Part shown: positions 1 through 64,000 of the stretch, piece after piece | How the letters are laid out: each line of letters opens with the position of its first letter | Position numbering within the stretch: position 1 is the first letter of the stretch | Notes under the pieces: generated by a model | Databases searched by the model: none | Seen by the model: only the letters and a program-made list of their open reading frames with translations | Told to the model about the DNA's origin: nothing | Position numbers and translations under genes: made by a program | NCBI GenBank assembly: GCA_023248155.1 | Contig: JAHFFE010000007.1 | Coordinates: 4,401-68,400 of the forward strand | From: Candidatus Omnitrophota bacterium | GTDB taxonomy: Bacteria > Omnitrophota > Gorgyraeia > 1-14-0-20-64-10 | Length of the DNA stretch: 64,000 nt | Direction of reading: 5' to 3'

Positions 1-734
1 ACCGCGAAGTCGGCACGATCCGCTGCACCGAAGGAGTCGCTTCCATTTATGTGCCGGTTACCGCGTTGCTGCAGGACCGGTTCAAGGTGGCGGTCAAGCT
101 GGAGCATGATGTGACCACGGCCGCCTACGGCGAATGGGCGCTGGGCGCCGGCAATGATGTCGATATCATGCTGTTCATGTACTCGGGCGTCGGCTGCGGC
201 ATGATCATCAACGGCGAAATTTATCATGGCATCAGCGGAACGGCCGGCGAAGTTTCGCTGAAAGATCACCTCGACATCGGCGATGTCTGGATCGGCAATA
301 TCTCGGCGTTAAAACCGTGGCCGGCCCACTTGGGCATTCCGGATGACGCGCGCGAGGCGATTGAAAAGGGATCGACTTCCCGGATACTGGCATTAGCCGG
401 CGGAAAGATGGAAGCGATCACGATGCAGAGCGTTTTAGAAGCGCTTCGTTCCGGCGACAAGCTGGCGACCGAGGTAGTTCAGAAGGCCGGCGAACGGCTG
501 GGCGTGCGCATCGCGTTTTTGATTAACCTGCTCAACCCCGGCGCGATTGTAATTGGCGGCGGCGTTGAAGCGGCCGGTCCGGTTTTGATTGAAGCGGTCA
601 AGAAAATGATCCGAGCCTGTTCGTTTGAAGAGATGGCCAACGCCGTCAAAGTGGTTCCTGCCCGGCTGGGTGAAAACTCAGTGGCGCTGGGTGCCGCAAG
701 TCTTGTTATCCGGGATGTTTTTGCCGCTGTCTAG
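1..734 (+). CDS. ROK-family sugar kinase/regulator, C-terminal part (5' end lies outside the window)
   Basis: The ORF is open to the window edge in the 51..734 frame. It carries a ROK-like glycine-rich signature (SGVGCGMIINGEIYHGISGTAGE) and the typical C-terminal LNPGAIVIGGGV stretch. It sits directly upstream of a sugar phosphorylase. Confidence 0.5.
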   Translation, partial: REVGTIRCTEGVASIYVPVTALLQDRFKVAVKLEHDVTTAAYGEWALGAGNDVDIMLFMYSGVGCGMIINGEIYHGISGTAGEVSLKDHLDIGDVWIGNISALKPWPAHLGIPDDAREAIEKGSTSRILALAGGKMEAITMQSVLEALRSGDKLATEVVQKAGERLGVRIAFLINLLNPGAIVIGGGVEAAGPVLIEAVKKMIRACSFEEMANAVKVVPARLGENSVALGAASLVIRDVFAAV

Positions 735-796
735 TGCTATAATTATTTAGCGATACCATCCGCACGAAAGACCAAATCTAATTCAAGGAGTTTTCC

Positions 797-3217
797 ATGC
801 AATACGGACATTTCAGCAAGGACGGCAGCGAATATATTGTCACCAACCCGGCCACGCCGCGGCCCTGGTTCAACTACCTGTTCAATGATGTTTACCACTG
901 CCTGATTTCGCAGACCGGCGGCGGCTTTTCCTATTACCGCGATCCGAAATATTACCGTTTGCACCGCTACGATCATATCAGCTCCGATCGTCCCGGCCGC
1001 TATGTTTACCTGCGCGAACCGTCGACGGGCAAGACTTGGTCGCTCAACTGGCAGCCGATGCGCAACAAACTTCCGAAGTGGGAGTGCAAGCACGGCCTGG
1101 GTTACACCACCATTTCCGCCACCGCCAATGGCATTGAAGGAACCGTCACTTATTTCGTGCCGCAGGAAGCGCCCGCCGAAATCTGGATTGTTTCGCTGAA
1201 AAACGTTTCCAAATCGCAGAAAACCATTCAGGCGTTCCCGTTTGTTGAACTGGTCGCCGGCGATGTCGCTCTGGAAACGCATTACCGCAACATTCTCTGT
1301 CTGTACAACGAAGCGTCGTACGACAAATCACTGAAGGCGATCACGGCCTCGAAACTTCCGTTTAAAACCTGGCACAAGCCGGGCACCGCGTTCTTCTCGG
1401 CGTCGTTCAATCCGGACGCGTACGAGTGCAACCGCGAAGATTTCCTCGGCCCCTACAACGATCTCGACCGTCCCGACGCGCTGAAGCAAAAGAAACTGGG
1501 CAACCACAACTGCCGCGGCGAGGATATGGTCGCTGTTCTGCAGGGCACCTTTAAACTCAAGCCGGGCCAGACACAGCAGTTCGTCGTCGTCAACGGCATT
1601 ACCGAGCACAAGGCCGATGTTCCGGGCATCATCAAGCAGTTCCGCTCCGTCGACGCGGCCGTCAAGGAATTCGAGAAGGTCCGCGCGTTCTGGAAAGAGG
1701 CGCTCAAGCCGGTCTGGATCACGACGCCCGACGCGAAACTCGACCTGATGATCAACCAGTGGGGCAAGTACCAGTTATTCGCGATTACCCATTGGCGCGG
1801 CACCTCCCATTATCATGGCGCCGAAGGCGGGCAGGGCTACCGCGATACCGCGCAGGATGTCGAAGGTCTGCTCAGCATCGATCTGAAAACGGCCCGCACC
1901 AAGCTGGAACGGCTGTTATTCTACCAGTACAAGAGCGGGCATGCGGTCTCCGGTTTCTCCGAAGTTGAAGGCACCTGGGAAAATACCGGCGCGGCCGGTG
2001 TGGTCAAGAAGGCCGATGTGGCCGTCTGGCTGCCGTACAGCGTCGTGTCCTATGTGAAAGAAACCGGCGATACCGAATTTTTGAAGAAGGTCATTCCGTT
2101 CCACGACGGCGATGAAGCGACCGTCTACGAACATGTATTGCGCGCGGTCCGGCATATCTACAACACGCACGGCGAGCATCGCCTTCCGTTGATCGGCCAT
2201 GCCGACTGGAACGACGCCTATGATCATGTGGGCGTCAAGGGCAAGGGCGAAAGCATCTGGCTGGGTATGGCGCTGGTTCGGGCCTGCCGGCAGGTGCAGG
2301 ACCTGGCCCGGTTCCTCGGCGACAAGGCGATCGAGCAGGAGATGAACGCCAAAGCCGAAGAGATGACCGAGATCGTCAATAAAGAAGGATGGGAAGAGGA
2401 CTGGTACCTGGCCGCCTTTAACGACGAGGGACTCAAGATTGGTTCCAAGTACAACAAAGAAGGCAAAGTTCCTCTGAACTCCCAGACCTGGGCGATTTTG
2501 TCCGGCGTCGTTACGCCCGACCGTCTGCCGAAAATTCTGGACAAGATCGATCGCACGCTTGATACGCCGTATGGTCCGGCCTTGTTTCTGCCGACCTACA
2601 CCTCGTTCAATCCCGGCATTGGCCGCGTGACGGCATTTGCCGGCGGCACCAAAGAAAACGCGGCGGTCTTCTCGCACGCCTGCGCGTTCAAAGTGGTGGC
2701 CGATTGCACGATCAAGCGCGGAGACCGGGCGTACGATACCTTCTCCAAGCTGCTGCCGATTTCCAAGGCCAAGCAGAACCACGATAAATACAAAGTTGAG
2801 CCGTATGTCTGGGCCGAGTATATCGTCGGACCCGGATCGGCCGACCGGTTCGGTGAGGGCGCCTTTACCTGGAACACCGGCACCACGCCCTGGATGTACA
2901 ACGCCGCGACCGAGTGGATTTTGGGCGTCCGCCGCGAGTTCGACGGGTTGCTGGTTGATCCCTGTTTCCCGAAGAATTGGAAGGAAGCATCGATCCGCCG
3001 TCCGTTCCGCGGAGCAGTCTACGAGGTCCATATCAAAAATCCGGAAGGGGTTTGTTCCGGCGTGAAAAAGATCACCGTAGACGGGGTAGAGCAGTCCACG
3101 CCGTTCATCAAGCCGCATGGCGACGGGAAAGTTCATAAGGTTGAGGTGGTGATGGGCAAGAACGCGCTCAAAGTTGAGGATCGTTTCTCCGCTTTAGCCG
3201 CCGCTGCCAACCGCTAA
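797..3217 (+). CDS. GH94-family glycoside phosphorylase (cellobiose/cellodextrin/chitobiose phosphorylase-like)
   Basis: An 806-aa ORF preceded by an AAGGAG SD. The N-terminus MQYGHFSKDGSEYIVTNPATPRPWFNYL resembles cellobiose phosphorylase N-termini (MKFGxFDDxxREYVITxPxTPxPWINYLG). Length and overall layout fit GH94. Confidence 0.75.
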   Translation: MQYGHFSKDGSEYIVTNPATPRPWFNYLFNDVYHCLISQTGGGFSYYRDPKYYRLHRYDHISSDRPGRYVYLREPSTGKTWSLNWQPMRNKLPKWECKHGLGYTTISATANGIEGTVTYFVPQEAPAEIWIVSLKNVSKSQKTIQAFPFVELVAGDVALETHYRNILCLYNEASYDKSLKAITASKLPFKTWHKPGTAFFSASFNPDAYECNREDFLGPYNDLDRPDALKQKKLGNHNCRGEDMVAVLQGTFKLKPGQTQQFVVVNGITEHKADVPGIIKQFRSVDAAVKEFEKVRAFWKEALKPVWITTPDAKLDLMINQWGKYQLFAITHWRGTSHYHGAEGGQGYRDTAQDVEGLLSIDLKTARTKLERLLFYQYKSGHAVSGFSEVEGTWENTGAAGVVKKADVAVWLPYSVVSYVKETGDTEFLKKVIPFHDGDEATVYEHVLRAVRHIYNTHGEHRLPLIGHADWNDAYDHVGVKGKGESIWLGMALVRACRQVQDLARFLGDKAIEQEMNAKAEEMTEIVNKEGWEEDWYLAAFNDEGLKIGSKYNKEGKVPLNSQTWAILSGVVTPDRLPKILDKIDRTLDTPYGPALFLPTYTSFNPGIGRVTAFAGGTKENAAVFSHACAFKVVADCTIKRGDRAYDTFSKLLPISKAKQNHDKYKVEPYVWAEYIVGPGSADRFGEGAFTWNTGTTPWMYNAATEWILGVRREFDGLLVDPCFPKNWKEASIRRPFRGAVYEVHIKNPEGVCSGVKKITVDGVEQSTPFIKPHGDGKVHKVEVVMGKNALKVEDRFSALAAAANR

Positions 3218-3232
3218 TTCATTAACAGTGTC

Positions 3233-3290
3233 ATCCTGAGAGTGTATTTGCTCAGGATCTTAAGATGCTGAGCAAACGCTAACTCAGCAT
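3233..3290 (+). repeat. Two tandem near-identical hairpins in the GH94 3' UTR
   Basis: Hairpin 1 is ATCCTGAG-N10-CTCAGGAT (3233..3258). Hairpin 2 is ATGCTGAG-N10-CTCAGCAT (3265..3290). The stems differ by one compensatory base pair. Confidence 0.5.
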
Positions 3291-3303
3291 GACAGCCGTA
3301 TCC

Positions 3304-3340
3304 GGGGTGCTAGGAATTCCTAGCACCCCTTTTTCTTTTT
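3304..3340 (+). terminator. Rho-independent terminator downstream of the GH94 gene
   Basis: A perfect 26-nt palindrome GGGGTGCTAGGAATTCCTAGCACCCC is immediately followed by TTTTTCTTTTT. Confidence 0.8.
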
Positions 3341-3389
3341 ATAGAACTATTCGGTTCTTGTTAGTCGTGGAACAAATTTATAGGTAATC

Positions 3390-3418
3390 TTGACTTTTTA
3401 AAAGGATTCAGGTATATT
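3390..3418 (+). promoter_or_regulatory. Sigma70-like promoter for the giant-protein array
   Basis: TTGACT (3390..3395), an exact 17-nt spacer, then TATATT (3413..3418). This makes the TTG at 3419 an implausible start codon. Confidence 0.55.
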
Positions 3419-3445
3419 TTGTACAAAGGGGATACCTATAAGAGG

Positions 3446-5197
3446 ATGATTATCAAGATATCCAGGATAGGGTTCATTTTTATATTCCTTTCTTTTTCAG
3501 GGACAGCGATCCCGTCTATCTACGCGGTCCAGGAAGAAGGCCCCAAAACTTTCTGGGAAAGCCATGGTAAAGTAGAAGACGAAGAATCCGCGCCCGGTTT
3601 CAGCGGTGAATCGTCGATCGATACCGGATCCAAATTCCAAAAGCCCGACCAGCCAATCCCATTAACACTTGAAAATCTTCGCATTCCCACTCAGGACGGT
3701 TCCCTCAAAAAAACATATTCCGCGCGCGAGCCGTTGGTGATTCATATTCAGGACGCGCATGCCAACTATGAAGCGCAGAAACATCTGGCCAGTATTCTGG
3801 AATATCTGGTGGTCACGCACGGTCTTTCACTGATCCTCGTTGAGGGCGGCTCCCGCAACGATTCGCTTTCCTATATGCGCACCTACGCGCCGATTGAGAA
3901 ACGCAAAGAAGTCGCCGAAGAATTCTTGAAGAGCGGAAAAATCTCCGGTGAAAACTACCTGGACCTGACCACCGACTACAACTTTACCGTTTATGGCATC
4001 GAGAAACCGGAACTGTACGACGAGAACATGGAAGCGTTCTTCAGTGTTGAAAAAGTCCAGCCGCAGGCGCTCTCCGCGATGAAATCGTTCCGCGAGGCGG
4101 TGGAAAATCTCAAGCAGACGATCTATCCCGACGAAGTCAAAACGCTGGAACTGCGCGAGCTGGAAGTGAAGGAAGGGCGCATCCCGCTGGCCCAGCATTA
4201 CCAGTCTTTGGCCGATGAGGCCGGCAAGCGCAAAGTGGCGCTCGACGATAAAACTTATCCGAACCTGCTCAAATTCATCCGCGCCAGCGGCATGGAAAAA
4301 GAGCTGAACTTCAAAACGGTCGAAACCGAGCGGACCAAATTTCTGGAAGCGCTGACCAAATCACTGCCGAAGCCGGAAATGGACAAACTGCTTCAGCAGA
4401 GCTTGGATTTAAAGAAAGGGCTGGTGACGCCGGCCTCATTCTACGGCAACCTGCGCGGGTATATGAAGCCGGGGCAGAACGCCGAATATCCGATATTGGC
4501 CAACTACATTGAGTACCTGGCGCTGTTCGAGGCGATCGACCACGCGTCACTGTTTACCGAGGTCGAAAATTTGAGCGACCAGATTAAAGACAGCTATTTC
4601 AAGGAGAAGGGGCAGCGCATATTGGCCAAGGCGGCTAAAGATGTCGGTGTGCTGGAAGATTTACTCGAGCTGAAATTAACGCCCGACAGCTACGACTATT
4701 ACCGCACGCACCGCAAAGAGTTTAAACCCGATGAATGGGCCGATAACCTGCGCGCGCTGGGCAGCCAGCAAAATCCGCCGATGACGCTGCTGCTTTCGCC
4801 CGGCCCGCTGAACGCGGCGATGCCGGCGATGAGCAGTTTTTACGAGGTGGCGCGCCAGCGCGACCAGGCGATGATGGACAATGCGCTCAAGCAGATCAAG
4901 GAATTCAATGTTCCGTTCGCGGTGCTGATTGCCGGCGGGTTTCATACGCCGGCGTTTGAACGGCTCTTTAAAGAACAGAAAGCGTCATACGCGGTAGTTG
5001 CGCCCAAGGTCAGCAAAGTGACGCAGGAAGACACCGATAAATACCACCGCGTGCTCAAAGAAACGTATGTGCCGATGTCGGAGAAATACCGGCAGAAGCA
5101 GGGATTGCCGTCGTCGTCGCTCGGTGCGGCTTCCGTGCAGACTCGCAAGACAGCGACAGCTTCATTAACTGAAACAGGGGCCGCTTCCGAAGGGTAA
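3446..5197 (+). CDS. Exported protein 1 of the array (584 aa from ATG 3446); possible TraB/GumN-family fold
   Basis: The N-terminal hydrophobic segment IGFIFIFLSFSGTAIPSIYA|VQEEG is a compact version of the motif shared by the next four genes. HxxH (IQDAHANYEAQKH) and C-terminal FAVLIAGGFHTPAF weakly resemble TraB/GumN (FxxVGAGHLxG). The start is uncertain: 3446 is the first ATG after the promoter. Confidence 0.6.
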   Translation: MIIKISRIGFIFIFLSFSGTAIPSIYAVQEEGPKTFWESHGKVEDEESAPGFSGESSIDTGSKFQKPDQPIPLTLENLRIPTQDGSLKKTYSAREPLVIHIQDAHANYEAQKHLASILEYLVVTHGLSLILVEGGSRNDSLSYMRTYAPIEKRKEVAEEFLKSGKISGENYLDLTTDYNFTVYGIEKPELYDENMEAFFSVEKVQPQALSAMKSFREAVENLKQTIYPDEVKTLELRELEVKEGRIPLAQHYQSLADEAGKRKVALDDKTYPNLLKFIRASGMEKELNFKTVETERTKFLEALTKSLPKPEMDKLLQQSLDLKKGLVTPASFYGNLRGYMKPGQNAEYPILANYIEYLALFEAIDHASLFTEVENLSDQIKDSYFKEKGQRILAKAAKDVGVLEDLLELKLTPDSYDYYRTHRKEFKPDEWADNLRALGSQQNPPMTLLLSPGPLNAAMPAMSSFYEVARQRDQAMMDNALKQIKEFNVPFAVLIAGGFHTPAFERLFKEQKASYAVVAPKVSKVTQEDTDKYHRVLKETYVPMSEKYRQKQGLPSSSLGAASVQTRKTATASLTETGAASEG

Positions 5198-5226
5198 CGC
5201 TCAGCCAGGAGAGAGATAAAAATCCA

Positions 5227-8200
5227 ATGAGAATATTTCAGCGGGAAAGATATCGAACCATAATTGCCTTCATTACAATCCTTTCTATTTCCTTTACCCA
5301 AGCTTTGCCTGCCTGGGCTCTGCGCCCTGGGATTGAAGGCCGCTCCCAAGGTGGTCTTGAAGAAAGTCTCCGCGGCGGTACAGCACTTTCAGCTTCTTCT
5401 TCCACTGCTTTACAGGCTGTTTTTTCCGCGGTCGGTCAGATTGAAGATCAGGAGGGCCAACTTCCTGCCACCACGCGGGAGATTGTCATCTCTCTGCTCG
5501 ATCAATTAGAGCAAACCGATCCCACGATTGCCGCTAAGGTGGGCAACCGGGCAGCTGTTCTGTCCCAGATGGACGAACTATTATCCAAAGCTCCAAATGA
5601 AACCTGTCTGACCTGCGGAACGCACGCCGTTTCCAATGTCGCTTTTTCCAGCGCTGAGCGGGCAAAGCCGGAAGGATTACAGTCGGATCGTTTTAACGAT
5701 ACCGAGGTGTTAACTGCCATTTTGATTGTCCTCGATCTGATCAACAGCGGCCGGGTTTTATCGCTATCCGAATCGGATGGGCATCAGGTTCTGGCCAATT
5801 CCATGCTTTCGCTGCGTCAGGCGCTGAATATGCTTGAGGATCGGTTGCCCTCTCAAGACCGGAAGTTATGGACGGGGGCTGAGATTAAACAGGCGGATAT
5901 GGAGAGGCTGCTGAAGGACGGCTATCAGGTTGTCGCGCATCTCGATGGGGATCACTTCGTGCAGGTTACCCGCGTTGAAGGCGGGCGAGTCTGGTACAGC
6001 GAGCCTCGTACTGCGCAGTTTGACGCTGAAAGCCAGCTTTCGATTCGTGATTTTGGCAAACGCTGGGGAAGAGGCGTTGTCTTAACCAACGGGCGAATTC
6101 CTTCATCCAGAACCACATTGGCTGATTCCGCGTTATTAAATTTGCAGGGCTGCTGCGGCATCAACACTGTTTTTGGACAGAATGGCGGAGTTCGTTCCTT
6201 GCTGGACGCGCTGCTTCGTTTGAAATACCGGGCTCCAGACAATACCGGCATCGCCGTCATGACGGAAAATGGGATACAGGTGGTCCGGGTGGGCAAGGAT
6301 GTGCAGGGACATGGAGACGGGGCTCCGGATACGATGGTGGCATTACTTTACAATAATCCGATTTATCCGGAGGCGGTTCCGCTGGCGGTGGAGTGGGGCA
6401 AGAAAAATAGGGCGGGCCAACAGTTCCATACCGAATTAGAGAAAGCAGTAAAGGAAGGAATAGATGATTTTAGAGAGGCGTTAAAATTGTCCAATGCGCC
6501 GCGAAAAGAGACTCTCTTGAAATCGGCCGCCGGGCATTTTGCCCGAGCTGAACAGTATAAAGAACAGCTGACGGTGATGGCTGTTCAACAGGTGCGTGAT
6601 ACCGGGAAAAAACTGCTGGACGATGAGGGTTTGCCGGATCGGCGCGCTGAATTAAAGGGAGATGCATCTACGCTGCGGAACTTGTTTAGTACGGGCATAG
6701 ACGCTGTTACCGTTCATATCGGCCAGGTTGGTGGTATTTGGGCCGGTGATCAATTTTTAATTCGCCATGATAATTTGCGGCAGTTAGTTGAGAAGATCTC
6801 CGCCGCGTTTGGCCTTAACGAAGAGTTTGTCCGCCTCTTTTTGCGCGTGGAGTTATCCAATGTGACCACCGAGCGGTTTGGAGAGAATTCAGCTCAGGCG
6901 GGCGCGGTTTTGGAAGTATTTGACCGATTGTCTTATTCTGCTGTTTTAGGGACACTGACGAATGACCAGCAGGCGGAATGGGATCAGAAAGTGATGAAAT
7001 ATTTGCTGGGGCGCTGGCTCAAAGTTCCGTCTGATTTTAATGTCGACGCAGTACGGCATGTTTTTCGAGCGCAGGCTTCTTTGCTTGGAATGATAAGCCC
7101 TCGCGATGAAAACCCCAGTCTGCATCCTGAATTTCTAAGTGAACTGGCAAAAGAATTTGATCGGCGCATGCCTTCCAGGAAGGGCCAGTTTATGGCCTAC
7201 TGGAAACGTGAACGCGATCTGAATCAGCCGGGGCATGCGTTTGCCGCGCTAAATGAGGTTTTTCATAAATGGGCGTACCAATACAAGGTTGACCTGTGGG
7301 ATGCGAATTCAAAGAGCTATAAACAGGTTCAGTTGCTGGATCAACAGCAGTACAGGGTGCTTGCCGGAACAGGACAGGCTTCCGCCGCCACGGTTCGATT
7401 AATTGGAGAATTGGTGGTTGGCCATGGCCGCTGGGCCATGACCGGAGATCCCAGCCGCTGGAATGCCCATCCGCATGAGAGCAGGGACATGGTTCTGGTT
7501 CATAACGGTACGATTAACGGAATTACGAATGCCACGCTGAAAACCGAGCATAATACCAATGGATTGGCGGCTGCTTACCATGAGAATGGCAACCTGGAAG
7601 GTCCTGAAATTTTAACGGATACGCGGATTATCGTTACGCATTGGCAGTATTTGCAGGATAAAGCGGCCGCGGATCTCGAGTCAGGCCGCATGGGAGAGGA
7701 TTTGATCTATGCCGATGAATCGGACGAGGGAACGGCGCTTGGAACGCGGCTCGAAAAGAAAGGCGAAGGCGACGATGCTGTTACCGGATCAAAAACAACC
7801 GGCCGCGTGCGGGAATGGAACGCCATTGTTCGGAATTTAAGGTCGTCGGGCCGTCAGCATATTTCCGAGAATGAAGTTGCCGTTCGTTTGGCGATGACGG
7901 AAATGGCGGAGGGGTCCGAGATCGGCGTCAGCGCCAACAGTTTGCATGACCCCTTTGTTACTTACGTTGTCAGCCATGACCGGCCGGTGGATATTGTGAT
8001 TCATGAAGGCAAAGTATTGGTGACTTCCGACATGGCGGCCGGCATTGCGTTGTTTCCGGCAGCCGATGTTTCGAGAGCGGCTCAGGAATTATCTAGAATG
8101 CACCGCCGGCTCCAGAGCGAGCTGGAGGATCTCCGCCAGAGGCGGGATGAGAATGACCTTACCCCCGAAGAATATGTGGTCGAGGTCAAGCAGGCGTTTG

Positions 8201-11200
8201 CCGCTTACAAAAAATCAGCCAACCCCATCAAAGAAAAATTCAAGATCGATGTCTATCATTTGAAAGAGTTGAACAAATTCGCCGCTATTCGCAGGGTAGT
8301 CAACAGCGCGGGTGAAATTGAATTAAGCGTTGATATTTCGCATTTGGACGGAACACCGCTGACCGAAAAAGAATGGAATAAAGAGGCAAAATTTGAAAAA
8401 GCCAAAGTAGATCCGGATGTCGGTGTTAAGGGCGGGTACGCCACCTTTATTGAAAAACACGTGGATGAAATCCCGTCGATTTTGTTGGATGACGCCACCT
8501 CGTACATTGAAGTTGACGACGGTCGTCCCGCGCGCGTTCACCTTCCGGATATTAAGACCGATAAACTGACCGGCCGGTTCGGTCCCAAGCTTGAGCGTCT
8601 GCGCCGGGTTTTCTTGATTGGTGTCGGTTCTTCGTGGCGCGACGCCAAAATTGTCGAACAGATGTTTGGCGATTTGCTGCAGGGGGTGGAACTGGTGCAG
8701 ATTTCCGTTCAGGATCCGGTGGAAATTCAGAACCTTGGGATTAAACTGAACCCGGAAACTGATCTGGCGATCGGCATGAGCTGGTCCGGATCAACGGCAT
8801 CGATGGTCAAGCTGTTCAACCGTCTTTCGAGCGGAGAAGACCAGGGCCAGGATGTTCCGTTGATCGCCGTGACCGGTAAGACTTCATCGGATATGGCCAG
8901 CGTTGCCAAGAGAAGCGCGGGGTATGTGGATGTGCAGTCCGGGCCGGAATCATCGGTAGCAACCACGAAAGGATTTGAATCGGTCCTTTACTGCCTCTGT
9001 TTGCTGGGCGTGCAGTTAAGCCAGATGCAGGGCAATGACAGTTTAGTATCGGCCCGCACCCAGTATGTTCAGGAATTATGGGATTTGGTTGACCAACACA
9101 TGGATGCATTGGTGCGGGAACCCGGAAAATCTTCCGGACAAAAAGAACGGTCCACCGCTAAAGTTGAAAATCCCCAGGAACGTTCGAAAGTTCAAAAAGT
9201 GGCCGATGCCTGGCATAGCCGGCAGAAAGTGCTCGTCATTGGAAGCCGCGCCAATCCGGTTTATGTCGAAGGGGAACTTAAGGCGGAAGAAATTGCCTGG
9301 ACGGTCGGCAAGGCGGCGGATATCCGTGATGACAGCTGGCGGTCTTTGCTGGAAAACAGCGCCGATCCCCATGTGACCGAATCGGAGCGAGTCGCCACCA
9401 TTTTTAACATGACGGATCCGGGCACGTTGGATCAGTTTATAAAGGCCATTCGTGAAGTGACGGATCAGGGTATCCAGGTGGTGGTCCAGACATTTCAAAA
9501 AGACAATTCCCATTACGCTGAACTGCAGCGGATGGAACAAGAAGGAAGAATCGCCCTGTTTGAAGTTCCGCGGGTTCGCACGACGCTGCAGGCGTTGGTC
9601 GACGCGATTTTCTTTTTTCAATTTTCAATTGCGTTTGCCCGTTCGCACGGGTTAACAGATCCGCAGATCGATAACCCGAGAAACCTCGCGAAATCAGTCA
9701 CTGTCAGCGGCGCTCGCTCATTGGAAGAGCTGGTCCGGAACTCGGCGACCCGCGTGGTGAAGGTGGACGATATTACTGGGCGGCTGGATGCTTTGCAGCG
9801 CATCTACTCTGTCTATCGGAGCGGTTTAGCCGCGCGATGGGCGGAGCTGCGCTCCGCTCGTCAGCAGGCCGGCGCCCGCCTGTCCGTATTGTTGAATGGG
9901 CTTGTCCGGGAATGGTTTGGAAAACTGGCCAAGCCGAATGAACCGCAATCTCTCTGGCCGGAGGCATCTCAGCGTGATCGCGCTGAACGGTTGCTTGCCC
10001 GGTTTAAACAAGCGGCCAATGCCGATAATCCGACGGCTAAGGTATTGATTGTAACCGACGAAGAAGCCACCCAATACGCCGGCGAAGCGGCTGCCGGCGT
10101 CTATGGTTCCCGCGAGGTGGTTGTTTCAGGCGAACATAAAGATCTCTATGATGCCGATAAAGGCATTAAAATTCGCGCCGGAAAATGGTATTACCGTGCT
10201 TCGTATGACGTTGTTGCCGAGAATTACACGCTGAAGTTTGACGCGAAGCTGAATCCTTACGCGAATCCAGGCGAGCAGCCGGCGGATGCCGGTCCCATCG
10301 TGATTGTCAAAGGACAACAGCAGGTTTCTCTCAACGGAAAACAGTACCGCGTGGATCAGGGCTCGTTTCTCAAGGATCCCAAGGAAAAAGACAAGCTGGT
10401 TTCCGGGCTTCAGATGCGGGCTGAACAGCCTGACCTATTGCTGGCCGGCGTCGAAAATATCCGGGTTGTTCGGGCAACGGATCCCAATGTGGATCAGATG
10501 GTTGATCAGGATACGGTGGTGGTGCTGGTTTCGCGCGCGCGAAACAGGGGATCGGACAATAATAAGGACACGCTCCTTACAAAGCCCGATACCAGGAAAC
10601 AACTTCCTATTCCTTCGAATGCCCAATCCGAACAGACTATGCGCGCGTTGGCGGATCGTTTGGCAAAAAAAGCGATCCCTCTGGTGACGATTGCCGATCG
10701 TGATTCTCTCTTGGAGGATCCTTCATTGGACGAAGTTCGGGTCACGCACTTTTCGCTGGGGAGTGATTTTACTTCATCAAGCGTTTATCCGTCGACTTAT
10801 GTGGCATTGCTGGCGGCGGGTGTCCGGATGGGAGATATCTTGGGGCGTGATGTCCAGCCGGTGGCCCGCTCTCTGTTCGCGGTGCCTGGCATGGTGTCGA
10901 ATGTTCTGGGTTCAGAGCAGCTTCAGAAGCATCTGGAACAGGTTTTGTATCGAGTTCGCGGGTATAAAAAGGTGCATATTATCGGCGGCGGCCAATCGTA
11001 CGCCGATGCTAAGGAATTAGCCCGGGTTCTTTCAACGCTGGGTATTTTTGCTGAAGCCCAGTTGAATGACTCTGCCTGGCATGGGCCGTTGGCCGCGGCG
11101 GATCCTAACCGCAGAAAATACGGAGAACCGGGATCGGATGCCTACAAATATAAATATGGCGTCAATGACGGTTACGATACCGATGGCGATACATTGGTTG

Positions 11201-14200
11201 TCATCCTTGCGACCGACAGCCGGTTTTTTGATTCGGCCATTACCGATGGGCAGGTTTATGATTCCCGCAATGCCCGGGTTCTTTTCCTGACTTCGGATTC
11301 CAACTACGCGCCGAATCTTCCAAGCGGCGATAAAAATCCGGTTCACCGTTCGATCATTGATTCCGGACCTTTGCAATTAGAGGAGTTAACGGAAGCGCAG
11401 GCAAAAGATCCGTCATTGAAAAATCCGGAGGGTGTTTTTACGGTTCTTGACGCGCCTGATTTTCTCTCTAATTTTGGAGCGTTTGCGTTTGGAATCATGC
11501 TGGCGGATGAATTCTCGCATCAGAATGAGGAATCCCTTCGAACTCGTCCCGCCGAAGAGATTAGCCGGTTTAATTTGAGTGCCGAGTCCGCCTCTCCTGC
11601 GGGGGTTCCATTGGACTCTGTTCCTTTGCCGCAGCCGTTGAACAGTCTGGAGACTTTTTTGACCACGAGCGGCGGCCGCCCATTGGGCGAATCAAATCTT
11701 TTTAATCAATTAAGCACTCTGTCGGCAAAGCAATCGATCCAGGGGGTAATGGCTCCTTATCGTGACAGGCCGCAACAGACGGCTGTTTATCTGGCGTTTC
11801 CCTATCAAGATCCGGGTCAGGCTCAAACCGTGCTTACCGGTATTGTTTCAGATGTTGCCAATTTTCTGAAAAAGCGAGACCCAATCATCGATTCCTTTGG
11901 CCGAAGTTACGATGGGATTTTTTATCTGACACTGGTATTTGATAATACAGTCTGGTCTGCCGTTCCCGGCTTGCTTCAGGCAATTCAATCGTCTGTTCAG
12001 GCCCGCGCAGTTCCGGGAGCGCCTGTTTCTATTGATTCTTCCGCGATGCCTGGCACGGGAGTACAATCATCCACGGTATTTACGGGTCTCAGGGAAGGGG
12101 TTGTTGGCGGAGATGCGGCCGCTGAGACGGCCTTTATTGCCGAAATGAACCGGGTGCTTGGATTTGAGCACGTGTCCGATCAGGGGGATGTCGCGAACCA
12201 AATTCTGGAAGGTTATCGCCGGTTCCATGAAACGCGTACTCCTCAGGTTTTCGCGGTGCCCCATCCTTCCGGGGAGGCCAACCGATTCATATTGGCGGCC
12301 ATCGATGAAAATCTTCCCCATTTGGTAAACGCGCATGTGACCGAGCCGCTTGATCGGAGGGAAGGATTGGATTATGCGACATTAGCGGGACAGAGAATCG
12401 ATCATGTCGCCGGATTGATGGTCATGGATGTTCAAAATGTTCTTGCGGATGATATTGCCGCGATCGCCGCGAAAGCTCAGAAATCTTTAAGAGGCGCGGA
12501 TGCTCCCGCCGCGTTCCTCGCGATTTTTGATCCGTTTGAGTACCAACTTCCGGGATCGCCGCTAAAATCTTCTGTCTACGCTGAATTCCTGCTTGTTCAG
12601 GAAGGGGCCAAAGTTCGGACCATCATTTCCGATTATGTTCCTCTTCGTGGGCAACAGAATGCCTTCTCGGTGACCTTTCGGGATGATACCTTATCTGCCG
12701 AAGCGCTTGACCGCGATATTCGCGCGGCCATCACCCGACATGGTTTAAAGATTGCAACCGACCCTGCCGCAAATGAAATGGTATTCTCGGTTGTCTATGA
12801 AGGGGTTCGCTTTATGCGATACATTGTGAATTCCATTACTACCGTAGACGGCAAGCTTGATGAGAGATTGTTAACAACGGTTGAAGAGGTTGACGCCTTT
12901 GTCGCTCCGTCTTCCGCGGACAGTGCCGTGGTGTTGCGCGATCAATTGGTTGAACAGGCGCACCAGGAATTTCTGGCGGACCCCATCCAGGGGATTCATT
13001 TTAAAGCCGAATACGATACGCAAACAAATCAAACGGTTTTGGTTGTTGTCAGTGAAATTGGTCAGCCCAATCTGGTGGCGGCTGTTTCTGCCGTCGTATC
13101 AGAGGCCAAGCTTGATCTTGGGAGAAACTTTGGCGCGCTTTCGGATCGTTCCGGAGAAGATGTGGAGTATTTCATCGTACCGGGCGAAGTGCCGGCCGCG
13201 ACCATTGACCAGATTCAAAACAGACTCTCGGCAACGGTTACGCTTCATTTCCAGAGAGCAGTGTTGGAAGTGCTGCCTTCTTTAAATTCAAACGAAATAG
13301 CTCTCCATTTTCGTGACTTTAGATCCGCGGTTGAGAACGGGGTTGCTTTCCCAACTTTGTTGGCTGAGGGCACTTCCAATCCGGATAAGCAAATCCTCTC
13401 GTTTGCTGTTCGTCAGCCATCCGTTGCTGATATGCGAATACAGTTATTACAATCTATCGTCAGAATTTTCGACTTAAACTCAAACGGGATTACCGGAAAC
13501 ACTTTTTTTGAATACGACGGTGTAATGATCTTCCATGCGAATATCGCAAAAACCGCACTCGGTTCCCCGATTAACGTTGTACAACAGCAGATCACGGAGG
13601 TCTTGCAGCCGTTCAAGGCTGGTTTGGAAGAAACCGCTGGAAAAGCCACCGAGGATCAACGGCTGGATGTGTTGGGCGCCAGCGCACGGTTCCTGCGGGT
13701 TTTGGAGGCGGGCGGTGCCACGGTTACATTCTCCGGTCCTTTGCACGATAACGGTTTGGTTAATTCGTTGGAGGGCGCTGTCAGCGTTGTGAACGCGCAG
13801 CGGCTGGAGGGAGGCGCTTATACGGTGGCAACCTATTACCCGGGTGGTGGAACAAAGACGAGCGCTGTTCTTTTGGAACAGAGGGAATTGCCGGATGTTC
13901 AGGTTAGGGATGTGACCAGCGACTTGAATAATTTGCGCGCCTCAACGGCTGAAGCGGTTACTTTCACTCTGAATCAGGTGCCGGTTGTTTCGAGTCAACA
14001 GGCGATAACCCAGGGATTTGTATTCGGATCTTCAACCGGGCTGGCTCTCGGGGTAGCGTTAAGCCGTGTCCAGGATTCTAACGGGAATCGTTTGCCCGCG
14101 GCTTTTGTGGTAGCCAACGGAGATCAGCGGGCTGTCTTGGAGCGGATCGACGGGATTTCTCCGGAGAGCATCCACGCTACGGCAGACCAGGCCGAAGCGT

Positions 14201-14382
14201 GGCTGTTGGAACAGTATCCGGCTGTTACGTCCGATGCAATTCAGGATTTCGGAATAACGAAACCGGTTTCTCAAACCGTGGTACAGATTTTTGAAATTCT
14301 GTTTGGCATCACGCCGGATGCCGCGCTTCAGTTCCAATTAGAACAGTTAGTTGCCCAGGCCACGCTGGCCTTCCAGGCATAA
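5227..14382 (+). CDS. Giant exported protein 2 (3051 aa) with an embedded GlmS-like module (class II glutamine amidotransferase + 2 SIS domains)
   Basis: An uninterrupted 9.2 kb ORF with a GGAGAGAGA SD. The N-terminus is TM/signal plus AWALRPG..GLEE. Internal matches to E. coli GlmS by eye: [23 protein letters not shown] (MCGIVG..LRRLEYRGYDSAGLAV), [29 protein letters not shown] ([29 protein letters not shown]), [11 protein letters not shown] (ETDTEVIAHL), SIS motifs [14 protein letters not shown] and [11 protein letters not shown] (VASTKAFTTQL), and C-terminal [10 protein letters not shown], identical to the GlmS C-terminus. Confidence 0.85.
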   Translation: [3051 protein letters not shown]

Positions 14383-14386
14383 AAAA

Positions 14387-17300
14387 ATGAAAATAAAATT
14401 TTCTCCGGTTTTTAAGAGATTTGCAGGCTGGCTTGCAATCGTTTCATTAACACTTTTGCAGGCAGTACCCAGTTATGCTCTACGCCCCCTTGCTGCCGGA
14501 CAGGAAGAGCGAACTCAAAGCAGTTTGAAGCAGTCACTGCGTTTATCAGCTGGGAATGCCACCTCCGGTTTTGAGGAAATTCCTGCTGAAGTTGCTGCAG
14601 AAGCTGAACTGCGCAGATGGAAAGAAGATAAAGGCACTGGCTTCTTTATTACTCCTCAGGGCGGACGGGTGGCAATTCATACCAATGTTCCTGGATTGGA
14701 TGTAAATATTTTCTCGATTGATCGGGAAGCTCAGATCTACTCCACCGCTGTTGTGCTTGGTGAGCAAACGGTTCTCAAGAAGGGCGCCCAGGTGTATGGC
14801 ATCGTGCAAGACGCGGAAGTGCATGAGAATGCCGTCCAGCGCGGTATTTTAAGAACGCTTGTTTCGTTGGCTGAGGATTGGAATCCGAAATTTTTGGGAG
14901 CGCAAGTTCCTTCTGATCCGGCGATTATGACAAAGATCAGCGGCAAAGAAGTCATCAAATCCGTTCTGGGCAAGGGAGCCCGTATTGAAACCAATGAGGT
15001 GGAATTAATCAACACCCATGTTGATTCGGTGGATGACGATAACTATCGAACTATTTTAGGATTGGGCGGCATGTACCAGAATGTTGAGATCGGCGCTGGA
15101 AACCGCCACGTGGGTCAGGGGCGCATCAAGGTCATGTTCCCCACCCGGTTTGAAGATCTGGTAACGGTTATGGCCGATGAGGGAGTGGTGCAAGAGTTCG
15201 CCGAGGCGCGAATTCCGATGGGCCGCACCTACGCGGGCGATGCGCATGGATATATTGAGTTTACAGGCTCTAATGGTTATTTGTGGATGGACGGGGTTGG
15301 CACTGTTCACGAAGTCAGCAATCTGCCCTCCGTGGGTGTTTCTATTGGTGAGATCTTTGCCAGCTTTGACGGCACTCTTCCGCTGAAGGAAGCTACCATT
15401 CCGAAATTGACTTCAAAGCAAGGAAGCGGCCACTGGTGGGTTGGCGGTGGGGCCGGGACGATTTCCGCGGGAGCGGTAGTCATTGGTCTTCACCATGGCG
15501 CTGTAACGGAAACCGGTGATCTTTTGAAGGCGTCCAATGTCACCGCGCCGGCTGGTTTTGTTGTGTTACAAAATTCAGTGACGGGCATCCCTTTTCCGGG
15601 TAGTCATGTTACCGGTTTGAGCCAAACCAAACAGCAGAATCCTCTGTGGGTGTTCCGTGAGCATCCCGAAGTGGTCTGGGGGTTGGTCTATGAAGCATGG
15701 CAACAGGCCAAGCGGGTGGCCGAATTGCGGGCCATACAAAATACTGAGTTTGATAAAAATGCCTACCTGAAACAAGCGGCCATCGATTTGGCCCAGTGGC
15801 CGCAGAGAATGCTTTCTACTGTTTCCGCATTGGCAGGGCAAAGGAATCGTTCGGATGTAAAGCAGCAGGCCGATTCATTAAGAAAACAATTCAGCATGGA
15901 AGCGAATACTCCGCAGCTGTTGGACCAGTTGGTTGAAGGGACAACCGCAAAGACAAATGGGTACAGCGATGCGGTTGCGTTGGCAAGAAAGCTGTGGAGT
16001 GAAAGCCCTCTCTCTAAAAAAGATGCCGTGGTTCGAGATGCTTTGAAACAGCATGTTTTATGGTCCGATCAGGATCGCCGTTTTTTTGAGAACGGAGCGC
16101 AATCTCCCATAGTTCAATCGTCCGTAGAAAAAGACCCAACCGCTGTTGTGATCGGATCCAATCGCTTGACGGGCAACACTTACTTGGGCCGGGGCGTCAT
16201 CGTCGTGGGTTCTGAACTGCACGATGTTCGCGTGGAGGGTGTTTCCGAAGCCGATTATGCGGCTGGCAAGAGGGTTCTGGTGATTAACAGCCGTGTTCAG
16301 CGGACTTCTGTTGGAGAGGGAACTTCTCTGGTTCAAGTGGTTGCCGACGGCATGAAATTGGGCAAGAATTCAGATTTCAGACTTTCACGGCTGGAGCGCG
16401 GCGCTGTCGGGGATCAATCATGGGCCTCAGGCGCTTATTTTGTAAATTCCGCTGTCGGCAGTAAAGCCGAATTGAAAACAGGTTCCTACACATTCAATAC
16501 GACCGCCGGAAACACGGTAATCATTGGCGGTATTCTAATGGAGTCCGTCGTTGGAGACGGTTATGTGATGAACCATGCCGGAGCGGCCGGTTTTGGTGTG
16601 CGTGCTTCGAACATTCCTGTTAAGAATGAGACTGGAAAATTATTGGGAACAGTGCCTAATCCGACCAACCATTCCGACGGGGTGTTGATGGGAGATCCTT
16701 CTAAAGGCCCGGATCAGGTCTTTCTAGACGGGCATGTAATGATGGGCGCTCACGCCTGGCTGAAAACGGTTACGGACGATGGGGAATTAAATCCGGTCCA
16801 TATCGGGGCCGGTTCTTTTGTAAAAGGATTTGTTCCGCCGGGGCAGAGGGTTATCCCGCTTCAGTTCTTTGACGCGGCAGTCAACGGGAGTGCGAATCCT
16901 TCTCTGGTGCTGGATCGTCTTGGGCCATCCTTCATTCAGTTTTTGATCGGTTATCCGCTGCGTAAAGCTAATCCTGATCAGGCGCAGCTGGTTGCTTATT
17001 TGATGCCGACATTGATCCGCGAAGCCATTGCTCAATGGGATCAATACGGCAAAGCCATGGGTTTTTCGCCCGAGCAAATAGCTGCTGTGAAAGCACAGCT
17101 GTCCGACGAGCATTTGAACAGCGGCAATTGGAATTCGGTTTGGGATCCGGGCCGATCTGCGCCAGAGGCAGTCCAGCCGGGGCTGGTTCTTCAAGTTCCG
17201 TTGTTTAAAACTCCTGACAACAAATATGCTTTTGGCGGACCCAAACCTTCCGTTGATTCAAAAAAACCTGTTGTTTCGCTGGAGTCGGTGCCTGTCCAAA

Positions 17301-20224
17301 ATCGCGTTCTTGCCATTGAGTTGGGAGGCACATTCATACGGGTGGCTTTGGTGGACAATCGTGGTGATGGGAAAATTCTACTGACCGTTCCGGATGCGCA
17401 AATCGCGTTTATCCCGAATGTAGTTCATAGCGACGCATCCCAGAGACAGACGGTTCTGGATCAGATTGCGGCACAGGAACAGGCGCTCCTGAGGGCAGCC
17501 GGAATTGACGCTGCACAAATTGGTAAAAAAGCTGTCAGTTCTCCCGGTATTATCGATCCAAGCGGATTCGTGAACCTTCAATATAACTTGCCGTTTACCG
17601 GACAGAGCCTAGCGCAATTGCTGCAGGCAGATGTCATGAACGACATGGTAGCCGCTGTCTTTTCGGAAGCCACACCGGCAGCTTTTGAAGGGGTGGGCCG
17701 TGTTTTCTATGCGACTATTTCCAGCGGTGTTGGTGCGGCAGATATCGATAAATCAGGTCAGGTAACGAATCGTGAACTCGGAGGGCTTGCAGTACCCGGA
17801 GGCAAGTTGGAAGATTTTGTATCAGGAATCGCATTGGGCAATCTTGCTCGTCAAAAAGTCGAACAGCAGGCTGAAGGGTTTCAGAGGATTCTTCAGTTGG
17901 CGGATGGAGATAAGCAAAAAATTGAGGGAGTAACGGTCGGACTGGCTTTTGCCGAGGGAAATCCGGTTGCCGTTGAATTGGTCAATAACGCGGCTCGAAT
18001 ATTAGCTGATGGAATCGTGAGCATGACTCGTACTGTTGCGGATGGACAGCCTGAGTCTGTCCGATGGATTCTTGGCGGCGGAGTCGGCCAGGGAATCGGC
18101 CAGAGATTCCTCTCTTTGGTAGATGAGCAAGTGCGGAAAAATTTGGGGCCCTCTTCTGACTTGAAAATATTTATCCAGTTGTCTACTCAAAACCCGCAGG
18201 AGCGCGGGTTGGTGGGTGCGGCTCGAAAAACCGCCGCTGGCCAGGAAGAGACCATTACGCTGGAATCGGCCGCGCAGATCGTACGCGGTTGGGATCAACT
18301 GCAGTTGGCTCAGCAACAGGCGGTGGTACAGTCGTTGGCCGATCACGGCTACACGACGGAAAAACATCTCCGCAATAGCGGATTGGTCGTGAACGGATCT
18401 TCGGATCTGCCGGCCAGTTTCGTGGCGTTCCCGCCGGTCGTGGATGGCACGCCGCGGGGAAACGAGCGTGAAAATTTACTGGCGACTGGATTGTCTCCAG
18501 CTGTGTTGCAGAAGCAGGGCGTGATTATCGCTGCGGCAGGGGAAGGGTCCCGTCTTTTGCAGGCCGCAATTGAGCAACAATTGTTGCCGTCCGATGGCGC
18601 CGATATTTACACAAAACCGACAGCTCCGGTCACTCCGGTTCGCGGGCAGTCCACGCTGGGATACCAACTTGAAACTTTGGCCGACATGGCCGCCACGCAC
18701 GGTGTTTCCATGCCGGTTCGCGTGGTTTTGCATCCTGAAGTCGGCCGCAAAGTGGCCGACTGGATCGCGGCCAATCGAAATTTCGGGCTGCAGCATCTGG
18801 AGCTTGTTTTTCAGGGGATGAATCCGGCGCTGGATGAAACGGGGCAGATTGTTTTGCGCGATGATAATACCGTTTCGTTTAATCCGGACGGGACCGGCGG
18901 TGTGGTTCAAGCGGCGTTGGCCAACCGCGGCGAGCAATGGTTTTTGAATCAGCTGGGGCAGGATGGGCGCGTTCAGGTGATCAACGGCGATATGCTGCTT
19001 GAAGCCAACCTGGTTGGATTAGTCGCCGGGGTCGGCGAGACAAAACCGGTGGTAGGCATCGGCTATAGATACCCTCTGGAGAAAGAATCTCCCACAGGTC
19101 CGCACCGGTTCAAACTGGGGACATTCACGGTGTTGAATGAAGGAGGTCGAACGGTTGCAAAAATTGTTGAGTACAAAGAGCGCGGATTGGTAACTGGCAT
19201 GGCGGGTGCCGTTGTAACCGCCGAACAAGCAGGAACACCGATTATAGCCAACAGCGGTGTTTACGCGTTCCCGGTTGCCGGTCTGGCGGCAAAGACCGCT
19301 GATTTGGTTCCGCATCATCAGAAAGATAAAGATGCGGCCGGGGTGGCTGAAAAAGTTCAAAAGGTTGAAAATTTTGCTACCGATATTCCTGCGACATTCT
19401 CGTCTGATCAAGTTGGGATTTTGTCGGTCGATCAGGCTGTTTTAACGCCTGTCAAAGATGCAGCCGCTCTGAAGCAGGTTCGTGACGGGGCCGTTGCTCG
19501 CGAGCGAGCGCGTGCCCAGGCGCTGGGAATTAAATTGTCGGACCGGGCAAGCGTGGAATTTCATCCGGCGTTATTGACGGCGGGTCGGGTTCAAATCGGA
19601 AAAAATGTTCGTGTTGAAGGCAATGTCGGTATTTATTTCGGGCCGAATGGCGTAACGCTTTACAGACAGGCTCAACCGGATAAACCCTGGGAACCGTTTG
19701 CCATGGATCAGACCGAGACTCTCCGGTTTGCGTCTTCCGCCGCCGGCGTAGTCATTCGAATTCCGGACAATACGGTCTTTTCTGAAACAGGCATTACCGC
19801 GGGCGCGGAAGAGCGTGGTCAATTGCCGTCGGCGACGGTGCAGCGCGCGAATGTGGGCGTGGTGGCCGCTACACCACGCGGATTGGCCCTTGGTGTGGCG
19901 ATCCAACAAGGCGTACAGGGTGTGGAAGTGGCGTTCGTGGCTGATAATGAAGCGCAGGCATCGGGATTGGAAGAACGCGGCGTCCGTCGTTCGGCGATCT
20001 TTCTTGCGCCGCAGTATGGGTCGGTTTCAGCGGCTGCCGATGCTGCAACGGAATGGCTTTCAGCGAAAGGTTTCAGCGCACAACCGCTGGGTGTTAATGG
20101 TCCCGTCACAGGCCGGATTGAACTTGTTTTATCGGGATTGGGTATTCAGTTGGCGGCTGGCGCCGAAGAGATTTGGAACAACTTCGTTAACAATGTTACT
20201 GCGGCAATGAGCGCCCAGGCATAA
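14387..20224 (+). CDS. Giant exported protein 3 (1945 aa from ATG 14387) with an ASKHA sugar-kinase-like domain, a UDPGP-family UDP-sugar pyrophosphorylase-like domain and left-handed beta-helix segments
   Basis: The ATG lies 4 nt after the preceding stop. The N-terminus has the TM plus SYALRPLAAGQEE. Kinase motifs: VLAIELGGTFIRVALVD, SSPGIIDP, YATISSGVGAA, ELGGLAV. UDPGP motifs: IIAAAGEGSRL and FNPDGTGGV (UAP1/UGPase-type PDGNGG). Hexapeptide-like runs are present, e.g. GKNVRVEGNVGIYFGPNG. Confidence 0.85.
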   Translation: MKIKFSPVFKRFAGWLAIVSLTLLQAVPSYALRPLAAGQEERTQSSLKQSLRLSAGNATSGFEEIPAEVAAEAELRRWKEDKGTGFFITPQGGRVAIHTNVPGLDVNIFSIDREAQIYSTAVVLGEQTVLKKGAQVYGIVQDAEVHENAVQRGILRTLVSLAEDWNPKFLGAQVPSDPAIMTKISGKEVIKSVLGKGARIETNEVELINTHVDSVDDDNYRTILGLGGMYQNVEIGAGNRHVGQGRIKVMFPTRFEDLVTVMADEGVVQEFAEARIPMGRTYAGDAHGYIEFTGSNGYLWMDGVGTVHEVSNLPSVGVSIGEIFASFDGTLPLKEATIPKLTSKQGSGHWWVGGGAGTISAGAVVIGLHHGAVTETGDLLKASNVTAPAGFVVLQNSVTGIPFPGSHVTGLSQTKQQNPLWVFREHPEVVWGLVYEAWQQAKRVAELRAIQNTEFDKNAYLKQAAIDLAQWPQRMLSTVSALAGQRNRSDVKQQADSLRKQFSMEANTPQLLDQLVEGTTAKTNGYSDAVALARKLWSESPLSKKDAVVRDALKQHVLWSDQDRRFFENGAQSPIVQSSVEKDPTAVVIGSNRLTGNTYLGRGVIVVGSELHDVRVEGVSEADYAAGKRVLVINSRVQRTSVGEGTSLVQVVADGMKLGKNSDFRLSRLERGAVGDQSWASGAYFVNSAVGSKAELKTGSYTFNTTAGNTVIIGGILMESVVGDGYVMNHAGAAGFGVRASNIPVKNETGKLLGTVPNPTNHSDGVLMGDPSKGPDQVFLDGHVMMGAHAWLKTVTDDGELNPVHIGAGSFVKGFVPPGQRVIPLQFFDAAVNGSANPSLVLDRLGPSFIQFLIGYPLRKANPDQAQLVAYLMPTLIREAIAQWDQYGKAMGFSPEQIAAVKAQLSDEHLNSGNWNSVWDPGRSAPEAVQPGLVLQVPLFKTPDNKYAFGGPKPSVDSKKPVVSLESVPVQNRVLAIELGGTFIRVALVDNRGDGKILLTVPDAQIAFIPNVVHSDASQRQTVLDQIAAQEQALLRAAGIDAAQIGKKAVSSPGIIDPSGFVNLQYNLPFTGQSLAQLLQADVMNDMVAAVFSEATPAAFEGVGRVFYATISSGVGAADIDKSGQVTNRELGGLAVPGGKLEDFVSGIALGNLARQKVEQQAEGFQRILQLADGDKQKIEGVTVGLAFAEGNPVAVELVNNAARILADGIVSMTRTVADGQPESVRWILGGGVGQGIGQRFLSLVDEQVRKNLGPSSDLKIFIQLSTQNPQERGLVGAARKTAAGQEETITLESAAQIVRGWDQLQLAQQQAVVQSLADHGYTTEKHLRNSGLVVNGSSDLPASFVAFPPVVDGTPRGNERENLLATGLSPAVLQKQGVIIAAAGEGSRLLQAAIEQQLLPSDGADIYTKPTAPVTPVRGQSTLGYQLETLADMAATHGVSMPVRVVLHPEVGRKVADWIAANRNFGLQHLELVFQGMNPALDETGQIVLRDDNTVSFNPDGTGGVVQAALANRGEQWFLNQLGQDGRVQVINGDMLLEANLVGLVAGVGETKPVVGIGYRYPLEKESPTGPHRFKLGTFTVLNEGGRTVAKIVEYKERGLVTGMAGAVVTAEQAGTPIIANSGVYAFPVAGLAAKTADLVPHHQKDKDAAGVAEKVQKVENFATDIPATFSSDQVGILSVDQAVLTPVKDAAALKQVRDGAVARERARAQALGIKLSDRASVEFHPALLTAGRVQIGKNVRVEGNVGIYFGPNGVTLYRQAQPDKPWEPFAMDQTETLRFASSAAGVVIRIPDNTVFSETGITAGAEERGQLPSATVQRANVGVVAATPRGLALGVAIQQGVQGVEVAFVADNEAQASGLEERGVRRSAIFLAPQYGSVSAAADAATEWLSAKGFSAQPLGVNGPVTGRIELVLSGLGIQLAAGAEEIWNNFVNNVTAAMSAQA

Positions 20225-20229
20225 TCGTA

Positions 20230-23200
20230 ATGAATTTAAATCCAAAAAAAATCATCAGCGGCCTTATTGTAGGCACTTTCTTTTTCTCCCAGGTTACGCC
20301 CAGCTACGCGCTGCGCGTTCAGCAGCCAGTCGGCGGCGAAGCCGCTTCGGGGCTGGAAGAGAGACTGATCAGCCGTCCATCGCAAGGTTTTGCGACGCGC
20401 GTTGGCGCTGTGCGCGGTGCGGTTCAGACGGCCCGCCGCTCGGTAGGTGCCAAGCAGGCCTCTGTTGCCTGGAACCTTAAAGACGGGCAATTGAGCCCGA
20501 TTGCGTGGGCGTCGGGTCCGGCACTCCCGAATGCGACTACCGTGGTTCCCGCCGTTTTGTCGCGCGCCGAGCAGGGACTTAAATGGTTGTATGGAAAACG
20601 GTCTTCGGTTGCTGTTGTTGAAAACTCTCTAAGGAACGATTTATTAGGCGATTCGGTCTCCGTTGAGTTGCGTGCCAATCATGGCATGACGCTCGATTTT
20701 GATCGCGGAGACAATGCAGTTCGCTTGGATACGACAATTGCCGAAGAATTGTTCGATTCTACCGATATCGATCAGAACGGTCTTTCGGTTTTATACGGAA
20801 TCGGCTTTTTTTATCAACTGCAGTTGGTGGCTGGTCGTTCTCCTCGGGAAGCGGCGCATCTGACGCTGGCACTCTATCAAAATATTTCCGATACTGAACG
20901 GGCTGCGTTGCTTTCTGTTTTAAGATCTCCGCAAATCGATCATGGCAACCAATGGGCTCGCTTCTTTGAGGAAGGATCTAAGCCGGCGGACTATCGCGGG
21001 ATTGATTCGTTGGAACTTGAAACGCGGCTGGAAACCGAAACCAACACGGACACTCGAACAGCGCTTGAAGCAGTTGTCAATCATCGCGACAAATTGGTTT
21101 CTTGGTTGCTGGGCCAACAGTTGATCGACCTTCCGTACGATCGGACAAAAATGCTCGAAGCGATGACGGCCTTTGAAACCAATGTGGATGCCGGTCGTTC
21201 TTTGGCATTTGAGGCGGTCAAAGGTTTCGACCGTAAAGTTGAACAGGCGAATGCCGATCGAGTCGGCACCATGATTCGCGAAGAGTGGCTTCCGGATAAT
21301 ATGCCATACCCGACACTGCTGGCTGGTCGTTACAGCCGCGCGTTTGGCAACCAGGGCGGGTTGGCAGCCAATGCCGTCTATGTGGAAGCTAATCCGGGAA
21401 TCCGTGATTTAGCCCAGTTGTTGGAAACAGAGGCAAAAGCAGAACAGTTGCTGGCTGAATTAAAAGCATTGGAGAGCAGCGTTCCTGCGCGTGCCTTGCC
21501 GAAATTTAGAAAAGCAGAACAAAGAATCGAAGCATTACTGGTTCAGTTGGGGCCCGGTATTGCGCGCATCCGTTTGCTTGTTTCAGGTCAGGCGGCTGCG
21601 TTGACGCAATATAAAGGAGCACTGCAGCAGATTCGTGAAAATATCACGATCTTTTACCGCGAAGCAGCAAGAGTCATTGAGTCGGCCCGTGACACGGCCA
21701 ATGCGGCCGGCGGCAAAGGAATCCTGCGACGGTTAACACAGAATGTTTCAAAACCATTTCAAGCCGCACAAGAAAAAGTGTCCGAATTTGCGGCCCAGAG
21801 CGGTCGTTTGGCAACAATTACCAATGATTTGGAAACCGCAGCGCTTCAGGCACCGTCACAGCCGGCTGCTTTTAGTGTTTTGTTGCAGCGGCCATCACCG
21901 ACCGGCTCCATCAACTTCAATGCCAACGAATTAGTCGAAAAACCAGAACAGGAACCGGCACTGCGCGAATTGGCCCGATTGGGAGGCCAGAATAGCTATA
22001 CCAGCCCCAGCTATGACTGGGTTTCTGAAGCGACCGATATCATTGAAGCCGCTCCGTTGTTTATTTATGAGCGGACCGTTGTACTGGAAGATGGCAAATC
22101 CGTCACTGTTTTTGAAGTCGACCAGGAAGGTCTCGAGCAGACAGTCCGGCAGATGGCCGATTACTGGGCGCTGAACATTGATAAAACAATCGATTCAGAA
22201 CATCTGGCATTAGCCCGCGAAATTGTTGTTGCCGCCGATCCTGTTCTTTCAGGGCGGGCCGGTCAATTAACAGGGCAGGGCATATCAGTAGAAGCGGCAC
22301 ATCGGCAGGTAATTTATGAAGCGTCTGAGAAGCGTCCTGAACTGCTGCGGCTGGTGGGAACCACGGCTGCCTGGCTGGCCGCGGAATTTGACCGGCGGAT
22401 TACGGAGGTTGAGAAACATACCGAAGCGGAATGGCAGAAAGATCATTTTATCGACCGGATGGAGTCATTGCGCGATGTCGTGGTTACGGGGCGCTCTCCA
22501 TCTGAGTTACTGTCATTGGCTCAGGATGCGATTGGGAGTCATACGGCCGAGGTAGACCGTTTGACACCATTGGCATTACGCCGTCGTAGACCGATGCCGG
22601 CATTTCATTTGTTAACGACGCAAGCGCCTGGCCTCGTGCAAGGTTTCTTTCAAGCGGTTCTTGAAGAAGAGATGGCGTTGCGCAATGTGGCCAAAGCCAA
22701 AGGGTTGGATGATGAGGTTCGCGATCGCGTAAAACGGTACCAGCAGAGAATCGCCGAATTGGGCCGCACCGTCATTCAGGAATTTGGTTATCAGCCGATT
22801 CTGGAACAAAAGAAATCAGAACTTCCGGCCAGTATGGCGGATGACGAGAAGGAACGGCAGGCGATTCAACGGACGATTGCCGATCATATGCCGTTGCAGC
22901 AGGAACTGGCAAAATTGGCAGTGCTGGTTGAGTTTGCGGAAGCCGAAGGAAAACCGATGGATCCGAGCCACCCCGATCCTTCGCAGGTGGAAGAAATTAT
23001 TTCCGGACAAACCGTCGAGTTGACTGCCGAGGCGGTTCGGGCCGTTTGGCAGCGCAACCAGCTGGATCCTGAGCTGGCTAATAAGGTGATAGCGCTTGAT
23101 TCGACGCAGACTGATGAAGCGGCGATTGCTCAGGCGATTCATCAAACACCGATCTATGAAGAAGAACTGCAAAGCAATATCCGCTGGCTGGCGCGTCAGC

Positions 23201-26200
23201 GCGCAATTGACCAATTATCCAGGCAGCACGCCGAGCTTTATCTTGCGGAGCAGGCCAAATCAAATGGTATTAACCCTCCAAATTGGTACAGAAATCATAC
23301 CTCGTTGGCACAAACGACGGCTCGCCGCGAAGCGATTGCCGCGCATAACCTGCAAGGGTTGTTGATGGATCCGCGCTACGCCTATTCCAACGGTGCGTTG
23401 AAAGAAACCAGCGAAGGCCGGCTTCGTCCGACCGGTGCGCGTAAACGGTACCATCTGATTTACGGTCCCAGCCGCGTGAACTTGGGCGCAGGCGAGCGCG
23501 ATTCGGTTGAGGTTTGGCCGCAGTGGGTAGGCGTTACCGATCCGTTGGCGGCCGCACATGCGCTGGCGTTTTATCAGTTGATCAACTTCAATCCTGAAGT
23601 CCGCACGATTATGGAAGCGGAGAACCTGAAAGTTTCTGAGAATCAGTGGACCGCAATGGTGCGCGCGGTGCGCAATGCTGAAGCCTATTTCGTTGGACGG
23701 CTGGGTGTAGGCGATATTGAAGATCTGGCGCATCAATTCAACCGGCGTAATGGTCTGCCCGGCGCCTGGCTGAAAGACGGAGAATCGTACGCGGCCGGAC
23801 CGACCACCGGCTACTGCATTCCAAAAGACCTCTTATTCAAAATGTTCGTTGCGACGGCACTCGATGGCCGCAAGATGACGCAGATCGGTGTTCCGAGACA
23901 TCTGCAAGCCGGTGTCTTTAAAATGATGTCGGAAATTTTAGCGGCTCAAGCTAATTTCGACACGGTCACCGACTGGGAAGCCTGGGCTGCGCAAACAATG
24001 CTTTCCGAAAGTTCTCTTCGAGAACGGTTCGGCGCAGCGGATGGCGGGAAATTAAACCAGCTATTCAGCCAATATGTTTCTGTTACCGGCGGCGTGACGG
24101 CTTTCCATCTGACGAAAATGCTTCAGATTCTTCAGATGGTTGGCGTTCCCAGCCCGACATTAGTCCCAGGCAAAAATCTGCACGACGCGCTTTGGGCGCA
24201 ATGGGCCGACTTGAAGTTGACGCTGGCTGCCGAGCAGGTGAACCGCTCTTTGATTTTCCCGATGACGCGCGAGATTCCCGATGGTGTTGCCGAAGCCCGC
24301 CGCTTGAACCCGGGCGTGAATATTGCTGCTCCGGAACAAGCCTCAATTCATATGTTTGGCACCTACAAAGGCGATGATGTCGAGGCTCCGCCGCCCGATG
24401 TCCGGTTCTCCTGGACGATGCGTGCATTTATGATTTTATCCGGCTATGGAAAAGAAGTAGCGCTTTCCCTGGATGAAGACGGACAACTTTTGGCGCGGTT
24501 AAGCTGGGATGGTTTTCTTCCAGATTCCACGGATGAGGAAGATATTAAAGTGGCTCGGTTTGTGGCGCAGAAATTTGCAGGTAAAGATCAATTCGGGGCT
24601 GAAGATTTCGCGTTAGTTGAAAAATTAAAACAAGATTTTCCGCATCATACGACGGTTGGCAACATCACGATTACGGTGGTTCCGGGCGTTTCGGCCGAAG
24701 ACTTGCTCGGTTTTAACGCCGAGACAAAATTATTGTTGGGCGATCGCGCCGCCGCAGTGCGCGAACTGCTTATCTCGAAGGGTATTAACACCGGCCAGAT
24801 TACCGCGAATGCTGTGTTGCGCCATGAATTTCCGGCAGAATGGATTCCGTTGCTTGATCTTGACGCCAAAGAACAAACTGCTTTGAAAGAGGCGGTTGCC
24901 GGCGGAATTCATCCGTTGGTATTGCAGCAGCGCGGACCGGGTACCGATTTCGAGCAAGATTTGCAGGCGCAGGATGTTGCCGTTTTCTCGGTCACGCATC
25001 CGGGAATTGTAACGATGGATCCGTCTAAATTGCGCGACTTGATGCAATTGGGCCGCCCGAATGGGTTACAGAGTGCGTTGGTGGCGCATGATATGGTGGC
25101 GCAGGGCCGGCACCGCGTCTGGTTTGACCGCGATGTGATGCTTTGGTACGCGGCTGCGCGCGGCATTGATGCTGAAGGTAATCCGATTCAAAATTGGTCT
25201 GACCGTGATCAGCAAGGCCGCAAGGCTGTTTATAAAGCGTTCGGTTATGGTGAAGATACCTACCGGCCGCTTCTGGGTACCGATCTGCGGCAGGAAACAG
25301 CCCGGCAGGAACGCCGCGCCGCCGAATTGTTTGAATTGGTCCGGAGGGTCGCCGATTCTGATTTAACCACGCAAGTCACTGCCATCACAGCTTTGCAACA
25401 GCAACTTGATGAACTACGGACGCAACTGCGTACCGAAGCCGAGCTGGCGATCAAATACGAGCAGGCAATGCTTTCATTCCGCCGCAACAAACCGCGTGAT
25501 CAGATCATCCGCGGCTCGCTGGTGGCGCTGGCGTCCGGAAAACCGGTTGAACAATTTGATTTCGTGGATTGGCTTGCAGTCGGCGGCATTTATCTGCTGA
25601 ACGGCGCGCCGCAAGCCCGGCAGGATGAGGTTCGTTCTGTTTTTGACCGGGCCGGCCAAAAGATGGCTTCCGGCTTGGAAGAAAATCCGAATGTCGCGTT
25701 GTTAATCCGTCCGCGCCTGGAGCCGACTTCATTGAGCCGTGCAGAAAGAAAAGGGGAAATGTTCTCCGTCAAAGCGACTGAAACTTTCGCCGAAAAAGCG
25801 GTTGCCCGCCGCAAGGGTTTGGCGCTGCAAGCCGCGCGCCAGTCAGCGCTGCAGGCACGCGAAGAAGGTTTTCGTTCGATTGAGCCGGTTAATTCCGTGG
25901 ATGGAATTCTGCCTGCACTCAATGAAGCGCGCGCTGCCCTCAATGGAATGACTGAGCAGGTAGCGAATCGATCCGGGAATGCGGCGCAGATTCACCGCCA
26001 GAGCGGGCAGGTGATGGGAACTGCGGTAGCGGTACTGAATCGTTTGAATCAGGAATTAACACCGGGACCAGACAGGGAAGAAGTCGCCAAGAAAATTCAG
26101 GCGCTTTCCAAGGGCCGCGAACTGGATGAGAAAGCATGGAGTTCGTTTGGCGGCACCTATGAAGACGCGGGCGTACTGGCCCGGTTTTTTGAGCAGGCCG

Positions 26201-29200
26201 GCCCGAATCGCCGTGAATTGGTGGCGGCCGCGATGGAACTTTTGTATCTGACGATGCTGATCGATAAAACGGCCGAATTTGCCGCATTGCCATCCGACGA
26301 TGTCGATGCTCGCCAACTTTGGCGCGCGCTGTCCGTTTATTACGCCGAAACGCTTGACGACCATTTTTATGAATATAATCCCTGGGCGTTTGACCCGAAG
26401 CGCGGTTCAGCGTTTGTCGATTATTATGATGATGTTGGCGTCCTTAAACCGGAACATCGTGAAGAGCTGTACGGTCTTTCGTGGGCGCATCATCGCGCCG
26501 CTTATTCCTATATCCGCGCGCTGGTTCGCGCAAAAACCGATTACGGCAAACTTCCAAAAGAGGAGTATAACGCGTTGCTCGGCGATGTAACGCTCGGCGC
26601 GACTCCCGATCAAGATCAATTAGCCGTTCAGGCAATCGGCGCCGGAGCGCCCGGTCCCAATGAGTTGTTTTGGCGCGCCTATGGCCAGTACCGTGAAATT
26701 GCTGTGATGCAGAATGACGGGTTCGGGGTGCCTGTGGTGTTTGACCAGTTTGATCCCAATACTCCGGAAGTGATCGACGCGCAGCACCGGCTGAACTTCG
26801 CGTTTGTTTCGCCGGTAGGGCGGACCCATTATTCGCGCGCGCTGATGTCGGCCGCGCAGATGGGATCGAACATTTTTATTACGCGTAACGCCGTCGTGAC
26901 CGAAGTTGCCGGTTCCAATGGAAAAGTCGCCACGATCTCCGACGCGCAGTTTTGGTTGACCGAAGCGCAGTACCGCGAAGCACTGATTCGTTTCCGCGGC
27001 ATGGCCCCCAGCGATGCCGATGCGCAGATCGCGCAAGACCGTGCAGCCGGGCGGATTACGCCGCTCGGGATTCGCGTAGCGGCCCGCTTTACGCAACCGG
27101 TGGTTATTTCGGCCGGAGTGTATCTGCACCATCATTCGATTGAGCCGGAATGGATTGCCGCCGGTTATCCGGCCACCGACAAATCGCCGGTGGTTTATGA
27201 AATCAGTTACGACAAGGCGCTCTATCCGAAAATTTACAATCCGGCCGCTGATACAGGCGTTAACCTTCCGCCTGAGATCGATTGGATGCAGACCGATACC
27301 GACGATAGACCCGAAACTGATGTAAAGCAAGATATCGCCAAAATGCTAAGGCCGTTTGCCGAAACGCATGGCATTATCGTTGCCAAAGGTTCTTCTGAGT
27401 CGGGCGCGCGCAACTTCCGGCGGTTCGATTTCTTCAATGACAACGGTTTTAACGAACAGGTTCTTTCGGAAGCGGTCGATTTTATTTATGAAGTGTCGAA
27501 GGGTCAGAATGTCACGATCCAGCGCGCTATCATCGTTACGCCGATCGCCTGGATGGACCCCTCGGGCGTGAACGATTTTGTCAGCCGCCAGATCCGCGAT
27601 CATGGCGTGCCGGCGAATATTCACCGCTATCCGAAAGACTGGGTTTACAGCACGCAGAGAATTATTATGTCGGCCGGTATGCCGAAAAATCTGAATGATC
27701 TTGATAATCCTGCCAACTGGGAAGCGTCGCATCCGATCAGCTTAAGTAGTTTGCAGGTGGCGACCAATGTAGGGCGGCAGGGAACGCTGGAACTGCTTTC
27801 TCCCGATTTAATCCGTCCGGAATTTCGCGATCAGTTTATCCAGGGATTGCAGGATGCGGGGCGCCGTTCAATGGCAGCGATGGCCAAATATGCCCGGCAA
27901 TATTGGCATGAAGTTTATTTGCCGGCTTATCGCGCCGCGCATGATGGAGCCGATCCGCCCGAATTCGATGCGACCGGTGTTCCCTATTGGTGGCCGCGGT
28001 ATCTAATGCTCGATTTTCTGGCCGAGCCGGTTTTTTACCGTAATGGAGTGGAAGCGGTCGGCGCCCGTGTGGTTGATGTGATTCCCGGTGACGCCGCGCG
28101 CAATGTTTCGGCCCGTTTCGTTTTGCAGGATGCCGACGGCAACCGGTTCGATGGCGAAATCCGCGGGTTTAAATATTGGCTGCTGGAACCGAATGTCGGC
28201 ATCGGATTGTGGCCGAATCTTTGGAAGCGGGAAGAACTTCACGAAAGAGCGCGCGCCAAAGCGGATGGCAATCGTCCGATGGATTGGAACCAGGTTGGCG
28301 TCAGCGACCGGGTTGTGCTTGGCAATTATTTGGCGGCCGGCGAAGCGTTTATGAAAGCAAAATTCGGTGGTGATCATTATGGTCCGGGCGGCCCGCGCCG
28401 CGATCCTCCGCCGATGGGTCCTACTTCTGCGGACATATCGCCGCCAGCAACGGCAGTCACTTTCGTGCAACCGCTTGTTACGGATGTTACTTCTCTACAG
28501 CGTGTCGAAGAATTGAAGTTGGATCAAGATTTAAGCCACCCGCTTGCTCCGGTGATCGAAATTCAGCAGGAACCGGCGTCCGCTGAGCAGTTGAGGGCGT
28601 TATTACCGCATGCGCAGACATTCGCTGTCGTTACCGGTAAGCGGACGCTGATGAACCACCATGTCTATCCGTTTGAGGTAGGTAAGGGAACTGCGGCGGT
28701 TAATGTGATTGGTGTGAACGACGAATGGTTGACTGCGGATGGAAAAGCCACTCGGCTGATGGTCTACAATCCGGAGACCGGGCGTTATCTGGAGTTTCCT
28801 CTTGAGCAGCCGGTCGCCATTAACTCTGCGTTCATTGTTGAGTTGCCGCAGAGCCGCGAAGTAGAACGTCATCAGGAGTTAACGCAGCTGCTTGCTTCCA
28901 ATGGCGTGCGTGTTGTTAACCAGGCCGGTGAAGCACAGCGGCATATGGATGATAAAGCCTGGTTACGGCATGAGAGGATTCCTGAGGTGTTGGTTCCCAC
29001 CGCGATGGTTGTGGAGAAAAGCTCCTCTACTGGGGAGGCCACACTAGGGATCATCGCACGGGGAAGTCCTGCCGGAATCATCATTCAGCCTCGGTCTGGA
29101 ACGACCGAAGGTGAAGGAGTCGCATGGTTTTCCGCCGCGGATACCGATGGACAGTTGGCGCATTTGCGGAATTTATTGAAGACCGGCGATGCGATGGTCT

Positions 29201-31983
29201 CTGCTTTCCGCGGTAATGTAACGGTGGGTGGCCGGCCGCTGGTACTGCGTTTCAACTCTATTTCAGATCAGGTGATCTCCGCGTCGGCAGTGGTGGGTCA
29301 GCCTGATTCCCGAGTCGCTTCTCTTGGGCAAGGCGGTGAAAATATTCCGCTGGCTGAAGCGCTTACTCAATTAACAGGACCAGATAACGCATCCGTTGCA
29401 ATCACTGCCGCTGATTGGCAGCAAATTCAGCAATCGGCGCAGAATGTTGCCGATGTGCTCAGAACACCGGTGGCCGGCATCGATATGGTACTTGAAACAA
29501 CACCGGATGGTCATATTCGCGGTGTTTTGATTGAAGCCAATGCCCGTCCCGGCACACTGATCTTGGGCGAGACGGTCCAGTTCCCAGCATCGGATGCCGT
29601 TGAGGATGCATCCATTGAAAGCAGTCCGGCCGCCCCGGTCGGCCCGGCATTTTGGACTGCTCTCGGAATTTCCCAAACAACCACGCGACCAACGCCCTCT
29701 TCAATCACTACTTTGTCACAATGGATCGATCTGTTGCGGAGTGGTCGAACCGATTGGATGACACCGCACTATACGGGAGATTTTGAAGCCCATCGGGTGA
29801 TTTTGGATGAATGGATCAGCCAAGCGCTGAAACGGGAAGTCCCGGGAACATCCGGCACTCCGTTGTTTGATCCGAATCGTCCGATCGCTATAACGCGAAC
29901 TCCCGGCCGGTTTCTGTTTCCGGTGACAGGCCGGCATCTGGATTATTTGGGCGGACAGGGCGGATCGATCGGATCACCTACCCAACAGGAAACGGTGCTC
30001 ATTGCGCAGGAAGTGGAAGGGTTAAATGGACAGATTGAAATTTATCAGATAGTTGCCCCTGATCCGTCTGTTGCCGAAGTCTATCCCAATAATGGATTGG
30101 GCGCCAGAACGATTGATCTAAATAGCCCCTTTGTAAATCCAGACCGGCCGATTCGGACGCTGGCCGATTGGGATACCTGGGCCAAAACGGTGACTGATCA
30201 GAGAAGAGTCGCCCGCGCCCCGGATACCAAAGTTAATTACGCGGACGATTTGGCCGCGGCAATCATCGCGTTTGCCCGCACCGAGCTCGGAGATCCTTCA
30301 GGTAAAATCCGCGCTTATCTGGACCGGATTGCCAGTGAAGGTAAGGGTTTTCGGTTTGCGCTGGCCAGCAACCTACCGACTGGCGGCGGATTGAGTTCCT
30401 CGTCGGCGGTGGCGATTGGATTCGCGCAGACATTGGCCCAGCTGGCTGGCGTTCAGTTGACACATGATCAACTGGTTAATTTTGGTTATGCCGAACGATT
30501 TTACGCCGGTACGCAGGGTGGCTTAAAAGACCACGCCCATCTTACCGGCGATACGGGATATCTTGGGGTTGCTCCTACGCGCACCATCGCGACGATGAGT
30601 CCAATTCCAGGCGCGTCGGTGTTGTTGCTCGATTCCGGCGTTTCGCGCGATAGAGCAATAGCCCTTTCTCCCAAACTAGGCAGCAAGGGCAATGACGAAC
30701 AGAATATTAAAGGTCGTACGGCTACTGGCTATGCATTGGTCAATCTCTTGCTGAGGCATATTCATCCTGAGTTAACAGCCCGGATTGCACCCGATACGCA
30801 AAATCCGGATGGTTATCTTCGCAATCTGGTTCCCGGTAATCCGGGTGGAATGTCGGTACAGGAAGTTTACAAATTGCTGGGCGAAATTCCGGCAGAAGGA
30901 CTCACCCGTAAACAAATGTATGAATTAATGCCGGAATTTAAGTCTGATCTTGATCGTTTATTTGCCAAGGGTGAGGAGCCGCCTGAGCCGTACGCGCTGC
31001 GTGAAATGGCATTGTTTTTCTTTGCCGAAGAATCGCGCAACTGGGAAGTGGTTCGCGTGCTTAACGCTTTGAAAGCGGATGAGATTAATTCGGATCAGGC
31101 GTTTGAACGGTTGATTGAAGTCGGACGCGCCGCGCACAATGGCGACCGCGTCACCCGTTATGAAATTACGCCAGGTGATCAGGGTTCTTTGAATGTCAAC
31201 GCGATCGGTTGGGATTGGCATCTTTCCGATCCGACGCTCGATCAGTATATCGCGAACTCTGATTCCAACGAAGCCGCGCTTTGGCGCCAGGCCGGCCGGC
31301 TGGAACGATCGATTGAACCGCTCGACCGGCTGGTGGATCTGGTTGAATATTATAACCAGCAGCATGGTGGAAATTCCGATGTTGCTGTCGTGATGGGCGC
31401 CGGTTTGGGTGGGACCGTCGGCGTTTTGGCCCGTTCTGATTCTGTCGATGGATTAACGCAATTTCTGAACGAGCATTATTACCAGCCGTTAGGCTTGACC
31501 CATGGACCGGTTATCCGCGCGCAAGCGGGTAAGGGTGCCAGTGTATTGGTTTCCCCAACGGCCGGTCTTGAGGAATCGGCTACCAAGGTTGCTGTTCCTT
31601 CGGCTAGCCGGACAGTGTTCAATGGTCTTGGCGTGGTGGCCGGACCGACCACCACCGGATTGCAGTGGGGGTTGGCCATTGCGCGCAATGGTAAACAGCG
31701 CGACGGCCGGCCGGTGCCGGTAGTTTTTCTGGTCAATAACGATGAGCAGCGCGCGCAGTTGACGAAGGCCGGTTTCGGCGATTTTATTTTCACAAATGAA
31801 TCGGAAGCCATCGCGGCGATTACCGGTTATGGCGTTAAACCGGTTCTGGTTGGTGTGGGTCAATCGGTGCCTGAATCGGTATTCGTCTTGTTTGCCGAGT
31901 TATTCGGCATCGAACTTTCTAATGTGCAGGCCGATTTTTGGCAGGGCGCTTATGCTTCCGCGGCGGTCGATGTCAACGCGTAA
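20230..31983 (+). CDS. Giant exported protein 4 (3917 aa) with a UDP-glucose/GDP-mannose dehydrogenase-like catalytic motif and a C-terminal GHMP-kinase-like domain
   Basis: It starts 5 nt after the preceding stop. The N-terminus has the TM plus SYALRVQQPVGGEAASGLEE. GPTTGYCIPKDLLFKMF matches the UDPGDH catalytic-Cys motif GGSCxPKD. GFRFALASNLPTGGGLSSSSAVAIG matches the GHMP kinase PxGSGLGSSAA motif. Confidence 0.85.
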   Translation: MNLNPKKIISGLIVGTFFFSQVTPSYALRVQQPVGGEAASGLEERLISRPSQGFATRVGAVRGAVQTARRSVGAKQASVAWNLKDGQLSPIAWASGPALPNATTVVPAVLSRAEQGLKWLYGKRSSVAVVENSLRNDLLGDSVSVELRANHGMTLDFDRGDNAVRLDTTIAEELFDSTDIDQNGLSVLYGIGFFYQLQLVAGRSPREAAHLTLALYQNISDTERAALLSVLRSPQIDHGNQWARFFEEGSKPADYRGIDSLELETRLETETNTDTRTALEAVVNHRDKLVSWLLGQQLIDLPYDRTKMLEAMTAFETNVDAGRSLAFEAVKGFDRKVEQANADRVGTMIREEWLPDNMPYPTLLAGRYSRAFGNQGGLAANAVYVEANPGIRDLAQLLETEAKAEQLLAELKALESSVPARALPKFRKAEQRIEALLVQLGPGIARIRLLVSGQAAALTQYKGALQQIRENITIFYREAARVIESARDTANAAGGKGILRRLTQNVSKPFQAAQEKVSEFAAQSGRLATITNDLETAALQAPSQPAAFSVLLQRPSPTGSINFNANELVEKPEQEPALRELARLGGQNSYTSPSYDWVSEATDIIEAAPLFIYERTVVLEDGKSVTVFEVDQEGLEQTVRQMADYWALNIDKTIDSEHLALAREIVVAADPVLSGRAGQLTGQGISVEAAHRQVIYEASEKRPELLRLVGTTAAWLAAEFDRRITEVEKHTEAEWQKDHFIDRMESLRDVVVTGRSPSELLSLAQDAIGSHTAEVDRLTPLALRRRRPMPAFHLLTTQAPGLVQGFFQAVLEEEMALRNVAKAKGLDDEVRDRVKRYQQRIAELGRTVIQEFGYQPILEQKKSELPASMADDEKERQAIQRTIADHMPLQQELAKLAVLVEFAEAEGKPMDPSHPDPSQVEEIISGQTVELTAEAVRAVWQRNQLDPELANKVIALDSTQTDEAAIAQAIHQTPIYEEELQSNIRWLARQRAIDQLSRQHAELYLAEQAKSNGINPPNWYRNHTSLAQTTARREAIAAHNLQGLLMDPRYAYSNGALKETSEGRLRPTGARKRYHLIYGPSRVNLGAGERDSVEVWPQWVGVTDPLAAAHALAFYQLINFNPEVRTIMEAENLKVSENQWTAMVRAVRNAEAYFVGRLGVGDIEDLAHQFNRRNGLPGAWLKDGESYAAGPTTGYCIPKDLLFKMFVATALDGRKMTQIGVPRHLQAGVFKMMSEILAAQANFDTVTDWEAWAAQTMLSESSLRERFGAADGGKLNQLFSQYVSVTGGVTAFHLTKMLQILQMVGVPSPTLVPGKNLHDALWAQWADLKLTLAAEQVNRSLIFPMTREIPDGVAEARRLNPGVNIAAPEQASIHMFGTYKGDDVEAPPPDVRFSWTMRAFMILSGYGKEVALSLDEDGQLLARLSWDGFLPDSTDEEDIKVARFVAQKFAGKDQFGAEDFALVEKLKQDFPHHTTVGNITITVVPGVSAEDLLGFNAETKLLLGDRAAAVRELLISKGINTGQITANAVLRHEFPAEWIPLLDLDAKEQTALKEAVAGGIHPLVLQQRGPGTDFEQDLQAQDVAVFSVTHPGIVTMDPSKLRDLMQLGRPNGLQSALVAHDMVAQGRHRVWFDRDVMLWYAAARGIDAEGNPIQNWSDRDQQGRKAVYKAFGYGEDTYRPLLGTDLRQETARQERRAAELFELVRRVADSDLTTQVTAITALQQQLDELRTQLRTEAELAIKYEQAMLSFRRNKPRDQIIRGSLVALASGKPVEQFDFVDWLAVGGIYLLNGAPQARQDEVRSVFDRAGQKMASGLEENPNVALLIRPRLEPTSLSRAERKGEMFSVKATETFAEKAVARRKGLALQAARQSALQAREEGFRSIEPVNSVDGILPALNEARAALNGMTEQVANRSGNAAQIHRQSGQVMGTAVAVLNRLNQELTPGPDREEVAKKIQALSKGRELDEKAWSSFGGTYEDAGVLARFFEQAGPNRRELVAAAMELLYLTMLIDKTAEFAALPSDDVDARQLWRALSVYYAETLDDHFYEYNPWAFDPKRGSAFVDYYDDVGVLKPEHREELYGLSWAHHRAAYSYIRALVRAKTDYGKLPKEEYNALLGDVTLGATPDQDQLAVQAIGAGAPGPNELFWRAYGQYREIAVMQNDGFGVPVVFDQFDPNTPEVIDAQHRLNFAFVSPVGRTHYSRALMSAAQMGSNIFITRNAVVTEVAGSNGKVATISDAQFWLTEAQYREALIRFRGMAPSDADAQIAQDRAAGRITPLGIRVAARFTQPVVISAGVYLHHHSIEPEWIAAGYPATDKSPVVYEISYDKALYPKIYNPAADTGVNLPPEIDWMQTDTDDRPETDVKQDIAKMLRPFAETHGIIVAKGSSESGARNFRRFDFFNDNGFNEQVLSEAVDFIYEVSKGQNVTIQRAIIVTPIAWMDPSGVNDFVSRQIRDHGVPANIHRYPKDWVYSTQRIIMSAGMPKNLNDLDNPANWEASHPISLSSLQVATNVGRQGTLELLSPDLIRPEFRDQFIQGLQDAGRRSMAAMAKYARQYWHEVYLPAYRAAHDGADPPEFDATGVPYWWPRYLMLDFLAEPVFYRNGVEAVGARVVDVIPGDAARNVSARFVLQDADGNRFDGEIRGFKYWLLEPNVGIGLWPNLWKREELHERARAKADGNRPMDWNQVGVSDRVVLGNYLAAGEAFMKAKFGGDHYGPGGPRRDPPPMGPTSADISPPATAVTFVQPLVTDVTSLQRVEELKLDQDLSHPLAPVIEIQQEPASAEQLRALLPHAQTFAVVTGKRTLMNHHVYPFEVGKGTAAVNVIGVNDEWLTADGKATRLMVYNPETGRYLEFPLEQPVAINSAFIVELPQSREVERHQELTQLLASNGVRVVNQAGEAQRHMDDKAWLRHERIPEVLVPTAMVVEKSSSTGEATLGIIARGSPAGIIIQPRSGTTEGEGVAWFSAADTDGQLAHLRNLLKTGDAMVSAFRGNVTVGGRPLVLRFNSISDQVISASAVVGQPDSRVASLGQGGENIPLAEALTQLTGPDNASVAITAADWQQIQQSAQNVADVLRTPVAGIDMVLETTPDGHIRGVLIEANARPGTLILGETVQFPASDAVEDASIESSPAAPVGPAFWTALGISQTTTRPTPSSITTLSQWIDLLRSGRTDWMTPHYTGDFEAHRVILDEWISQALKREVPGTSGTPLFDPNRPIAITRTPGRFLFPVTGRHLDYLGGQGGSIGSPTQQETVLIAQEVEGLNGQIEIYQIVAPDPSVAEVYPNNGLGARTIDLNSPFVNPDRPIRTLADWDTWAKTVTDQRRVARAPDTKVNYADDLAAAIIAFARTELGDPSGKIRAYLDRIASEGKGFRFALASNLPTGGGLSSSSAVAIGFAQTLAQLAGVQLTHDQLVNFGYAERFYAGTQGGLKDHAHLTGDTGYLGVAPTRTIATMSPIPGASVLLLDSGVSRDRAIALSPKLGSKGNDEQNIKGRTATGYALVNLLLRHIHPELTARIAPDTQNPDGYLRNLVPGNPGGMSVQEVYKLLGEIPAEGLTRKQMYELMPEFKSDLDRLFAKGEEPPEPYALREMALFFFAEESRNWEVVRVLNALKADEINSDQAFERLIEVGRAAHNGDRVTRYEITPGDQGSLNVNAIGWDWHLSDPTLDQYIANSDSNEAALWRQAGRLERSIEPLDRLVDLVEYYNQQHGGNSDVAVVMGAGLGGTVGVLARSDSVDGLTQFLNEHYYQPLGLTHGPVIRAQAGKGASVLVSPTAGLEESATKVAVPSASRTVFNGLGVVAGPTTTGLQWGLAIARNGKQRDGRPVPVVFLVNNDEQRAQLTKAGFGDFIFTNESEAIAAITGYGVKPVLVGVGQSVPESVFVLFAELFGIELSNVQADFWQGAYASAAVDVNA

Positions 31984-34900
31984 TACACTTTTCCAAAAGA
32001 TCTCAGGCGCCGTTCTTATCGGCGCCTTTCTTTTTGTGAACGCGGCGCCGGGTTATGCACTGCGCGCCACTCAGCCGGTAGTGGGCTCCGGTGCCGAAGA
32101 GCTTAGACAAAAACTTTCCGTCAATAATTCCGTTCCTGCTTTTGCCGGACAGGAGGAAACGCCGCCATCGCCGATTATGGGCCATCGTTTGGTGGAGACC
32201 GGAATTCCGGGTTACCGCCGCGTTGTTTATTTTCTGCAGGACGGTTCTTCGTGGAATGGCGGTGTTGTCCGTTCTGATGTCCCTGAAAATGCGATTGCTT
32301 CGACCGCTTATCTAGCCCCGTACAGTTTTGCGGAAGGGGCAGCGGCGCGATTGGAAGATGGCGCGCAGGTGGCAGACGGATCGGCCGTTATTAATTCGGC
32401 GATTCGTTCCGGCGCGAAGTTGAATGGTTCCGTCGCGGAAAATGCGCTGGTTCATCCGGCGGCCTGGGTTTCGTATTCAGCGCTGGGTCCGGCGTTTGAT
32501 GACGACAGCTGGAGTTATTCGCTAGCGACCGAAAGAGACTCCGAGCTTTCAGTTCGCAATCATTTGGCTTTTTTTGCGCGTAATACTTACCGCGTGGAAG
32601 TCGGTTACAACAGTTCGGTGCGCGGATCGGTTTTTCAAGACAGCGCTGTCGGCCCGGACAGTGATATTTTTGGGAGCGCGTTGGTAATCAGCCGCTGGGG
32701 TGAACAGACCCGCATGGACGGCGGCGTAAAATCGTGGCTGGCGGTCGGCGCGCAGGGCCATGCCGATATTGCCGGCGTTCAGCATCGTCCTGACGGGACC
32801 GAGATTCCGGCCGCGCTGGAAATCGCCGAGGCCGCTTATCAGGGATTGCCGGCCGAACAATATCCCGGCACTCAAATTCACGAGCACCATGTCGGTTATA
32901 CAGAGGCGGTTATTACCAACAGCGTACCGTTAGTCGGTTATACCGCCGGGGAATTAACTGTTACACCTTATCTGGTTCCTCCCATAACCTTATTCGGCGA
33001 TTACACAATTTTCTCGATCTTCGCCGGTTCTCCGAATCCACAGGGAATTAAAACTGACGGCAGGCCGACGCCCGGTGTTATTACGCGCTTGACCGGCGGT
33101 CCCGGCGAACAGAGCAGTCAGCATGGCCGGATTATTTCCGACCCGCTTTCAATTCTCCCCGGATTTTCAAATGTGATCGGCCGTCTGCTGGGATTCCCGG
33201 AACTGGATAATCCATTGGCACTGCTGACCGAACCGGAAGTGACGCATCTGGGCCCTCTCTCGGCTGTCGGCGCCGATGCGCAGCTCGGTTTAAATGGTCT
33301 GGAAGGATGGGGGCAGATATTACCGGCCGAAGCGCGCGGCCAGTTAAGCCGCGGTTCCGGCATTGCGCCCTGGGTATTTTTGTATTCTCCCGAGGTTCTT
33401 TTTTCTTTGATGGGTCAGCTGGCTTCCGGTTTACCTGCGAATGATCAGTCCCGGTACGATGATTTGCCGCAGCGGTTACTGGAATCAGGACTGGCCTTAA
33501 GCCGATGGATGCTCGATCAGGAACAGGCAAAAGACGCGCAAGCCAACGCGCAGGTGATTGAACGGCTTGAGCGGTACATCGCTGGTTTTTCGGCATTGAT
33601 TGAGAGCGAGGCCTGGGCCGGAAAATGGGTGCAGGATGGGGAACTGCGTCACCCGGAACAGTGGCAACGCTATGGCGATCGGTGGGAAACCAGTTCTCTA
33701 AATCTTGCAAACATGCATCGTCAGATTCATCCATTTGCCGATTCGGTTCCGTATACGCAAGTTCCTCTTCGTTACTTGTTGGCGGTTCCCGATGGTGTCG
33801 ATCGTCCCGATTGGAGCCAGTGGACCGGCTACTATCTGAAACCCGAAGACCTTCAGACCAGTCCGCCCACACCGCTCGATCAATTAGAGCAGGTGGATGA
33901 ATCGTTAAAAGAATGGAGAATTATCGGACAGGACGCAAAATTTTATTACACGGTCGAGGGCGGCCGGATCGGCCGTGAAGTCGATTTAAAGATGATTCAT
34001 CCTTCTGCGCTGATTGGTCCCGGCACGGTGTTAATCGGAGCGGCCACTTCGGTGGGCGAAGGGACCCGCCTGCTTCGCGTCATTGCCGATAATACGGTAA
34101 TCGGCAGCGAAACCCATCTGACCGCCGTTTATTCCAGAAGCACTGTTTTTGGAAACGGGATTAAACTGACTTGGGCGAAAACGACCCGCCTGGTGAGGAT
34201 TGGAGATGGCACCGTCGGTTCCTATGTCGGCATCTCGGAAGGGAGTGTCGTTGGAAAAAATAATACCTTTGAGCCATTTGCGCTGGTGATTAATTCCACC
34301 ACGGGACCTAATAACGTGATCGGCATTTCGTTGGTGAACAGCCAGGTTCAGCCTGGTTTCATGGGACGGCATCTTTCGACGGCGGTGCATAACCTTCAGC
34401 AGCAATCGGTTCGTTTTCAAGTCAACGGAAAAAACTATGATTTGAAGGCCGCTTCCCTCAATGTGGCTGGTGGGTTGTTCGTTCAGGGCAATGATAAGAC
34501 CCCGGTTCGTTTGAGTTCGGCTTATCCGCTTTCGCTGACAACGATTGATCCGGGGAATGGACAGAAGTTCGCAGTCGGCGCTTTCAGCGTTCTTAAAAAT
34601 CAAATTCGTCTCGACGACGGGCAAATCCTGCCACTGACATTTCATGCGTTCAATCATGTGGCATCCACTGATCCGCTATTTGCCCAGCCGGGCCGGCACA
34701 ACGACTCCATCGGCGGCGCGCTGGAATTCCCGGGAATTTTTCTGCGCAATTTTATCTATCGGACGAAGAAAGGAATTTATGACGATCTGGCCGCGCAGGG
34801 ATTAACGCGCGAGCAGATTCTTGTCCATCCGCGGATGCTGCAGTCCGATTATATGATTGAGGCGACCATTGTCAGCGCGCTGGTGCAGGTAATCAATCAA

Positions 34901-35734
34901 CTGCGCGAGATCGATATGGATGCGTATGATCATTTGGTTGGAACCGGTAATGCGGCGCTGGGCCGGCTGTTAAAATTGGCGGAAGGTGATCTGTCGCAAA
35001 TTGAGCAGGGCGATCAATCTGCGCTAGGTGTTCGAACTCCCCAGCTGCAGGTACAAATTAAAATGGCTATTAGGCAGGTTCAGCAGGCATTGGATTCTTT
35101 GCCGGGAAGCCGTCCTTCCGCCGGCACCGTTTCTTCGTCGGGGCATACGGCCGCGCAGTTATTGGAAGGGGTTGCGCGGTTGTCGCAAAATCTCGATGGC
35201 CGCTGGCGGATGCGCAACCACACGTTTACTGAAGTCGAATGGCGTTACCAGGCGTACGATGCGTCCCGCCGCGCGCGCGATACCTGGGTTCCTGTCTCGA
35301 AACCCGATTCATTGCCGATTCCGCTGCCGGCCGGAGCATTGTCCGAAGGGAAATATCTTTTTATCGCCCCGAGCGTGGCTGTTCCCGAACTTTGGGCTGG
35401 TTTGGGCCGGCTGAAGCCGTCTTCCGGAGAAACAATCGGTCTGGTTATTTTTGGCCGAGATGCCGGTCATCTGGAAACTATTCGGGCAGAGATGATGGGG
35501 TATTCATTTGCGTCATCGGCGAAATTCATCGATCTATCTCAGTACAGCGACGATTTGATGCGGGCGGTTGCGGGTCAGGTGGCTGTGCTGGGCAGTAATG
35601 ATGCATTTGAATACCGGCTGATCCGAACATTCAGCGATCTCGGTGTTATTGGGAAGTTCCTCCAAATTCCGGATATTTCGTTCCGTGCCTGGGAGCGGCA
35701 AATTCAGAACGCCGGGTTCGAAGAATATGTATAA
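31970..35734 (+). CDS. Giant exported protein 5 (1254 aa from ATG 31970) with a left-handed beta-helix (hexapeptide acyltransferase-like) region
   Basis: The ATG overlaps the last 14 nt of gene 4. The N-terminus is MSTRNTLFQKISGAVLIGAFLFVNAAPGYALRATQPVVGSGAEELRQ. An LbH-like run IGPGTVLIGAATSVGEGTRLLRVIADNTVIGSETHLTAV...IGDGTVGSYVGISEGSVVGKNN is present. The upstream in-frame ATGs at 31796 and 31952 would add a non-hydrophobic extension, so 31970 is preferred. Confidence 0.8.
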   Translation: MSTRNTLFQKISGAVLIGAFLFVNAAPGYALRATQPVVGSGAEELRQKLSVNNSVPAFAGQEETPPSPIMGHRLVETGIPGYRRVVYFLQDGSSWNGGVVRSDVPENAIASTAYLAPYSFAEGAAARLEDGAQVADGSAVINSAIRSGAKLNGSVAENALVHPAAWVSYSALGPAFDDDSWSYSLATERDSELSVRNHLAFFARNTYRVEVGYNSSVRGSVFQDSAVGPDSDIFGSALVISRWGEQTRMDGGVKSWLAVGAQGHADIAGVQHRPDGTEIPAALEIAEAAYQGLPAEQYPGTQIHEHHVGYTEAVITNSVPLVGYTAGELTVTPYLVPPITLFGDYTIFSIFAGSPNPQGIKTDGRPTPGVITRLTGGPGEQSSQHGRIISDPLSILPGFSNVIGRLLGFPELDNPLALLTEPEVTHLGPLSAVGADAQLGLNGLEGWGQILPAEARGQLSRGSGIAPWVFLYSPEVLFSLMGQLASGLPANDQSRYDDLPQRLLESGLALSRWMLDQEQAKDAQANAQVIERLERYIAGFSALIESEAWAGKWVQDGELRHPEQWQRYGDRWETSSLNLANMHRQIHPFADSVPYTQVPLRYLLAVPDGVDRPDWSQWTGYYLKPEDLQTSPPTPLDQLEQVDESLKEWRIIGQDAKFYYTVEGGRIGREVDLKMIHPSALIGPGTVLIGAATSVGEGTRLLRVIADNTVIGSETHLTAVYSRSTVFGNGIKLTWAKTTRLVRIGDGTVGSYVGISEGSVVGKNNTFEPFALVINSTTGPNNVIGISLVNSQVQPGFMGRHLSTAVHNLQQQSVRFQVNGKNYDLKAASLNVAGGLFVQGNDKTPVRLSSAYPLSLTTIDPGNGQKFAVGAFSVLKNQIRLDDGQILPLTFHAFNHVASTDPLFAQPGRHNDSIGGALEFPGIFLRNFIYRTKKGIYDDLAAQGLTREQILVHPRMLQSDYMIEATIVSALVQVINQLREIDMDAYDHLVGTGNAALGRLLKLAEGDLSQIEQGDQSALGVRTPQLQVQIKMAIRQVQQALDSLPGSRPSAGTVSSSGHTAAQLLEGVARLSQNLDGRWRMRNHTFTEVEWRYQAYDASRRARDTWVPVSKPDSLPIPLPAGALSEGKYLFIAPSVAVPELWAGLGRLKPSSGETIGLVIFGRDAGHLETIRAEMMGYSFASSAKFIDLSQYSDDLMRAVAGQVAVLGSNDAFEYRLIRTFSDLGVIGKFLQIPDISFRAWERQIQNAGFEEYV

Positions 35735-35830
35735 TATAGATATAGGTTCGATTTACATTTCTTTAGGTGCCATTGACGAACCATCGGTTATCGGCGATAC
35801 TTCGAGCAGACAGAGGAGACCAGGACTTTT

Positions 35831-37744
35831 ATGAATATCCCAAGCGATAAATCGCCCCGTTTCGTTTTCCGGTTTTTTTCAGCTTTGTTTATGGTGGCCC
35901 TGGTTTTCGTAATGCCTGCAACCCTCTTTGCCGATCCAACGCCGGTTCCCGAATCTTCCGCTGAAGCGGCCAAACCGCCTACGGCCCAGAATAACAAGGA
36001 TTATGTGCCGGGCGAGGTATTGGTCCGTATCAAGGATGGTGTTCCGGTCTCGCAGGTGGCGGCACTCGCCAAATCGATGGGCGCGAACCTCGACCGCCGC
36101 GTTACTTCGTGGGGACTCTATCTTTTTAAGTTCAGTGATTCCGCTCCAATTGATGAAGTTGTCAATCGTCTTCGCCAGCACCCGGCGGTTCAATATGCCG
36201 AGCCCAACGGAAAAATGCAGTTGTTCGGCGTCGGCGACGGCAGCGGATCCGGTTCGGAAAATTCTTCGGCAGGAACCCCGATTCTGGTGGCCGTGATTGA
36301 TACCGGCATTGATTTGAATCATACGGCGTTCGCCGGACATCTGTATCAGAACCTGCGCGAGATCGCCGGCGACGGCATTGATAACGACGGCAACGGTTAT
36401 GTCGACGACGTCAATGGATTTGATTTTTACAGCCGTTCCTCCTCCCCGATGGGAACGGCTGGTTCCGGCGCGCACGGTACGCAGGTGACCGGGCGCATTT
36501 TGCAGGGTGCCGTCGACGCGCCGGTTTCGGTGATGGCGCTGAGGGTCGGCCCCGGGCCGTCGCTTTCGTTGGCGGCCATCGTTGAAGCGATCGATTACGC
36601 CGTCAACAACGGCGCGAAAGTTATCAATATGAGCCTCGGCGCAACGATGCCGTATCAGGCGCTTTCCGAAGCGGTTCAGCGCGCGATTGACCGCGGCGTG
36701 ATTGTCGTGGCGGCGGCTGGCAACAGCGGCGCCGTGACGCCGAACTATCCGGCCGCTTTGCCGGGCGTGATATCGGTGGCCGCGTCCGACGCCAATGGCG
36801 CAAAAACCTGGTGGTCAAACTACGGCAGCACTGTCGATTTCACGGCGCCCGGTGATCAGGTAGTCACTACGACTTTCGGCGGAGGAAACGCCGCCGTCAG
36901 CGGAACTTCATTCTCGGCGCCGTTTGTGGCCGGCATGGTCGCGCGTATTCTTTCGGCCATGCCGAACCTCGGCGTAAATGATGTGATTAATAATTTGAAG
37001 GCATTTGCCAAAGATATTTACGCGGTGAACCACAGTTTTTACCAGGGCAAGCTGGGGCAGGGATTCCTCGACGAGCAGGTGGCTTCGCGCATCGCGCAGG
37101 CATTTCCGTTAGCGCCGCGGTCTCCGGCCGATCAGCCGCAGAATCAGAAGGATATGCTCGATGCCCAATTGGCCGCCGCGCAGAGGGAAGTCGCCCGGCT
37201 TGAATCGGAACTTTCCGCCGCAGACCGGAACCTGACCGCCGCGCATGAAGCTACTGTCGCTGCGAATGCACAAGTGGATCAGGCGGTGCAGAATGCCAAC
37301 CAGGCCTGGAAAGATTTCACGAATGCCTGGAGCGCCTGGTTCCGCGCCAGTTACTCGATCCGTGTTTCTCCGCAGGAAAAAGAATCACTGCGCCAGAAAA
37401 TGCAGCAGGCCTGGGAAAAAATGAACAAGGCCAACGCCGAAAAGCAGGATGCCCAGGCCCGCCAGCGCGTGGCGCAGTCGGATGAGAACCGGATCCGGAC
37501 CCAGCGTGAATCAATCGCCACCCAGCTGCGCGGCGCGCGCCAGCAGGTGGACGACATCAACCGGCGCCTTTCGGCGCTGATCAACCCGGCGCAGGGGGGA
37601 CAGGCCGAAACGAACTCGTTGTTGGGCCGTCTGCACGCGATTTCTCAATCGCTTAGTTTCGGGCCGCGCGGTCTGGGAATGCAGGAAGCGTCCGAATTGT
37701 CGCTGCCGGGTTCCGACAACGATCAGAATACAAGCGCTAAATAA
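35831..37744 (+). CDS. Secreted S8 subtilisin-like serine protease with a C-terminal coiled-coil region
   Basis: A GAGGAGA SD precedes the ATG. There is a signal peptide. Catalytic triad motifs: VAVIDTGID (Asp), HGTQVTG (His), GTSFSAPFVAG (Ser). The C-terminal ~180 aa are Q/A/R/E-rich heptad-like sequence. Confidence 0.85.
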   Translation: MNIPSDKSPRFVFRFFSALFMVALVFVMPATLFADPTPVPESSAEAAKPPTAQNNKDYVPGEVLVRIKDGVPVSQVAALAKSMGANLDRRVTSWGLYLFKFSDSAPIDEVVNRLRQHPAVQYAEPNGKMQLFGVGDGSGSGSENSSAGTPILVAVIDTGIDLNHTAFAGHLYQNLREIAGDGIDNDGNGYVDDVNGFDFYSRSSSPMGTAGSGAHGTQVTGRILQGAVDAPVSVMALRVGPGPSLSLAAIVEAIDYAVNNGAKVINMSLGATMPYQALSEAVQRAIDRGVIVVAAAGNSGAVTPNYPAALPGVISVAASDANGAKTWWSNYGSTVDFTAPGDQVVTTTFGGGNAAVSGTSFSAPFVAGMVARILSAMPNLGVNDVINNLKAFAKDIYAVNHSFYQGKLGQGFLDEQVASRIAQAFPLAPRSPADQPQNQKDMLDAQLAAAQREVARLESELSAADRNLTAAHEATVAANAQVDQAVQNANQAWKDFTNAWSAWFRASYSIRVSPQEKESLRQKMQQAWEKMNKANAEKQDAQARQRVAQSDENRIRTQRESIATQLRGARQQVDDINRRLSALINPAQGGQAETNSLLGRLHAISQSLSFGPRGLGMQEASELSLPGSDNDQNTSAK

Positions 37745-37796
37745 CGGCCCTCGCCGCCGTCTTGTCATCGCTCCACGCCTCTGGTAAACTGATTCC

Positions 37797-38252
37797 GTGA
37801 AGAAACAATTCATTTTTTGGATCATTTTTTTGTCTTTTTTCGCTTCCGCGCATGCGGCAGAACTTGATCTGTTTGCCCAGGTGGACCGGCAGCAGCTGCG
37901 CCCAGGAGAACGGCTGACCTACGCCGTTACACTGGTGGGAGCGATGGTTCACGGCACGCCCCGTTTGGAACTCAACGAATTCAAGGGATTTTCGGTTATT
38001 TCTACCGGTCAGTCCCAGCAGGTTCGGATGCACAACGGGCAGACCCAGCAGGCGGTTACATTGACCTACACGCTTTCTCCATCGACGCCGGGCACTTATC
38101 TTTTAGGTCCGGCGCGCGTCGAATACGAAGGCAAGGTCTATGCCACTGAAGCCATTGAAATTCAGGTTGTTGAAGACGGTGAACAAAAAGTTCCGCCGGC
38201 TCGGGGCAACCCGCGTAAAGCTCCGGCGTTAAGAGGAGGAGTCGTTTTGTGA
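37797..38252 (+). CDS. Small secreted protein of unknown function
   Basis: A GTG start is followed by a signal peptide MKKQFIFWIIFLSFFASAHA. No family was recognised. Confidence 0.5.
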   Translation: MKKQFIFWIIFLSFFASAHAAELDLFAQVDRQQLRPGERLTYAVTLVGAMVHGTPRLELNEFKGFSVISTGQSQQVRMHNGQTQQAVTLTYTLSPSTPGTYLLGPARVEYEGKVYATEAIEIQVVEDGEQKVPPARGNPRKAPALRGGVVL

Positions 38253-38992
38253 ACAGGCATTTTTTTCCCGCGCTGGCGCTGATTCTTTCAATCGGGCTTG
38301 TCGGCGGCTGCGCCGGCGGCCAGAAAAAGCGGCAGATCGAAACACTTGAAACGCGCACAACAGAACTGCAACAGCAGTTGTCCGATGCCGAAAATTCGCG
38401 CCGCTCTCTGCAGCGCGCGCTGGATCAGGCCCGCGCCGACTTAAGCGAGGCGCAGCGCGACCATGCCGATCAGATTCGCCGGCTTTTGCAGGATAAAGAA
38501 AAGGAAACCGACAGCCTCGTAGAAGCGCAGCGCCGCCTGGCGATCAGCCTGAAAAAAGAGCTCGACGATTCCAAAGCCAAGCTGGAAATGACCGAGCGCG
38601 GGCTCGTCTTGACGCTGCTCGACGAAATTTTCTTTGATTCCGGCAAGGCCGTCATTAAAGAGGAAAGTTTCCCGACGCTCGATAAGGTGGCCAAGGTTCT
38701 CAAGGAGACCGTTCCGAACAGTTCGGTGGCGGTGGAAGGGCACACCGACGACCAGCCGATCAAATATTCGGGCTGGCGGACCAACTGGGAACTTTCCAGC
38801 GGCCGGGCGTTGGCCGTGGTTCATTACTTTATCGATCAGCAAAAGGTAGCCTCAGAACGGATGCAGGCGGTAGCCCGCGGGGAATTTCACCCAGTGGCTT
38901 CTAATACGACCGCAGAAGGCCGCCGGCAGAATCGGCGCGTGGAAGTAGTGATCCTGCCCAGCCATCTCAAGAAAGACAAGCCGGGGCGCTGA
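38249..38992 (+). CDS. OmpA/MotB-family lipoprotein with a coiled-coil linker
   Basis: Lipobox LVGGC. The coiled-coil region (ELQQQLSDAENSRRSLQRALDQAR...) is followed by an OmpA-like C-terminal domain (FFDSGKAVIKEES...VEGHTDDQP...GRRQNRRVEVV). Confidence 0.75.
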   Translation: MNRHFFPALALILSIGLVGGCAGGQKKRQIETLETRTTELQQQLSDAENSRRSLQRALDQARADLSEAQRDHADQIRRLLQDKEKETDSLVEAQRRLAISLKKELDDSKAKLEMTERGLVLTLLDEIFFDSGKAVIKEESFPTLDKVAKVLKETVPNSSVAVEGHTDDQPIKYSGWRTNWELSSGRALAVVHYFIDQQKVASERMQAVARGEFHPVASNTTAEGRRQNRRVEVVILPSHLKKDKPGR

Positions 38993-38999
38993 TAAAATC

Positions 39000-40238
39000 A
39001 TGTCATGGATGAAAGGTCTCCGCTGCCGCGAATGCGGGCGCGATTTTCCGGCTAAAGCGCTGTTTGTCTGCGAATACTGTTTCGGGTCGCTCGAGGTTGA
39101 TTACGACTACGAAGCGATGCACGGCAAACTGACGCGCGCCGCGATTGAAAAGCGGCCGGCCAATATCTGGCGCTACCGCGAACTGCTTCCGATTGACGGC
39201 GATCCAACGGTCGGTTTCCATACCGGCATGACGCCGCTGTTCCGCGCCGAACGATTGGGCAAGGCGCTGGGCGTCAAAGAACTGTACATCAAAGACGATT
39301 CCGTCTGCCATCCGACACTGTCATTTAAAGACCGCGTCGTTTCGGTTGCGCTTTCCCGCGCCAAAGAACTTGGTTTTGATACGGCCGCTTGCGCGTCCAC
39401 CGGAAACCTGGGCAACTCCGTCGCATCGCTTTCAGCCAAGGCCGGCATGAAGCGCGTGATTTTTATTCCGGCCGATCTGGAGATGGGCAAGGTGGTCGGT
39501 TCCTTGATCTACGCGCCGAACCTGGTGGCCGTTGAAGGGAACTACGACGAAGTCAACCGCCTCTGCGCCGAGATCGCGGGCCGCTACCACTGGGCGTTCG
39601 TGAATATCAACATTCGTCCCTATTACGCTGAAGGATCCAAAACCTACGGATTTGAAATCGCCGAACAGATGGGGTGGACAACGCCCAAGCATATCGTGGT
39701 TCCGGCGGCCAGCGGTTCGTTGCTGGTGAAAATCTGGAAGGGGTTCAAGGAACTCCACAAGCTGGGTCTGATTTCAAAACCGGAATCCCGTCTGTACGCG
39801 GCGCAGCCCGACGGCTGTTCGCCGATCGTGACGGCCGTCAACAGCGGCGTGGATGTGATCAAGCCGGTCAAGCCGAAGACGATCGCAAAATCGCTGGCGA
39901 TCGGCAACCCGGCCGACGGTTATTACGCGACTGACGCGATCCGCGAAACGCAGGGCGGCGCGGCCTCGGTCACCGACGCCGAAATCGTCGATGCGATGAA
40001 GTTATTGGCCCAGACCGAAGGAATCTTTACCGAGACGGCCGGCGGCGTAACCGTGGCGGCCGCGAAGAAGCTGATCGAAGAAAAGAAAATTCCGCGTGAT
40101 GAATCGATTGTGATCTGTATCACCGGGCAGGGTTTGAAAACGCAGGAAGCGGTAATGGATCATATCGGCAAGCCGATCAAAATCCGGCCGACGCTGGAAT
40201 CGTTTGAGACGGAAGTCGCTTCTAAAACCAACTTGTAA
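39000..40238 (+). CDS. Threonine-synthase-like PLP-dependent enzyme with an N-terminal Zn-ribbon (ThrC homolog of the sulfide-dependent homocysteine pathway type)
   Basis: An N-terminal CRECG...CEYC ribbon, the PLP-lysine motif SFKDR and a fold-type II PLP core (ACASTGNLGNS). Confidence 0.8.
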   Translation: MSWMKGLRCRECGRDFPAKALFVCEYCFGSLEVDYDYEAMHGKLTRAAIEKRPANIWRYRELLPIDGDPTVGFHTGMTPLFRAERLGKALGVKELYIKDDSVCHPTLSFKDRVVSVALSRAKELGFDTAACASTGNLGNSVASLSAKAGMKRVIFIPADLEMGKVVGSLIYAPNLVAVEGNYDEVNRLCAEIAGRYHWAFVNINIRPYYAEGSKTYGFEIAEQMGWTTPKHIVVPAASGSLLVKIWKGFKELHKLGLISKPESRLYAAQPDGCSPIVTAVNSGVDVIKPVKPKTIAKSLAIGNPADGYYATDAIRETQGGAASVTDAEIVDAMKLLAQTEGIFTETAGGVTVAAAKKLIEEKKIPRDESIVICITGQGLKTQEAVMDHIGKPIKIRPTLESFETEVASKTNL

Positions 40239-40248
40239 GGAGGAGAGC

Positions 40249-40524
40249 ATGGCGATTGTTGTTCGAATTCCGACCCCGCTCCAGAAATTGACGGGCGATA
40301 AAGCTGAAGTGACCGCCGAGGGCGGAAGTGTGCAGGATTTGTTGACCGATTTGGACCGGCAGTTTCCGGGACTGAAAGACCGGCTTTGCGATCCAAGCGG
40401 CAAACTGCGCCGGTTTGTGAATTTGTATGTCAACGAAGAAGACATTCGCTTTTTAAAGCAGGAATCGACGGCGCTGAAAGACGGCGACGAAGTGTCGATC
40501 ATTCCCGCGATAGCCGGAGGATAA
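40249..40524 (+). CDS. MoaD/ThiS-family sulfur carrier protein ending in Gly-Gly
   Basis: A 91-aa ORF with a GGAGGAG SD. The C-terminus is ...SIIPAIAGG-stop. Its GG codons also form the SD of the next gene. Confidence 0.75.
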   Translation: MAIVVRIPTPLQKLTGDKAEVTAEGGSVQDLLTDLDRQFPGLKDRLCDPSGKLRRFVNLYVNEEDIRFLKQESTALKDGDEVSIIPAIAGG

Positions 40525-40530
40525 CCAACC

Positions 40531-40773
40531 ATGCCCAAGCGAATGGTTCAGCTGATTTTTCCGCAAAAGCTGATTAAGAAACCGGTCATTTACACGATGG
40601 CCGTCAAATGCAAGGTGGTTCCGAATGTCCGCCGCGCCAAAGTGACCGAGACCGTCGGCAATATGACGCTGGAACTGGAAGGAACCAAAGAGAACCTCGA
40701 AAAAGGAATTAAATTCCTGATCCGGCAGGGCGTCAAGGTGGAACCTGTCATGGGCGATGTCCTCGAGTCTTAA
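40531..40773 (+). CDS. NIL-domain protein (stand-alone MetN C-terminal-like domain)
   Basis: An 80-aa ORF whose pattern VIYTMAVKCKVVPNVRRAKVTETVGNMTLELEG...FLIRQGVKVEPV resembles NIL domains associated with sulfur/methionine systems. Confidence 0.5.
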   Translation: MPKRMVQLIFPQKLIKKPVIYTMAVKCKVVPNVRRAKVTETVGNMTLELEGTKENLEKGIKFLIRQGVKVEPVMGDVLES

Positions 40774-40776
40774 CTC

Positions 40777-40897
40777 GTCCGCTGAAAAAGCTCCGTCTGC
40801 TTTGTTGCATGCGGCGCTCTCTCGTGCGGCGTATAAGCCACATACGCCTCCTCGGTCGCTTGCATGCGCCGTGCATCCGAGAGCTTTTTGAGCGGAC
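40777..40897 (+). repeat. 120-nt element bounded by 17-bp near-perfect inverted repeats
   Basis: GTCCGCTGAAAAAGCTC (40777..40793) pairs with GAGCTTTTTGAGCGGAC (40881..40897), 16 of 17 complementary. Additional internal complementarity exists (GCATGCGGCG / CGCCGTGCAT). Confidence 0.5.
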
Positions 40898-40936
40898 TTT
40901 CAAAACAGGTTTTCTCATAACCCGGTTTCATTCCTG

Positions 40937-41524
40937 ATGAATGAGTTTCTTCCCGATGACCGCGCGCTGATCGAGGGCGTTGCGGCGCGGGATCCCGAAG
41001 CGTTCCGGTCCGTCATGGAACAGTATTCGGGGCCGGTGTTCAATTTGTCCTACCGTTTTTTGTCCAATCGCGCCGACGCCGAAGAAGTCGCGCAGGAAGT
41101 TTTCTTAAAGCTCTATCTTCATCCTCCTGTTCTGCAGCCCTCCGTCAAATTATTTACCTGGCTTTACCGCGTGACCGTCAATGCGTCGCTGGACGCCTTG
41201 CGCCGCCGCAAGCGTGCCGGGATTGCTTTCTCTACCGATCAGACCTATGAAACCGCCGAAGGCGAAACCGTTTCTCCGGGCACGCTGCTGGCCGATCCTA
41301 TCGGACCGCGCACGCGGATCGAAAACCGCGACCGTCTGCGCTGCGCGCGTGAAGCGATCGCGCAGCTGCCTGATGCATTAAAGGCACCGCTTATTTTGTC
41401 GGTTCTTGAGGAACTACCGCATTCCGAGATCGCCGTTATTTTAAAAATCAGCCCCAAGGCGGTCGAGCGCCGGATCCATCGTGCCCGTCAGCTTTTGAGC
41501 GATCAGTTGCGGTCATTTTTATAA
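40937..41524 (+). CDS. ECF-type RNA polymerase sigma-70 factor
   Basis: Region 2 is AEEVAQEVFLKLYLH..WLYRVTVNASLD. Region 4 HTH is LPHSEIAVILKISPKAVERRIHRARQLL. Confidence 0.85.
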   Translation: MNEFLPDDRALIEGVAARDPEAFRSVMEQYSGPVFNLSYRFLSNRADAEEVAQEVFLKLYLHPPVLQPSVKLFTWLYRVTVNASLDALRRRKRAGIAFSTDQTYETAEGETVSPGTLLADPIGPRTRIENRDRLRCAREAIAQLPDALKAPLILSVLEELPHSEIAVILKISPKAVERRIHRARQLLSDQLRSFL

Positions 41525-41560
41525 GGTAGGGGGGATTCGCCGATTCCCGGCGTTTAATAG

Positions 41561-41917
41561 ATGAAGGGAATAAATGGCATGAAAAACGAAAAATCAGATC
41601 AACCGTTGGATCAATTACTGCGGGATGCCTGCGCGCCTGTACCGGTCTCGGCCGATTTCCGGCGTCAGTTGTGGGGCCGTTTGATAAAACCGGCCGAAGT
41701 TGTTTCCATTTCTGTCTGGTCGGGTGCTTTGGCCGCCGCTGTTTTTCTGGGTGTTTTTATTGGAACCGTGCAAACCGCTTTGCCGGTCGCGCGCGCAGAT
41801 GCCGCGGTTCAATCTGTTTTAACCCGCCATGAACGGTGGGATCTGTTCGCCGATGCGCCGCACGACACGCTGGCTGGATCGGTGATCCGCTTAAGTGCCA
41901 AAGGAGAAAAACAATGA
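41561..41917 (+). CDS. Putative single-pass anti-sigma factor
   Basis: It lies directly downstream of the ECF sigma gene and has one TM helix (ISVWSGALAAAVFLGVFIGTV). The start may be the ATG at 41579. It overlaps the next gene by ATGA. Confidence 0.5.
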   Translation: MKGINGMKNEKSDQPLDQLLRDACAPVPVSADFRRQLWGRLIKPAEVVSISVWSGALAAAVFLGVFIGTVQTALPVARADAAVQSVLTRHERWDLFADAPHDTLAGSVIRLSAKGEKQ

Positions 41918-42369
41918 AACGGTTCTGGATCGCCGCGGTGTTGCTGGCATTGTCCGGTTTGGCTGCGTACGGATTGGCGCGCGGCTGCTGCCGTTTTTGG
42001 GCAAAAAAAGAAGGGGTCAACGAACAGATTCTTGACCGCCTGGCGCTGACGAGTGAACAGCGATTGGCCGTGGCGCCGATTGAGGCCGATTATTTGAAAA
42101 AGAAAAACGCCACCTGCGAATTGCTTTGCGCCAAGCGCGCCCAGTTGATTCAAACGATGAAGCAGCCCGAATGGGACCGCGATGTTTTATTTCAGTTGGT
42201 TCAGGAGATCGGGCAGGAGCAAACATTGTTTGAGCAGGAAACGATCGATTATTTAACTGCGCTCAATCAGTATCTGGATGAACCGCAAAAGAAGCGGCTC
42301 AGGGAGCTGGTTACAGCGGAGCTGCGTACCGCCTGCCAGGCCACGGCTTGTGGGAGGAATTCAAAATGA
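41914..42369 (+). CDS. Periplasmic stress/metal sensor of the Spy/CpxP/CnrX (LTxxQ) family
   Basis: An AAGGAGA SD, a signal peptide MKRFWIAAVLLALSGLAAYG, then an LTSEQRLAV motif and helical repeats. Its position after sigma/anti-sigma mirrors cnrYXH-type modules. Confidence 0.5.
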   Translation: MKRFWIAAVLLALSGLAAYGLARGCCRFWAKKEGVNEQILDRLALTSEQRLAVAPIEADYLKKKNATCELLCAKRAQLIQTMKQPEWDRDVLFQLVQEIGQEQTLFEQETIDYLTALNQYLDEPQKKRLRELVTAELRTACQATACGRNSK

Positions 42370-42803
42370 AGAAAAACCTTTTAGTGATGCTGGCACTTTC
42401 CGTTTCTCTGCTGTTCTCGGGCGTCGCATCGGCAGAGCATGATGCGAGCCATATGAAAATGGATGCCATCCAGAAACCGGTCGTTGCCAAAACACCGTCC
42501 CCGATTGAGGTGAAGCCGGGCCAGTTGATCCTTGAGGTCGACGGGCTTGTCTGCGCGGTCTGCGGTTACGGCATTGAGCGCAATGTCGCAAAACTTGACT
42601 TTATCGACCGGAAGAAATTCAGCCATGGCGTATTGACCGACGTCTACAATCAGCGGTTGGTTCTGGCGCTTGTGCCGGGAAAATCGGTGGATCTAAAAGC
42701 GCTTTCGGAAGCAATCAAACATGCCGGCTATCCGCTCAAGGCCGTCTACCTATTCTCGGCTGAGGGGCATCCAACACGGATTGAGGCGGCGGATATTCGA
42801 TGA
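42366..42803 (+). CDS. Periplasmic heavy-metal-binding (HMA-like, CxxC) protein
   Basis: A GGGAGG SD, a signal peptide, and LEVDGLVCAVCGYGIERNVAKL, which resembles an HMA GMxCxxC-type site. Confidence 0.5.
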   Translation: MKKNLLVMLALSVSLLFSGVASAEHDASHMKMDAIQKPVVAKTPSPIEVKPGQLILEVDGLVCAVCGYGIERNVAKLDFIDRKKFSHGVLTDVYNQRLVLALVPGKSVDLKALSEAIKHAGYPLKAVYLFSAEGHPTRIEAADIR

Positions 42804-43669
42804 AACGGAAGGCGGCTTTGCTGCTGCTTGTTCTCTTGCTGGGCGCCGTTTCAACGGCCTGGGCACGCCAGCCGGTTATGGATATGATGCCTCGGTGGAA
42901 GCATGGGTATGGCTTCCAGTTTGCCCATTCCTCCCGTACGTCTTCCACGCTGAAAGAAGGCGATTCTGAAATTAACAATCCTTTTGGCCGGAAACGCCGC
43001 GTGGAAATGGAATGGCTGCAGGGGGTTTATTCGTTCAGTCAGGAGCGCCGCGTTTCTTTCAAGATCCCTTGGGTTAACCAAAGCCGGACCACGCTAAGGC
43101 ATGGTGCCCCAGTAAAAGAAACCGGAACCGGTTGGGGGGACCTGATTCTCGGTTTTCTCTTTAAAAAATATTGGGACAGAGAAAATACCACCGCCAATGT
43201 GAGCGTGGTGCCGTCTATCCGTATTCCGACCGGCAGCACCGACGATGCTTATCCCGTGGGTGACGGCAGCACCGATTTTGGTTTAAGCTTCTCCTACAAC
43301 CGCGATACTCCGCGCACCTATCAGTTTTACGAAACATTTTATTGGCTCAACGGGCATGGCCGGCAGGGGATCTCCCAGGGCGATGAAATCGGCCTCAATG
43401 CCGATCTGGGATTGAACGTCTACCGGAACCAGGAAAAGAATTGGGGCATTATGCTGGCCTGGAGCAATACGCTGCGGCACGAAATGCAGGGAGTGGACCA
43501 GGAGGGAGAAACCGGCGGAACGCTCTTGTCGATGGGGCCGATGGTGATGTTCTCCTGGAGAAATTTTATCAGTCATGTGGGATATAAAATACCGGTCTAC
43601 GAACGGCTTCAGGATCAGCAGGTTTCTTATGGTCCGGAACTGGAGATTGAAGCAGGGATGGCCTTCTGA
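42800..43669 (+). CDS. Outer membrane beta-barrel protein, possibly of the small OM transport family often found in metal operons
   Basis: A signal peptide MKRKAALLLLVLLLGAVSTAWA, alternating beta-strand-like pattern, and a C-terminal ...GMAF with terminal Phe. Confidence 0.45.
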   Translation: MKRKAALLLLVLLLGAVSTAWARQPVMDMMPRWKHGYGFQFAHSSRTSSTLKEGDSEINNPFGRKRRVEMEWLQGVYSFSQERRVSFKIPWVNQSRTTLRHGAPVKETGTGWGDLILGFLFKKYWDRENTTANVSVVPSIRIPTGSTDDAYPVGDGSTDFGLSFSYNRDTPRTYQFYETFYWLNGHGRQGISQGDEIGLNADLGLNVYRNQEKNWGIMLAWSNTLRHEMQGVDQEGETGGTLLSMGPMVMFSWRNFISHVGYKIPVYERLQDQQVSYGPELEIEAGMAF

Positions 43670-45096
43670 TGATAACGATCCGCCGATTAGTTCCCGGAAT
43701 AGCGATCCTCTTTTTATTAGCGGGATGCGCAACGGTGTCCGCGAAAACGGATTTTTCCGGAGTGCAGAAAACGGTCGCTTCACGCACGGAAGCGCGCGTG
43801 CATTGGAATCAGGGCGGGCCCGAGGATGCGGCGGTGGCCCAGGCCATTGAATCAACATTGGGAAAAGAACTTACCGTAGAGGCCGCGGTGCAGCTGGCGC
43901 TCTTGAACAACCGGACTCTTCAGGCTACCTTCGAAGAATTAGGGATTGCCCAGGCCGATTTGGTGCAGGCCGGTCTGCTTAAGAATCCTGTCTTTGCAGG
44001 TCATGTCCGGTTTTCCGATCAGTCCGGTCAAGGGACCAACACAGAATTTTCGGTTTCACAGGATTTTATGGAACTTTTCGCGCGGTCCCTGCGGAAAAAA
44101 GTTGCCGCCGCGCAGCTTGAGAGTGTCCAGTTTCGGGTCAGCGATGCCGTGTTGAAATTGTCTGCCGAAGTTCGCTTGGCCTATTACGCTCTGCAAGGAG
44201 CGGAACATTCTCAAAAATCGTTTGAGACCATTGTGCAAGCGGCCCAGGCGGCCGTGGATCTGGCCGAGCGTCAGCACACTGCGGGCAATAGTAACGATTT
44301 GGAATTTGCCGGCGAACAGGCCGCTTTTCAGCAAGCCAATCTGGATCTGATACGAAGCCAGGCCGAATTGCTTTCTGCCCGCGAGAGATTGAATCGTCTG
44401 ATCGGTCTTACGGAAAATCCGTCATGGACCATTTCGGAAATAGTGCCCGCAATGCCTTCCAGGGAACCTTCCGGTGAAACGCTGGAACAACAGGCGCTTT
44501 CTCAGCGGCTGGATTTATTGGCTGCCCGGAACGATGTTCACGCATCGGAGCAAGTAGTGGATCTGGCCCGTCGGGGAGCGTGGCCGGCGGTTAACATCGG
44601 GGTGGATACCGAACGGGATCCGGATGGCACCCGCGTTACCGGCCCATCCTGGGAAGCGGAACTTCCGGTTTTTGATCAGAAGCAAACACCTGTTGCCAGG
44701 GCGCAGGCCCAGCTCCGCCAGAACCAGAACCGGGTTGCCGCTCTGGAAACCCAGATTCGCTCCGAAGTCCGCGCCTCCCTGAACCATGTTCAGGTATCCC
44801 GTCAGCTGATTGACCGGTATCGGGATGAAATGATTCCGCTTCGGGAGAAAATCGTCGCGGAAACTCAGAAACATTACAACTTTATGCTCAAAGGCGCTTT
44901 TCAACTTTTGCAGGCCAAACGCGATGAATTGAACGCCTACCGCGAATATATGAACGCTTTGCAGGATTACTGGCAGGCCCGAACCGATTTGGAGCGGGCC
45001 GTGGGCGGGCGCCTGCCGGTTTCCGAATCGAGCCCCATTCCGATGGCTCACCCGGCGGAACCAAAACAGGAAGCCGCGCACCACCATCATCATTAG
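43669..45096 (+). CDS. TolC/CusC-like outer membrane efflux factor (OMF) with a C-terminal His5 tail
   Basis: Lipoprotein-like N-terminus (LLAGC). The OMF signature LTVEAAVQLALLNNRTLQATFEELGIAQADLVQAGLLKNP and two helical repeats. It ends AAHHHHH-stop. Confidence 0.8.
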   Translation: MITIRRLVPGIAILFLLAGCATVSAKTDFSGVQKTVASRTEARVHWNQGGPEDAAVAQAIESTLGKELTVEAAVQLALLNNRTLQATFEELGIAQADLVQAGLLKNPVFAGHVRFSDQSGQGTNTEFSVSQDFMELFARSLRKKVAAAQLESVQFRVSDAVLKLSAEVRLAYYALQGAEHSQKSFETIVQAAQAAVDLAERQHTAGNSNDLEFAGEQAAFQQANLDLIRSQAELLSARERLNRLIGLTENPSWTISEIVPAMPSREPSGETLEQQALSQRLDLLAARNDVHASEQVVDLARRGAWPAVNIGVDTERDPDGTRVTGPSWEAELPVFDQKQTPVARAQAQLRQNQNRVAALETQIRSEVRASLNHVQVSRQLIDRYRDEMIPLREKIVAETQKHYNFMLKGAFQLLQAKRDELNAYREYMNALQDYWQARTDLERAVGGRLPVSESSPIPMAHPAEPKQEAAHHHHH

Positions 45097-45109
45097 AAGG
45101 GAATTTACG

Positions 45110-46507
45110 ATGGCGAAACTGATACTAAAACTTTGGGCAGTGACATTTTTGATTGCCATGGTAACTGCGCCTGCTATGGCAGATCCGACTGATATTCAGC
45201 CAGAGAAGGCCCAGAATTCATCAGCGTATACTCCCGTGGTCACCCCTAACGGAAGCACCCTTTGTTGGAAGATGGTGGATGGCGTTAAGGAGTTCCACCT
45301 GACTGTTGAGGAGGTTGAATGGGAGGTGGCTCCCGGCATGAAAATTAAGGCCTGGGGCTACAATGGCCAGACTCCCGGACCTACCCTCGAGGCGGTGGAA
45401 GGTGATCGGGTCCGCATTCTTGTGACGAACAAACTTCCTGAACCGACCGCGGTTCATTGGCACGGAGTCCTTCTTCCCAGCGGAATGGACGGCGTGCAGG
45501 GGCTTACTCAAAAACCGATTATGCCGGGTGAAACTTTCGCCTATGAATTCACGCTCAAGCAGCACGGCACCCAGATGTACCATTCCCACGGCGATGAAAT
45601 GGTCCAGATGGGGCTGGGGGCGATGGGGTTCTTTATCATTCATCCCAAAACTGCTCCCACTAAAATTGACCGGGACTACGCGATCTTTTTGAACGAATGG
45701 TTCGTGAAGCCGGGAACCTCCCGGCCCGACCCGAATGTCATGACCGACTTCAACCTCTTCACCTTCAACAGCCGCGCATTCCCCGGAACCGCTCCGCTTT
45801 TGGCAAGGCCGGGCGAGCGGGTTCGTATTCGTGTCGGGAATGTGGGCCAGGAGTTCCATGCGATTCACCTGCACGGGCATAATTTTAAAATGGTTGGCAC
45901 CGAGGGCGGGGATATTCCGGAATCGGCGCAGTATCCGGAAACAACCGTGGCGATCGGGCCGGGCCAGACGCGCGATTTCGAATTTACCGCCGTTCCCGGA
46001 GACTGGGCGTTTCACTGCCATCTGCGGCATCACCCGATGAACGCCATGGCGCATGATATTCCCAATGTGATCGGTGTCAGCCAAGAAGGCGTGGAGGAGA
46101 AAATCCAGGCGCTTCTGCCGGACTACATGGCGATGGGTGAGAGCGGAATGGGCGAACATTCCGAGCATGCCAAGCATATGCAAGGGCCGGCCAATACGCT
46201 TCCGATGATGGGCGGCGAGGGGCCTTTTGGAAATGTCGGTATGGGCGGCATGTTTACGGTGCTTAAAGTTCACGAGGATGTTCCCGATTTTAAAGACGCG
46301 GATGATTACACGAAACAAGTGAAACTGCCCGGCGATTTCGGATGGTACAAAAATCCCGCGGGAACCGTGGCCGAACTTGCTCCCGGATATGAAAACCAGT
46401 TAACAAAGGAGGGAACGATCTATACCTGCCCGATGCACCCGGAAGTCAGACAGGATAAACCCGGTGCTTGCCCCAAATGCGGCATGACTTTAGAAAAGGA
46501 GAAATAA
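45110..46507 (+). CDS. Multicopper oxidase (CopA/CueO-like) with a Met/His-rich segment and a C-terminal CPMHPE...CPKCGM metal-binding module
   Basis: Copper-site motifs HWHG, HSHGDEM and HCHLRHHPMNAMAH. Met-rich stretch MGESGMGEHSEHAKHMQGPANTLPMMGG. C-terminal [22 protein letters not shown]. Confidence 0.85.
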   Translation: MAKLILKLWAVTFLIAMVTAPAMADPTDIQPEKAQNSSAYTPVVTPNGSTLCWKMVDGVKEFHLTVEEVEWEVAPGMKIKAWGYNGQTPGPTLEAVEGDRVRILVTNKLPEPTAVHWHGVLLPSGMDGVQGLTQKPIMPGETFAYEFTLKQHGTQMYHSHGDEMVQMGLGAMGFFIIHPKTAPTKIDRDYAIFLNEWFVKPGTSRPDPNVMTDFNLFTFNSRAFPGTAPLLARPGERVRIRVGNVGQEFHAIHLHGHNFKMVGTEGGDIPESAQYPETTVAIGPGQTRDFEFTAVPGDWAFHCHLRHHPMNAMAHDIPNVIGVSQEGVEEKIQALLPDYMAMGESGMGEHSEHAKHMQGPANTLPMMGGEGPFGNVGMGGMFTVLKVHEDVPDFKDADDYTKQVKLPGDFGWYKNPAGTVAELAPGYENQLTKEGTIYTCPMHPEVRQDKPGACPKCGMTLEKEK

Positions 46508-46508
46508 A

Positions 46509-46907
46509 ATGCGCAACATAGTAATGGCCGGAATGGCGGCGGCGTTTTTGATGATGTTGGGTTTCTCGAATTTACCGGCGGCTGTGGCGCACGATGCCAA
46601 TATGCCGGGGATGGAGAACGGAAGGGATGTGGCTATTAAAGGGGAACTGGTGGATTCTCTCTGCTATGTGGCGATGGCCGGAAAAGGTTCGGGCCATAAA
46701 CAGTGCGCGATGGATTGCGCGAAAGCCGGAATTCCCGTCAGTATCGTTGAAGAGGGCACCGGTAAGTTGTATACGGTTCTTCCTAAAGAGGACAAGACAG
46801 GGTATCCTGCCAGCGTTATCAGCAAAATGGGCCAACAAGTAACGTTGAAGGGTGATCTTTACGAGACCGGCGGCAATAAGTATGTGACCGTCGAATCGGT
46901 GGAATAA
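46509..46907 (+). CDS. Periplasmic Cys/His/Met-containing protein, putative metal-binding
   Basis: A signal peptide, the motif CYVAMAGKGSGHKQCAMDCAKAG, and location inside the copper operon. Confidence 0.4.
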   Translation: MRNIVMAGMAAAFLMMLGFSNLPAAVAHDANMPGMENGRDVAIKGELVDSLCYVAMAGKGSGHKQCAMDCAKAGIPVSIVEEGTGKLYTVLPKEDKTGYPASVISKMGQQVTLKGDLYETGGNKYVTVESVE

Positions 46908-46912
46908 AGCCG

Positions 46913-47386
46913 ATGCTGTCCGGAGCGCGGCACCTGCAGAATATTCATCCGCTCATCGTTCACTTTCCGATAGCGTTTTTGATCGCTGCCGCGCTCTTTT
47001 ATTTTATGGCGTGGGTTTTTAATAAGGATGATTTTGCCAGAACAGGATTCCGGGTGCTTTTGCTCGGGGCCCTGTCTTTGGCGGTCGCCGTCTGGACAGG
47101 GCTTCGTGCCGAAGACGGAGTCATGGTGGCACTGGATGTGAGGCAGAAGCTTCTTTTGCCCCACGAGCAATTCATGATTGCCACGGCGGTTTTGTGCGCT
47201 ATCGTTACGCTGTGGGCGATTGTCGGAAGGCCTTTTCCGAAAAAAGGAAGAGTCCTGTTTTTAGCGCTGCTTCTCGCGATGGTCATTACGATGACGATCG
47301 GCGCTGATTTTGGCGGGCAGCTTGTTTACGATTACAATGCCGGCGGTAGCTTGCCGCAGCCGATTCACTTTAAAATAGTTCAATGA
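46913..47386 (+). CDS. Small integral membrane protein (DUF2231-like, [10 protein letters not shown] motif)
   Basis: About four predicted TM helices and a conserved [13 protein letters not shown]-terminal helix. It lies between the periplasmic protein and the ATPase. Confidence 0.5.
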
Positions 47387-49494
47387 AATACACCTGTCCG
47401 ATGCATCCGGAAATTATTTTAGATCAACCCGGTTCTTGCCCGAAATGCGGGATGTTTTTGGAGCTTAAAGACGCCGCGGGTTCTCCCGAAGACCTCGAAT
47501 ACAGACAGATGTCGCGCCGGTTCTGGGCGAGCCTCATACTGTCCGTTCCGATTATTTTACTCGCGATCCCAGAATTGATTCCGGGCAATCCTTTGGAAAA
47601 AATTGTTTCCATGCGCGTTATCAACTGGATTGAATTTGCTTTCGCTACGCCGGTGGTGCTCTGGGGCGGGGGGTGGTTTTTTGAGCGCGGGGTTTTATCC
47701 GTTGCGCGGCGAAGCCTTAACATGTTTACGCTGATTGCCTTGGGCGTAGGAGCGGCTTATGGGTACAGCGTGATCGCGCTGGTTTTCCCTTCCGTATTTC
47801 CGAGCGCTTTCCAAAGTCACGGCGGTGAAGTCCCGGTTTATTTCGAAGCCGCGGCAGCGATCACGGTGCTGGTTATTTTGGGTCAGCTCCTGGAGCTCAG
47901 GGCGCGCCGCCAGACCAGTGACGCCATCAAGGCGCTTCTTAATCTTGCGCCAAAGACGGCAAGGGTGATTCGGGATAACAACAACGAAGAAGATATCCCA
48001 TTGGAACAGGTAGCGGTGGGAGATAGGCTTCGCGTGCGTCCCGGCGAAAGTATTCCCACGGACGGCGTGGTTCTGGAAGGATCCAGCTCTGTGGATGAGT
48101 CGATGGTGACCGGGGAACCCATTCCCGTGGAAAAAGTCGCGGGGTCTAAAGTCGTGGGAGGGACGGTCAGCGGCACCGGCAGTTTTATTATGCGCGCCGA
48201 GCGCGTGGGAGCCGACACGCTCCTTTCTAAAATCGTTCATATGGTGAGCGAGGCGCAAAGAAGCCGCGCCCCCATTCAGCGCCTTGTCGACAGTGTCTCA
48301 GCCTATTTTGTGCCGGCGGTTATTCTTGCGGCGATTTCGACCTCTGTTATTTGGGGATTTTTCGGACCTGAACCGCGAATGGCTTATGCGATCGTGAATG
48401 CCGTCGCCGTGTTGATCATCGCTTGCCCGTGCGCTTTGGGACTGGCCACGCCCATGTCCATTATGGTCGGTGTCGGCCGCGGCGCGACGATGGGCATTCT
48501 GATCAAGAACGCCGAAGCCCTTGAGACTTTCCGGAAAGTCGACACGCTTATTTTCGACAAAACAGGCACGCTCACGGAAGGCAAGCCCAGACTTGTTTCC
48601 ATTCTGCCCGAAGCAGGAGTAAGCGAAGAAGAATTTCTGCATCTCGCGGCCAGCCTTGAACGGGGGAGTGAACACCCGCTGGCGCAGGCGATCGTGAAGG
48701 GAGCCGAATCCAAAAATGTCCGGTTCGTCGAAACCAAAGCTTTTAAATCAGTGACGGGTAAAGGCGTGGCGGGAACCGTCGACGGAAAAAATATCGTTCT
48801 TGGAAATCAGGAATGGATCGAAGAGCTGGGCATTTCATCGGCGCGGTTGATACCCAAGGCCGACGAATTGCGGAAGGACGGACAGACCGTCATGTTTTTA
48901 GCGGATAAGGGCCGTCTGCTTGGAATTCTCGGCGTTTCAGATTCCATCAAGGCTTCTACTCCCGAAGCGATCCGGATGCTGCATAACGAGGGACTGCGTT
49001 TAATCATGGTCACCGGAGACAATCAAGTGACTGCCGATGCGGTAGCGCGCAAGCTCGGCATTGATGAGGTGCGGGCCGGAATATTGCCCGAGAAAAAAGG
49101 AGAAATTATCAGGGAACTCCAGGCCAAAGGGCATTTGGTTGCCATGGCTGGTGACGGTGTCAATGATGCCCCCGCGCTGGCGCAGGCAAATGTGGGCATC
49201 GCGATGGGCAGCGGAACGGATGTCGCCATCGAAAGCGCGGGCGTGACGCTGGTGAAAGGAGATCTGCGGGGCATCGCCAAGGCAAGGAAATTAAGCCGTG
49301 CGACCATGCGCAATATCCGCGAAAACCTCTTTTTCGCTTTCGTTTATAATATTCTCGGAGTTCCCGTCTCGGCCGGGATTCTCTATCCATTTTTCGGCAT
49401 CCTGCTTTCTCCGGTCATCGCGAGCACGGCGATGAGTTTTAGTTCGGTATCGGTCATCGTGAACGCTTTACGATTGCGCAGGGTTTCGCTTTAG
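47383..49494 (+). CDS. copA: Copper-translocating P1B-type ATPase with an N-terminal CPMHPE...CPKCGM metal-binding module
   Basis: [24 protein letters not shown], the CPC motif ([11 protein letters not shown]), [15 protein letters not shown], and 8 TM segments. Confidence 0.9.
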
Positions 49495-49497
49495 CCT

Positions 49498-50364
49498 ATG
49501 TCCGAACATTCACACGATCCGTTGACAACAAGGGCCGCCTCGCCGCTGGCGGGCGCGTTGATCATTACGGCCACGGTCATGGTGTTGGAAATCATTGCCG
49601 GCCTTCTTTCGAACAGCCTGGCTCTTTTAGCGGATGCCGGGCATATGGCCACCGATGCTGCGGCGCTCGGAATGAGTTTGTTCGCCTGCTGGATTGCCCG
49701 TCAGCCGGCAACCCGGACCAAAACCTATGGGTTCTACCGGACCGAGATTTTAGCGGCGCTCTTGAATGGGCTGACCCTCTGGCTGGTTGTGGCATGGATC
49801 ATCTATCACGCTGTTCAGCGGTTCGTTCATCCTCCCGTTGTTCGCGCCCCGATGATGCTGGTAACGGCTGTCATTGGTCTGGCGGCGAACCTGGGGTGCG
49901 CCTGGCTGTTGAGGCCCTCTCAGGCGCAAAGTCTCAATATGCGCAGCGCTTATCTGCATGTCTTATCGGATGCGCTGGGTTCTGTCAGCGTCATCGCGGC
50001 CGCGGTGGTTATCCAAATGACTGGCTGGTCCCTGGCAGATCCCTTGGCGAGTCTTCTCGTTTGCGGCCTTATTCTCTGGAGTTCATGGAAGTTGATTTCT
50101 CAGTCGGTCAATATTTTACTGGAAGGGACGCCGCCCCATATCGATGCCATGGAAGTGACGCGGGCCATGCAAGCCGTTGCAGGGGTGCGATCGGTTCACG
50201 ATGTTCATATCTGGACGATTACTTCGGGGATGGAGGCGATGAGCGCCCATGTGGTGGTTGATAATTCGAACGACAGCCGGGGATTGTTGGATCGCCTGAA
50301 TACGCTTCTGTGTGACCGGTTCAAGATCCATCACACGACCATTCAGTTGGAAGAAGCTCTGTGA
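49498..50364 (+). CDS. Cation diffusion facilitator (CzcD-type) metal efflux transporter
   Basis: His-rich N-terminus (SEHSHD), the CDF signature LLSNSLALLADAGHMATD, six TM segments and a C-terminal cytoplasmic domain. Confidence 0.85.
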   Translation: MSEHSHDPLTTRAASPLAGALIITATVMVLEIIAGLLSNSLALLADAGHMATDAAALGMSLFACWIARQPATRTKTYGFYRTEILAALLNGLTLWLVVAWIIYHAVQRFVHPPVVRAPMMLVTAVIGLAANLGCAWLLRPSQAQSLNMRSAYLHVLSDALGSVSVIAAAVVIQMTGWSLADPLASLLVCGLILWSSWKLISQSVNILLEGTPPHIDAMEVTRAMQAVAGVRSVHDVHIWTITSGMEAMSAHVVVDNSNDSRGLLDRLNTLLCDRFKIHHTTIQLEEAL

Positions 50365-50394
50365 TACGATAATCCAAACTCAGGGAGGTTGTTG

Positions 50395-50580
50395 ATGCCG
50401 ATTATTACCGTAGATCTATTTGAGGGCCGCTCGCGCGAACAAAAAGAAGCGTTCGCGAAAAAAGTGACCGATGCCGCCGTGGAGTTGCTCAAAGCACCGG
50501 CCGATCATACCTGGGTTGTTTACAACGACCATGCCAAGTCCGACTGGGCGATGGGCGGAAAACTGTGCGACGGGAGATAA
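50395..50580 (+). CDS. 4-oxalocrotonate tautomerase family protein
   Basis: A 61-aa ORF starting MPIITVDLFEGRSREQKEAFAKKVTDA, with Pro-1 after Met. A GGGAGG SD lies ~8 nt upstream. Confidence 0.7.
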   Translation: MPIITVDLFEGRSREQKEAFAKKVTDAAVELLKAPADHTWVVYNDHAKSDWAMGGKLCDGR

Positions 50581-50584
50581 TGCC

Positions 50585-51310
50585 ATGGCTGACCTGAACC
50601 TGATCGCGGCGTTTGGCGCCGGATTTTTGTCGTTTCTTTCACCCTGTGTTCTGCCGTTGATTCCCGGGTATATCTCGTTTATCTCGGGTCTTTCTTTGGG
50701 TGATTTACAGGGATCGGATGAGGGGGGTGCTGTGGTGCGGCGCGCGTTTCTCAGCAGTCTCTGGTTCGTCTTCGGTTTCTCAGCCGTTTTTGTAGCATTG
50801 GGTGCTTCGGCCACAGCCGTCGGCGTCTTATTGCTGGAGCGGCTTGATCTGTTCCGGTGGATTGCCGGTGCTTTGATTATTCTGTTCGGCATCCATTTAA
50901 CCGGCATCATCCGGATTCCGTTCCTGCAGTACGAGAAGAAAATTGATGTTCGCCAGCGCCCGCTTTCTGCGGTCGGCGCGTTTTTAGTCGGCGCGGCTTT
51001 CGCGTTTGGCTGGACGCCCTGTATCGGCCCGATTTTGGCCGGCATTCTGGGGTTGGCCGCTACGCAGGAAACGGTCGGCAAGGGGATGCTGCTGCTGCTG
51101 GTCTATTCGGCCGGATTAGGCATTCCGTTTTTGCTTACCAGTTTGGGTGTGGCGCAGTTTATGAAATGGTTTGCCCGGTTTCGCCGTTATCTGCGCATCG
51201 TCGAAATTTTCAGCGGTGTTTTGCTGATTGTGATCGGACTCTTTATCGTCACAGACCGTTTGAGCTGGCTGGCCCGCTATTTGACCATGCTCGATGGTTT
51301 CTCAAAATAA
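50585..51310 (+). CDS. ccdA: Cytochrome c-type biogenesis/thiol-disulfide electron transporter CcdA (DsbD family)
   Basis: MADLNLIAAFGAGFLSFLSPCVLPLIPGYISF with the first conserved Cys, a second Cys in GWTPCIGPIL, and six TM segments. Confidence 0.8.
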   Translation: MADLNLIAAFGAGFLSFLSPCVLPLIPGYISFISGLSLGDLQGSDEGGAVVRRAFLSSLWFVFGFSAVFVALGASATAVGVLLLERLDLFRWIAGALIILFGIHLTGIIRIPFLQYEKKIDVRQRPLSAVGAFLVGAAFAFGWTPCIGPILAGILGLAATQETVGKGMLLLLVYSAGLGIPFLLTSLGVAQFMKWFARFRRYLRIVEIFSGVLLIVIGLFIVTDRLSWLARYLTMLDGFSK

Positions 51311-51326
51311 TTGAGGAGATTTTAAA

Positions 51327-51884
51327 ATGAAAAAGATGGCCTTATTGCTTTTAATCGCCGGTTTTGTCGCAGCCGGCTGCCAGCAATCGAATCAAACGGC
51401 TCCGGAGAAGAAAGAGTCTTCTTCCGCTCAGCCACAGCCGAGCCTCACCAGCGGATCTTTCGTGAACCGGATGCCTGCCGCCCAGTTCCAGTTAACCGAC
51501 ATCGCCGGAAAGCCGGTCTCGCTTTCAGCGTTGAAAGGGAAGGTGGTCATCCTTGATTTCTGGGCGACCTGGTGTCCGCCGTGCCGGCAGGAGATCCCCC
51601 ATTTCAAGGAATTGTACGCGCAGTACAAAGAGCGTGGCCTGGAAATCGTCGGATTATCGGTCGATGACAGCAGCGCCGAAGTCGTTTCGTTCGTGAAAGA
51701 AAATAAAATCGGATATCCGGTCGCGATGGCCGACGGCGCGCTCCAAAAAGCATATGGGGGTATTCGCGGAATTCCAACCACATTTATGCTCGACAAAAGG
51801 GGCGCCATTGCCAAGAAATATGTCGGTTATCAGGATAAATCGGTCTTCGAAAGCGACATCGTCGCGTTGTTAAACGAGGCGTAG
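51327..51884 (+). CDS. TlpA/ResA-family periplasmic thiol:disulfide oxidoreductase lipoprotein
   Basis: Lipobox LLIAGFVAAGC and the thioredoxin motif WATWCPPC. Confidence 0.85.
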   Translation: MKKMALLLLIAGFVAAGCQQSNQTAPEKKESSSAQPQPSLTSGSFVNRMPAAQFQLTDIAGKPVSLSALKGKVVILDFWATWCPPCRQEIPHFKELYAQYKERGLEIVGLSVDDSSAEVVSFVKENKIGYPVAMADGALQKAYGGIRGIPTTFMLDKRGAIAKKYVGYQDKSVFESDIVALLNEA

Positions 51885-51896
51885 GCCTGGTATAAT
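51867..51896 (+). promoter_or_regulatory. Putative promoter of the gcv operon with an extended -10
   Basis: TTGTTA, an 18-nt spacer, then TGgTATAAT (-10 at 51891..51896). The gcvT ATG at 51905 is only ~9 nt downstream, so the transcript would be leaderless or near-leaderless. There is no room for a glycine riboswitch. Confidence 0.45.
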
Positions 51897-51904
51897 ACCA
51901 ATTT

Positions 51905-53023
51905 ATGTCGTCCTCGCATTCCGTTCTGCCTTCCGAATCGTTGAAGCGGACCGTGCTGTATTCGCGGCACGTTCAGCTGGGCGCCCGCATCGGTCCGTTT
52001 GCCGGCTGGGAGCTTCCGCTTTACTATAGTTCCATTTTGCAGGAACATCAGGCTGTTCGCACCGCGGTCGGATTGTTTGACGTTTCCCATCTGGGCCATC
52101 TGGAACTGCACGGGCCCGGAACAGCCTCGCAGCTGCAGCTGTTGTTCACGCAGGACTTGGCTGGTATGCAAATCGGCAGCGCCGTTTACAGTCCGATGCT
52201 TAATCCTCAGGGCTGGATCATCGATGAGATGATCATCTACCGCCTCGGGCAGGAACGGTTCCGCCTGGTGGTGAATGCGGCCAACGGCGGCAAGGTGATC
52301 CACTGGCTGAAAGCGCACCTTTCAAAAAATGTCCGTATTGACGATCTGCGCGAAAAATATGGAACGCTGGCCGTTCAGGGGCCGCGCGCCGTCGAACTGT
52401 TCAGCAAGATTTCATCGATGGATTTTGCCGGCGTGCCGCGCTACCGGATTGTTTCGGCAATCATGGCGGAGCGTTCCGTTTGGGTGGCGCGCACCGGATA
52501 CACCGGAGAAGACGGCGGGGAACTGTTTGCCTCATCAGCCGATCTGCCTTATTTGTGGGACGCGCTGCTGGAAGCCGGCAAGCCGATGGGCATTCAACCG
52601 GTTGGTCTGGGCGCGCGCGACACTTTGCGGCTCGAGGCCGGGCTTCCGCTGGGCGGCATTGATCTCGATGAACAGACCACACCGTTGGAAGCCGGACTGG
52701 ACTGGACTATTTTCTGGCGCAAAGGGCCGTTCATGGGCCGTGAAGCGCTGGAAAAACAGCAGCGCAACGGGTTGCATCGCCGGCTGGCCGGTTTTCAGAT
52801 GGACGGCGCCGGGATCCCGCGTTTGGGGTACCCGATTTATTCGGGAGAAGACAAAGTCGGCCTGGTGACCAGCGGAACGATGCTGGCCGACGGGCGGGGA
52901 ATCGGAATGGGGTATCTGCCGCCGTTATTGGGGAAACCGGGTACACCGGTTAAGATTGGAATTCATCAGCGCGCCGTTGATGCGCATGTCGTACAACTGC
53001 CATTTTACCGGAGAAAAAAATAA
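51905..53023 (+). CDS. gcvT: Glycine cleavage system T protein (aminomethyltransferase)
   Basis: LYSRHVQLGARIGPFAGWELPLYY...VGLFDVSHLG is the canonical GcvT N-terminus. It is followed by gcvH and gcvP. Confidence 0.9.
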   Translation: MSSSHSVLPSESLKRTVLYSRHVQLGARIGPFAGWELPLYYSSILQEHQAVRTAVGLFDVSHLGHLELHGPGTASQLQLLFTQDLAGMQIGSAVYSPMLNPQGWIIDEMIIYRLGQERFRLVVNAANGGKVIHWLKAHLSKNVRIDDLREKYGTLAVQGPRAVELFSKISSMDFAGVPRYRIVSAIMAERSVWVARTGYTGEDGGELFASSADLPYLWDALLEAGKPMGIQPVGLGARDTLRLEAGLPLGGIDLDEQTTPLEAGLDWTIFWRKGPFMGREALEKQQRNGLHRRLAGFQMDGAGIPRLGYPIYSGEDKVGLVTSGTMLADGRGIGMGYLPPLLGKPGTPVKIGIHQRAVDAHVVQLPFYRRKK

Positions 53024-53025
53024 CC

Positions 53026-53412
53026 ATGGATTTGAACGGATTGAAATATACGAAAACCCACGAATGGCTGCGCGTCGAGGGTCAGCTGGGCATCGTCGGT
53101 ATTACACAGCATGCGCAGGAAGAAATTTCCGACGTGGTTTTTGTCGAGCTTCCGAAGGTCGGCAAAATGGTCAGCCAGGGCGAAGAAACCGCCGTGGTCG
53201 AATCGGTCAAGGCCGCATTCTCGATCTACGCGCCGATCTCCGGAACGATCACCACGGTCAATGAATCGCTTTCCAAAGATCCCGGGCTGATCAACCGTTC
53301 TCCGCTCGAACAGGGTTGGATTTATAAAATAGAATTGCGCGATCCTGCCGAAGCCAAGGCATTAATGGATGCGCCCGCTTACGAAGCCTGGGCCAAGGGG
53401 AATAAACACTAA
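53026..53412 (+). CDS. gcvH: Glycine cleavage system H protein (lipoyl carrier)
   Basis: YTKTHEWLRVEG...ESVKA carries the lipoyl-lysine motif. Confidence 0.9.
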   Translation: MDLNGLKYTKTHEWLRVEGQLGIVGITQHAQEEISDVVFVELPKVGKMVSQGEETAVVESVKAAFSIYAPISGTITTVNESLSKDPGLINRSPLEQGWIYKIELRDPAEAKALMDAPAYEAWAKGNKH

Positions 53413-53414
53413 AG

Positions 53415-54758
53415 ATGGATTATGTTCCGATCACCGACCATGACCGGGAGGTGATGCTTGAGAAAATCGGTGTTTCCAGCGTTCAGAATCTGCTGAACAT
53501 TCCGCGCGATGTTCCGCGCGCGCGGCTGCAGCTGCCGCCGCCGCTGAGCGAGCCGGAACTGCTCGATCTTTGCCGCCAGATCGCGCTAAGCAACCGCTCC
53601 ATCGATCCGAAACGGTCGTTTTTGGGCGCCGGTGCTTATTCGCATTACGCGCCCAGTATTGTGCGCTACATCGCGTCGCGCGGCGAATTTTTAACGGCCT
53701 ATACGCCGTATCAGCCCGAAGCGTCGCAGGGGACGCTGCAGGCGATGTACGAATTTCAAAGTTTGTTGTGCGAGTTGACCGGCATGGATGTCGCCAACTG
53801 CTCATTGTACGACGGCGCGACTGCCGTCGCCGAGGCCTGCCTCGTCGCGCTGCGCGAAACCGACCGCAAAAAACTGATCCTTTCATCCGGACTGCATCCG
53901 GAGTACCGCCAAACGGTCCGCACCTATTTTCAGCATTCCGATATTGAGGTCATCGAAGCGCCCTTGCAGAGCGGAACCACCGATCTTGATTTTCTGAATT
54001 CGTCCGTCAACTCTGAGGTGGCCGCCGTCGTTGTGCAGGTTCCCAACGCGCTCGGTCTTCTGGAACCGGTCGATGCGATTGAAAAAACAACGCATGCCAA
54101 AGGCGCGTTGTTCATCACTTCGGTCAACCCGGTCTCGCTTGGCATTTTAAAACCGCCCGGGGAGTATGGCGCCGACATCGTCGTGGGCGAAGGCCAGCCG
54201 CTCGGCATCGACGCCGCTTATGGCGGGCCGTACCTCGGTTTGTTCGCCTGCCGGCAGACGCTGGTGCGCAAGATGCCGGGCCGCGTCGTCGGCATGACGC
54301 GCGACGCGCATGGCCGGCGCGGATTCGTGCTGACGCTGCAGACGCGCGAACAGCATATCCGCCGCGCGAAAGCGACTTCCAATATCTGCACCAACGAAGC
54401 AATGATGGCGCTAGCCGCCGCTGTGTATATGGCGTCGCACGGGCAGCAGGGCTTCCGTGAACTGGCCGAGCAAAATCTGCGCAAAGCGCATTATGCCTGC
54501 GAACAACTCTCTAAAATTCCCGGAGTTTCGCCGATGTTCGGCAAACCGTTCTTTAACGAATTCGCGCTCGAGGTTCCGATTGATCCGGAAACGTTGAACC
54601 GCCGCCTCGAAGCCAAAGGTTTTCTGGGCGGGTTGCCGCTGGCGCGTTGGGACGCGCAATGGAAACGCGGATGGCTCGTCTGCGCGACGGAAGTCCAGAC
54701 CAAAGAATCGATCGACGCGTTCGCGCAGGCCGTTGCCGAAAGCTGTAAAGACCGATGA
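53415..54758 (+). CDS. gcvPA: Glycine dehydrogenase (decarboxylating) subunit 1
   Basis: A 447-aa N-terminal-subunit type P protein (FLGAGAYSHYAPSIV, YTPYQPEASQGTLQAMYEFQ). Confidence 0.9.
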   Translation: MDYVPITDHDREVMLEKIGVSSVQNLLNIPRDVPRARLQLPPPLSEPELLDLCRQIALSNRSIDPKRSFLGAGAYSHYAPSIVRYIASRGEFLTAYTPYQPEASQGTLQAMYEFQSLLCELTGMDVANCSLYDGATAVAEACLVALRETDRKKLILSSGLHPEYRQTVRTYFQHSDIEVIEAPLQSGTTDLDFLNSSVNSEVAAVVVQVPNALGLLEPVDAIEKTTHAKGALFITSVNPVSLGILKPPGEYGADIVVGEGQPLGIDAAYGGPYLGLFACRQTLVRKMPGRVVGMTRDAHGRRGFVLTLQTREQHIRRAKATSNICTNEAMMALAAAVYMASHGQQGFRELAEQNLRKAHYACEQLSKIPGVSPMFGKPFFNEFALEVPIDPETLNRRLEAKGFLGGLPLARWDAQWKRGWLVCATEVQTKESIDAFAQAVAESCKDR

Positions 54759-56239
54759 GCGAGGTCACGATGGAAAAAAAGCATTCGCCGGGCCGGATCC
54801 TTGAACCGTTGCTGAAGGATCTCGGTCAGGACGGCCGGCGTGCGTTCCAGCTTCCTAAAACCGATCTGCCGGCTGTTGCCCCGGAGACGCAAATTCCGTC
54901 GGACTGGGTGCGCAGCAAACCGGCCGCGCTGCCGGAGCTCAGCGAGCGCGACCTGGTCAAACATTTCATGCGGCTGGCCCATTTGAATTTCTCGGTCGAG
55001 ACTAATTTTTATCCGCTCGGTTCCTGCACGATGAAATACAATCCGCGCGTTCATGAAGAGATCGCTGGTCTCTCCGGTTTCGCGCAGCTGCATCCGTACG
55101 CGCCCGATTCTCTGTCGCAAGGCACGCTGCAACTGTTGTTTGAACTGGAACGGATGCTTGCGGAAGTTCTCGGCATGGATGCCGTCACATTGCAGCCGGC
55201 CGCCGGCGCGCACGGCGAATTCACGGCGCTGTTAATGGCGCGCGCCTATCATGAGGCGCAGGGCCGTCCGCGCAAAAAAGTAGTGGTGACCGATTCATCG
55301 CACGGAACCAACCCGGCCAGCGCCGCTCTCTGCGGGTTTGATGTCGTCGAAGTGAAATCGAACGCGCGCGGCCGCGTTTCGCTGGAGTCGCTCGCGTCGG
55401 TCGTCGATCACGACACCGCGGTTTTTATGATGACCAACCCGAACACGCTCGGCTTGTTCGAAGAAGAAGTGATGAAAGTGACACAGCTCGTTCATGACAA
55501 AGGCGGACTGGTTTACATGGACGGCGCGAATATGAACGCGTTGCTGGGGCAGGTGCGCCCCGGCGATATGGGTTTCGACATGGTCCATGTGAATATCCAT
55601 AAAACATTTTCGATTCCGCATGGCAGCGGCGGCCCCGGCGGCGGGCCCGTCGGCGTGAAGGCCCATTTGAAGCCGTTCCTGCCAGCGCCGATGGTGGCCT
55701 CCGGCTCGGCTGGTTACCGCCTGGAATCGCCGGGTCCGCAGTCGATCGGCCGCGTCCGCTCGTTCTTCGGGAATGTCGGCGCGCTGGTACGCGCTTACGC
55801 CTACATTCGCAGTCTCGGAACCGACGGCTTGAAACAGGTTTCAGAAGGCGCGATCTTAAACGCCAACTACCTGAAGGAACTTTTGCGCGGCATCTACCCG
55901 ATTGCCGTCGATGAATCGTGCATGCATGAATTCATTGCCTCAGCCAAAGAAATGAAAGCCAGCCAGGGGATCAAGGCGATGGATATCGCCAAGCGCCTGC
56001 TTGATTACGGTTTTTACGCGCCGACAATCTGCTTCCCGCTGATCGTCGAAGAAGCGCTGATGATCGAGCCGTCCGAAACCGAATCGCGGCAGACGCTCGA
56101 ATCATTTGCCGACGCGCTGGCCAAGATCAAGCACGAATCGGAAGAAACGCCAGAGCGGCTTCGCACGGCGCCGCACCGGATGCCGGTTTCCCGCCTCGAC
56201 GAAGTTCAAGCCGCGCGCGAGCCAAATCTGCGTTGGTAG
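54755..56239 (+). CDS. gcvPB: Glycine dehydrogenase (decarboxylating) subunit 2
   Basis: A 494-aa C-terminal-subunit P protein with PLP-lysine context (HVNIHKTFSIPHGGGGPG). Confidence 0.9.
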   Translation: MSEVTMEKKHSPGRILEPLLKDLGQDGRRAFQLPKTDLPAVAPETQIPSDWVRSKPAALPELSERDLVKHFMRLAHLNFSVETNFYPLGSCTMKYNPRVHEEIAGLSGFAQLHPYAPDSLSQGTLQLLFELERMLAEVLGMDAVTLQPAAGAHGEFTALLMARAYHEAQGRPRKKVVVTDSSHGTNPASAALCGFDVVEVKSNARGRVSLESLASVVDHDTAVFMMTNPNTLGLFEEEVMKVTQLVHDKGGLVYMDGANMNALLGQVRPGDMGFDMVHVNIHKTFSIPHGSGGPGGGPVGVKAHLKPFLPAPMVASGSAGYRLESPGPQSIGRVRSFFGNVGALVRAYAYIRSLGTDGLKQVSEGAILNANYLKELLRGIYPIAVDESCMHEFIASAKEMKASQGIKAMDIAKRLLDYGFYAPTICFPLIVEEALMIEPSETESRQTLESFADALAKIKHESEETPERLRTAPHRMPVSRLDEVQAAREPNLRW

Positions 56240-56772
56240 GTTTTTGCGTTTGGTTCACGGGACTGCCTGCTTCCGGAAAGACGACTCACGCCCAGTTGCT
56301 TGCTCAATCCCTCAAGCGCCAATCCTGCCCAGTTGAACTATTCGATGGGGACCGTCTCCGTCAGGAGATTTCCCGCGGGTTAGGTTTCAGCAAGCAGGAC
56401 AGGGATCTCCATGTTCAACGGGTAGGGGAACTCGCGTTAGAGCGCGTGCGGGCCGGACAGGTGGCCGTCTGCGCGTTGGTGAGCCCCTACCGGGTGGCGC
56501 GCGATCACTGCCGCGCGATGATAGGAACCGACCGGTTTATTGAAGTTTTTGTGCAGGCTCCTTTATCGGAGTGTGAGCGCAGAGATCCTAAGGGATTGTA
56601 CGCAAAAGCCCGCTCAGGGAAATTGCCCGGCTTCACCGGTATCAGTGATCCGTATGAACCGCCGTTGGCCCCCGACCTCGTTTTAGATACAGCGGTTTGT
56701 TCCATACAGGAAAATGTTCAACGGCTGGACTCTTATCTGACGCATCAGGGATTTCTGCCATGGCCCCACTAG
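56233..56772 (+). CDS. cysC: Adenylylsulfate (APS) kinase
   Basis: A TTG start overlaps gcvPB. P-loop VWFTGLPASGKTT (APS kinase: IWLTGLSGSGKST), plus DGD..R and LSExERRDPKGLY motifs. Confidence 0.7.
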   Translation: MVGFCVWFTGLPASGKTTHAQLLAQSLKRQSCPVELFDGDRLRQEISRGLGFSKQDRDLHVQRVGELALERVRAGQVAVCALVSPYRVARDHCRAMIGTDRFIEVFVQAPLSECERRDPKGLYAKARSGKLPGFTGISDPYEPPLAPDLVLDTAVCSIQENVQRLDSYLTHQGFLPWPH

Positions 56773-57377
56773 ATAAAGAAATGTGCAATCTGCGTTTCAT
56801 TAGTGATCCCCGGATGGACCCGGCGGAAAATATGAAGAAAGACCTCGAAATCGCGCAGGACGTTTGCGCGGGACAGGCGCCGGTTACATTGCGTTTATAC
56901 GGTTGGGACCGTCCGGCTCTTTCCCTGGGGCGCCGGCAGAAACTGGAACAACTGCCTGCTGATCAGATTGGGTCAGGCCGCGTGATTGTGGAGCGTCCTA
57001 CGGGCGGGGGAGCGGTACTGCACGATGCCGATGAATTCACCTACGCGTTAGCGCTTCCGCGCACTGCGTTTCAGAACCGGATGAAGCCCTCCGATATTCC
57101 CGCCTGGATCCATCAATCACTCAAAGAACAACTGCAGAAACAAGTCTCTCTGCCGGATCTGCAATGCGCGCCGGCTCGGCCGGCTTCTTCAGAGTTTTGT
57201 TTTCAGTCGCCTGTTCTGGGTGATCTTTTGATCGGCAATCGAAAAGTGGCCGGTTCAGCGATGCGCGTCTGGCGCGGCGGGCTGTTGATCCAGGGATCTA
57301 TTCAGGGTCTGCCTGTGGCGCGCGAGGTGCTTCGGGAATCACTGAATGCGGTTATTGAGCGTTTTTTGATTCTTTAA
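56760..57377 (+). CDS. Lipoate-protein ligase/octanoyltransferase family catalytic domain (LplA/LipB-like)
   Basis: VIVERPTGGGAVLHDADEFTYAL matches the LplA/LipB RxxSGGGAVxHD motif. It is adjacent to the gcvH operon. The start is uncertain: ATG 56760 overlaps cysC, and an alternative ATG lies at 56781. Confidence 0.6.
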   Translation: MAPLDKEMCNLRFISDPRMDPAENMKKDLEIAQDVCAGQAPVTLRLYGWDRPALSLGRRQKLEQLPADQIGSGRVIVERPTGGGAVLHDADEFTYALALPRTAFQNRMKPSDIPAWIHQSLKEQLQKQVSLPDLQCAPARPASSEFCFQSPVLGDLLIGNRKVAGSAMRVWRGGLLIQGSIQGLPVAREVLRESLNAVIERFLIL

Positions 57378-57390
57378 ATGGAGATCTAGA

Positions 57391-58101
57391 TTGCAATACT
57401 CCGTTGTTATTCCAGTGCACAATGAACGTGAATCGATCCGCATTTTGCATGAAGAGTTAGAGGAAGTCCTGAGATTTCTTGGCCGGACTTACGAAATTAT
57501 TTTCGTGGACGACGGGTCAGCGGATGGAACGACAGAAGTTCTGCGATCTTTGTGTTCCAGTCATCCGGAACTGCTCGCGGTCTATTTTCCGAATCGGCGC
57601 GGGCAGTCTGCGGCTTTTGAGACAGGATTTGCGCTTTCCTCAGGGGATGTGGTCATTACTCTGGATGCGGACCTTCAAAACAACCCGCGGGATATCCCCC
57701 GTTTGTTGGAAAAACTGGAAGAAGGCTACGATGTGGTCTGCGGATGGAGAACGCACCGTTGCGACCCCTGGCATCGCAGGTGGAGTTCTGGGGCTGCCAA
57801 CTTTATGCGCCGTAGATTTTTAGGCGAGAAAATACATGATGTCGGGTGCTCTTTAAGGGTTTACCGAAAACAAGTGCTCCGGAAATTGAGTTTGGGCGCG
57901 TATGGTCATCGTTTTATAACCGCTTTGCTCTTGAGATCAGGTTTGAAGGTTTGTGAGGTTTCGGTCCGGCATCACCCTCGCCGGTTTGGCCGTTCAAAAT
58001 ATAACTTAAGAAACCGGTTTTATGAAAGCACAGCGGGATTTGTTCGTCTTCTTCTCAGTCGATCGCCGGATCTATTTGATCAAAAGCAGTGTTCCTCCTG
58101 A
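57391..58101 (+). CDS. GT2-family glycosyltransferase, polyprenyl-phosphate sugar synthase type (ArnC/DPM1-like)
   Basis: A TTG start. YSVVIPVHNERESI...YEIIFVDDGSADGT...DADLQNNP fits GT2 DxD/ED topology. The C-terminal region has a predicted TM segment. Confidence 0.8.
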   Translation: MQYSVVIPVHNERESIRILHEELEEVLRFLGRTYEIIFVDDGSADGTTEVLRSLCSSHPELLAVYFPNRRGQSAAFETGFALSSGDVVITLDADLQNNPRDIPRLLEKLEEGYDVVCGWRTHRCDPWHRRWSSGAANFMRRRFLGEKIHDVGCSLRVYRKQVLRKLSLGAYGHRFITALLLRSGLKVCEVSVRHHPRRFGRSKYNLRNRFYESTAGFVRLLLSRSPDLFDQKQCSS

Positions 58102-59534
58102 ATTCCATTTTAAGCCGTCCTATTCTCGGCCGGCCAAGCGCGGCCAGAATCCGCGCAATTCTCTTTCTTGTTGTAGTCATGGGCCTGGCGTTTCGTATCT
58201 TTGGTTTATCGTTGGAATCTTTCTGGCGCGATGAGATACGGACCGTTACGGTGTCGAGCTGGCCGATCCCACAGCTGATTTTCGACCGGCTTCACCGCGG
58301 ACATAGTCCCGTTTATTTTCTTCTCATGCACGGCTGGTTGCGGCTTGTCCCTCTCACGGAGTTTTGGATACGGTTTCCGTCCGCGGTTATGGGGGCCGCG
58401 AGCATTCCATTGATGTTTTTTGTTGGCAGGTCATTGCTGGGAACTCGAGCAGCTCTTGTTGCCGCTCTTTTTTTCTCTCTCAATACTTTTCAAATCGAAT
58501 ATGCGCAGGAAGCCCGGATGTACAGCGCTGTGGTTTTCTTCGGACTCTTATCTACGAGTTGTCTTCTGAATGTCCTCAAATTCCGAACGAGATACGGGTG
58601 GAACGCGTACGGAATTGCCTCCTTGGTAGGGCTTTCGTTGAGCGCGTCTTATTTCTTTGTATTGATTGGACAGGTTTTCTTGGGGCAGGCGCGTCTTGCG
58701 GTTGATTCCGTCGATCGGAAACGTTTTTATGGCTGGTTGTTTTCTTTGATCGTTGTTTTTGTCCTTCTCTGGTCAGTGATTTTCTTTCTTTCCCGAGGTT
58801 ACGGCATACTAAGCGTTGCTCCGGCCCATTTTTCTGTTTGGGAGTGGCTCCAGGGAATCTTTCAAAAATTTTGGTCTCTTGAGTACTTGCCAATAGACCT
58901 GAATCTTACGGCATTCGTGATTTTCGGACTTATTCCTGGAATTCTTGGGTACGAGTTGTGGGTTTCAGGTTTATCCCGTGAGCGGATCGCCCTGTTGTTC
59001 TGGTTATTTTTTCCCGTGGTGTTGCTGGCGCTCTTATCGCCGTGCATTCGGCATGATATCCGATACCTATTGTTTCCTGCCTGCGCCTGGCCGCTTCTTT
59101 TGGGAGCTTTTTTTGCTGTTAGGAGACGAAGCGCAATCAGGGTGGGTGTGTTCACGGTGGTTCTTTGCTTGAATTTGTTAAACCTGGCCTACTATTATTT
59201 TCTGCCGCAAAAACCTTCCTGGAGAGAAATCGGATCTTACGCAATGCAGCACGCTCGGGGTAGAGAACCGATGTACGTCTATCCGGAGGACCTGGTTTAT
59301 GACTTGAGCTACTATTATAAAAGCGGCGAGGTCCGACCCCTCCGATTGCAATCCGATTTTACCAATCGAGAGATATTGGATGCCGGCGGCGGGTGGATTG
59401 TTTTGGTTTGGCAGTCGCACGGTTCCGATCCGGGTTTGCGGCGATGGCTGTACTTGATCGAACGCCGTTTCGGCGCTGTGTATCACCGTTCATGGAGAGG
59501 GGCTCAGCTTTATCATTATGAATCCTCGCTCTGA
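58089..59534 (+). CDS. Integral membrane glycosyltransferase of the PMT_2/ArnT (GT39/GT83-like) family
   Basis: A multi-TM 481-aa protein with a first-loop WRDE motif (FWRDEIRT). It overlaps the GT2 gene. This is the classic pairing of a polyprenyl-P-sugar synthase with a transferase. Confidence 0.65.
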   Translation: MFLLNSILSRPILGRPSAARIRAILFLVVVMGLAFRIFGLSLESFWRDEIRTVTVSSWPIPQLIFDRLHRGHSPVYFLLMHGWLRLVPLTEFWIRFPSAVMGAASIPLMFFVGRSLLGTRAALVAALFFSLNTFQIEYAQEARMYSAVVFFGLLSTSCLLNVLKFRTRYGWNAYGIASLVGLSLSASYFFVLIGQVFLGQARLAVDSVDRKRFYGWLFSLIVVFVLLWSVIFFLSRGYGILSVAPAHFSVWEWLQGIFQKFWSLEYLPIDLNLTAFVIFGLIPGILGYELWVSGLSRERIALLFWLFFPVVLLALLSPCIRHDIRYLLFPACAWPLLLGAFFAVRRRSAIRVGVFTVVLCLNLLNLAYYYFLPQKPSWREIGSYAMQHARGREPMYVYPEDLVYDLSYYYKSGEVRPLRLQSDFTNREILDAGGGWIVLVWQSHGSDPGLRRWLYLIERRFGAVYHRSWRGAQLYHYESSL

Positions 59535-60249
59535 GCTAAAAAAGCACTACGCTAAAATCGGTGATTCGACAAACGATTTTAGATGCCAGGCCTTGTTTGC
59601 CTGGATATGCCGTCATCTGGAACAATCTCCCGTGTTGGATTTTGGGTGCGGGACGGGCGGATTCCTCCGTTTTCTGAAGAACAAAAAAGGCTGGCTAGGA
59701 GTGGGGCTGGATCCCGACCCCGAGATGGTTCTCCGTGCGAAAGCGTTTGATCCCGCGCTGGATTTTTGTGTAGGCGGGATAGGAACCGCTGCAGCTCTCC
59801 AAGGCGCTTTCGGGACGATTGTCCTTATCGATGTGCTGGAGCATATTTCCGATGATGAGCAGACGCTCGTTCAACTTCAGGATAAACTTCTGCCTGGCGG
59901 GCGGCTGATCGTTGCCGTTCCTGCCTATCCCGGATTGTTCGGTCAAAGGGATTTAGCCATAGGACATTACCGGCGATATCAAAAAGCGGAGCTGGTCAAA
60001 AAAATCGAGAAAGCCGGATATGCCGTTCGACAAATTCGGTATTGGAATATGCTCGGTGTTATTCCTTACGCAGTCAGCCAAAAACTCTTGGGAAAGACCG
60101 AGGGTTGCTCATGGAGGAATGCGGACTCTGGGGGATTGCTGGAAAAAATTATGCGGCAGATTCTTCATGGCTGGTACGTCTGTGTAGAGAACAACATCAG
60201 CGCGGGCTGGGGCCTCACCTTGCTGTGCGTTGCGTCGAAGGTGAGTTAA
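59518..60249 (+). CDS. Class I SAM-dependent methyltransferase
   Basis: Motif I VLDFGCGTGGF and motif II LIVAVPA. Confidence 0.8.
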   Translation: MNPRSELKKHYAKIGDSTNDFRCQALFAWICRHLEQSPVLDFGCGTGGFLRFLKNKKGWLGVGLDPDPEMVLRAKAFDPALDFCVGGIGTAAALQGAFGTIVLIDVLEHISDDEQTLVQLQDKLLPGGRLIVAVPAYPGLFGQRDLAIGHYRRYQKAELVKKIEKAGYAVRQIRYWNMLGVIPYAVSQKLLGKTEGCSWRNADSGGLLEKIMRQILHGWYVCVENNISAGWGLTLLCVASKVS

Positions 60250-62207
60250 AACCCCTCTCCGTAAACCTGAGTGAAGTCGGTATTCCGGATGAATGCTTCG
60301 ACTTCTTCGTAATTTTCTATTTGTTCCTGCAGTGGAAGCAAAGATTGTTTCACGAGATTGCTCGATACCCGTCTTTTTGGCAATTCCAGAAAATCAAATA
60401 TTTTAGAGTCAAATGTTTTCTGGGGATCCAGCGAAAACTCCTCATAGGACAACCACAGACATTTTCTTTTTTTATTTAAACATTGAGCCGCGTGGCTAAG
60501 GTCGGCCTTGATCCCATTGTGGTAGGCCAATGCCTGATCAGGAAGTAACTTTATCGCGACGGGGCGGGGTATTTCATCGCAGTCATTACTTTGCAGCCAT
60601 ACTCCCGTTTTAGTCGCTGTGAGATAGGACACGAATTGGTTTAGGGTATTTAGACGATAAAGAACAATCCATTTCACCTCTGGAAATTCGCGGCTAAGTT
60701 CTTGAAAAGATATTTTTAGCCGTCTTAGATGACCGAAGAAAATCTTGAGTCCGCATACAGTTGCGTTACAGTTATTTAAGGTATAGCGCAAGTGACGGAA
60801 AACGTCTTTTTTAGAAGTAAAACATTTGCCCAGGCCGTAGGTTTGAGCGGTGGACAGGACTTCATCTGCGAAAGAGGCTGCAGGATGGGAGTTCAGATAA
60901 TTAATGAGAAGGTTGCTGCCGGTTCTTTCATGGCAAAGAATGAACACCGGTTTTTCGAGTTTCTTTTTTTTGAGGTAATAATGAGCGGCAATTCTTATTC
61001 TAAATAAACTTCGCTTAAGGCCAAGAGGGAGTTTCTTTTTGAGGTCTGCGAAAATTGTCGTAAATTTATTCCCAACAGGTTTTATTAAGTTGAGCCACAG
61101 GTTTTTCCAATGCATTAGGTACATTGCCAAGCCGCTTTTTTTTCCGGCATAGTATGCCGGATTGGGAAGGAAATATCCGGCTGTGTAGCGGATCCGGTCG
61201 ATCGGTGACCGAAGCTGTCTCGATAAATCAGTTTTCGGAACACGTTCTTTTTGATAAATTTCCGAAGTTTTTTCAAATATGAAGAATTGAATCAGCCTCT
61301 CCGTCGTCCGATCGTTTTTGAAAGTGTTTTGAACGTCTTCCAATAGCACTTTGATTTTTTTTCTGGAAGCAGCGGCTGGTTCTGGGAACTGGCTTAAGAT
61401 TTTTTCCACCGCCGTGTTTCCAAGCAGGTTCATGACGAGTGCCAGGTCCAAAAGTTGGATCAGGCTCGGGTTGTACATTTCTGCGGTGTGAAGCGCTAGA
61501 TGGCCGGCTGCGTCCTCGTCCGAGAATACCCGAACATTTTCTCCGAAAGCGGGGTAAGGTTTTGAATTCGCCCACGCTTCTTCGAGATTCATTTCAATTA
61601 CATGGCCGCCGATTGGGTAGTTGAGCCGCCAGTGTAAATCAATGTCCAACCCATCTTTTTCAAACGAAGCGCGGCCGCCGGGATTTTCCTTCAGCAGCTT
61701 ATGGGGGGCAAAGTGTATCTGGTCATGCCACCGATTTTTAGTCGGATATTTCCTTAAACCGAAGCCTTCACCTAGAAGGAGTTGTTCGACGGCGGTTAGA
61801 TCGCTTTCTCGGATTAGGATATCGATGTCAGCCATTTCCCTGAACGACATCTTTTCGTATACGCGCAGGCTCAGGTCGATTCCTTTAAGAGGGATGACCG
61901 GAATATTGTGATGAGAAAGATCCAGGGCGATCTTCTTGAACTGCGACAGCTTGTGATGATTGTGCCATTCGGACTGCATCAGTGTCTTGGTCAATGCTGC
62001 GCACACTTTTGGGTCCATGGAAGAAAACGCCCCGTTCTTCTCCAGCACAAAAGCGACGAATCCAAGTACGCGCTGGTTTCGTCCGATACGGAGCATTTCT
62101 GCCCAATTCAAAACAGAAAGATCCAGAATGTTTGGATCCAGATGTTCTGTTTGAGGTGAGGCGATCCACCGAAGGCATTGAAGGATCAATTTCATTTCAC
62201 TTTCCAT
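60246..62207 (-). CDS. Fusion of an uncharacterised nucleotidyltransferase (NTP_transf_5-like) with a Stf0-type sulfotransferase domain
   Basis: A 653-aa minus-strand ORF in an AT-richer region. The N-terminal half has a DxD-like nucleotidyltransferase pattern (REMADIDILIRESD). The C-terminal half has a PAPS-binding-like FILCHERTGSNLL (Stf0: RSGST-LL). Confidence 0.6.
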   Translation of the reverse strand: MESEMKLILQCLRWIASPQTEHLDPNILDLSVLNWAEMLRIGRNQRVLGFVAFVLEKNGAFSSMDPKVCAALTKTLMQSEWHNHHKLSQFKKIALDLSHHNIPVIPLKGIDLSLRVYEKMSFREMADIDILIRESDLTAVEQLLLGEGFGLRKYPTKNRWHDQIHFAPHKLLKENPGGRASFEKDGLDIDLHWRLNYPIGGHVIEMNLEEAWANSKPYPAFGENVRVFSDEDAAGHLALHTAEMYNPSLIQLLDLALVMNLLGNTAVEKILSQFPEPAAASRKKIKVLLEDVQNTFKNDRTTERLIQFFIFEKTSEIYQKERVPKTDLSRQLRSPIDRIRYTAGYFLPNPAYYAGKKSGLAMYLMHWKNLWLNLIKPVGNKFTTIFADLKKKLPLGLKRSLFRIRIAAHYYLKKKKLEKPVFILCHERTGSNLLINYLNSHPAASFADEVLSTAQTYGLGKCFTSKKDVFRHLRYTLNNCNATVCGLKIFFGHLRRLKISFQELSREFPEVKWIVLYRLNTLNQFVSYLTATKTGVWLQSNDCDEIPRPVAIKLLPDQALAYHNGIKADLSHAAQCLNKKRKCLWLSYEEFSLDPQKTFDSKIFDFLELPKRRVSSNLVKQSLLPLQEQIENYEEVEAFIRNTDFTQVYGEGF

Positions 62208-62248
62208 AAAAAGCTATTGTACACTATTCCTATTCCCGAAAGGATCGC

Positions 62249-62506
62249 ATGGCTACGGTAGACAAGAAAAAAGTACTTTGGCGGGAGGTGGCCGATCAAA
62301 CGGTCATTCTACGGATGGAGACTGGATTCTCTTATTCACTCGATGGGGCCGCCCGTTTGATCTGGAGCGGAGTGGTGATGGGAAAGAGTTCGGAAGAGAT
62401 TGCCGCGGAATTGTCTCGGGCCTATGCGATTGATGAGCGTACCTCCAAACAAGATGTCCAGGCGTTTTTGGAAGATCTCTGCAAAGAAGGCTTGATTGAT
62501 CCCTAG
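62249..62506 (+). CDS. PqqD-family RiPP recognition element (RRE) protein 1
   Basis: An 85-aa ORF with VILRMETGFSYSLDGAARLIWSGVVMGKSSEEIAAEL...FLEDLCKEGLI, the typical PqqD/B1 pattern. Confidence 0.7.
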   Translation: MATVDKKKVLWREVADQTVILRMETGFSYSLDGAARLIWSGVVMGKSSEEIAAELSRAYAIDERTSKQDVQAFLEDLCKEGLIDP

Positions 62507-62529
62507 TTTCTCCAAAGGAACAAGCATCG

Positions 62530-62853
62530 ATGAAAATGAATAACGCAAAGAAGGGCCCTTTTCTCTGCAGGGCGGAGCACGTGGTTTGGAAGATTATCAA
62601 GGATAAGGTTGTCCTGCTGAATCTCGACAGCGGAGCTTATTTTGAAACGAATGGATTGGGTCTGGATATTTTTAAGCTGTGCGATGGAAAAAAAACTCTT
62701 GAAGAGATCGCTTCCATTGTCAGTTCCAAATTCAAGAAAGGAACGGACCGGGTTTACAAAGAATCTAAAAGTTTTATAGAGGAGCTTGAGAAACAGAACT
62801 TGGTGAAGGCTCTAAAAAAGTCTCTGTCCGTTATTCGCCCGATAAGAAGGTAA
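62530..62853 (+). CDS. PqqD-family RiPP recognition element (RRE) protein 2
   Basis: A 107-aa ORF with VVLLNLDSGAYFETNGLGLDIFKLCDGKKTLEEIASIV...FIEELEKQNLV. Confidence 0.7.
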   Translation: MKMNNAKKGPFLCRAEHVVWKIIKDKVVLLNLDSGAYFETNGLGLDIFKLCDGKKTLEEIASIVSSKFKKGTDRVYKESKSFIEELEKQNLVKALKKSLSVIRPIRR

Positions 62854-62938
62854 CTTGGCGCAGGTTGCCGAGGTGTTTTAGTACCGGTTTTTGGTACTTA
62901 GTAGATTTGGTCTTCTTTTGATCCTTCTTTTCACTCAT
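62831..62938 (-). CDS. 35-aa peptide with a lasso-type leader motif (candidate RRE-binding leader/precursor-like peptide)
   Basis: The minus-strand ORF encodes MSEKKDQKKTKSTKYQKPVLKHLGNLRQVTFLSGE. A strong SD GAGGTGG lies 5 nt upstream of the ATG. Its own promoter is listed below. YQKPVLKHLGNLRQVTF matches YxxPxLx3Gx5Tx exactly. It overlaps the last 23 nt of PqqD-like gene 2 on the other strand. Confidence 0.4.
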   Translation of the reverse strand: MSEKKDQKKTKSTKYQKPVLKHLGNLRQVTFLSGE

Positions 62939-62962
62939 AGGTTCCACCTCGCTTTAGGATAG

Positions 62963-62992
62963 AATATAGCAGTGAAACGAACGCCCGTCAAG
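62963..62992 (-). promoter_or_regulatory. Sigma70-like promoter (minus strand) for the 35-aa peptide
   Basis: On the minus strand: TTGACG (plus 62986..62991), an exact 17-nt spacer, then TATATT (plus 62963..62968), ~25 nt upstream of the peptide ATG. Confidence 0.5.
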
Positions 62993-63691
62993 ATTTCTGT
63001 CATTATGCCCGCTTACAACGCTGCCCTTACCATCCGTGCGGCTATTCGTTCGGTTCTTCGTCAAAAAGGCCCATCATTTGAATTATTGATAGCCGACGAT
63101 GCTTCCACCGATTCGACTTGGGGCTGTATTCAGAAATTCCGGCAGGATCCAAGAATCCGATCGTTTCGTTTCCGGCGCAATCGAGGAGTAGCCGCGGCCA
63201 GTAATTATCTGATCAGCGAGGCGAGAGGGAAGTATCTCTCGTCCTGCGATGCCGACGATATGCTTCTGCCCGGCAATTTGCGCCGGCTCGCGCATGTTTT
63301 GGACACCAGTCCTTCTTGTGGAGTGGCCTATGCCGACTCGTTGATCGTATCCTCCTCTCGAACACGAAGGATGGTGTCCCGATCTGCCATTGAGACTTTC
63401 TGGGAGCTTCTCGGCGGACGCTTTACCAACGGTGGGACGCTGATCCGACGATCTTTGGTCAAAAGAATAGGCGGCTATCGTACTCAATTTGTTTTTCTTG
63501 AGGACTGCGACCTTTTTGTCCGCTTGTCCGAGATCACGAAGTTTTACTACGTCAAAGGTAAACCGCTGTATTGTCAGAGGAAGACAAAAGGCTCTCTTTC
63601 CGATCAGTCTCAAAGAAAATTGAGACAAGTTTCCCGGATCATTCTTCGTGATGCGCTCAAGAGGCGGTATGGCTACCAAGCACAGTGGTGA
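62972..63691 (+). CDS. GT2-family glycosyltransferase
   Basis: A GTG start. KISVIMPAYNAALTI...ELLIADDASTDST...CDADD fits GT2 motifs. Confidence 0.8.
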   Translation: MKRTPVKISVIMPAYNAALTIRAAIRSVLRQKGPSFELLIADDASTDSTWGCIQKFRQDPRIRSFRFRRNRGVAAASNYLISEARGKYLSSCDADDMLLPGNLRRLAHVLDTSPSCGVAYADSLIVSSSRTRRMVSRSAIETFWELLGGRFTNGGTLIRRSLVKRIGGYRTQFVFLEDCDLFVRLSEITKFYYVKGKPLYCQRKTKGSLSDQSQRKLRQVSRIILRDALKRRYGYQAQW

Positions 63692-64000
63692 GTCCGGCGT
63701 ACCGGTTCTTATCTCCGGCTCGGCGGCGAATCAGTTAAATCTGGCTTCGGCTTTTGGTTCTAGCATGAAACCCTTCATTCGCTCCGGCGCCGAACTTGTG
63801 TTGGAGCATGTTTCGCCGGCTCGCATTCGGCCGGGCGATATCATCGCCTATGCCGCTCTCTCAGGGGCATCCGTCACGCACCGCGTTGTCAAAGTGTTCA
63901 TTAAAGAAAAAACACTTCTTTTTCTGACCAAAGGGGACAACAAGTCCATTCCAGACCCGATTGTTCATCAAAAACAAATTCTGGGCAGGGTTGTGAAAAT
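63669..64000 (+). CDS. S26-family (signal peptidase I-like) serine peptidase, 3'-truncated by the window end
   Basis: The ATG at 63669 overlaps the GT2 stop. FGSSMKPFIRSG matches the SPase I box B (SxSMxPT, Ser nucleophile). TKGDNKSIPD matches the GDNRxxSxD box. It is open to the window end. Confidence 0.5.
   Translation, partial: MATKHSGESGVPVLISGSAANQLNLASAFGSSMKPFIRSGAELVLEHVSPARIRPGDIIAYAALSGASVTHRVVKVFIKEKTLLFLTKGDNKSIPDPIVHQKQILGRVVK

Follow-up and report, generated by a model that had tools for sequence, protein, structure and literature searches.

A GHMP-type sugar kinase module in an Omnitrophota protein from a rare family of giants with predicted signal peptides

The analysed window is a stretch of 64,000 nucleotides from a Candidatus Omnitrophota bacterium, and all features described here lie on its forward strand. 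Four consecutive ORFs encode giant proteins: g1 (5227-14382), g2 (14351-20224), g3 (20230-31983) and g4 (31952-35734, its start being probably 31952 or 31970 and not 31796; the database protein P0033 corresponds to g4 from residue 53). They are preceded by three conserved genes assigned by Pfam, namely a ROK gene (51-734), a GH94 phosphorylase gene (797-3217) and g0 (3419-5197), which encodes a 592-aa ChaN/Tiki-like protein. Directly 3' of the giants lies a gene for a secreted subtilase of family S8 (35831-37744; Pfam Peptidase_S8 E=1.3e-40, Fervidolysin prodomain), which has a signal peptide, a prodomain and a coiled-coil tail. The order ROK, GH94, g0 and giant is kept on a groundwater contig, where the first three genes share 82%, 79% and 73% identity with those of the window, whereas g1 and its syntenic counterpart share 35%. 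The giants thus diverge much faster than their neighbours, which is unusual for housekeeping metabolism.

The ORF of interest, g3, encodes 3917 residues according to the ORF list and its translation. An identical 3917-aa protein (P0075) is recorded on an 85-kb NCBI contig, a partial copy (P0032) is found in an independent ENA assembly, and a collinear orthologue occurs in at least three other assemblies. The 4734-aa orthologue P0039 is collinear with g3. The ORF is genuine. It was counted as giant protein 4 in an earlier note on this DNA, but it is the third of the four consecutive giants; the number four results only when the count begins with the 592-aa ORF at 3419. A predicted Sec signal peptide, MNLNPKKIISGLIVGTFFFSQVTPSYA with cleavage before LR, was read from the sequence at 20230-20310; a positive n-region is followed by a hydrophobic core of 12 residues, and positions -4, -3 and -1 are taken by Pro, Ser and Ala. 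A search of g3 for an internal hydrophobic segment found none. GLEE motifs are located directly past the leader (aa 41-44, 20350-20361), at aa 1815-1818 (25672-25683) and, as TAGLEES (aa 3779-3782, 31564-31575), where the kinase module gives way to the C-terminal domain. The latter, about 120 aa long, Rossmann-like alpha/beta and family-defining, occupies 31624-31980.

Two further modules of g3 could be delimited. The strongly conserved domain with the motif TTGYCIPKD (aa 1040-1420, 23347-24489) shares 67% identity with P0039 and has no Pfam match. Its sole PDB profile match, the UDP-glucose 6-dehydrogenase 3vtf, is not significant (E=1.5), and the domain is possibly nucleotide-sugar dehydrogenase-like, which is given as a lead only. 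The module immediately 5' of the kinase (aa 2750-3159, 28477-29706) is weakly ATP-grasp-like (Pfam ATPgrasp_YheCD E=0.0027-0.03, under the cut-off) and is 43% identical in P0039.

The four giants share a leader of the form P-[SAG]-[YW]-A followed by LR, [ATSG]GLEE linker motifs and the 120-aa C-terminal domain, and the leaders of g3 and g4 are homologous. Of 1.84 billion proteins, no more than 43 cluster representatives carry the C-terminal domain, and the giants form a rare, hitherto undescribed family with predicted signal peptides. Canonical -3/-1 leader residues are present in g1 to g4 and in most family members, in agreement with the earlier description of these proteins as secreted, which is a prediction from sequence. 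GLEE occurs 89 times in the family against 2.6 expected (about 34-fold enrichment), its sites lying in linkers that are rich in Pro and Ala and not otherwise conserved. Enzyme-laden giant proteins have already been reported from PVC bacteria, and the present set should be regarded as a variant of these, not as a new kind.

The kinase module of g3 (aa 3160-3777, 618 aa, 29707-31560) ends about 140 residues ahead of the stop and is matched end to end by a stand-alone 601-aa protein, P0001 (31% identity, 95% coverage, E=1.9e-55). It had been recognized from a GHMP motif 2 near the C-terminus, placed at 30330-30450. The quoted peptide, FALASNLPTGGGLSSSSAVAIGFAQTLAQLAG, is an exact match to residues 3376-3407, 510 residues from the C-terminus, and its end position is correct; its first residue is encoded at 30355, so the start had been set 25 nt too far upstream. 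The phosphate-binding loop PTGGGLSSSSA (30361-30399), supported by Pfam and by alignment, lies within it. Motif 1 was located at 29902-29964 (PGRFLFPVTGRHLDYLGGQGG, also reported as PGRFLFPVTGRHLDYLGG; Arg 3227, His 3236, Asp 3238) and motif 3, GAGLGGTVGV, at 31396-31425. The predicted catalytic residue is Asp 3434 in GGLKDH (30529-30531), which aligns with the Asp of G-x-x-D-Q in canonical galactokinases. All three motifs and the catalytic Arg and Asp therefore occur in the correct order within the module. In an alignment of 24 sequences, canonical galactokinases among them, GLSSS, E263, D275 (the column of Asp 3434) and the motif-3 glycines G566 and G569 are invariant, while the motif-1 Arg and His and G564, A565 and G568 of motif 3 are at least 90% conserved.

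Profile and structure comparisons gave a consistent picture. Pfam GHMP_kinases_N matched g3 with E=5.2e-11; the score of 43 bits exceeds the cut-off of 22.3 bits, far beyond what chance would give, and GHMP_kinases_C matched weakly, under its threshold, at aa 3699-3751; GalKase_gal_bdg was sought in the module and not detected. An AF2 model (pLDDT 83.9, pTM 0.86) has the GHMP fold that the earlier note had anticipated: the best Foldseek matches in the PDB were human GalNAc kinase, yeast Gal1p and human GALK1 (E ~1e-13, probability 1.0), and none of the best 50 fell outside GalNAc kinase, galactokinase and Gal3p (TM-scores normalised to the target, 0.58-0.80). When the module and its homologues were combined into a profile, the best PDB match was human GalNAc kinase (GALK2, 2a2c; E=1.6e-79), followed by GALK1. 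In sequence, the closest relatives are kinases that stand alone and kinase fusions to GlmU-like nucleotidyltransferases, which are frequent among the homologues; in those of 795-911 aa the N-terminal halves match GlmU. The module is thus a complete GHMP-family sugar kinase of the galactokinase/GalNAc-kinase type, as the sugar-1-kinase assignment had implied, and it is probably catalytically competent, judging from its conserved residues. The more specific label of a galacto- or N-acetylhexosamine-1-kinase holds for the type, through the GALK2 match. It does not hold for N-acetylhexosamine 1-kinase in the strict sense (NahK), which is not known to belong to the GHMP enzymes; the GHMP member to compare is GALK2. 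The top NCBIfam matches were galactokinase models, whose equivalog cut-offs were all missed by a wide margin (37.7 bits against 499), and galactokinase equivalog status was rejected. Compared with GEHxDY, motif 1 is longer by two inserted residues and has Arg where the sugar-binding Glu is expected; the substrate may therefore be a compound other than Gal or GalNAc.

Further enzyme-like modules were matched in the other giants. In g1, GlmS-like parts span 7408-11109, with GATase_6 at 7408-7725 (E=1.2e-5, 25.7 bits, just below the 27-bit cut-off) and SIS at 10966-11109 (30.7 bits against 25). A ROK sugar-kinase module of g2 (17309-18223) exceeds the Pfam cut-off (E=5.9e-8 to 9.5e-11). The UDPGP-type domain claimed for this set of giants was borne out in g2 by phmmer against the PDB, though Pfam did not report it: residues ~1354-1538 (18410-18964) match mouse and human UAP1/AGX1/AGX2 with E=2.6e-6 to 1e-4 (mouse UAP1 1vm8, 2.6e-6; human AGX1/AGX2, ~3e-5) and contain AAAGEGSRL, a nucleotidyltransferase-like G-x-G-S-R-L loop. 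In g4, Pfam matches are weak and comprise a hexapeptide/LbH stretch (~34025-34288) and a NUDIX match. A related cluster, L086, contains PGM_PMM, ROK, DUF4954 and GMPPB_C together with a second GHMP module.

The reading that we lean towards is that of an anomeric sugar kinase module in exported giants, feeding a supply line for UDP-amino sugars. The kinase would be the last enzymatic module of a beads-on-a-string protein and would most likely use ATP to phosphorylate the anomeric hydroxyl of a hexose or N-acetylhexosamine. The sugar 1-phosphate would then pass to the UDP-HexNAc pyrophosphorylase module of g2, and related intermediates would come from the GlmS-like modules of g1, the ROK kinase of g2 and the upstream GH94 phosphorylase and ROK genes; a phosphohexomutase module is likewise present in the related cluster, and the cluster as a whole resembles such a supply line. 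Because of the Sec leader, the GLEE motifs and the shared C-terminal domain, export of the giants is predicted, whether as intact multi-enzyme proteins or as polyproteins that are cleaved at GLEE. Neither ATP nor UTP is known to be available extracellularly or in the periplasm of bacteria, and catalysis by an exported kinase is hard to reconcile with this.

The difficulty would disappear if the giants were cytoplasmic multi-enzyme metabolons using cytoplasmic ATP, with the N-terminal hydrophobic stretch tethering them to the inner membrane face or unused for export. It has been reported that most enzyme-rich giant proteins of Omnitrophota are read as anchored on the cytoplasmic face (2026 preprint, 10.64898/2026.06.07.730766), and that sugar-enzyme domains may be called extracellular through errors in topology (West-Roberts et al., 10.1101/2023.11.21.568195). 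All identified modules, i.e. the kinases, amidotransferase, pyrophosphorylase and ATP-grasp-like module, need cytoplasmic cofactors. Furthermore, the eukaryotic homologue on contig L084, whose N-terminus was read, lacks all three of signal peptide, GLEE motif and C-terminal domain, which suggests that the enzymatic core is normally cytosolic. However, the positive n-region, short h-region and canonical A-x-A-like site are those of a leader which, by the positive-inside rule, predicts that the C-terminal bulk is translocated and not retained, and the leader and the residues past its predicted cleavage site are, family-wide, far better conserved than ordinary anchors. A cytoplasmic location is considered unlikely.

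It is also rather doubtful that the giants are exported as polyproteins or effectors to work at ATP-containing sites, for instance inside a prey or host cell or in its lysate, after being cut at GLEE into single enzymes by a dedicated protease, for which the S8 subtilase and g0 would be candidates. Besides the enrichment of GLEE in variable linkers, its placement in L086 at or near the boundaries of matched modules is consistent with such processing: one site (1798) follows the GHMP-like match (aa 1362-1758) by about 40 residues, another precedes the ROK match by 6 residues, and another separates the ROK match from the g4 tail. In P0039, the additional N-terminal module is flanked by two GLEE sites. 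The S8 protease with its signal peptide lies 3' of g4, g0 is syntenic and well conserved, and S8 and C39 peptidase domains have been reported in connection with giant proteins from predatory members of the Omnitrophota (10.1101/2023.11.21.568195). However, a metagenome scan returned only generic relatives of the S8 protein (at most 39% identity), none adjoining a family member, and with one to three GLEE sites in each giant of the window most modules would remain fused.

Least probable is that the enzyme-like modules, the kinase included, are non-enzymatic, lectin-like or sensor parts that bind sugars or nucleotides in an exported surface or adhesin-type giant, as in Gal3p, the non-catalytic galactokinase paralogue among the best structural matches; the Sec-type leader without a transmembrane segment, which predicts an extracytoplasmic site where ATP is scarce, and the fast divergence of the giants, as often seen in surface proteins, would fit, but Gal3p is inactive through a two-residue deletion in the phosphate loop, whereas GLSSSSA is intact in g3, and the catalytic Asp and Arg and motif 3 are kept across the window, L086, P0036 and eukaryotic copies at only 24-27% identity, which sugar binding alone would not be expected to explain. 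The kinase motifs are kept in P0039, P0036 and the homologue on L084.

The eukaryotic connection of the g3 core was unexpected. Its aa 1040-1420 share 47-53% identity with homologues encoded on AT-rich contigs, spliceosomal introns having been demonstrated for three of these (L083-L085), and the ATP-grasp-like module adjoins the kinase in intron-bearing eukaryotic homologues too.

The region 30200-30600 of the window was spanned by a single open reading frame on the forward strand (20230..31983), whose 3917 codons encode the giant protein g3. The peptide in which the earlier note had recognized motif 2 of the GHMP kinases was located exactly at residues 3376-3407 of this protein (30355-30450), 510 residues ahead of the stop codon, and was confirmed not to be a chance resemblance. 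Pfam assigned residues 3367-3436 to GHMP_kinases_N (PF00288) with an E-value of 5.2e-11 and 43 bits (gathering score 22.3), and the phosphate-binding loop of motif 2, PTGGGLSSSSA (pattern P-x-x-x-G-L-x-S-S-A-A), was found at residues 3384-3394. The match of GHMP_kinases_C (PF08544) to residues 3699-3751 was weak and below threshold (14.4 bits, cut-off 21). Motif 3 (G-A-G-x-G-G) was present as GAGLGGTVGV. In an alignment of 24 kinase sequences including canonical galactokinases, the GLSSS stretch, Glu263, Asp275 (in GGLKDH, corresponding to Asp3434 of g3) and two motif-3 glycines (G566 and G569) were invariant, while the arginine of PGR, the motif-1 histidine and the remaining GAGxGG positions were conserved in at least 90% of the sequences. 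Motif 1 reads PGRFLFPVTGRHLDY, in which Arg, His and Asp are retained; it contains a two-residue insertion, and in PGRFLFPVTGRHLDYLGG an Arg stands at the position of the galactokinase Glu. The substrate may therefore be neither Gal nor GalNAc. Compared with the signatures P-G-R-V-N-L-I-G-E-H-x-D-Y and G-x-x-D-Q/H, both motif 1 and the catalytic Asp were recognizable.

The best NCBIfam matches of g3 were to models of galactokinase, with those of mevalonate and homoserine kinases ranking next, and every one fell far short of its equivalog cut-off (37.7 bits for the best galactokinase model, cut-off 499 bits). GalKase_gal_bdg (PF10509), which was present in the homologues P0002, P0003 and P0005-P0023, was not reported by Pfam for the module. 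Since the curated galactokinase models were not matched at their cut-offs, the module was described as GalK-like and was not filed as a galactokinase. The fold was then assessed by structure prediction. An AlphaFold2 model calculated on the 24-sequence alignment had a mean pLDDT of 83.9 and a pTM of 0.86. Foldseek returned 165 PDB matches at E<=0.001, and each of the top 50 was a GalNAc kinase, a galactokinase or Gal3p (probability 1.0, target-normalized TM scores of 0.58-0.80); human GalNAc kinase (2a2c), yeast Gal1p/Gal3p and human GALK1 came first (E 6e-14 to 1e-12). The structural match included the C-terminal lobe that bears motif 3. When the alignment profile was searched against the PDB, human GalNAc kinase again ranked first (E=1.6e-79) and GALK1 next (about 1e-75). 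Profile searches thus did support a GHMP fold, through PF00288 above its cut-off and through the profile match to GALK2, and the fold expected in the earlier note was borne out by sequence, profile and predicted structure. The module (g3 residues 3160-3777, 29707-31560) very probably adopts an authentic GHMP sugar-kinase fold and has kept its active site intact, and its intact motifs and catalytic residues suggest that it would carry out ATP-dependent phosphotransfer.

The closest relative found was P0001, a stand-alone protein of 601 aa on a 4.3-kb contig, which covered 95% of g3 residues 3160-3786 with 31% identity (E=1.9e-55). This end-to-end alignment indicates that the module is one complete enzyme. 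The next relatives were stand-alone proteins of 498-547 aa and proteins of 795-911 aa, in which an N-terminal NTP-transferase, matching GlmU, is fused to the same kinase. The galactokinase/GalNAc-kinase branch (GALK2 2a2c, GALK1, Gal1p) gave the best sequence-profile and structural matches and has in common with the module the two-lobed fold, the three motifs and the Arg/Asp pair. In contrast to a canonical galactokinase of 380-390 aa, however, the module is about 230 residues longer, fails the equivalog cut-offs, sits inside a 3917-aa protein, and has GRHLDY with its two-residue insertion instead of GEHxDY. Its N-terminal helical extension and three insertions are common to an uncharacterized subfamily (P0001-P0016), and the SHNGDRV insertion and the helical insert are shared by the stand-alone kinases P0001-P0004 and by the fusions, such as P0006 from a Clostridia MAG and P0016 from a Kiritimatiellae MAG. 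These uncharacterized fusions pair an anomeric kinase with a nucleotidyltransferase, which is the same logic as in the giants, but carry both activities on one ordinary-sized cytoplasmic protein without a leader, whereas the giants have a pyrophosphorylase of eukaryotic UAP1/AGX (UDPGP) type, located on another giant polypeptide than the kinase. A scan of GTDB species representatives found no copy of the kinase module, so that neither the source genome nor any close relative of it is among them, and a literature search on 'AbGHMP' (PDB 9ulx) found nothing relevant. A word-indexed protein search missed the window's own proteins and the 56%-identical g3 orthologue P0039, both of which are in the collection, and its counts therefore understate the family; homologues of the ATP-grasp-like module were also absent from the results of this search. 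Within its well-known superfamily the kinase is divergent, and the domain alone is ordinary biochemistry.

With the GHMP identity settled, the interesting question is why nucleotide-sugar enzymes occur in giant proteins that are predicted to be exported and are punctuated by a GLEE motif. Four such giants are encoded consecutively on the forward strand: g1 (5227-14382, 3051 aa), g2 (14351-20224, 1957 aa), g3 (20230-31983) and g4 (about 1255 aa). For g4, the mechanical reading frame begins at 31796, so that its first 188 nt fall within the end of g3; its real start was placed at 31952 or 31970 by leader homology and a database gene model. The proteins of the window have also been deposited with an 85-kb NCBI contig and with an independent ENA contig, and collinear orthologues were found in a related organism of 60% GC in at least three assemblies. 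The giant reading frames are therefore real genes and not assembly artefacts. The leaders of g1-g4 consist of a positively charged stretch, a hydrophobic core of 12-15 residues and P-[SAG]-[YW]-A followed by L-R, and are predicted to be canonical Sec signals with small residues at -3 and -1. No further hydrophobic segment was found in g3 beyond its leader.

All four giants end in a Rossmann-like domain of about 120 aa (14014-14379, 19850-20221, 31624-31980 and about 35350-35731). An exhaustive profile search of 1.84 billion proteins yielded 43 cluster representatives of this domain, mostly from proteins of 1-4.9 kaa, and in 41 of them it reaches the C-terminus or stops no more than about 10 residues short of it; in P0056 and P0070 a short internal stretch was matched only, and these two look spurious as carriers. 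The domain has neither a Pfam family nor an informative structural match. The protein g3 combines all three features of the family, namely the P-[SAG]-[YW]-A|L-R leader, [ATSG]GLEE motifs and the C-terminal domain. The family defined here by these features is undescribed. Pfam and NCBIfam scans of g3, as a whole and in 500-aa pieces, gave nothing significant outside the kinase, so that about 3100 residues are without a family match, and a PDB sequence search with full-length g3 gave GHMP matches only.

Across the family (68,884 residues), 89 copies of the GLEE motif were counted, compared with 2.6 expected from composition (34-fold), nearly always after A, T, S or G and within otherwise unconserved Pro/Ala-rich stretches. 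Sites are at 20350-20361, 25672-25683 and 31564-31575 in g3, at about 5353 and 13621 in g1 and at about 19964 in g2, and the motif was also found in the family proteins P0034-P0075 and at 24240-34205 of L086, which carries a related cluster. One copy lies 10-15 residues past the predicted signal cleavage site, one just before or within the C-terminal domain (in g3, TAGLEES at residue 3779, directly after the kinase module), and the others between modules. In the g4 orthologue on L086, GLEE appears along an inserted stretch at residue 1798, about 40 residues past a GHMP match (1362-1758), at 2614, at 2903, six residues ahead of a ROK match (2909-3245), and at 3234, at the junction of the ROK match and the g4 tail; PGM/PMM modules presumably lie between residues 1798 and 2903. 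In P0039 an extra N-terminal module is flanked by a GLEE site on either side, and the first site of g3 aligns with the second of these. From this distribution GLEE looks like a linker, processing, docking or recombination signature, and a literature search for the motif retrieved no relevant description. If it were a processing or docking site, it would represent a new way to organize a metabolic pathway.

The other giants also contain modules of sugar activation. The two halves of a GlmS-type enzyme are represented in g1, one by a stretch of class-II glutamine amidotransferase and the other by a SIS domain, and the g1 orthologue on L086 additionally matches DUF4954 and GMPPB_C. A ROK kinase above the Pfam cut-off was found in g2, followed about 60 residues beyond it by a stretch resembling UAP1/AGX1/AGX2 (E=2.6e-6 to 1e-4 against the PDB). 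The earlier note had placed a UDPGP domain in the same secreted set; Pfam reports none, and this part of the reading is supported by the match of g2 to eukaryotic-type UDP-GlcNAc/UDP-HexNAc pyrophosphorylases. The interpretation in the earlier note is supported overall. A hexapeptide/LbH stretch and a weak NUDIX match were detected in g4. Two GHMP-like modules were found on L086 (20267-24202 and 28323-29513), one in the g3 orthologue P0039 with intact motifs at 26-27% identity, the other inserted in the g4 orthologue beside the PGM/PMM and ROK modules that this protein has gained as well. The second position indicates that enzyme modules are shuffled between giants.

The synthesis and salvage of hexosamines to UDP-HexNAc is established biochemistry, and in eukaryotic salvage GALK2 and UAP1/AGX1 convert GalNAc via GalNAc-1-P to UDP-GalNAc. 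We infer that the modules together would cover steps of such a route, with GlmS, a ROK kinase, a phosphomutase, a GALK2-type anomeric kinase and a UAP1/AGX-type pyrophosphorylase. The GHMP module would act on a hexose or N-acetylhexosamine, which it would phosphorylate at the anomeric position, and the g2 module would uridylylate the product. That the kinase is coupled in this way to the UAP1-like module with a HexNAc-type substrate has at best an even chance of being correct. As in the eukaryotic pair, GALK2-like and AGX/UAP1-like modules are found side by side, here in one gene cluster; the difference is that they are predicted modules on two separate bacterial giants, both of which carry a leader.

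A search with g3 residues 1001-1800 retrieved eight clusters with about 50% identity over a 370-residue domain without a Pfam match, one of them labelled Brachionus plicatilis (rotifer). The homologous contigs have 27-31% GC and are collinear with g3 from about residue 171 to 3740, the kinase module included (L083 6504-19534; L084 2894-14983; L085 1161-14749). AT-rich segments of 55-147 nt, full of stop codons and bounded by GT...AG, break up the coding sequence on L084 and L085. These segments are spliceosomal introns, and the two contigs are therefore eukaryotic; an alternative genetic code or decaying endosymbiont genes on the AT-rich contigs was rejected, since the interruptions of L084 and L085 are short GT...AG introns. 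The interruptions of L083 measure 400-870 nt with 14-25% GC, and one of them shares its position with an L084 intron. The eukaryotic homologues imply that a gene encoding about 3.7 kaa passed from one domain of life to another, and such intron-containing homologues would be an unusually large case of inter-domain transfer. Signal peptide, GLEE and the C-terminal family domain are absent from the L084 copy, the only one whose ends were examined. The enzymatic core thus exists in a cytosolic setting without export-associated features, which bears on the localization of the giants. The conserved domain itself (g3 residues 1040-1420, 23347-24489, forward strand) is 67% identical to its bacterial orthologue and 47-53% identical to the homologues on the AT-rich, probably eukaryotic contigs. 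Its motif AENLKVSEN...TTGYCIPKD resembles the catalytic-Cys region of UDP-glucose/GDP-mannose dehydrogenases, and the sole PDB match, 3vtf, was non-significant (E=1.5); a UDP-sugar dehydrogenase-like function may be considered as a lead only.

The giants are preceded by a ROK gene, a GH94 disaccharide phosphorylase and the 592-aa protein g0, in the same order as on the groundwater contig L090. When 51-14382 of the window was compared with 4510-21322 of L090, the ROK, GH94 and g0 proteins were 82%, 79% and 73% identical, whereas g1 and its syntenic counterpart P0063 were 35% identical over 2257 aligned residues. Judged from these alignments, the giants change at a much higher rate than the genes beside them, with catalytic motifs kept, and this contrast would be more typical of exposed or conflict-related proteins than of housekeeping metabolism. 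The g0 gene (3419-5197, forward strand; L090 8235-9980) lies directly before the first giant and encodes a protein with an N-terminal hydrophobic stretch, a weak ChaN/Tiki-superfamily match and the motifs HIQDAH and AGGFH; it is a candidate for an accessory factor or a protease. After the last giant, 35831-37744 encodes an S8 subtilase in which a signal peptide and a fervidolysin-type prodomain are combined with a coiled-coil tail of about 200 residues. A metagenome scan for a possible association of this subtilase with the family returned 80 loci with generic S8 relatives, and the family C-terminal domain was present in none of them.

It has been reported that PVC giants can embed sugar-metabolism enzymes, as in the 'Archaeovorins' and the Omnitrophota 'multi-enzyme metabolic cluster' class (10.1101/2023.11.21.568195; 10.64898/2026.06.07.730766), and an extracellular location of the enzyme domains was explicitly doubted (West-Roberts et al. 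2023; 10.1101/2023.11.21.568195). According to the passages on these proteins, they are very long like g1-g4 and string together sugar-metabolism domains (PGM/PMM, ROK and isomerases), often have signal peptides and pose the same question of enzyme function outside the cytoplasm. They are, however, described there as proteins of 10-147 kaa in which HEAT/TPR repeats, glycosyltransferases and TM helices abound, and a GHMP kinase, a P-x-[YW]-A-L-R leader, GLEE or the C-terminal domain was not found in the keyword-searched passages on the Archaeovorin and Omnitrophota giants. The giants of the window have 1.3-3.9 kaa and not the at least 10-30 kaa of Archaeovorins; Pfam detected no HEAT/TPR repeats and no GT5/GT1 domains in them, and g3 lacks an internal hydrophobic segment. 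The genome closest by GcvPB also carries a Planctomycetia label, which tentatively points to this group and not to Omnitrophota. The likeness is thus one of concept only, and relative to the published passages the giants differ in size, in the lack of repeats and TM helices, in the leader/GLEE/C-terminal signature and in the GHMP and UAP1-type modules.

What makes the kinase matter is its setting, with ATP- and UTP-dependent sugar-activating enzymes inside giants that carry textbook export signals. Whether the giants are actually exported is evenly balanced. The main difficulty is energetic: a normal periplasm would offer a Sec-exported kinase, amidotransferase and pyrophosphorylase no ATP, no glutamine-derived chemistry and no UTP. 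This difficulty would disappear if the giants were retained in the cytoplasm, the setting in which the core occurs in the L084 copy, and the Sec-type leaders of all four giants speak against retention. Alternatively, the giants may be processed, perhaps at the GLEE sites, and then act in prey, a host or a lysate. The enzyme-like modules may also be non-catalytic binding modules, a reading that fits poorly with the intact active site of the kinase. The fast divergence of the giants with catalytic motifs kept leaves these readings alive. The most far-reaching proposal is that the giants leave the cell interior by the Sec route as polyproteins, each made up of complete enzymes of sugar activation (GHMP, ROK, GlmS-like, UAP1-like and others among the four) that are parted by [ATSG]GLEE as a processing or docking motif and capped by the C-terminal domain. 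They would form a previously unrecognized modular system by which a UDP-amino-sugar pathway is moved from the cytoplasm to an enlarged PVC periplasm, the cell surface or prey; one giant would in addition have exchanged its core with a eukaryotic lineage, probably rotifers, in which it is kept as an intron-containing gene. Taken as a whole, this proposal is unlikely. The giants nevertheless sharpen an open question about PVC bacteria, namely whether enzyme domains are active outside the cytoplasm and on which energy supply. The family offers a tractable test case, with proteins of 1.3-4.9 kaa, recognizable and separable modules, a conserved leader and C-terminal domain, a sharply defined GLEE linker motif and two candidate accessory proteases.

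Further downstream the context is ordinary chromosomal. An outer-membrane efflux protein, a multicopper oxidase, a P-type ATPase and a CDF transporter, followed by gcvT/PA/PB, are encoded at 43669-50364 and 51327-56239, and both the multicopper oxidase and the P-type ATPase have HMBD domains. On the reverse strand, 60246-62207 encodes a 653-aa protein with NTP_transf_5 and a sulfotransferase stretch. GcvPB had one close match, with 75% identity to an 'uncultured Planctomycetia' MAG; its next matches, at 56-57%, came from several phyla and included an Omnitrophota MAG at 57%.

Follow-up and report, generated by a model that had tools for sequence, protein, structure and literature searches.

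Giant proteins are widespread in the Omnitrophota, a phylum of proposed predators or parasites (PMC10066038). West-Roberts et al. (2023, bioRxiv 10.1101/2023.11.21.568195) asked whether these giants get cleaved, and they described "Archaeovorins," in which S8 and C39 peptidase domains lie within Omnitrophota giants and autocatalytic action was proposed. They reported T2SS-like loci upstream of giants, and PilZ and transporter genes downstream; a gene like the one that we describe was not reported. Whether the giants work as single chains or as cut pieces is a question that the literature has already raised. The locus that we describe bears on it in two ways: it has a subtilase that is free-standing and apparently active and whose position right after one giant family is kept, and it has a short motif, AGLEE, at the giants' module junctions.

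The window is a stretch of 64,000 nt from a contig of a Candidatus Omnitrophota bacterium (JAHFFE010000007.1). Its subtilase comes from the same phylum as the Archaeovorins, and the proposal of cleavage is the same, but the Archaeovorin S8 domain is embedded in giants, whereas the window subtilase has a gene to itself, with its own promoter-like site, and a coiled-coil tail. No giant-embedded S8 is present among the 120 best homologues of the subtilase. We also considered PilZ-fused subtilases (33-38% identical) as equivalents of the PilZ genes that were reported downstream of giants. These have MreC/PBP2/SurA in their context and no giants, so we rejected them.

In both fold and sequence, the nearest proteins are broad-specificity S8A proteases: deseasin MCP-01 (3vv3), AK.1 protease, thermitase (1thm), subtilisins, pro-subtilisin E (3whi), and fervidolysin (1r6v). 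Proteins of this thermitase/subtilisin type have the same fold, D-H-S triad, and oxyanion Asn as the window subtilase. They also have the same fervidolysin-type prodomain ending in YAEPN, and the Asp/Gly-rich loop of the window subtilase, DGIDNDGNGYVDD, is common in the group. At the C-terminus, fervidolysin and deseasin have domains of the beta-sandwich or PKD type. The window subtilase instead has a two-helix coiled coil and a PLPxGL...EVPDL module, and neither is found in the 3vv3, 1thm, 3whi, or 1r6v proteins.

The best functional analogy to this helical stalk is the H domain of lactococcal and streptococcal PrtP and of SpyCEP. In PrtP-type cell-envelope proteinases, an all-helical H domain of ~230 residues lies between the subtilase and the cell surface (PMC7783315). 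PrtP and SpyCEP are Gram-positive proteins of ~1,800-1,960 residues, with a PA insert, A/B fibronectin-like domains, a W spacer, and an LPXTG anchor. In contrast, the window subtilase has 637 amino acids and has no PA insert, Fn3-like domains, W spacer, or C-terminal anchor (LPXTG or hydrophobic).

In type VII secretion, the subtilases known as mycosins are tethered to the membrane and process a secreted substrate whose gene is in the same locus as theirs. The mycosin model (TIGR03921) is the best NCBIfam match to the window subtilase, but at 132.4 bits it is far below the cut-off of 278.75 bits. This alignment covers the catalytic domain and part of the next linker. The subtilase has no C-terminal transmembrane anchor, and there are no ESX genes nearby. 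In dentilisin of Treponema denticola (PrtP-PrcA-PrcB), a subtilase is in an outer-envelope complex with a lipoprotein, and the subtilase cleaves a partner from the same operon. The match to dentilisin is weak (82 bits vs. a 300-bit cut-off), we did not find homologues of PrcA or PrcB, and the tail of the window subtilase is unrelated to dentilisin. PatA and PatG are S8 proteases that recognise a short linear motif; that of PatA, G(L/V)E(A/P)S, is similar to the A-G-L-E-E of the giants, but the substrates of PatA and PatG are short precursor peptides and the candidates in the window are huge proteins. The match to PatA/PatG (TIGR03895) is at 78.2 bits, against a cut-off of 421 bits; there is no cyanobactin precursor or cluster in the window, and the subtilase has no PatA-type C-terminal DUF domain. 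The kexin/furin type (S8B) does not fit either, as the subtilase lacks a P domain (PF01483) and is all-helical after the catalytic domain. For autotransporter subtilases (SSP/EprS), the match to NF051851 is at 16 bits (cut-off 1,700 bits), and the C-terminus is helical or disordered, with no beta-barrel. It also carries no LPXTG, PEP-CTERM, GlyGly-CTERM, or T9SS CTD sorting signal, no match to a Pfam or NCBIfam sorting domain, and, by hydropathy, no hydrophobic segment. PADLOC returned a generic "subtilase" match and coiled-coil noise only, neither of which is evidence for a defence system, and Rfam detected no RNA family in the window.

The gene (35831..37744, + strand, starting with ATG) is a complete coding sequence for a pre-pro-subtilase with a coiled-coil tail. 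The predicted signal peptide (residues ~1-34; 35831..35932) has the core FFSALFMVALVFVMPATLF (hydropathy 2.32), and this N-terminal segment is the only strongly hydrophobic stretch of the protein. We infer that the cut lies near the LFA/DP boundary; in the alignment, the A-x-A cleavage sites of the orthologues are clearer than that of the window subtilase. After the signal peptide and ahead of the catalytic domain is a fervidolysin-type prodomain (residues 46-131; 35966..36223), which matches Fervidolysin_NPro-like (PF22148) over residues 46-126 (E = 8.7e-15, 55.3 bits vs. a 21-bit cut-off). It is modelled by AF2 with a pLDDT of ~94, and it ends in a strand (residues 120-131) with the conserved V-x-YAEPN.

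The S8A catalytic domain (residues 150-425; 36278..37105) is supported by Pfam, alignment, Foldseek, and a PDB profile search. Residues 150-385 match Peptidase_S8 (PF00082; E = 1.3e-40, 139.9 bits vs. a 21.8-bit cut-off). The catalytic residues D157 (DTG; 36299-36301), H215 (HGT; 36473-36475), and S360 (GTSFSAP; 36908-36910), as well as the oxyanion Asn N298 (36722-36724), are invariant across 24 orthologues. The AF2 model has a mean pLDDT of 79 (~90 in the catalytic core). With this model, Foldseek matched pro-subtilisin E (the best, E = 3.7e-23), fervidolysin, and thermitase, and the PDB profile search matched deseasin (E = 3.4e-54). From these sequence and structure matches, this is a real and intact subtilase of the S8A thermitase/subtilisin type, and apparently an active, exported protease.

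After the catalytic domain, residues 436-609 (174 residues) are 47% Q/A/R/E, versus 23% in the catalytic domain. AF2 predicts two helices of ~70 residues with a six-residue turn between them, and then a third helix (586-609). Helix 1 (residues 436-507; 37136..37351) includes the Trp-rich stretch AWKDFTNAWSAWF, and helix 2 covers residues 514-584 (37370..37582). The a and d positions of a single heptad register are hydrophobic at 86% in helix 1 and 75% in helix 2, as compared to 31% and 14% elsewhere. The AF2 prediction for the tail is for a monomer only. Helices 1 and 2 most likely pair as an antiparallel hairpin, because only the six-residue turn separates them, but the helices could instead be paired between subunits.

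The tail is kept in the 24 orthologues (40-92% identity). A profile search with the tail against 1.84 billion representatives (50% identity clusters) found 11 clusters at E < 1e-30, and every one is from this subtilase family or is a fragment, so the tail is unusual among subtilases. An earlier note on this DNA had described an S8 protease with intact D/H/S motifs and a Q/A/R/E-rich heptad tail that is unusual for subtilases, and all of this is borne out.

The tail-only alignment is too variable for building search patterns, and a contig scan with the full-length alignment was dominated by generic S8 genes: its best match had 36% identity, and it recovered none of the orthologues. The short catalytic-domain signature L[RQK]VGPGP recovered only six metagenome loci, which we used for synteny. 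The family is tiny and is restricted to one clade of Omnitrophota.

The protein ends with a portable C-terminal module (37586..37708), which the orthologue alignment shows as a short helix and a motif, (S)PLPxGLxxxE(V/A)(P/S)(D/E)L, followed by an acidic disordered end. The window version of the motif is GPRGLGMQEASELSLPG. A profile search with the 50-residue module found one fragment and nothing else. However, the last ~40 residues of the subtilase have 72% identity with the C-terminal end of a GH9 glycosidase (P0153), which bears a signal peptide and is encoded away from giants in an unrelated context. Its neighbours include a Fic-like protein and a cytoplasmic MBL of the glyoxalase II type, and there are no giants. 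(The S8 loci also have an MBL, but the two are unrelated.) A paralogue of the subtilase, P0131, has the prodomain, the coiled coil, and the C-terminal module but not the catalytic domain, which suggests a function for the stalk itself. P0131 is near rhodanese and Fe-S assembly genes, again with no giants. As a decoration of exported hydrolases, here a protease and a GH9 glycosidase, the two-helix stalk and portable module are undescribed, and they may be a sign of a system for envelope docking in uncultured Omnitrophota.

We put at about even the chance that this is an exported, envelope-tethered subtilase that its own promoter drives, that has no obligatory coupling to the array, and that may have the giants as clients. 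If so, the protein would be exported by Sec and its signal peptide removed, and the prodomain would fold the catalytic domain and then be cut off autocatalytically, as expected from knowledge of the family. The catalytic domain, of ~275 residues, would stay on a rigid two-helix coiled coil of ~10 nm (2 x 70 residues) that ends in a helix and the (S)PLPxGLxxxEVPDL module. The stalk and the terminal module would keep the enzyme attached to a partner in the envelope and at a set distance, and its job would be extracytoplasmic endoproteolysis. We infer the envelope tethering by analogy to the lactococcal H domain. As to which proteins it would cut, the neighbouring exported giants are plausible clients by way of their AGLEE junctions, although we rate this as unlikely. 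If the subtilase is a general envelope enzyme, then it is a modest addition to the domain architectures of subtilases.

The sequence between the last giant gene and the subtilase fits with expression from its own promoter. The last giant ends at 35734, so the gap is exactly 96 nt, as the earlier note had stated. The gap contains a sigma-70-like promoter candidate (TTGACG, 17 nt, GATACT; 35773..35801, + strand, from a pattern search) and a ribosome-binding site (GAGGAG, 35813..35818), 13 nt upstream of the ATG, that we read from the sequence. In seven of 10 loci, a promoter-like TTGAC[AG]-17-NANACT lies 10-35 nt upstream of the start of the S8 gene. Across 214,962 nt (the window and nine loci), TTGAC[AG]-N16-18-NANACT occurs on the + strand just nine times, and seven of these are directly upstream of an S8 start. 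Our best reading is that the subtilase is transcribed from its own conserved promoter, which is a candidate by pattern. Its base composition also differs from that of the array: the GC3 of the S8 gene is 0.67, which is like most of the flanking genes (g592, 0.67; OmpA, 0.69; PALP, 0.71) and unlike the giants (0.52-0.56).

The array itself (5227..35734) encodes four paralogous giant exported proteins on the + strand (5227-14382, 14387-20224, 20230-31983, and 31970-35734). The signal peptide is common to all four, as are AGLEE motifs at the junctions and a C-terminal domain that is homologous among them. The earlier note had emphasized that the protease is co-oriented with the array. They are indeed on the same strand, but essentially all genes from 51 to 60249 are on the + strand, so the co-orientation carries little information.

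In 10 of the 11 loci with enough upstream DNA, a giant gene is followed after 41-136 nt by the S8 gene, with protease identities of 45-52%. The collinearity extends well past the array, to genes for OmpA, PALP, ThiS, an ECF sigma factor, metal resistance, and OEP. Because the whole neighbourhood is collinear, adjacency alone is uninformative and may reflect inherited gene order. In both of the lineages with broken gene order, the protease and the giants are apart. One locus (L096) has AGLEE-bearing giants and then MBL-BatD-OmpA, with no S8 gene in the 19 kb read; we found it by searching with the last giant (g1312), which returned only itself and one 51% homologue. In the P0024 lineage (L001/L092), the S8 gene is present without an adjacent giant. 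(The end of an ORF of 141 amino acids overlaps the S8 start in L001. We considered it as a mini-substrate, but it has no signal peptide and no AGLEE.) Given L096, L001/L092, and the separate promoter-like site, the subtilase neither strictly co-occurs nor appears to be co-transcribed with giant genes, in comparisons of loci that are single contigs. The best explanation is that the S8 gene is an accessory insertion between the giant array and conserved envelope genes, in the order (MBL)-(BatD)-OmpA lipoprotein.

An alternative explanation, which we consider unlikely, is that the subtilase is a dedicated, trans-acting processing protease and that the giants are polyproteins with A-G-L-E-E linkers, which the subtilase, kept close by its stalk, would cut, for instance, after the Leu. 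This would free enzyme-like modules, in line with the release of embedded domains that the earlier note had offered as an option, and detach the conserved C-terminal domain and an N-terminal stub. Besides the adjacency of the genes, the export signals on both the subtilase and the giants, and the cleavage of giants that was already asked about (bioRxiv 10.1101/2023.11.21.568195), the evidence for this explanation includes the motif. The 28,790 amino acids of the giants contain [AGST]G[LMQA]EE 44 times, where 1.2 are expected (~35-fold enrichment), and the 9,114 amino acids of the other proteins in the window do not contain it. The codons vary synonymously, which implies that selection acts on the peptide. 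Internal copies are at the ends of homology blocks: their median distance is 5.5 amino acids, versus 97 for random positions (p = 6.5e-14). Two of the peptides that cover AGLEE junctions are VLVSPTAGLEESATKVAV (31546-31599) and ARKTAAGQEETITLESAA (18221-18274). The flanks of the motif are rich in Pro, Ala, and Thr, and the copy that precedes the C-terminal domain is in a segment that AF2 predicts to be disordered. This enrichment and the placement of AGLEE at module junctions make the motif a candidate cleavage site that can be tested. It would suit a subtilase, with Leu at P1 and small residues at P2 and P3.

On the other hand, about half of the AGLEE copies are at homologous positions, and the copy that is ~80 amino acids from the C-terminus is inside a folded domain. 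The linker between the prodomain and the catalytic domain usually mimics the substrate specificity of the protease. Here, this linker is unconserved in the orthologue alignment and has no AGLEE-like sequence. Also, this subtilase family is very small for a phylum in which giants are widespread (PMC10066038). With the collinearity, the separation in the rearranged lineages, the promoter-like site in the gap, the GC3, and the presence of the same module on a GH9 enzyme whose gene is not near giants, the evidence leans against a dedicated maturase for the giants, and the maturation idea of the earlier note is weakly supported overall. The specific link to the giants may nonetheless be stronger than we have rated it, because of the adjacency in 10 of 11 loci across gaps of 41-136 nt, the lack of a convincing terminator in the giant-S8 gaps, and the suitable motif at the junctions. 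A more elaborate version, which we think is improbable, is that the giants are exported polyproteins of shuffled modules (ROK, SIS, GHMP-kinase, LbH, and others) and that the subtilase reads the AGLEE junction code and releases the modules from the C-terminal anchoring domain. If this were true, the process would be a counterpart, in bacteria and outside the cytoplasm, to the processing of viral polyproteins or to MARTX effector release.

The subtilase might also be a released protease with a predatory or nutritional role, in the digestion of prey or of protein from the environment, whose tail is a C-terminal propeptide or a secretion helper that is removed on maturation. Aqualysin-type subtilases have a C-terminal propeptide that is removed in this way. 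The closest solved relatives of the window subtilase are degradative, broad-specificity S8A enzymes, and a module in common with a glycosidase is as expected of an export or targeting signal on secreted hydrolases. The lifestyle proposed for the Omnitrophota, predation or parasitism (PMC10066038), would fit as well. But a coiled coil of 2 x 70 residues that is conserved over 40-92% identity is far more elaborate than known C-terminal propeptides. No known family of secretion signals (in Pfam or NCBIfam) matches the tail, and the P0131 stalk, which lacks a catalytic domain, suggests that the stalk does something itself. We therefore view a released protease as quite unlikely, and we prefer a tethered envelope enzyme.

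The earlier note also proposed that the subtilase matures the N-terminal region that the array proteins share, by removing the hydrophobic segment and the LRP..EE sequence. This region (N-terminal peptide PSYALRPLAAGQEERTQ) is also present in giants of related loci, and one AGLEE copy is 10-20 residues past it. It has positive charges, a hydrophobic stretch, and then P-x-[YW]-A followed by L-R-P, with small residues at -3 and -1 ahead of L-R-P (AWA, SYA, GYA, and SMA). So it looks like a Sec signal peptide with a canonical site for signal peptidase I, as assigned by the -3/-1 rule, and no subtilase is required for its removal. Since the subtilase itself, BatD, and the 592-aa protein have signal peptides similar to those of the giants, and since the subtilase does not resemble leader peptidases and is far below the cut-offs for PatA/PatG and mycosins, we give this proposal almost no chance and conclude that the subtilase is not a signal-peptide or leader maturase.

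At the other end of the giants, the C-termini form one BLAST cluster with all of them included, which rules out a split into two types that we had considered. A fold search with a model of the C-terminal domain, built from a shallow alignment, gave no significant match; the best (E = 0.013) was to a generic Rossmann-like fold.

The subtilase is followed by genes for an exported BatD-like Ig-fold protein of 151 amino acids with a signal peptide (37797..38252, + strand; PF13584, E = 2.8e-20) and for an OmpA/MotB-type peptidoglycan-binding lipoprotein (38249..38992, + strand; from domain matches). The lipoprotein gene is present in every giant-holding locus that was read through that position. 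This lipoprotein also has a coiled coil, of ~95 residues, which is kept in the locus that lacks the S8 gene and so is independent of the tail of the protease.

The subtilase (35831-37744, + strand; 637 residues) has an ATG start codon with GAGGAG upstream. It is an intact S8 protease, as the earlier note had claimed: it matches Peptidase_S8 from Pfam (residues 150-385, E = 1.3e-40), and D157, H215, N298, and S360 are invariant across 24 aligned orthologues. It also has a fervidolysin-type N-terminal prodomain (Pfam; residues 46-126, E = 8.7e-15). An AlphaFold2 model from this alignment had a mean pLDDT of 79 (about 90 in the catalytic core), and its structural matches were pro-subtilisin E, deseasin, fervidolysin, and thermitase. 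A profile search against the PDB found deseasin MCP-01 (3.4e-54) and thermitase (4e-45). The named homologues are labelled in their sources as S8 peptidases of Candidatus Omnitrophota or Omnitrophica.

The note's description of the Q/A/R/E-rich heptad tail as unusual for subtilases also held up. These four amino acids make up 47% of residues 436-609 (versus 23% of the catalytic domain), and the tail has a single unbroken heptad register, with hydrophobic residues at 86% of the a and d positions in helix 1 and at 75% in helix 2. AlphaFold2 predicts helices at 436-507 and 514-584, with a six-residue turn between them, and then a helix at 586-609 and a disordered end. Because the turn is short, the two long helices probably pack as an antiparallel hairpin of about 10 nm. 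The tail is retained in orthologues of as little as 40% identity; a stretch rich in Trp and, at the C-terminus, the motif PLPxGLxxxEVPDL are among the features conserved. When we compared a profile of the tail to 1.84 billion cluster representatives, 11 clusters matched with E < 1e-30, and all of them were this subtilase or its fragments (weaker matches were generic coiled-coil noise). Given the register, the conservation, and the profile search, the tail is real, is under selection, and is unusual among subtilases. The protein is a member of the S8A family with a new C-terminal architecture; for a surface subtilase that is followed by a helical element, the nearest analogy is PrtP of lactococci, with its helical H domain (PMC7783315).

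The end of the tail is found in other proteins as well. The last 40 or so residues of an orthologue of the subtilase (P0024) are 72% identical to the C-terminus of P0153 (L103, 228-3572), which is a GH9 glycosidase of 1,114 residues with a hydrophobic N-terminal segment that resembles a signal peptide. The neighbors of P0153 are unrelated genes, and it is not beside giants. A paralogue of the subtilase (P0131; L100, 2844-4139) has the prodomain, the coiled coil, and the end module without the catalytic domain, and its gene is also located away from giants. The subtilase's end module matches no known sorting signal: it lacks a hydrophobic anchor and an LPXTG motif, and profile searches gave no hit. 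In our reading, the module serves in the docking or targeting of exported proteins and is not specific to the giants.

We give about an even chance to our preferred reading, which is that the subtilase is a putative exported, self-activating endopeptidase that is tethered to the envelope, and that it is an accessory and separately promoted neighbor of the giant array. Upstream of it are an exported 592-residue protein and then the four giants (3,051, 1,945, 3,917, and 1,254 amino acids). We corrected the starts of two giants, from 14351 to 14387 (MKIKF...) and from 31796 to 31970 or 31952 (MSTRN... or MLPRRS...). With these starts, the spacing within the array (4-29 nt between genes, or overlaps of 14-32 nt) is much closer than that before the subtilase. 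The last giant's stop codon is at 35734, so the gap to the subtilase is exactly the 96 nt that the earlier note reported, but the shared orientation that it mentioned carries little weight, as nearly all genes between 51 and 60249 are on the + strand.

A promoter-like element (TTGACG-17-GATACT, 35773-35801, + strand) lies upstream of the subtilase's start. We searched the + strand of the window and nine other loci (214,962 nt) for TTGAC[AG], a spacer of 16-18 nt, and NANACT. Of the nine matches, seven fell between a giant and the subtilase, 10-35 nt ahead of the subtilase's start; the sites elsewhere are at 9946 in L003, 7019 in L086, 9937 in L087, 9961 in L088, 9310 in L093, and 9350 in L095. 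The short contig L094 (site at 311) adds an eighth case. This phylogenetic footprint of a sigma-70-like site argues that the subtilase can be transcribed on its own, independently of the giants, from the predicted promoter. GC3 points the same way: it is 0.67 for the subtilase versus 0.52-0.56 for the giants. Among the flanking genes compared, g592 (the 592-residue protein), OmpA, PALP, and GH94 are at 0.67-0.75, so the giants form a compositionally distinct block, with BatD (0.55) as the sole exception. Read-through from the giants is possible, and we found no convincing intrinsic terminators in the giant-subtilase gaps of the window or the loci. The BatD gene, too, is preceded by a promoter-like site, at 37762-37790 (TTGTCA-17-TAAACT, which has a TG).

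The genes downstream of the subtilase encode a protein like BatD, a lipoprotein of the OmpA/MotB type that has a coiled coil as well, a PALP enzyme, and an ECF sigma factor; metal-resistance genes are there too. Across public assemblies, a giant on the same strand is immediately upstream of the subtilase in 10 of 11 informative loci (the window, L003, L005, L086, L087, L088, L089, L090, L093, and L095). The exception is L001/L092 (counted as one lineage), where the subtilase is among NUDIX, RHH, and Fic genes and there is no giant. Collinear genes extend far downstream across loci (OmpA, PALP, ThiS, NIL, ECF sigma, Metal_resist, and OEP), so these loci are not independent observations, and the adjacency may reflect inheritance of the gene order. 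More informative are the two rearranged cases, L001/L092 and L096 (described below). The OmpA lipoprotein is constant across loci while the S8, MBL, and BatD genes vary. In the window, this lipoprotein (38249-38992) combines the lipobox LVGGC with a coiled coil of about 95 residues and a peptidoglycan-binding domain, a layout that recalls a Braun-lipoprotein-like spacer joined to the C-terminal domain of OmpA. Across loci it is visibly better conserved than the subtilase.

Alternatively, the subtilase might be dedicated to processing the giants at a recurring peptide, [AGST]-G-[LMQA]-E-E (consensus AGLEE), which we consider possible but doubtful. G-L-E-E is found 10-20 residues past the giants' probable signal-peptide site and recurs along them. 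The motif has 44 copies in 28,790 residues of giants, versus 1.2 expected from shuffles, and no copies in the 9,114 residues of the window's other proteins; with more loci included, there are 62 copies in 40,589 residues of giants. In the window, its codons start at approximately 5353, 13621, 14498, 18239, 19802, 19964, 20159, 20350, 25672, 31564, 32090, and 32147; giants of L003, L005, L086-L090, L093, L095, and L096 carry it too. Its codons vary synonymously, so selection is on the peptide. Homologous positions account for about half of the copies: at the N-terminus, some 140 residues before the C-terminus, and some 80 residues before it, where the copy falls within the folded domain. About 20 of the 44 copies are nevertheless internal. 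In all-against-all BLASTP comparisons of 19 giants, internal motifs were a median of 5.5 residues from an alignment end-point (97 for random positions), and half were within 5 residues of one (6% for random positions, p = 6.5e-14); a conserved pentamer does draw alignment ends, but alignments would cross the motif if both flanks were homologous. The motif was an alignment start in 24 of 46 cases and an end in 16 of 46, often with an offset of 0. AGLEE thus marks junctions between shuffled modules of the giants.

As a protease site, a P1 leucine with small residues at P2 and P3 would suit a subtilase. A role for AGLEE in binding or as a linker is equally possible. Two observations speak against a protease site. 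The linker between prodomain and catalytic domain usually mirrors a subtilase's specificity, and here this linker is not conserved and does not resemble AGLEE. Also, AGLEE is still present in L096 (4187-11307), where motif-bearing giants with 51% identity to the last giant of the window are followed directly by MBL-BatD-OmpA. None of the 19 kb of L096 that we read contains the subtilase, and the genes beyond OmpA are unlike those of the other loci. We found no description of AGLEE in the literature that we searched. A preprint on giant genes of Omnitrophota proposed that the giants are cleaved by S8 and C39 domains embedded in them; it described T2SS-like, PilZ, and transporter genes as their neighbors and did not report the gene studied here (bioRxiv 10.1101/2023.11.21.568195). 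A 2026 preprint catalogued enzyme domains of such giants, ROK and PGM among them, and mentioned no cleavage motif, and a survey of Omnitrophota did not mention proteases (PMC10066038).

Less likely still, the subtilase might be a released degradative enzyme, with the tail as a propeptide. That it removes the giants' leaders, or matures their shared N-terminal or LRP..EE region as the earlier note proposed, is very improbable. Every complete giant begins with a basic stretch, a hydrophobic stretch, P-x-[YW]-A, and then L-R-P (with a slash at the junction: ALPAWA/LRP, VPSYA/LRP, APGYA/LRA, and SPSMA/LRP), which appears to be a shared Sec-type signal peptide (5227-5320, 14387-14490, 20230-20330, and 31970-32070, + strand). 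The small residues at -3 and -1 fit the rule for signal peptidase I, so the subtilase would not be needed for this cut.

At the other end, all of the giants share a homologous alpha/beta domain of about 150 residues (the last 450 nt or so of the gene), which forms a single BLAST cluster. It is usually preceded by a copy of AGLEE in a segment that AlphaFold2 predicts to be disordered, from a shallow alignment, and the domain's model had no significant match in the PDB. Domains that resemble sugar enzymes are scattered across the giants: SIS in g3051, ROK in g1957 (987-1291 of the ORF-list translation), GHMP kinase in g3917, and a weak, sub-threshold LbH/hexapeptide match in g1312. These are cytoplasm-type domains of sugar metabolism inside proteins with export signals, a paradox that the 2026 preprint also noted, for larger giants. 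Just upstream (51-3217), ROK and GH94 (cellobiose-phosphorylase-type) occur as free-standing genes.

The array is headed by g592 (3419-5197, + strand; probable start 3446), which has a giant-like N-terminus (PSIYA/VQEEG). A sequence search of the PDB with g592 gave no match, and its match to the Tiki/ChaN superfamily (PF04187; residues 454-510) was weak and sub-threshold (E = 0.027). Its motifs HIQDAH, RDQAMMDN, and GGFH resemble those of TraB/Tiki metalloproteases, and g592 may be another candidate protease of the cluster.

Follow-up and report, generated by a model that had tools for sequence, protein, structure and literature searches.

At positions 39000-40773 of the window, by which we mean the whole 64-kb stretch of DNA analysed, three genes follow one another in a tight row on the + strand: a threonine synthase (ThrC)-like enzyme of 412 aa (39000..40238), a ThiS/MoaD-family sulfur carrier of 91 aa (40249..40524) and a stand-alone NIL-domain protein of 80 aa (40531..40773). 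An independent call on the identical ENA contig returned the same genes, and the reading frames, coordinates and domains given in the preliminary description, which had reported a ThrC homologue with a Zn ribbon, a GG-ended MoaD/ThiS protein and a free NIL domain, were all confirmed. The intergenic gaps measure 10 nt between enzyme and carrier and 6 nt between carrier and NIL. We place the carrier start at the ATG at 40249, versus the TTG at 40204 in the mechanical ORF list; 5' of this ATG lies a Shine-Dalgarno-like AAGGAGGAG (40237..40245), whose first two bases are also the final two of the TAA that ends the enzyme gene. An OmpA-family gene ends 7 nt 5' of the enzyme gene, and a scan of positions 37600-41200 for promoters and terminators gave no signal beyond shuffled expectation. 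An HMM search of all ORFs and Pfam searches detected, within the 64-kb window, no ThiF/MoeZ, JAMM, TusA, CysM, thrB or metE/H.

The first gene encodes a PLP enzyme of the Pfam PALP family (E=2.4e-69). The four cysteines of its N-terminal Zn-ribbon motif, C9-x2-C12 ... C24-x2-C27 (39024..39080), are invariant in an alignment of 18 homologues, and the CxxC...CxxC arrangement is kept in 71 of 84 members of the enzyme's clade, termed MetM-like here after the assignment made below, as well as in an actinomycete homologue; it is degenerate in Verrucomicrobiota. S108, K110, D111 and R112 do not vary, whether within the MetM-like clade or within canonical ThrC; Lys110 (codon at 39327..39329), part of the SFKDR motif, is presumably the PLP Schiff-base lysine, as in the ThrC family generally.

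Every public annotation of the enzyme's homologues reads 'threonine synthase', and the locus could be read in just this way, with a true threonine synthase or a bifunctional synthase/deaminase placed next to ThiS and NIL genes through shared regulation of the aspartate pathway and not through chemistry. Consistent with such a reading, the enzyme scores 296 bits against NCBIfam TIGR00260 (thrC), over the equivalog cutoff of 167 (the canonical ThrC that neighbours the operon in relatives scores 330), and among the residues it shares with ThrC are the GN loop and the motif of the PLP lysine; moreover, a Microcystis homologue of MetM is reported to have acted in vitro as a threonine synthase/deaminase and not clearly as MetM (PMC12172450). 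Against NF006050 the enzyme scores 300.2 bits (cutoff 303), with residues 2-387 aligned, the N-terminus included.

Several comparisons nevertheless separate the enzyme from threonine synthases proper. It is 70-96% identical to its Omnitrophota homologues and 33-38% identical to canonical ThrC, and the long MetM-like clade as a whole has an internal identity of at least 50%, compared with at most 41% to canonical ThrC. At thirty positions each group has fixed a residue of its own, as in KDRV against KDRG and STGNL against STGNT. A canonical ThrC of 355-375 aa is furthermore co-encoded in 11 Nitrospirota loci, directly after the NIL gene, which argues against the MetM-like protein being the threonine synthase there. 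The preliminary description had named clustering with bona fide threonine synthases as grounds against its proposal; the enzyme groups apart from them, with solved ThrCs scoring 169-204 bits against the enzyme and 441-518 bits against the canonical paralogue that adjoins NIL in relatives. Searching plasmids by tblastn returned mostly thrC genes of haloarchaea and proteobacteria, some 33-36% identical and uninformative, and also the chromosome of Nonomuraea, mislabelled as a plasmid in PLSDB. Judged by these sequence comparisons, the enzyme is a distinct ThrC paralogue in a separate clade and not the housekeeping threonine synthase. According to the GapMind study (bioRxiv 10.1101/2024.10.14.618325), MetM is routinely misannotated as threonine synthase.

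We surveyed what lies around the ThrC-like gene in 70 species-level loci whose flanks were long enough, using mechanical ORF calls, HMMs bootstrapped from the same loci by jackhmmer, and MAG taxon labels as deposited. A ThiS gene lay within 3 kb of the enzyme gene in 62 of these loci and a NIL gene in 56, across at least 10 phyla, so the ThrC-like/ThiS/NIL arrangement exceeds chance. These counts are lower bounds, since divergent ThiS copies, such as an 80-aa one in locus L004, were missed. Other genes found near the operon were ThiF (36 of 70), a CysM-like gene (35; product some 300-380 aa, in places accompanied by a ThiS of its own), JAB (22), TusA (9) and sulfite reductase (9); in Nitrospirota, canonical ThrC sits in the same operon as the MetM-like enzyme. 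Counting from the NIL side, we found the enzyme within 3.5 kb in 38 of 43 metagenome loci, and 4 of the other 5 carried ThiF directly upstream; this second census was built on a narrow alignment and covers relatives that share 60-84% identity with the NIL of the window, because a diverse NIL alignment proved too variable for the metagenome scan. Loci L003 and L004 are full sulfate-assimilation clusters, and in L004 a second carrier gene adjoins CysM without a NIL gene, which assigns NIL to the methionine branch.

In 24 of 80 orthologous loci, some of them with the enzyme on its own, a SAM-I riboswitch (Rfam RF00162, 67-96 bits) immediately precedes the operon in the same orientation; riboswitches were located by a regular expression for the core motif, and all 24 operon-upstream matches were confirmed by Rfam. 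An Rfam scan of the window gave no match, and the window operon, with its 7-nt upstream gap, has no riboswitch, which shows the element in relatives to be a mark of family function and not an obligatory feature. The preliminary description's proposal of a module for homocysteine and methionine synthesis that depends on a sulfur carrier and its thiocarboxylate is supported. Since SAM, not threonine, controls these operons, and since ThiS adjacency has no role in threonine synthesis, we regard a threonine synthase at this locus as quite improbable.

The closest characterised counterpart is the thiocarboxylate pathway that MetM and MetO form in Streptomyces albulus (Hasebe et al. 2024, Appl Environ Microbiol 90:e01247-24), summarised in bioRxiv 10.1101/2024.10.14.618325 and PMC12172450, in which the metM-metO locus is laid out as a SAM riboswitch followed by the ThrC-like gene and the carrier gene. 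The literature gives identities to MetM of 51.6% (about 52%) for Microcystis ThrC and 33% for B. subtilis ThrC, and the route was adopted in GapMind 2026 (bioRxiv 10.1101/2024.10.14.618325). In Nonomuraea gerenzanensis, a SAM riboswitch likewise precedes a ThrC-like gene whose product is 52% identical to ours over residues 7-406, with the Zn ribbon kept, and then a ThiS gene with 52% identity to our carrier; these genes were picked by their layout and serve as the proxy through which we tentatively propose orthology to S. albulus MetM/MetO. The window operon resembles this system in that a ThiS/MoaD carrier gene comes straight after that for a ThrC-homologous PLP enzyme, and many of the operon's relatives have the SAM-I riboswitch. 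The helpers to be expected, a ThiF/MoeZ-type E1 and a JAMM protease (Mec), both occur near the operon in some relatives. The two systems differ in that neither the S. albulus nor the Nonomuraea locus has a NIL partner, which is here either stand-alone or fused to the carrier. Furthermore, the window copy lacks a riboswitch, E1 and JAMM are absent within 64 kb, and its carrier needs no trimming; the window and actinomycete clades share only about 50% identity.

Given the separation from canonical ThrC, the 52% match in Nonomuraea and the SAM-I riboswitch in 24 of 80 loci, the operon probably encodes a MetM/MetO-type methionine branch, in which a carrier thiocarboxylate and O-phosphohomoserine would yield homocysteine under the eye of a NIL sensor; the substrate, the chemistry and the ligand and target of NIL are those we infer from sequence and analogy. 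The enzyme would then be a thiocarboxylate-dependent homocysteine synthase acting on O-phosphohomoserine.

MetM/MetO of S. albulus is also the correct precedent, in place of the one cited in the preliminary description, which had taken MA1821 for a ThrC-like protein. MA1821 belongs to DUF39/COG1900 and carries CBS domains, MA1822 is a NIL-ferredoxin fusion, and their substrate is aspartate semialdehyde and not a homoserine ester (PMC5764234; PMC12068725); a phylogeny of the enzyme against MA1821-type sequences is thus meaningless. The window module shares with this L-ASST system the formation of homocysteine independently of MetY/MetB and the involvement of a NIL domain, and differs from it in having a PLP ThrC fold in place of COG1900/DUF39, another substrate and sulfur donor, and a NIL protein without ferredoxin. 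That the module might itself be the DUF39/NIL-ferredoxin route from aspartate semialdehyde is suggested by the common NIL domain and nothing else, together with a few NIL homologues labelled 'L-aspartate semialdehyde sulfurtransferase ferredoxin' by JGI. The domain content refutes this reading, whose probability we put at virtually nil: gene calls in the cluster and within 10 kb on either side contain no DUF39/COG1900, there is no ferredoxin domain, and MA1821 is not homologous to ThrC.

The second gene encodes a carrier that matches Pfam ThiS (E=2.6e-19) and ends in ...PAIAGG directly before its stop codon, leaving a free C-terminal Gly-Gly. Among solved structures, its nearest relatives are M. 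tuberculosis CysO, 3dwg_C (7.6e-23), which was solved in complex with CysM, and 4n6e_B. In the M. tuberculosis CysM/CysO/Mec/MoeZ and Wolinella HcyS/MetY/HcyD/HcyF systems, the sulfide that reaches the PLP enzyme is donated by the thiocarboxylate of a ThiS-family protein, and the window module resembles them in that CysO is the closest solved relative of its carrier and in that JAMM and E1 occur in related loci; it differs from them in its ThrC-type PLP enzyme, its presumed substrate O-phosphohomoserine and its NIL subunit. The name 'protein thiocarboxylate pathway' is given in PMC5764234. As for a role as a SAMP1-type protein modifier, the carrier reaches 54 bits against a cutoff of 60, and this would be a side role at most.

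The relationship to CysO, along with the sulfate-assimilation genes often found in the clusters, also fits a module whose product is not homocysteine and instead another thiol or cysteine, the latter made by O-phosphoserine sulfhydrylation as with CysM/CysO of M. tuberculosis. The chance of this is slimmer still than that of a threonine synthase: in 35 of 70 loci the clusters contain a CysM-like gene besides, control is exerted by a SAM riboswitch, and the enzyme falls in the ThrC branch (C4 phosphohomoserine), with cysteate synthase rejected at 79 bits against a TIGR03844 cutoff of 325. Several of the loci (L003, L004, L009, L034 and others) match exactly the ThiS/MoaD-JAB-E1 neighbourhoods of type 4c-4e described by Iyer, Burroughs and Aravind in 2006 (PMC1779556), and hold sulfite reductase, PAPS reductase, SirA/TusA, JAB and E1. 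The enzymes in that study are cysteine synthase and O-acetylhomoserine sulfhydrylase; it contains no threonine-synthase homologue and no occurrence of NIL (PMC1779556).

In the MetM/MetO-type pathway that we propose, an E1-like ThiF/MoeZ protein encoded outside the window would adenylate Gly91 of the carrier on the way to its thiocarboxylate, and the ThrC-like PLP enzyme would bind O-phospho-L-homoserine at Lys110 and eliminate phosphate to give a PLP-bound vinylglycine intermediate. The carrier thiocarboxylate would then attack C-gamma, in place of the addition of water at C-beta by threonine synthase. By analogy with CysM/CysO/Mec, the carrier-homocysteine adduct would be resolved by undergoing an S-to-N acyl shift and being hydrolysed by JAMM, and the L-homocysteine so released would be methylated to methionine.

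The third protein consists of a single NIL domain (PF09383, E=1.6e-15, 57 bits, cutoff 24). Its AF2 model (pLDDT 80) has a ferredoxin-like beta-alpha-beta-beta-alpha-beta fold, and in a Foldseek search of the PDB the top 11 matches were all MetN C2/NIL domains. Aligned to 3dhx, N32, A36 and V38 of NIL fall on N295, A299 and M301 of MetN; Asn32 (codon at 40624..40626), the equivalent of E. coli MetN Asn295, which contacts methionine, is conserved in 92% of 59 family members and A36 in 98%. The N295A substitution abolishes L-Met binding by MetN (PMC6233128). The likeness to the C2 domain of the E. coli MetNI importer thus covers Pfam family, fold, the equivalents of Asn295 and Ala299 and the context of methionine supply, the difference being that NIL is here free-standing or, in relatives, fused to a ubiquitin-like carrier and not to an ABC ATPase. 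Based on this fold match, the conserved Asn295 equivalent and the dedicated synteny, we read the NIL protein as a putative methionine-sensing subunit. The family has invariants of its own at Arg34, Gly43, Glu48 and Gly51, and the invariant Arg34 (NIRRA versus NIISA in MetN) could point to a ligand different from that of MetN. Tandem NIL-NIL proteins exist and fit a dimer as the working unit of NIL. The single Cys of the window NIL is not conserved, and no conserved Cys was found among the 59 family members or the fusion clusters described below, on which ground we reject a persulfide relay.

By analogy with MetN C2, NIL would dimerise and bind L-methionine (or homocysteine) across the interface through its conserved N-I/V-R-x-A strand, and the ligand-bound form would feed back on enzyme or carrier. 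The NIL of L-ASST is thought to bind methionine and to regulate its enzyme (PMC12068725). A fuller version of the sensor model, possible and put forward tentatively, holds that NIL is the missing allosteric element where bacterial O-phosphohomoserine metabolism branches, its Met- or homocysteine-loaded dimer inactivating the MetM-like enzyme or keeping the carrier from being charged and so leaving phosphohomoserine to canonical ThrC; that in a subgroup of Omnitrophota and Deltaproteobacteria a ThiS-GG|A/S-NIL pro-protein is cut by JAMM, coupling carrier maturation to the sensor; and that NIL is a universal methionine-feedback module of three non-canonical methionine suppliers, the MetNI importer, the DUF39 L-ASST and MetM/MetO. 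The proposed diversion of phosphohomoserine can be likened to the activation of plant threonine synthase by SAM.

The junction between carrier and NIL genes bears on how the two proteins are made. The genes share a reading frame, with TAA CCA ACC between them in the window, and the GGA GGA that encodes Gly90-Gly91 (40516..40521) lies about 9-10 nt 5' of the NIL ATG. The preliminary description had these codons double as the Shine-Dalgarno of the NIL gene; in favour of this, GGAGG falls on the Gly-Gly codons in 5 of 7 tight ThiS-NIL junctions versus 2 of 14 loose ones (Fisher p=0.017, for loci that are phylogenetically non-independent), and against it, the spacing in the window is long for a Shine-Dalgarno. 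Comparison of the junctions makes the dual use plausible.

In relatives, the carrier and NIL are also found as one protein. ThiS-NIL fusions occur in 6 loci of two lineages, all 6 with a JAB protease gene nearby, and form at least 119 protein clusters; in 119 of the 119 listed, AGG is followed by A or S and a linker of 7-27 residues. The AF2 model of a natural fusion shows two well-folded domains joined by a linker predicted to be disordered (pLDDT <50), with no confident packing between the domains (pTM 0.47). The carriers of many relatives extend 1-4 residues past the GG and would need trimming; that of the window ends exactly at GG.

These features could be taken to mean that NIL is no metabolite sensor and instead serves the carrier as a cap or structural partner, supplied as a pro-protein or at 1:1 by translational coupling, which shields or presents the Gly-Gly until JAMM or E1 acts, much as in ubiquitin-precursor processing. 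The constant AGG-Ala/Ser junction, the nearby JAB gene in all fusion loci, the disordered linker, the residues to be trimmed and, in the window, the single stop codon between in-frame genes all accord with a cap. However, a cap would leave unexplained both the conserved MetN Asn295/Ala299 strand and the recurrence of NIL in three methionine-supply systems (MetN, L-ASST and MetM/MetO-type); moreover, AF2 predicts no ThiS-NIL interface, and in several loci NIL follows ThiF or CysM instead of ThiS. We therefore hold a purely structural role to be rather unlikely. The cap and sensor roles are compatible with each other.

These readings have consequences beyond this locus. To the MetM/MetO pathway the NIL gene adds what appears to be a new and conserved third component, one that points to post-translational feedback by methionine on a route that runs through a thiocarboxylate. 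That route was characterised in Streptomyces only (2024), and its putative reach here is at least 10 phyla. The MetM-type reading would alter predictions of methionine prototrophy in Omnitrophota, Nitrospirota (including the Nitrospira nitrifiers), Verrucomicrobiota, Zetaproteobacteria, Nitrospinota and others, and the ThiS-GG|A/S-NIL fusions would represent a natural ubiquitin-like precursor in bacteria. A 2018 listing counts Aquifex among the organisms without a known route to homocysteine (PMC5764234); on a locus too short to reveal a carrier, an Aquifex aeolicus MAG (L075) carries the ThrC-like paralogue.

A 412-aa ThrC-like enzyme (39000-40238, + strand; Pfam PALP, E=2.4e-69), a 91-aa ThiS carrier (40249-40524, +; Pfam ThiS, E=2.6e-19) and an 80-aa NIL protein (40531-40773, +; Pfam NIL, E=1.6e-15) were identified from their ORFs, and an identical ENA contig agrees in gene calls and Pfam labels (PALP, ThiS, NIL), bearing out the close-packed trio proposed in the preliminary description; the three gene calls and their labels appear again on a 96%-identical Logan contig. 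The domain identities are thus directly established, and the three-gene module is real and well conserved. The zinc ribbon that had been ascribed to the enzyme's N-terminus is equally real, with C9, C12, C24 and C27 invariant in the homologue alignment, and the carrier, described as GG-terminated, ends exactly in ...PAIAGG. The carrier starts at an ATG preceded by AAGGAGGAG, the upstream TTG of the mechanical ORF list being a wrong start, and among solved structures it is closest to M. tuberculosis CysO (3dwg_C, 7.6e-23) and 4n6e_B. Every homologue at 70-96% identity is labelled Candidatus Omnitrophota.

The operon's 5' neighbours on the same strand are genes for an S8 peptidase, a BatD-like protein and an OmpA-family protein, the last of them separated from the ThrC-like start codon by 7 nt; on the 3' side come a 163-nt hairpin-forming spacer, the gene of an ECF sigma factor and then a metal-resistance island. 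HMM searches of all window ORFs found no homologues of ThiF, JAB, CysM, TusA or sulfite reductase, and neither did Pfam scans of the remaining window genes; thrB, metY and a second thrC were not found by Pfam scans within the 64-kb window, which also holds no E1 or JAMM genes, and an Rfam search of it gave zero matches. Because the window lacks these partner genes and Rfam elements, we take the three genes to be an isolated cassette in the source genome. The spacer (40774-40936) folds into an extended hairpin of ~120 nt (dG -64 kcal/mol, z -4.6, 0/200 shuffles as stable) and occurs once in the window; the 96%-identical relative lacks the hairpin and has NIL and the ECF sigma gene 8 nt apart. 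The hairpin resembles a recently inserted palindromic element or terminator.

NCBIfam models of the thrC type score best on the enzyme (TIGR00260, 296 bits; NF006050, 300.2 bits, cutoff 303). We compared it with relatives 59-84% identical from 80 species-level loci, spanning Omnitrophota, Nitrospirota, Verrucomicrobiota, Elusimicrobiota, Nitrospinota, Rokubacteria/Methylomirabilota, Zetaproteobacteria, Dehalococcoidia, Thermodesulfobacteriota, Binatia, Poribacteria, Aquifex and others. Directly behind the long gene, 11 Nitrospirota loci have another, shorter ThrC gene (355-375 aa), whose products match solved threonine synthases at 441-518 bits, versus 169-204 bits for the window protein. Identity is at least 50% inside the long, MetM-like clade and at most 41% between this clade and canonical ThrC, with 30 positions fixed differently in the two (e.g. 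KDRV versus KDRG, STGNL versus STGNT). The enzyme is a paralogue of ThrC, and does not cluster with bona fide threonine synthases. As a caveat, a cyanobacterial homologue acted as a threonine synthase/deaminase in vitro (PMC12172450). In verrucomicrobial-type MetM-like proteins the ribbon is degenerate (CRECG...VCEFDF) and the fourth cysteine lost (L024, L039, L042, L043, L049, L051, L052, L056, L060, L061, L070 and L082), so that the Zn site is not needed in every member.

In 24/80 loci, some of them with the enzyme standing alone, a same-strand SAM-I riboswitch (RF00162, 67-96 bits) immediately precedes the operon, and membership of the family in a methionine regulon is thereby directly established. 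Related loci are embedded in sulfate-assimilation clusters that include JAB, ThiF, TusA, sulfite reductase and CysM. In the actinomycete Nonomuraea gerenzanensis a SAM riboswitch is followed by a ThrC-like gene and then a ThiS gene, as in the published metM-metO layout; each of the two proteins shares 52% identity with its window counterpart, and the Zn ribbon is retained. PLSDB lists the Nonomuraea sequence (L085, NZ_LT559118.1) as a plasmid, but at 11.85 Mb, and with just 10 features annotated, the record is evidently the chromosome, misfiled. A MetM-like protein sharing 60% identity with that of the window is encoded in a MAG labelled Aquifex aeolicus (L075, 2317-3546), where the 630 nt 3' of its gene hold no carrier. 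Given 2zsj, which we take to be the solved 352-aa threonine synthase from Aquifex, this protein would be a second paralogue there. Aquifex was listed in 2018 as being without any known homocysteine pathway (PMC5764234).

The MA1821-type precedent first cited for the ThrC-like protein had to be abandoned, as MA1821 belongs to DUF39/COG1900 and carries CBS domains, and MA1822 is a NIL-ferredoxin fusion; both are unrelated to ThrC, and together they form the L-aspartate-semialdehyde sulfurtransferase of a route without a homoserine intermediate (PMC5764234; PMC12068725). That system shares a NIL domain with the window operon, but there it is fused to ferredoxin and the catalytic protein is DUF39, not ThrC-like. 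The system that does match is the Streptomyces albulus MetM/MetO pathway (Hasebe 2024), likewise built on a ThrC homologue and a ThiS/MoaD carrier: according to papers citing that work, MetM turns O-phospho-L-homoserine into homocysteine, the sulfur donor being thiocarboxylated MetO, a MoaD/ThiS-like protein, with MoeZ and Mec as helpers, and metM is located behind a SAM riboswitch. The citing papers add that MetM 'is often misannotated' as threonine synthase. The clade split from canonical ThrC, the SAM riboswitches and the Nonomuraea gene order together mark the window enzyme as MetM-like rather than a threonine synthase, and the enzyme-carrier pair appears to be a new clade-level member of this pathway, its orthology to the characterised MetM being drawn via a proxy.

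The NIL gene is, as far as we searched the literature, unaccounted for by the published MetM/MetO pathway. The Nonomuraea locus, unlike the window operon, has no NIL gene; NIL goes unmentioned in a 2006 survey of ThiS/JAB/E1 neighbourhoods (PMC1779556); and in the literature searched, 'NIL domain' was found with ThiS, MoaD or threonine synthase nowhere outside DUF39 work. In the 70 loci whose sequence extends at least 1.5 kb downstream of the enzyme, ThiS lay within 3 kb in 62, NIL in 56 and both in 53. Conversely, of 43 metagenome contigs extending at least 1.7 kb upstream of NIL, 38 had the enzyme within 3.5 kb, and in 4 of the other 5 ThiF was directly upstream, such that the stand-alone NIL of the window family is dedicated to the module and the three-gene association is established. 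At one locus (L004) a second carrier, adjoining CysM, has no NIL, and NIL therefore belongs to the methionine branch. Operons of Thermodesulfovibrionia/Nitrospirota are ordered MetM-like, ThiS, NIL, canonical ThrC (e.g. L017 7995-11040; also L018, L019, L022, L025-L029, L033 and L037), which places both O-phosphohomoserine-consuming enzymes in one transcription unit with a putative sensor between them, and suggests control of the phosphohomoserine branch point.

Six loci from two lineages encode ThiS and NIL as one fusion protein of 171-190 aa (L004 9248-9772; L007 6334-6906; L008 9297-9815; L014 9275-9790; L020 9288-9803; L034 3020-3535), and a database search with a fusion query retrieved 119 sequences from the best 120 clusters, all 119 of them ThiS-NIL fusions. 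All fusions retain AGG, with Ala or Ser as the next residue and a linker of 7-27 residues, and a JAB protease gene is present in 6/6 fusion loci. In the AF2 model of a natural fusion both domains are folded, the GG-linker between them is disordered and no interface is predicted with confidence (pTM 0.47); this would fit an exposed cleavage site and is uninformative on a complex. In the window, carrier and NIL share one reading frame with only TAA CCA ACC between them, and the pair differs from the fusion architecture by one in-frame stop codon. Relative to the 2024 pathway, the sequences thus point to two novelties, a dedicated NIL subunit and a putative ThiS-NIL pro-protein. Many carrier homologues extend 1-4 residues beyond Gly-Gly (AIAGGK, AIAGGR, IAGGSC, AGGCFL and others; L013, L017-L019, L025, L027, L033, L037, L040, L046, L050, L057, L072, L074 and L080) and therefore need C-terminal trimming; the window and Nitrospira carriers stop exactly at GG.

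The Gly-Gly codons had also been proposed to double as the Shine-Dalgarno sequence of the NIL gene. A GGAGGA is indeed positioned 9 nt before the NIL ATG, and GGAGG falls on these codons at 5/7 tightly coupled junctions versus 2/14 with long spacers (Fisher p=0.017; only junctions with a carrier ending at GG were covered), a comparison that overstates independence because four of the tight cases are Nitrospira relatives; the role is plausible, rather than demonstrated.

The AF2 model of NIL adopts a ferredoxin-like beta-alpha-beta-beta-alpha-beta fold (pLDDT 80), and the 11 best PDB matches to it are without exception MetN C2/NIL domains. Alignment to 3dhx equates NIL N32, A36 and V38 with MetN N295, A299 and M301, a numbering confirmed by the MetNI paper, which names exactly these residues; in MetN, L-methionine is bound across the C2 dimer with a hydrogen bond to N295, and N295A abolishes binding (PMC6233128). 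Among 59 NIL family members N32 is conserved in 92% and A36 in 98%, and R34, G43, E48 and G51 are family-specific invariants. These members, and the fusion sequences, hold no conserved cysteine, which argues against NIL as a persulfide relay. An exhaustive search yielded 444 cluster representatives, mostly stand-alone proteins of 75-110 aa and some tandem NIL-NIL or ThiS-NIL, with no MetN-length proteins in the best 150 of the 444. The tandem proteins (~164-179 aa; P0241, P0254, P0305, P0290 and P0311), among the closest relatives of the stand-alone NIL, suggest a covalently linked version of a presumed NIL dimer.

By analogy with CysM/CysO/Mec, HcyS/MetY and MetM/MetO, an E1 would convert the carrier to its thiocarboxylate, the PLP enzyme would eliminate the phosphate of O-phosphohomoserine and add the thiocarboxylate at C-gamma, and the carrier adduct would be resolved to homocysteine. 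NIL dimers, as with MetN C2 and the NIL of the L-aspartate semialdehyde sulfurtransferase, may bind methionine and feed back on enzyme or carrier.

Elsewhere in the window, four consecutive giant ORFs of 3051, 1957, 3917 and 1312 aa (5227-35734, +), preceded by ROK and GH94 genes, are nearly without Pfam matches, the exceptions being isolated sugar-enzyme-like segments (SIS, residues 1914-1961; ROK, 987-1291; GHMP_kinases_N, 3367-3436); we describe them as multi-domain proteins with embedded kinase or isomerase modules. The regions 40937-50364 and 51905-57377 hold the ECF sigma factor, the metal-resistance island (an outer-membrane factor, a multicopper oxidase and a P-type ATPase, both with HMBD, and a CDF) and, after it, DsbD/TlpA-like genes, a complete glycine-cleavage set (gcvT-H-PA-PB) and a lipoate ligase-like gene. 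At 60246-62853, flanked by glycosyltransferases, a 653-aa protein (- strand) with NTP_transf_5 and sulfotransferase domains adjoins two small PqqD-like ORFs (62249-62506 and 62530-62853), and this group may be a RiPP-type (lasso-like) cluster.
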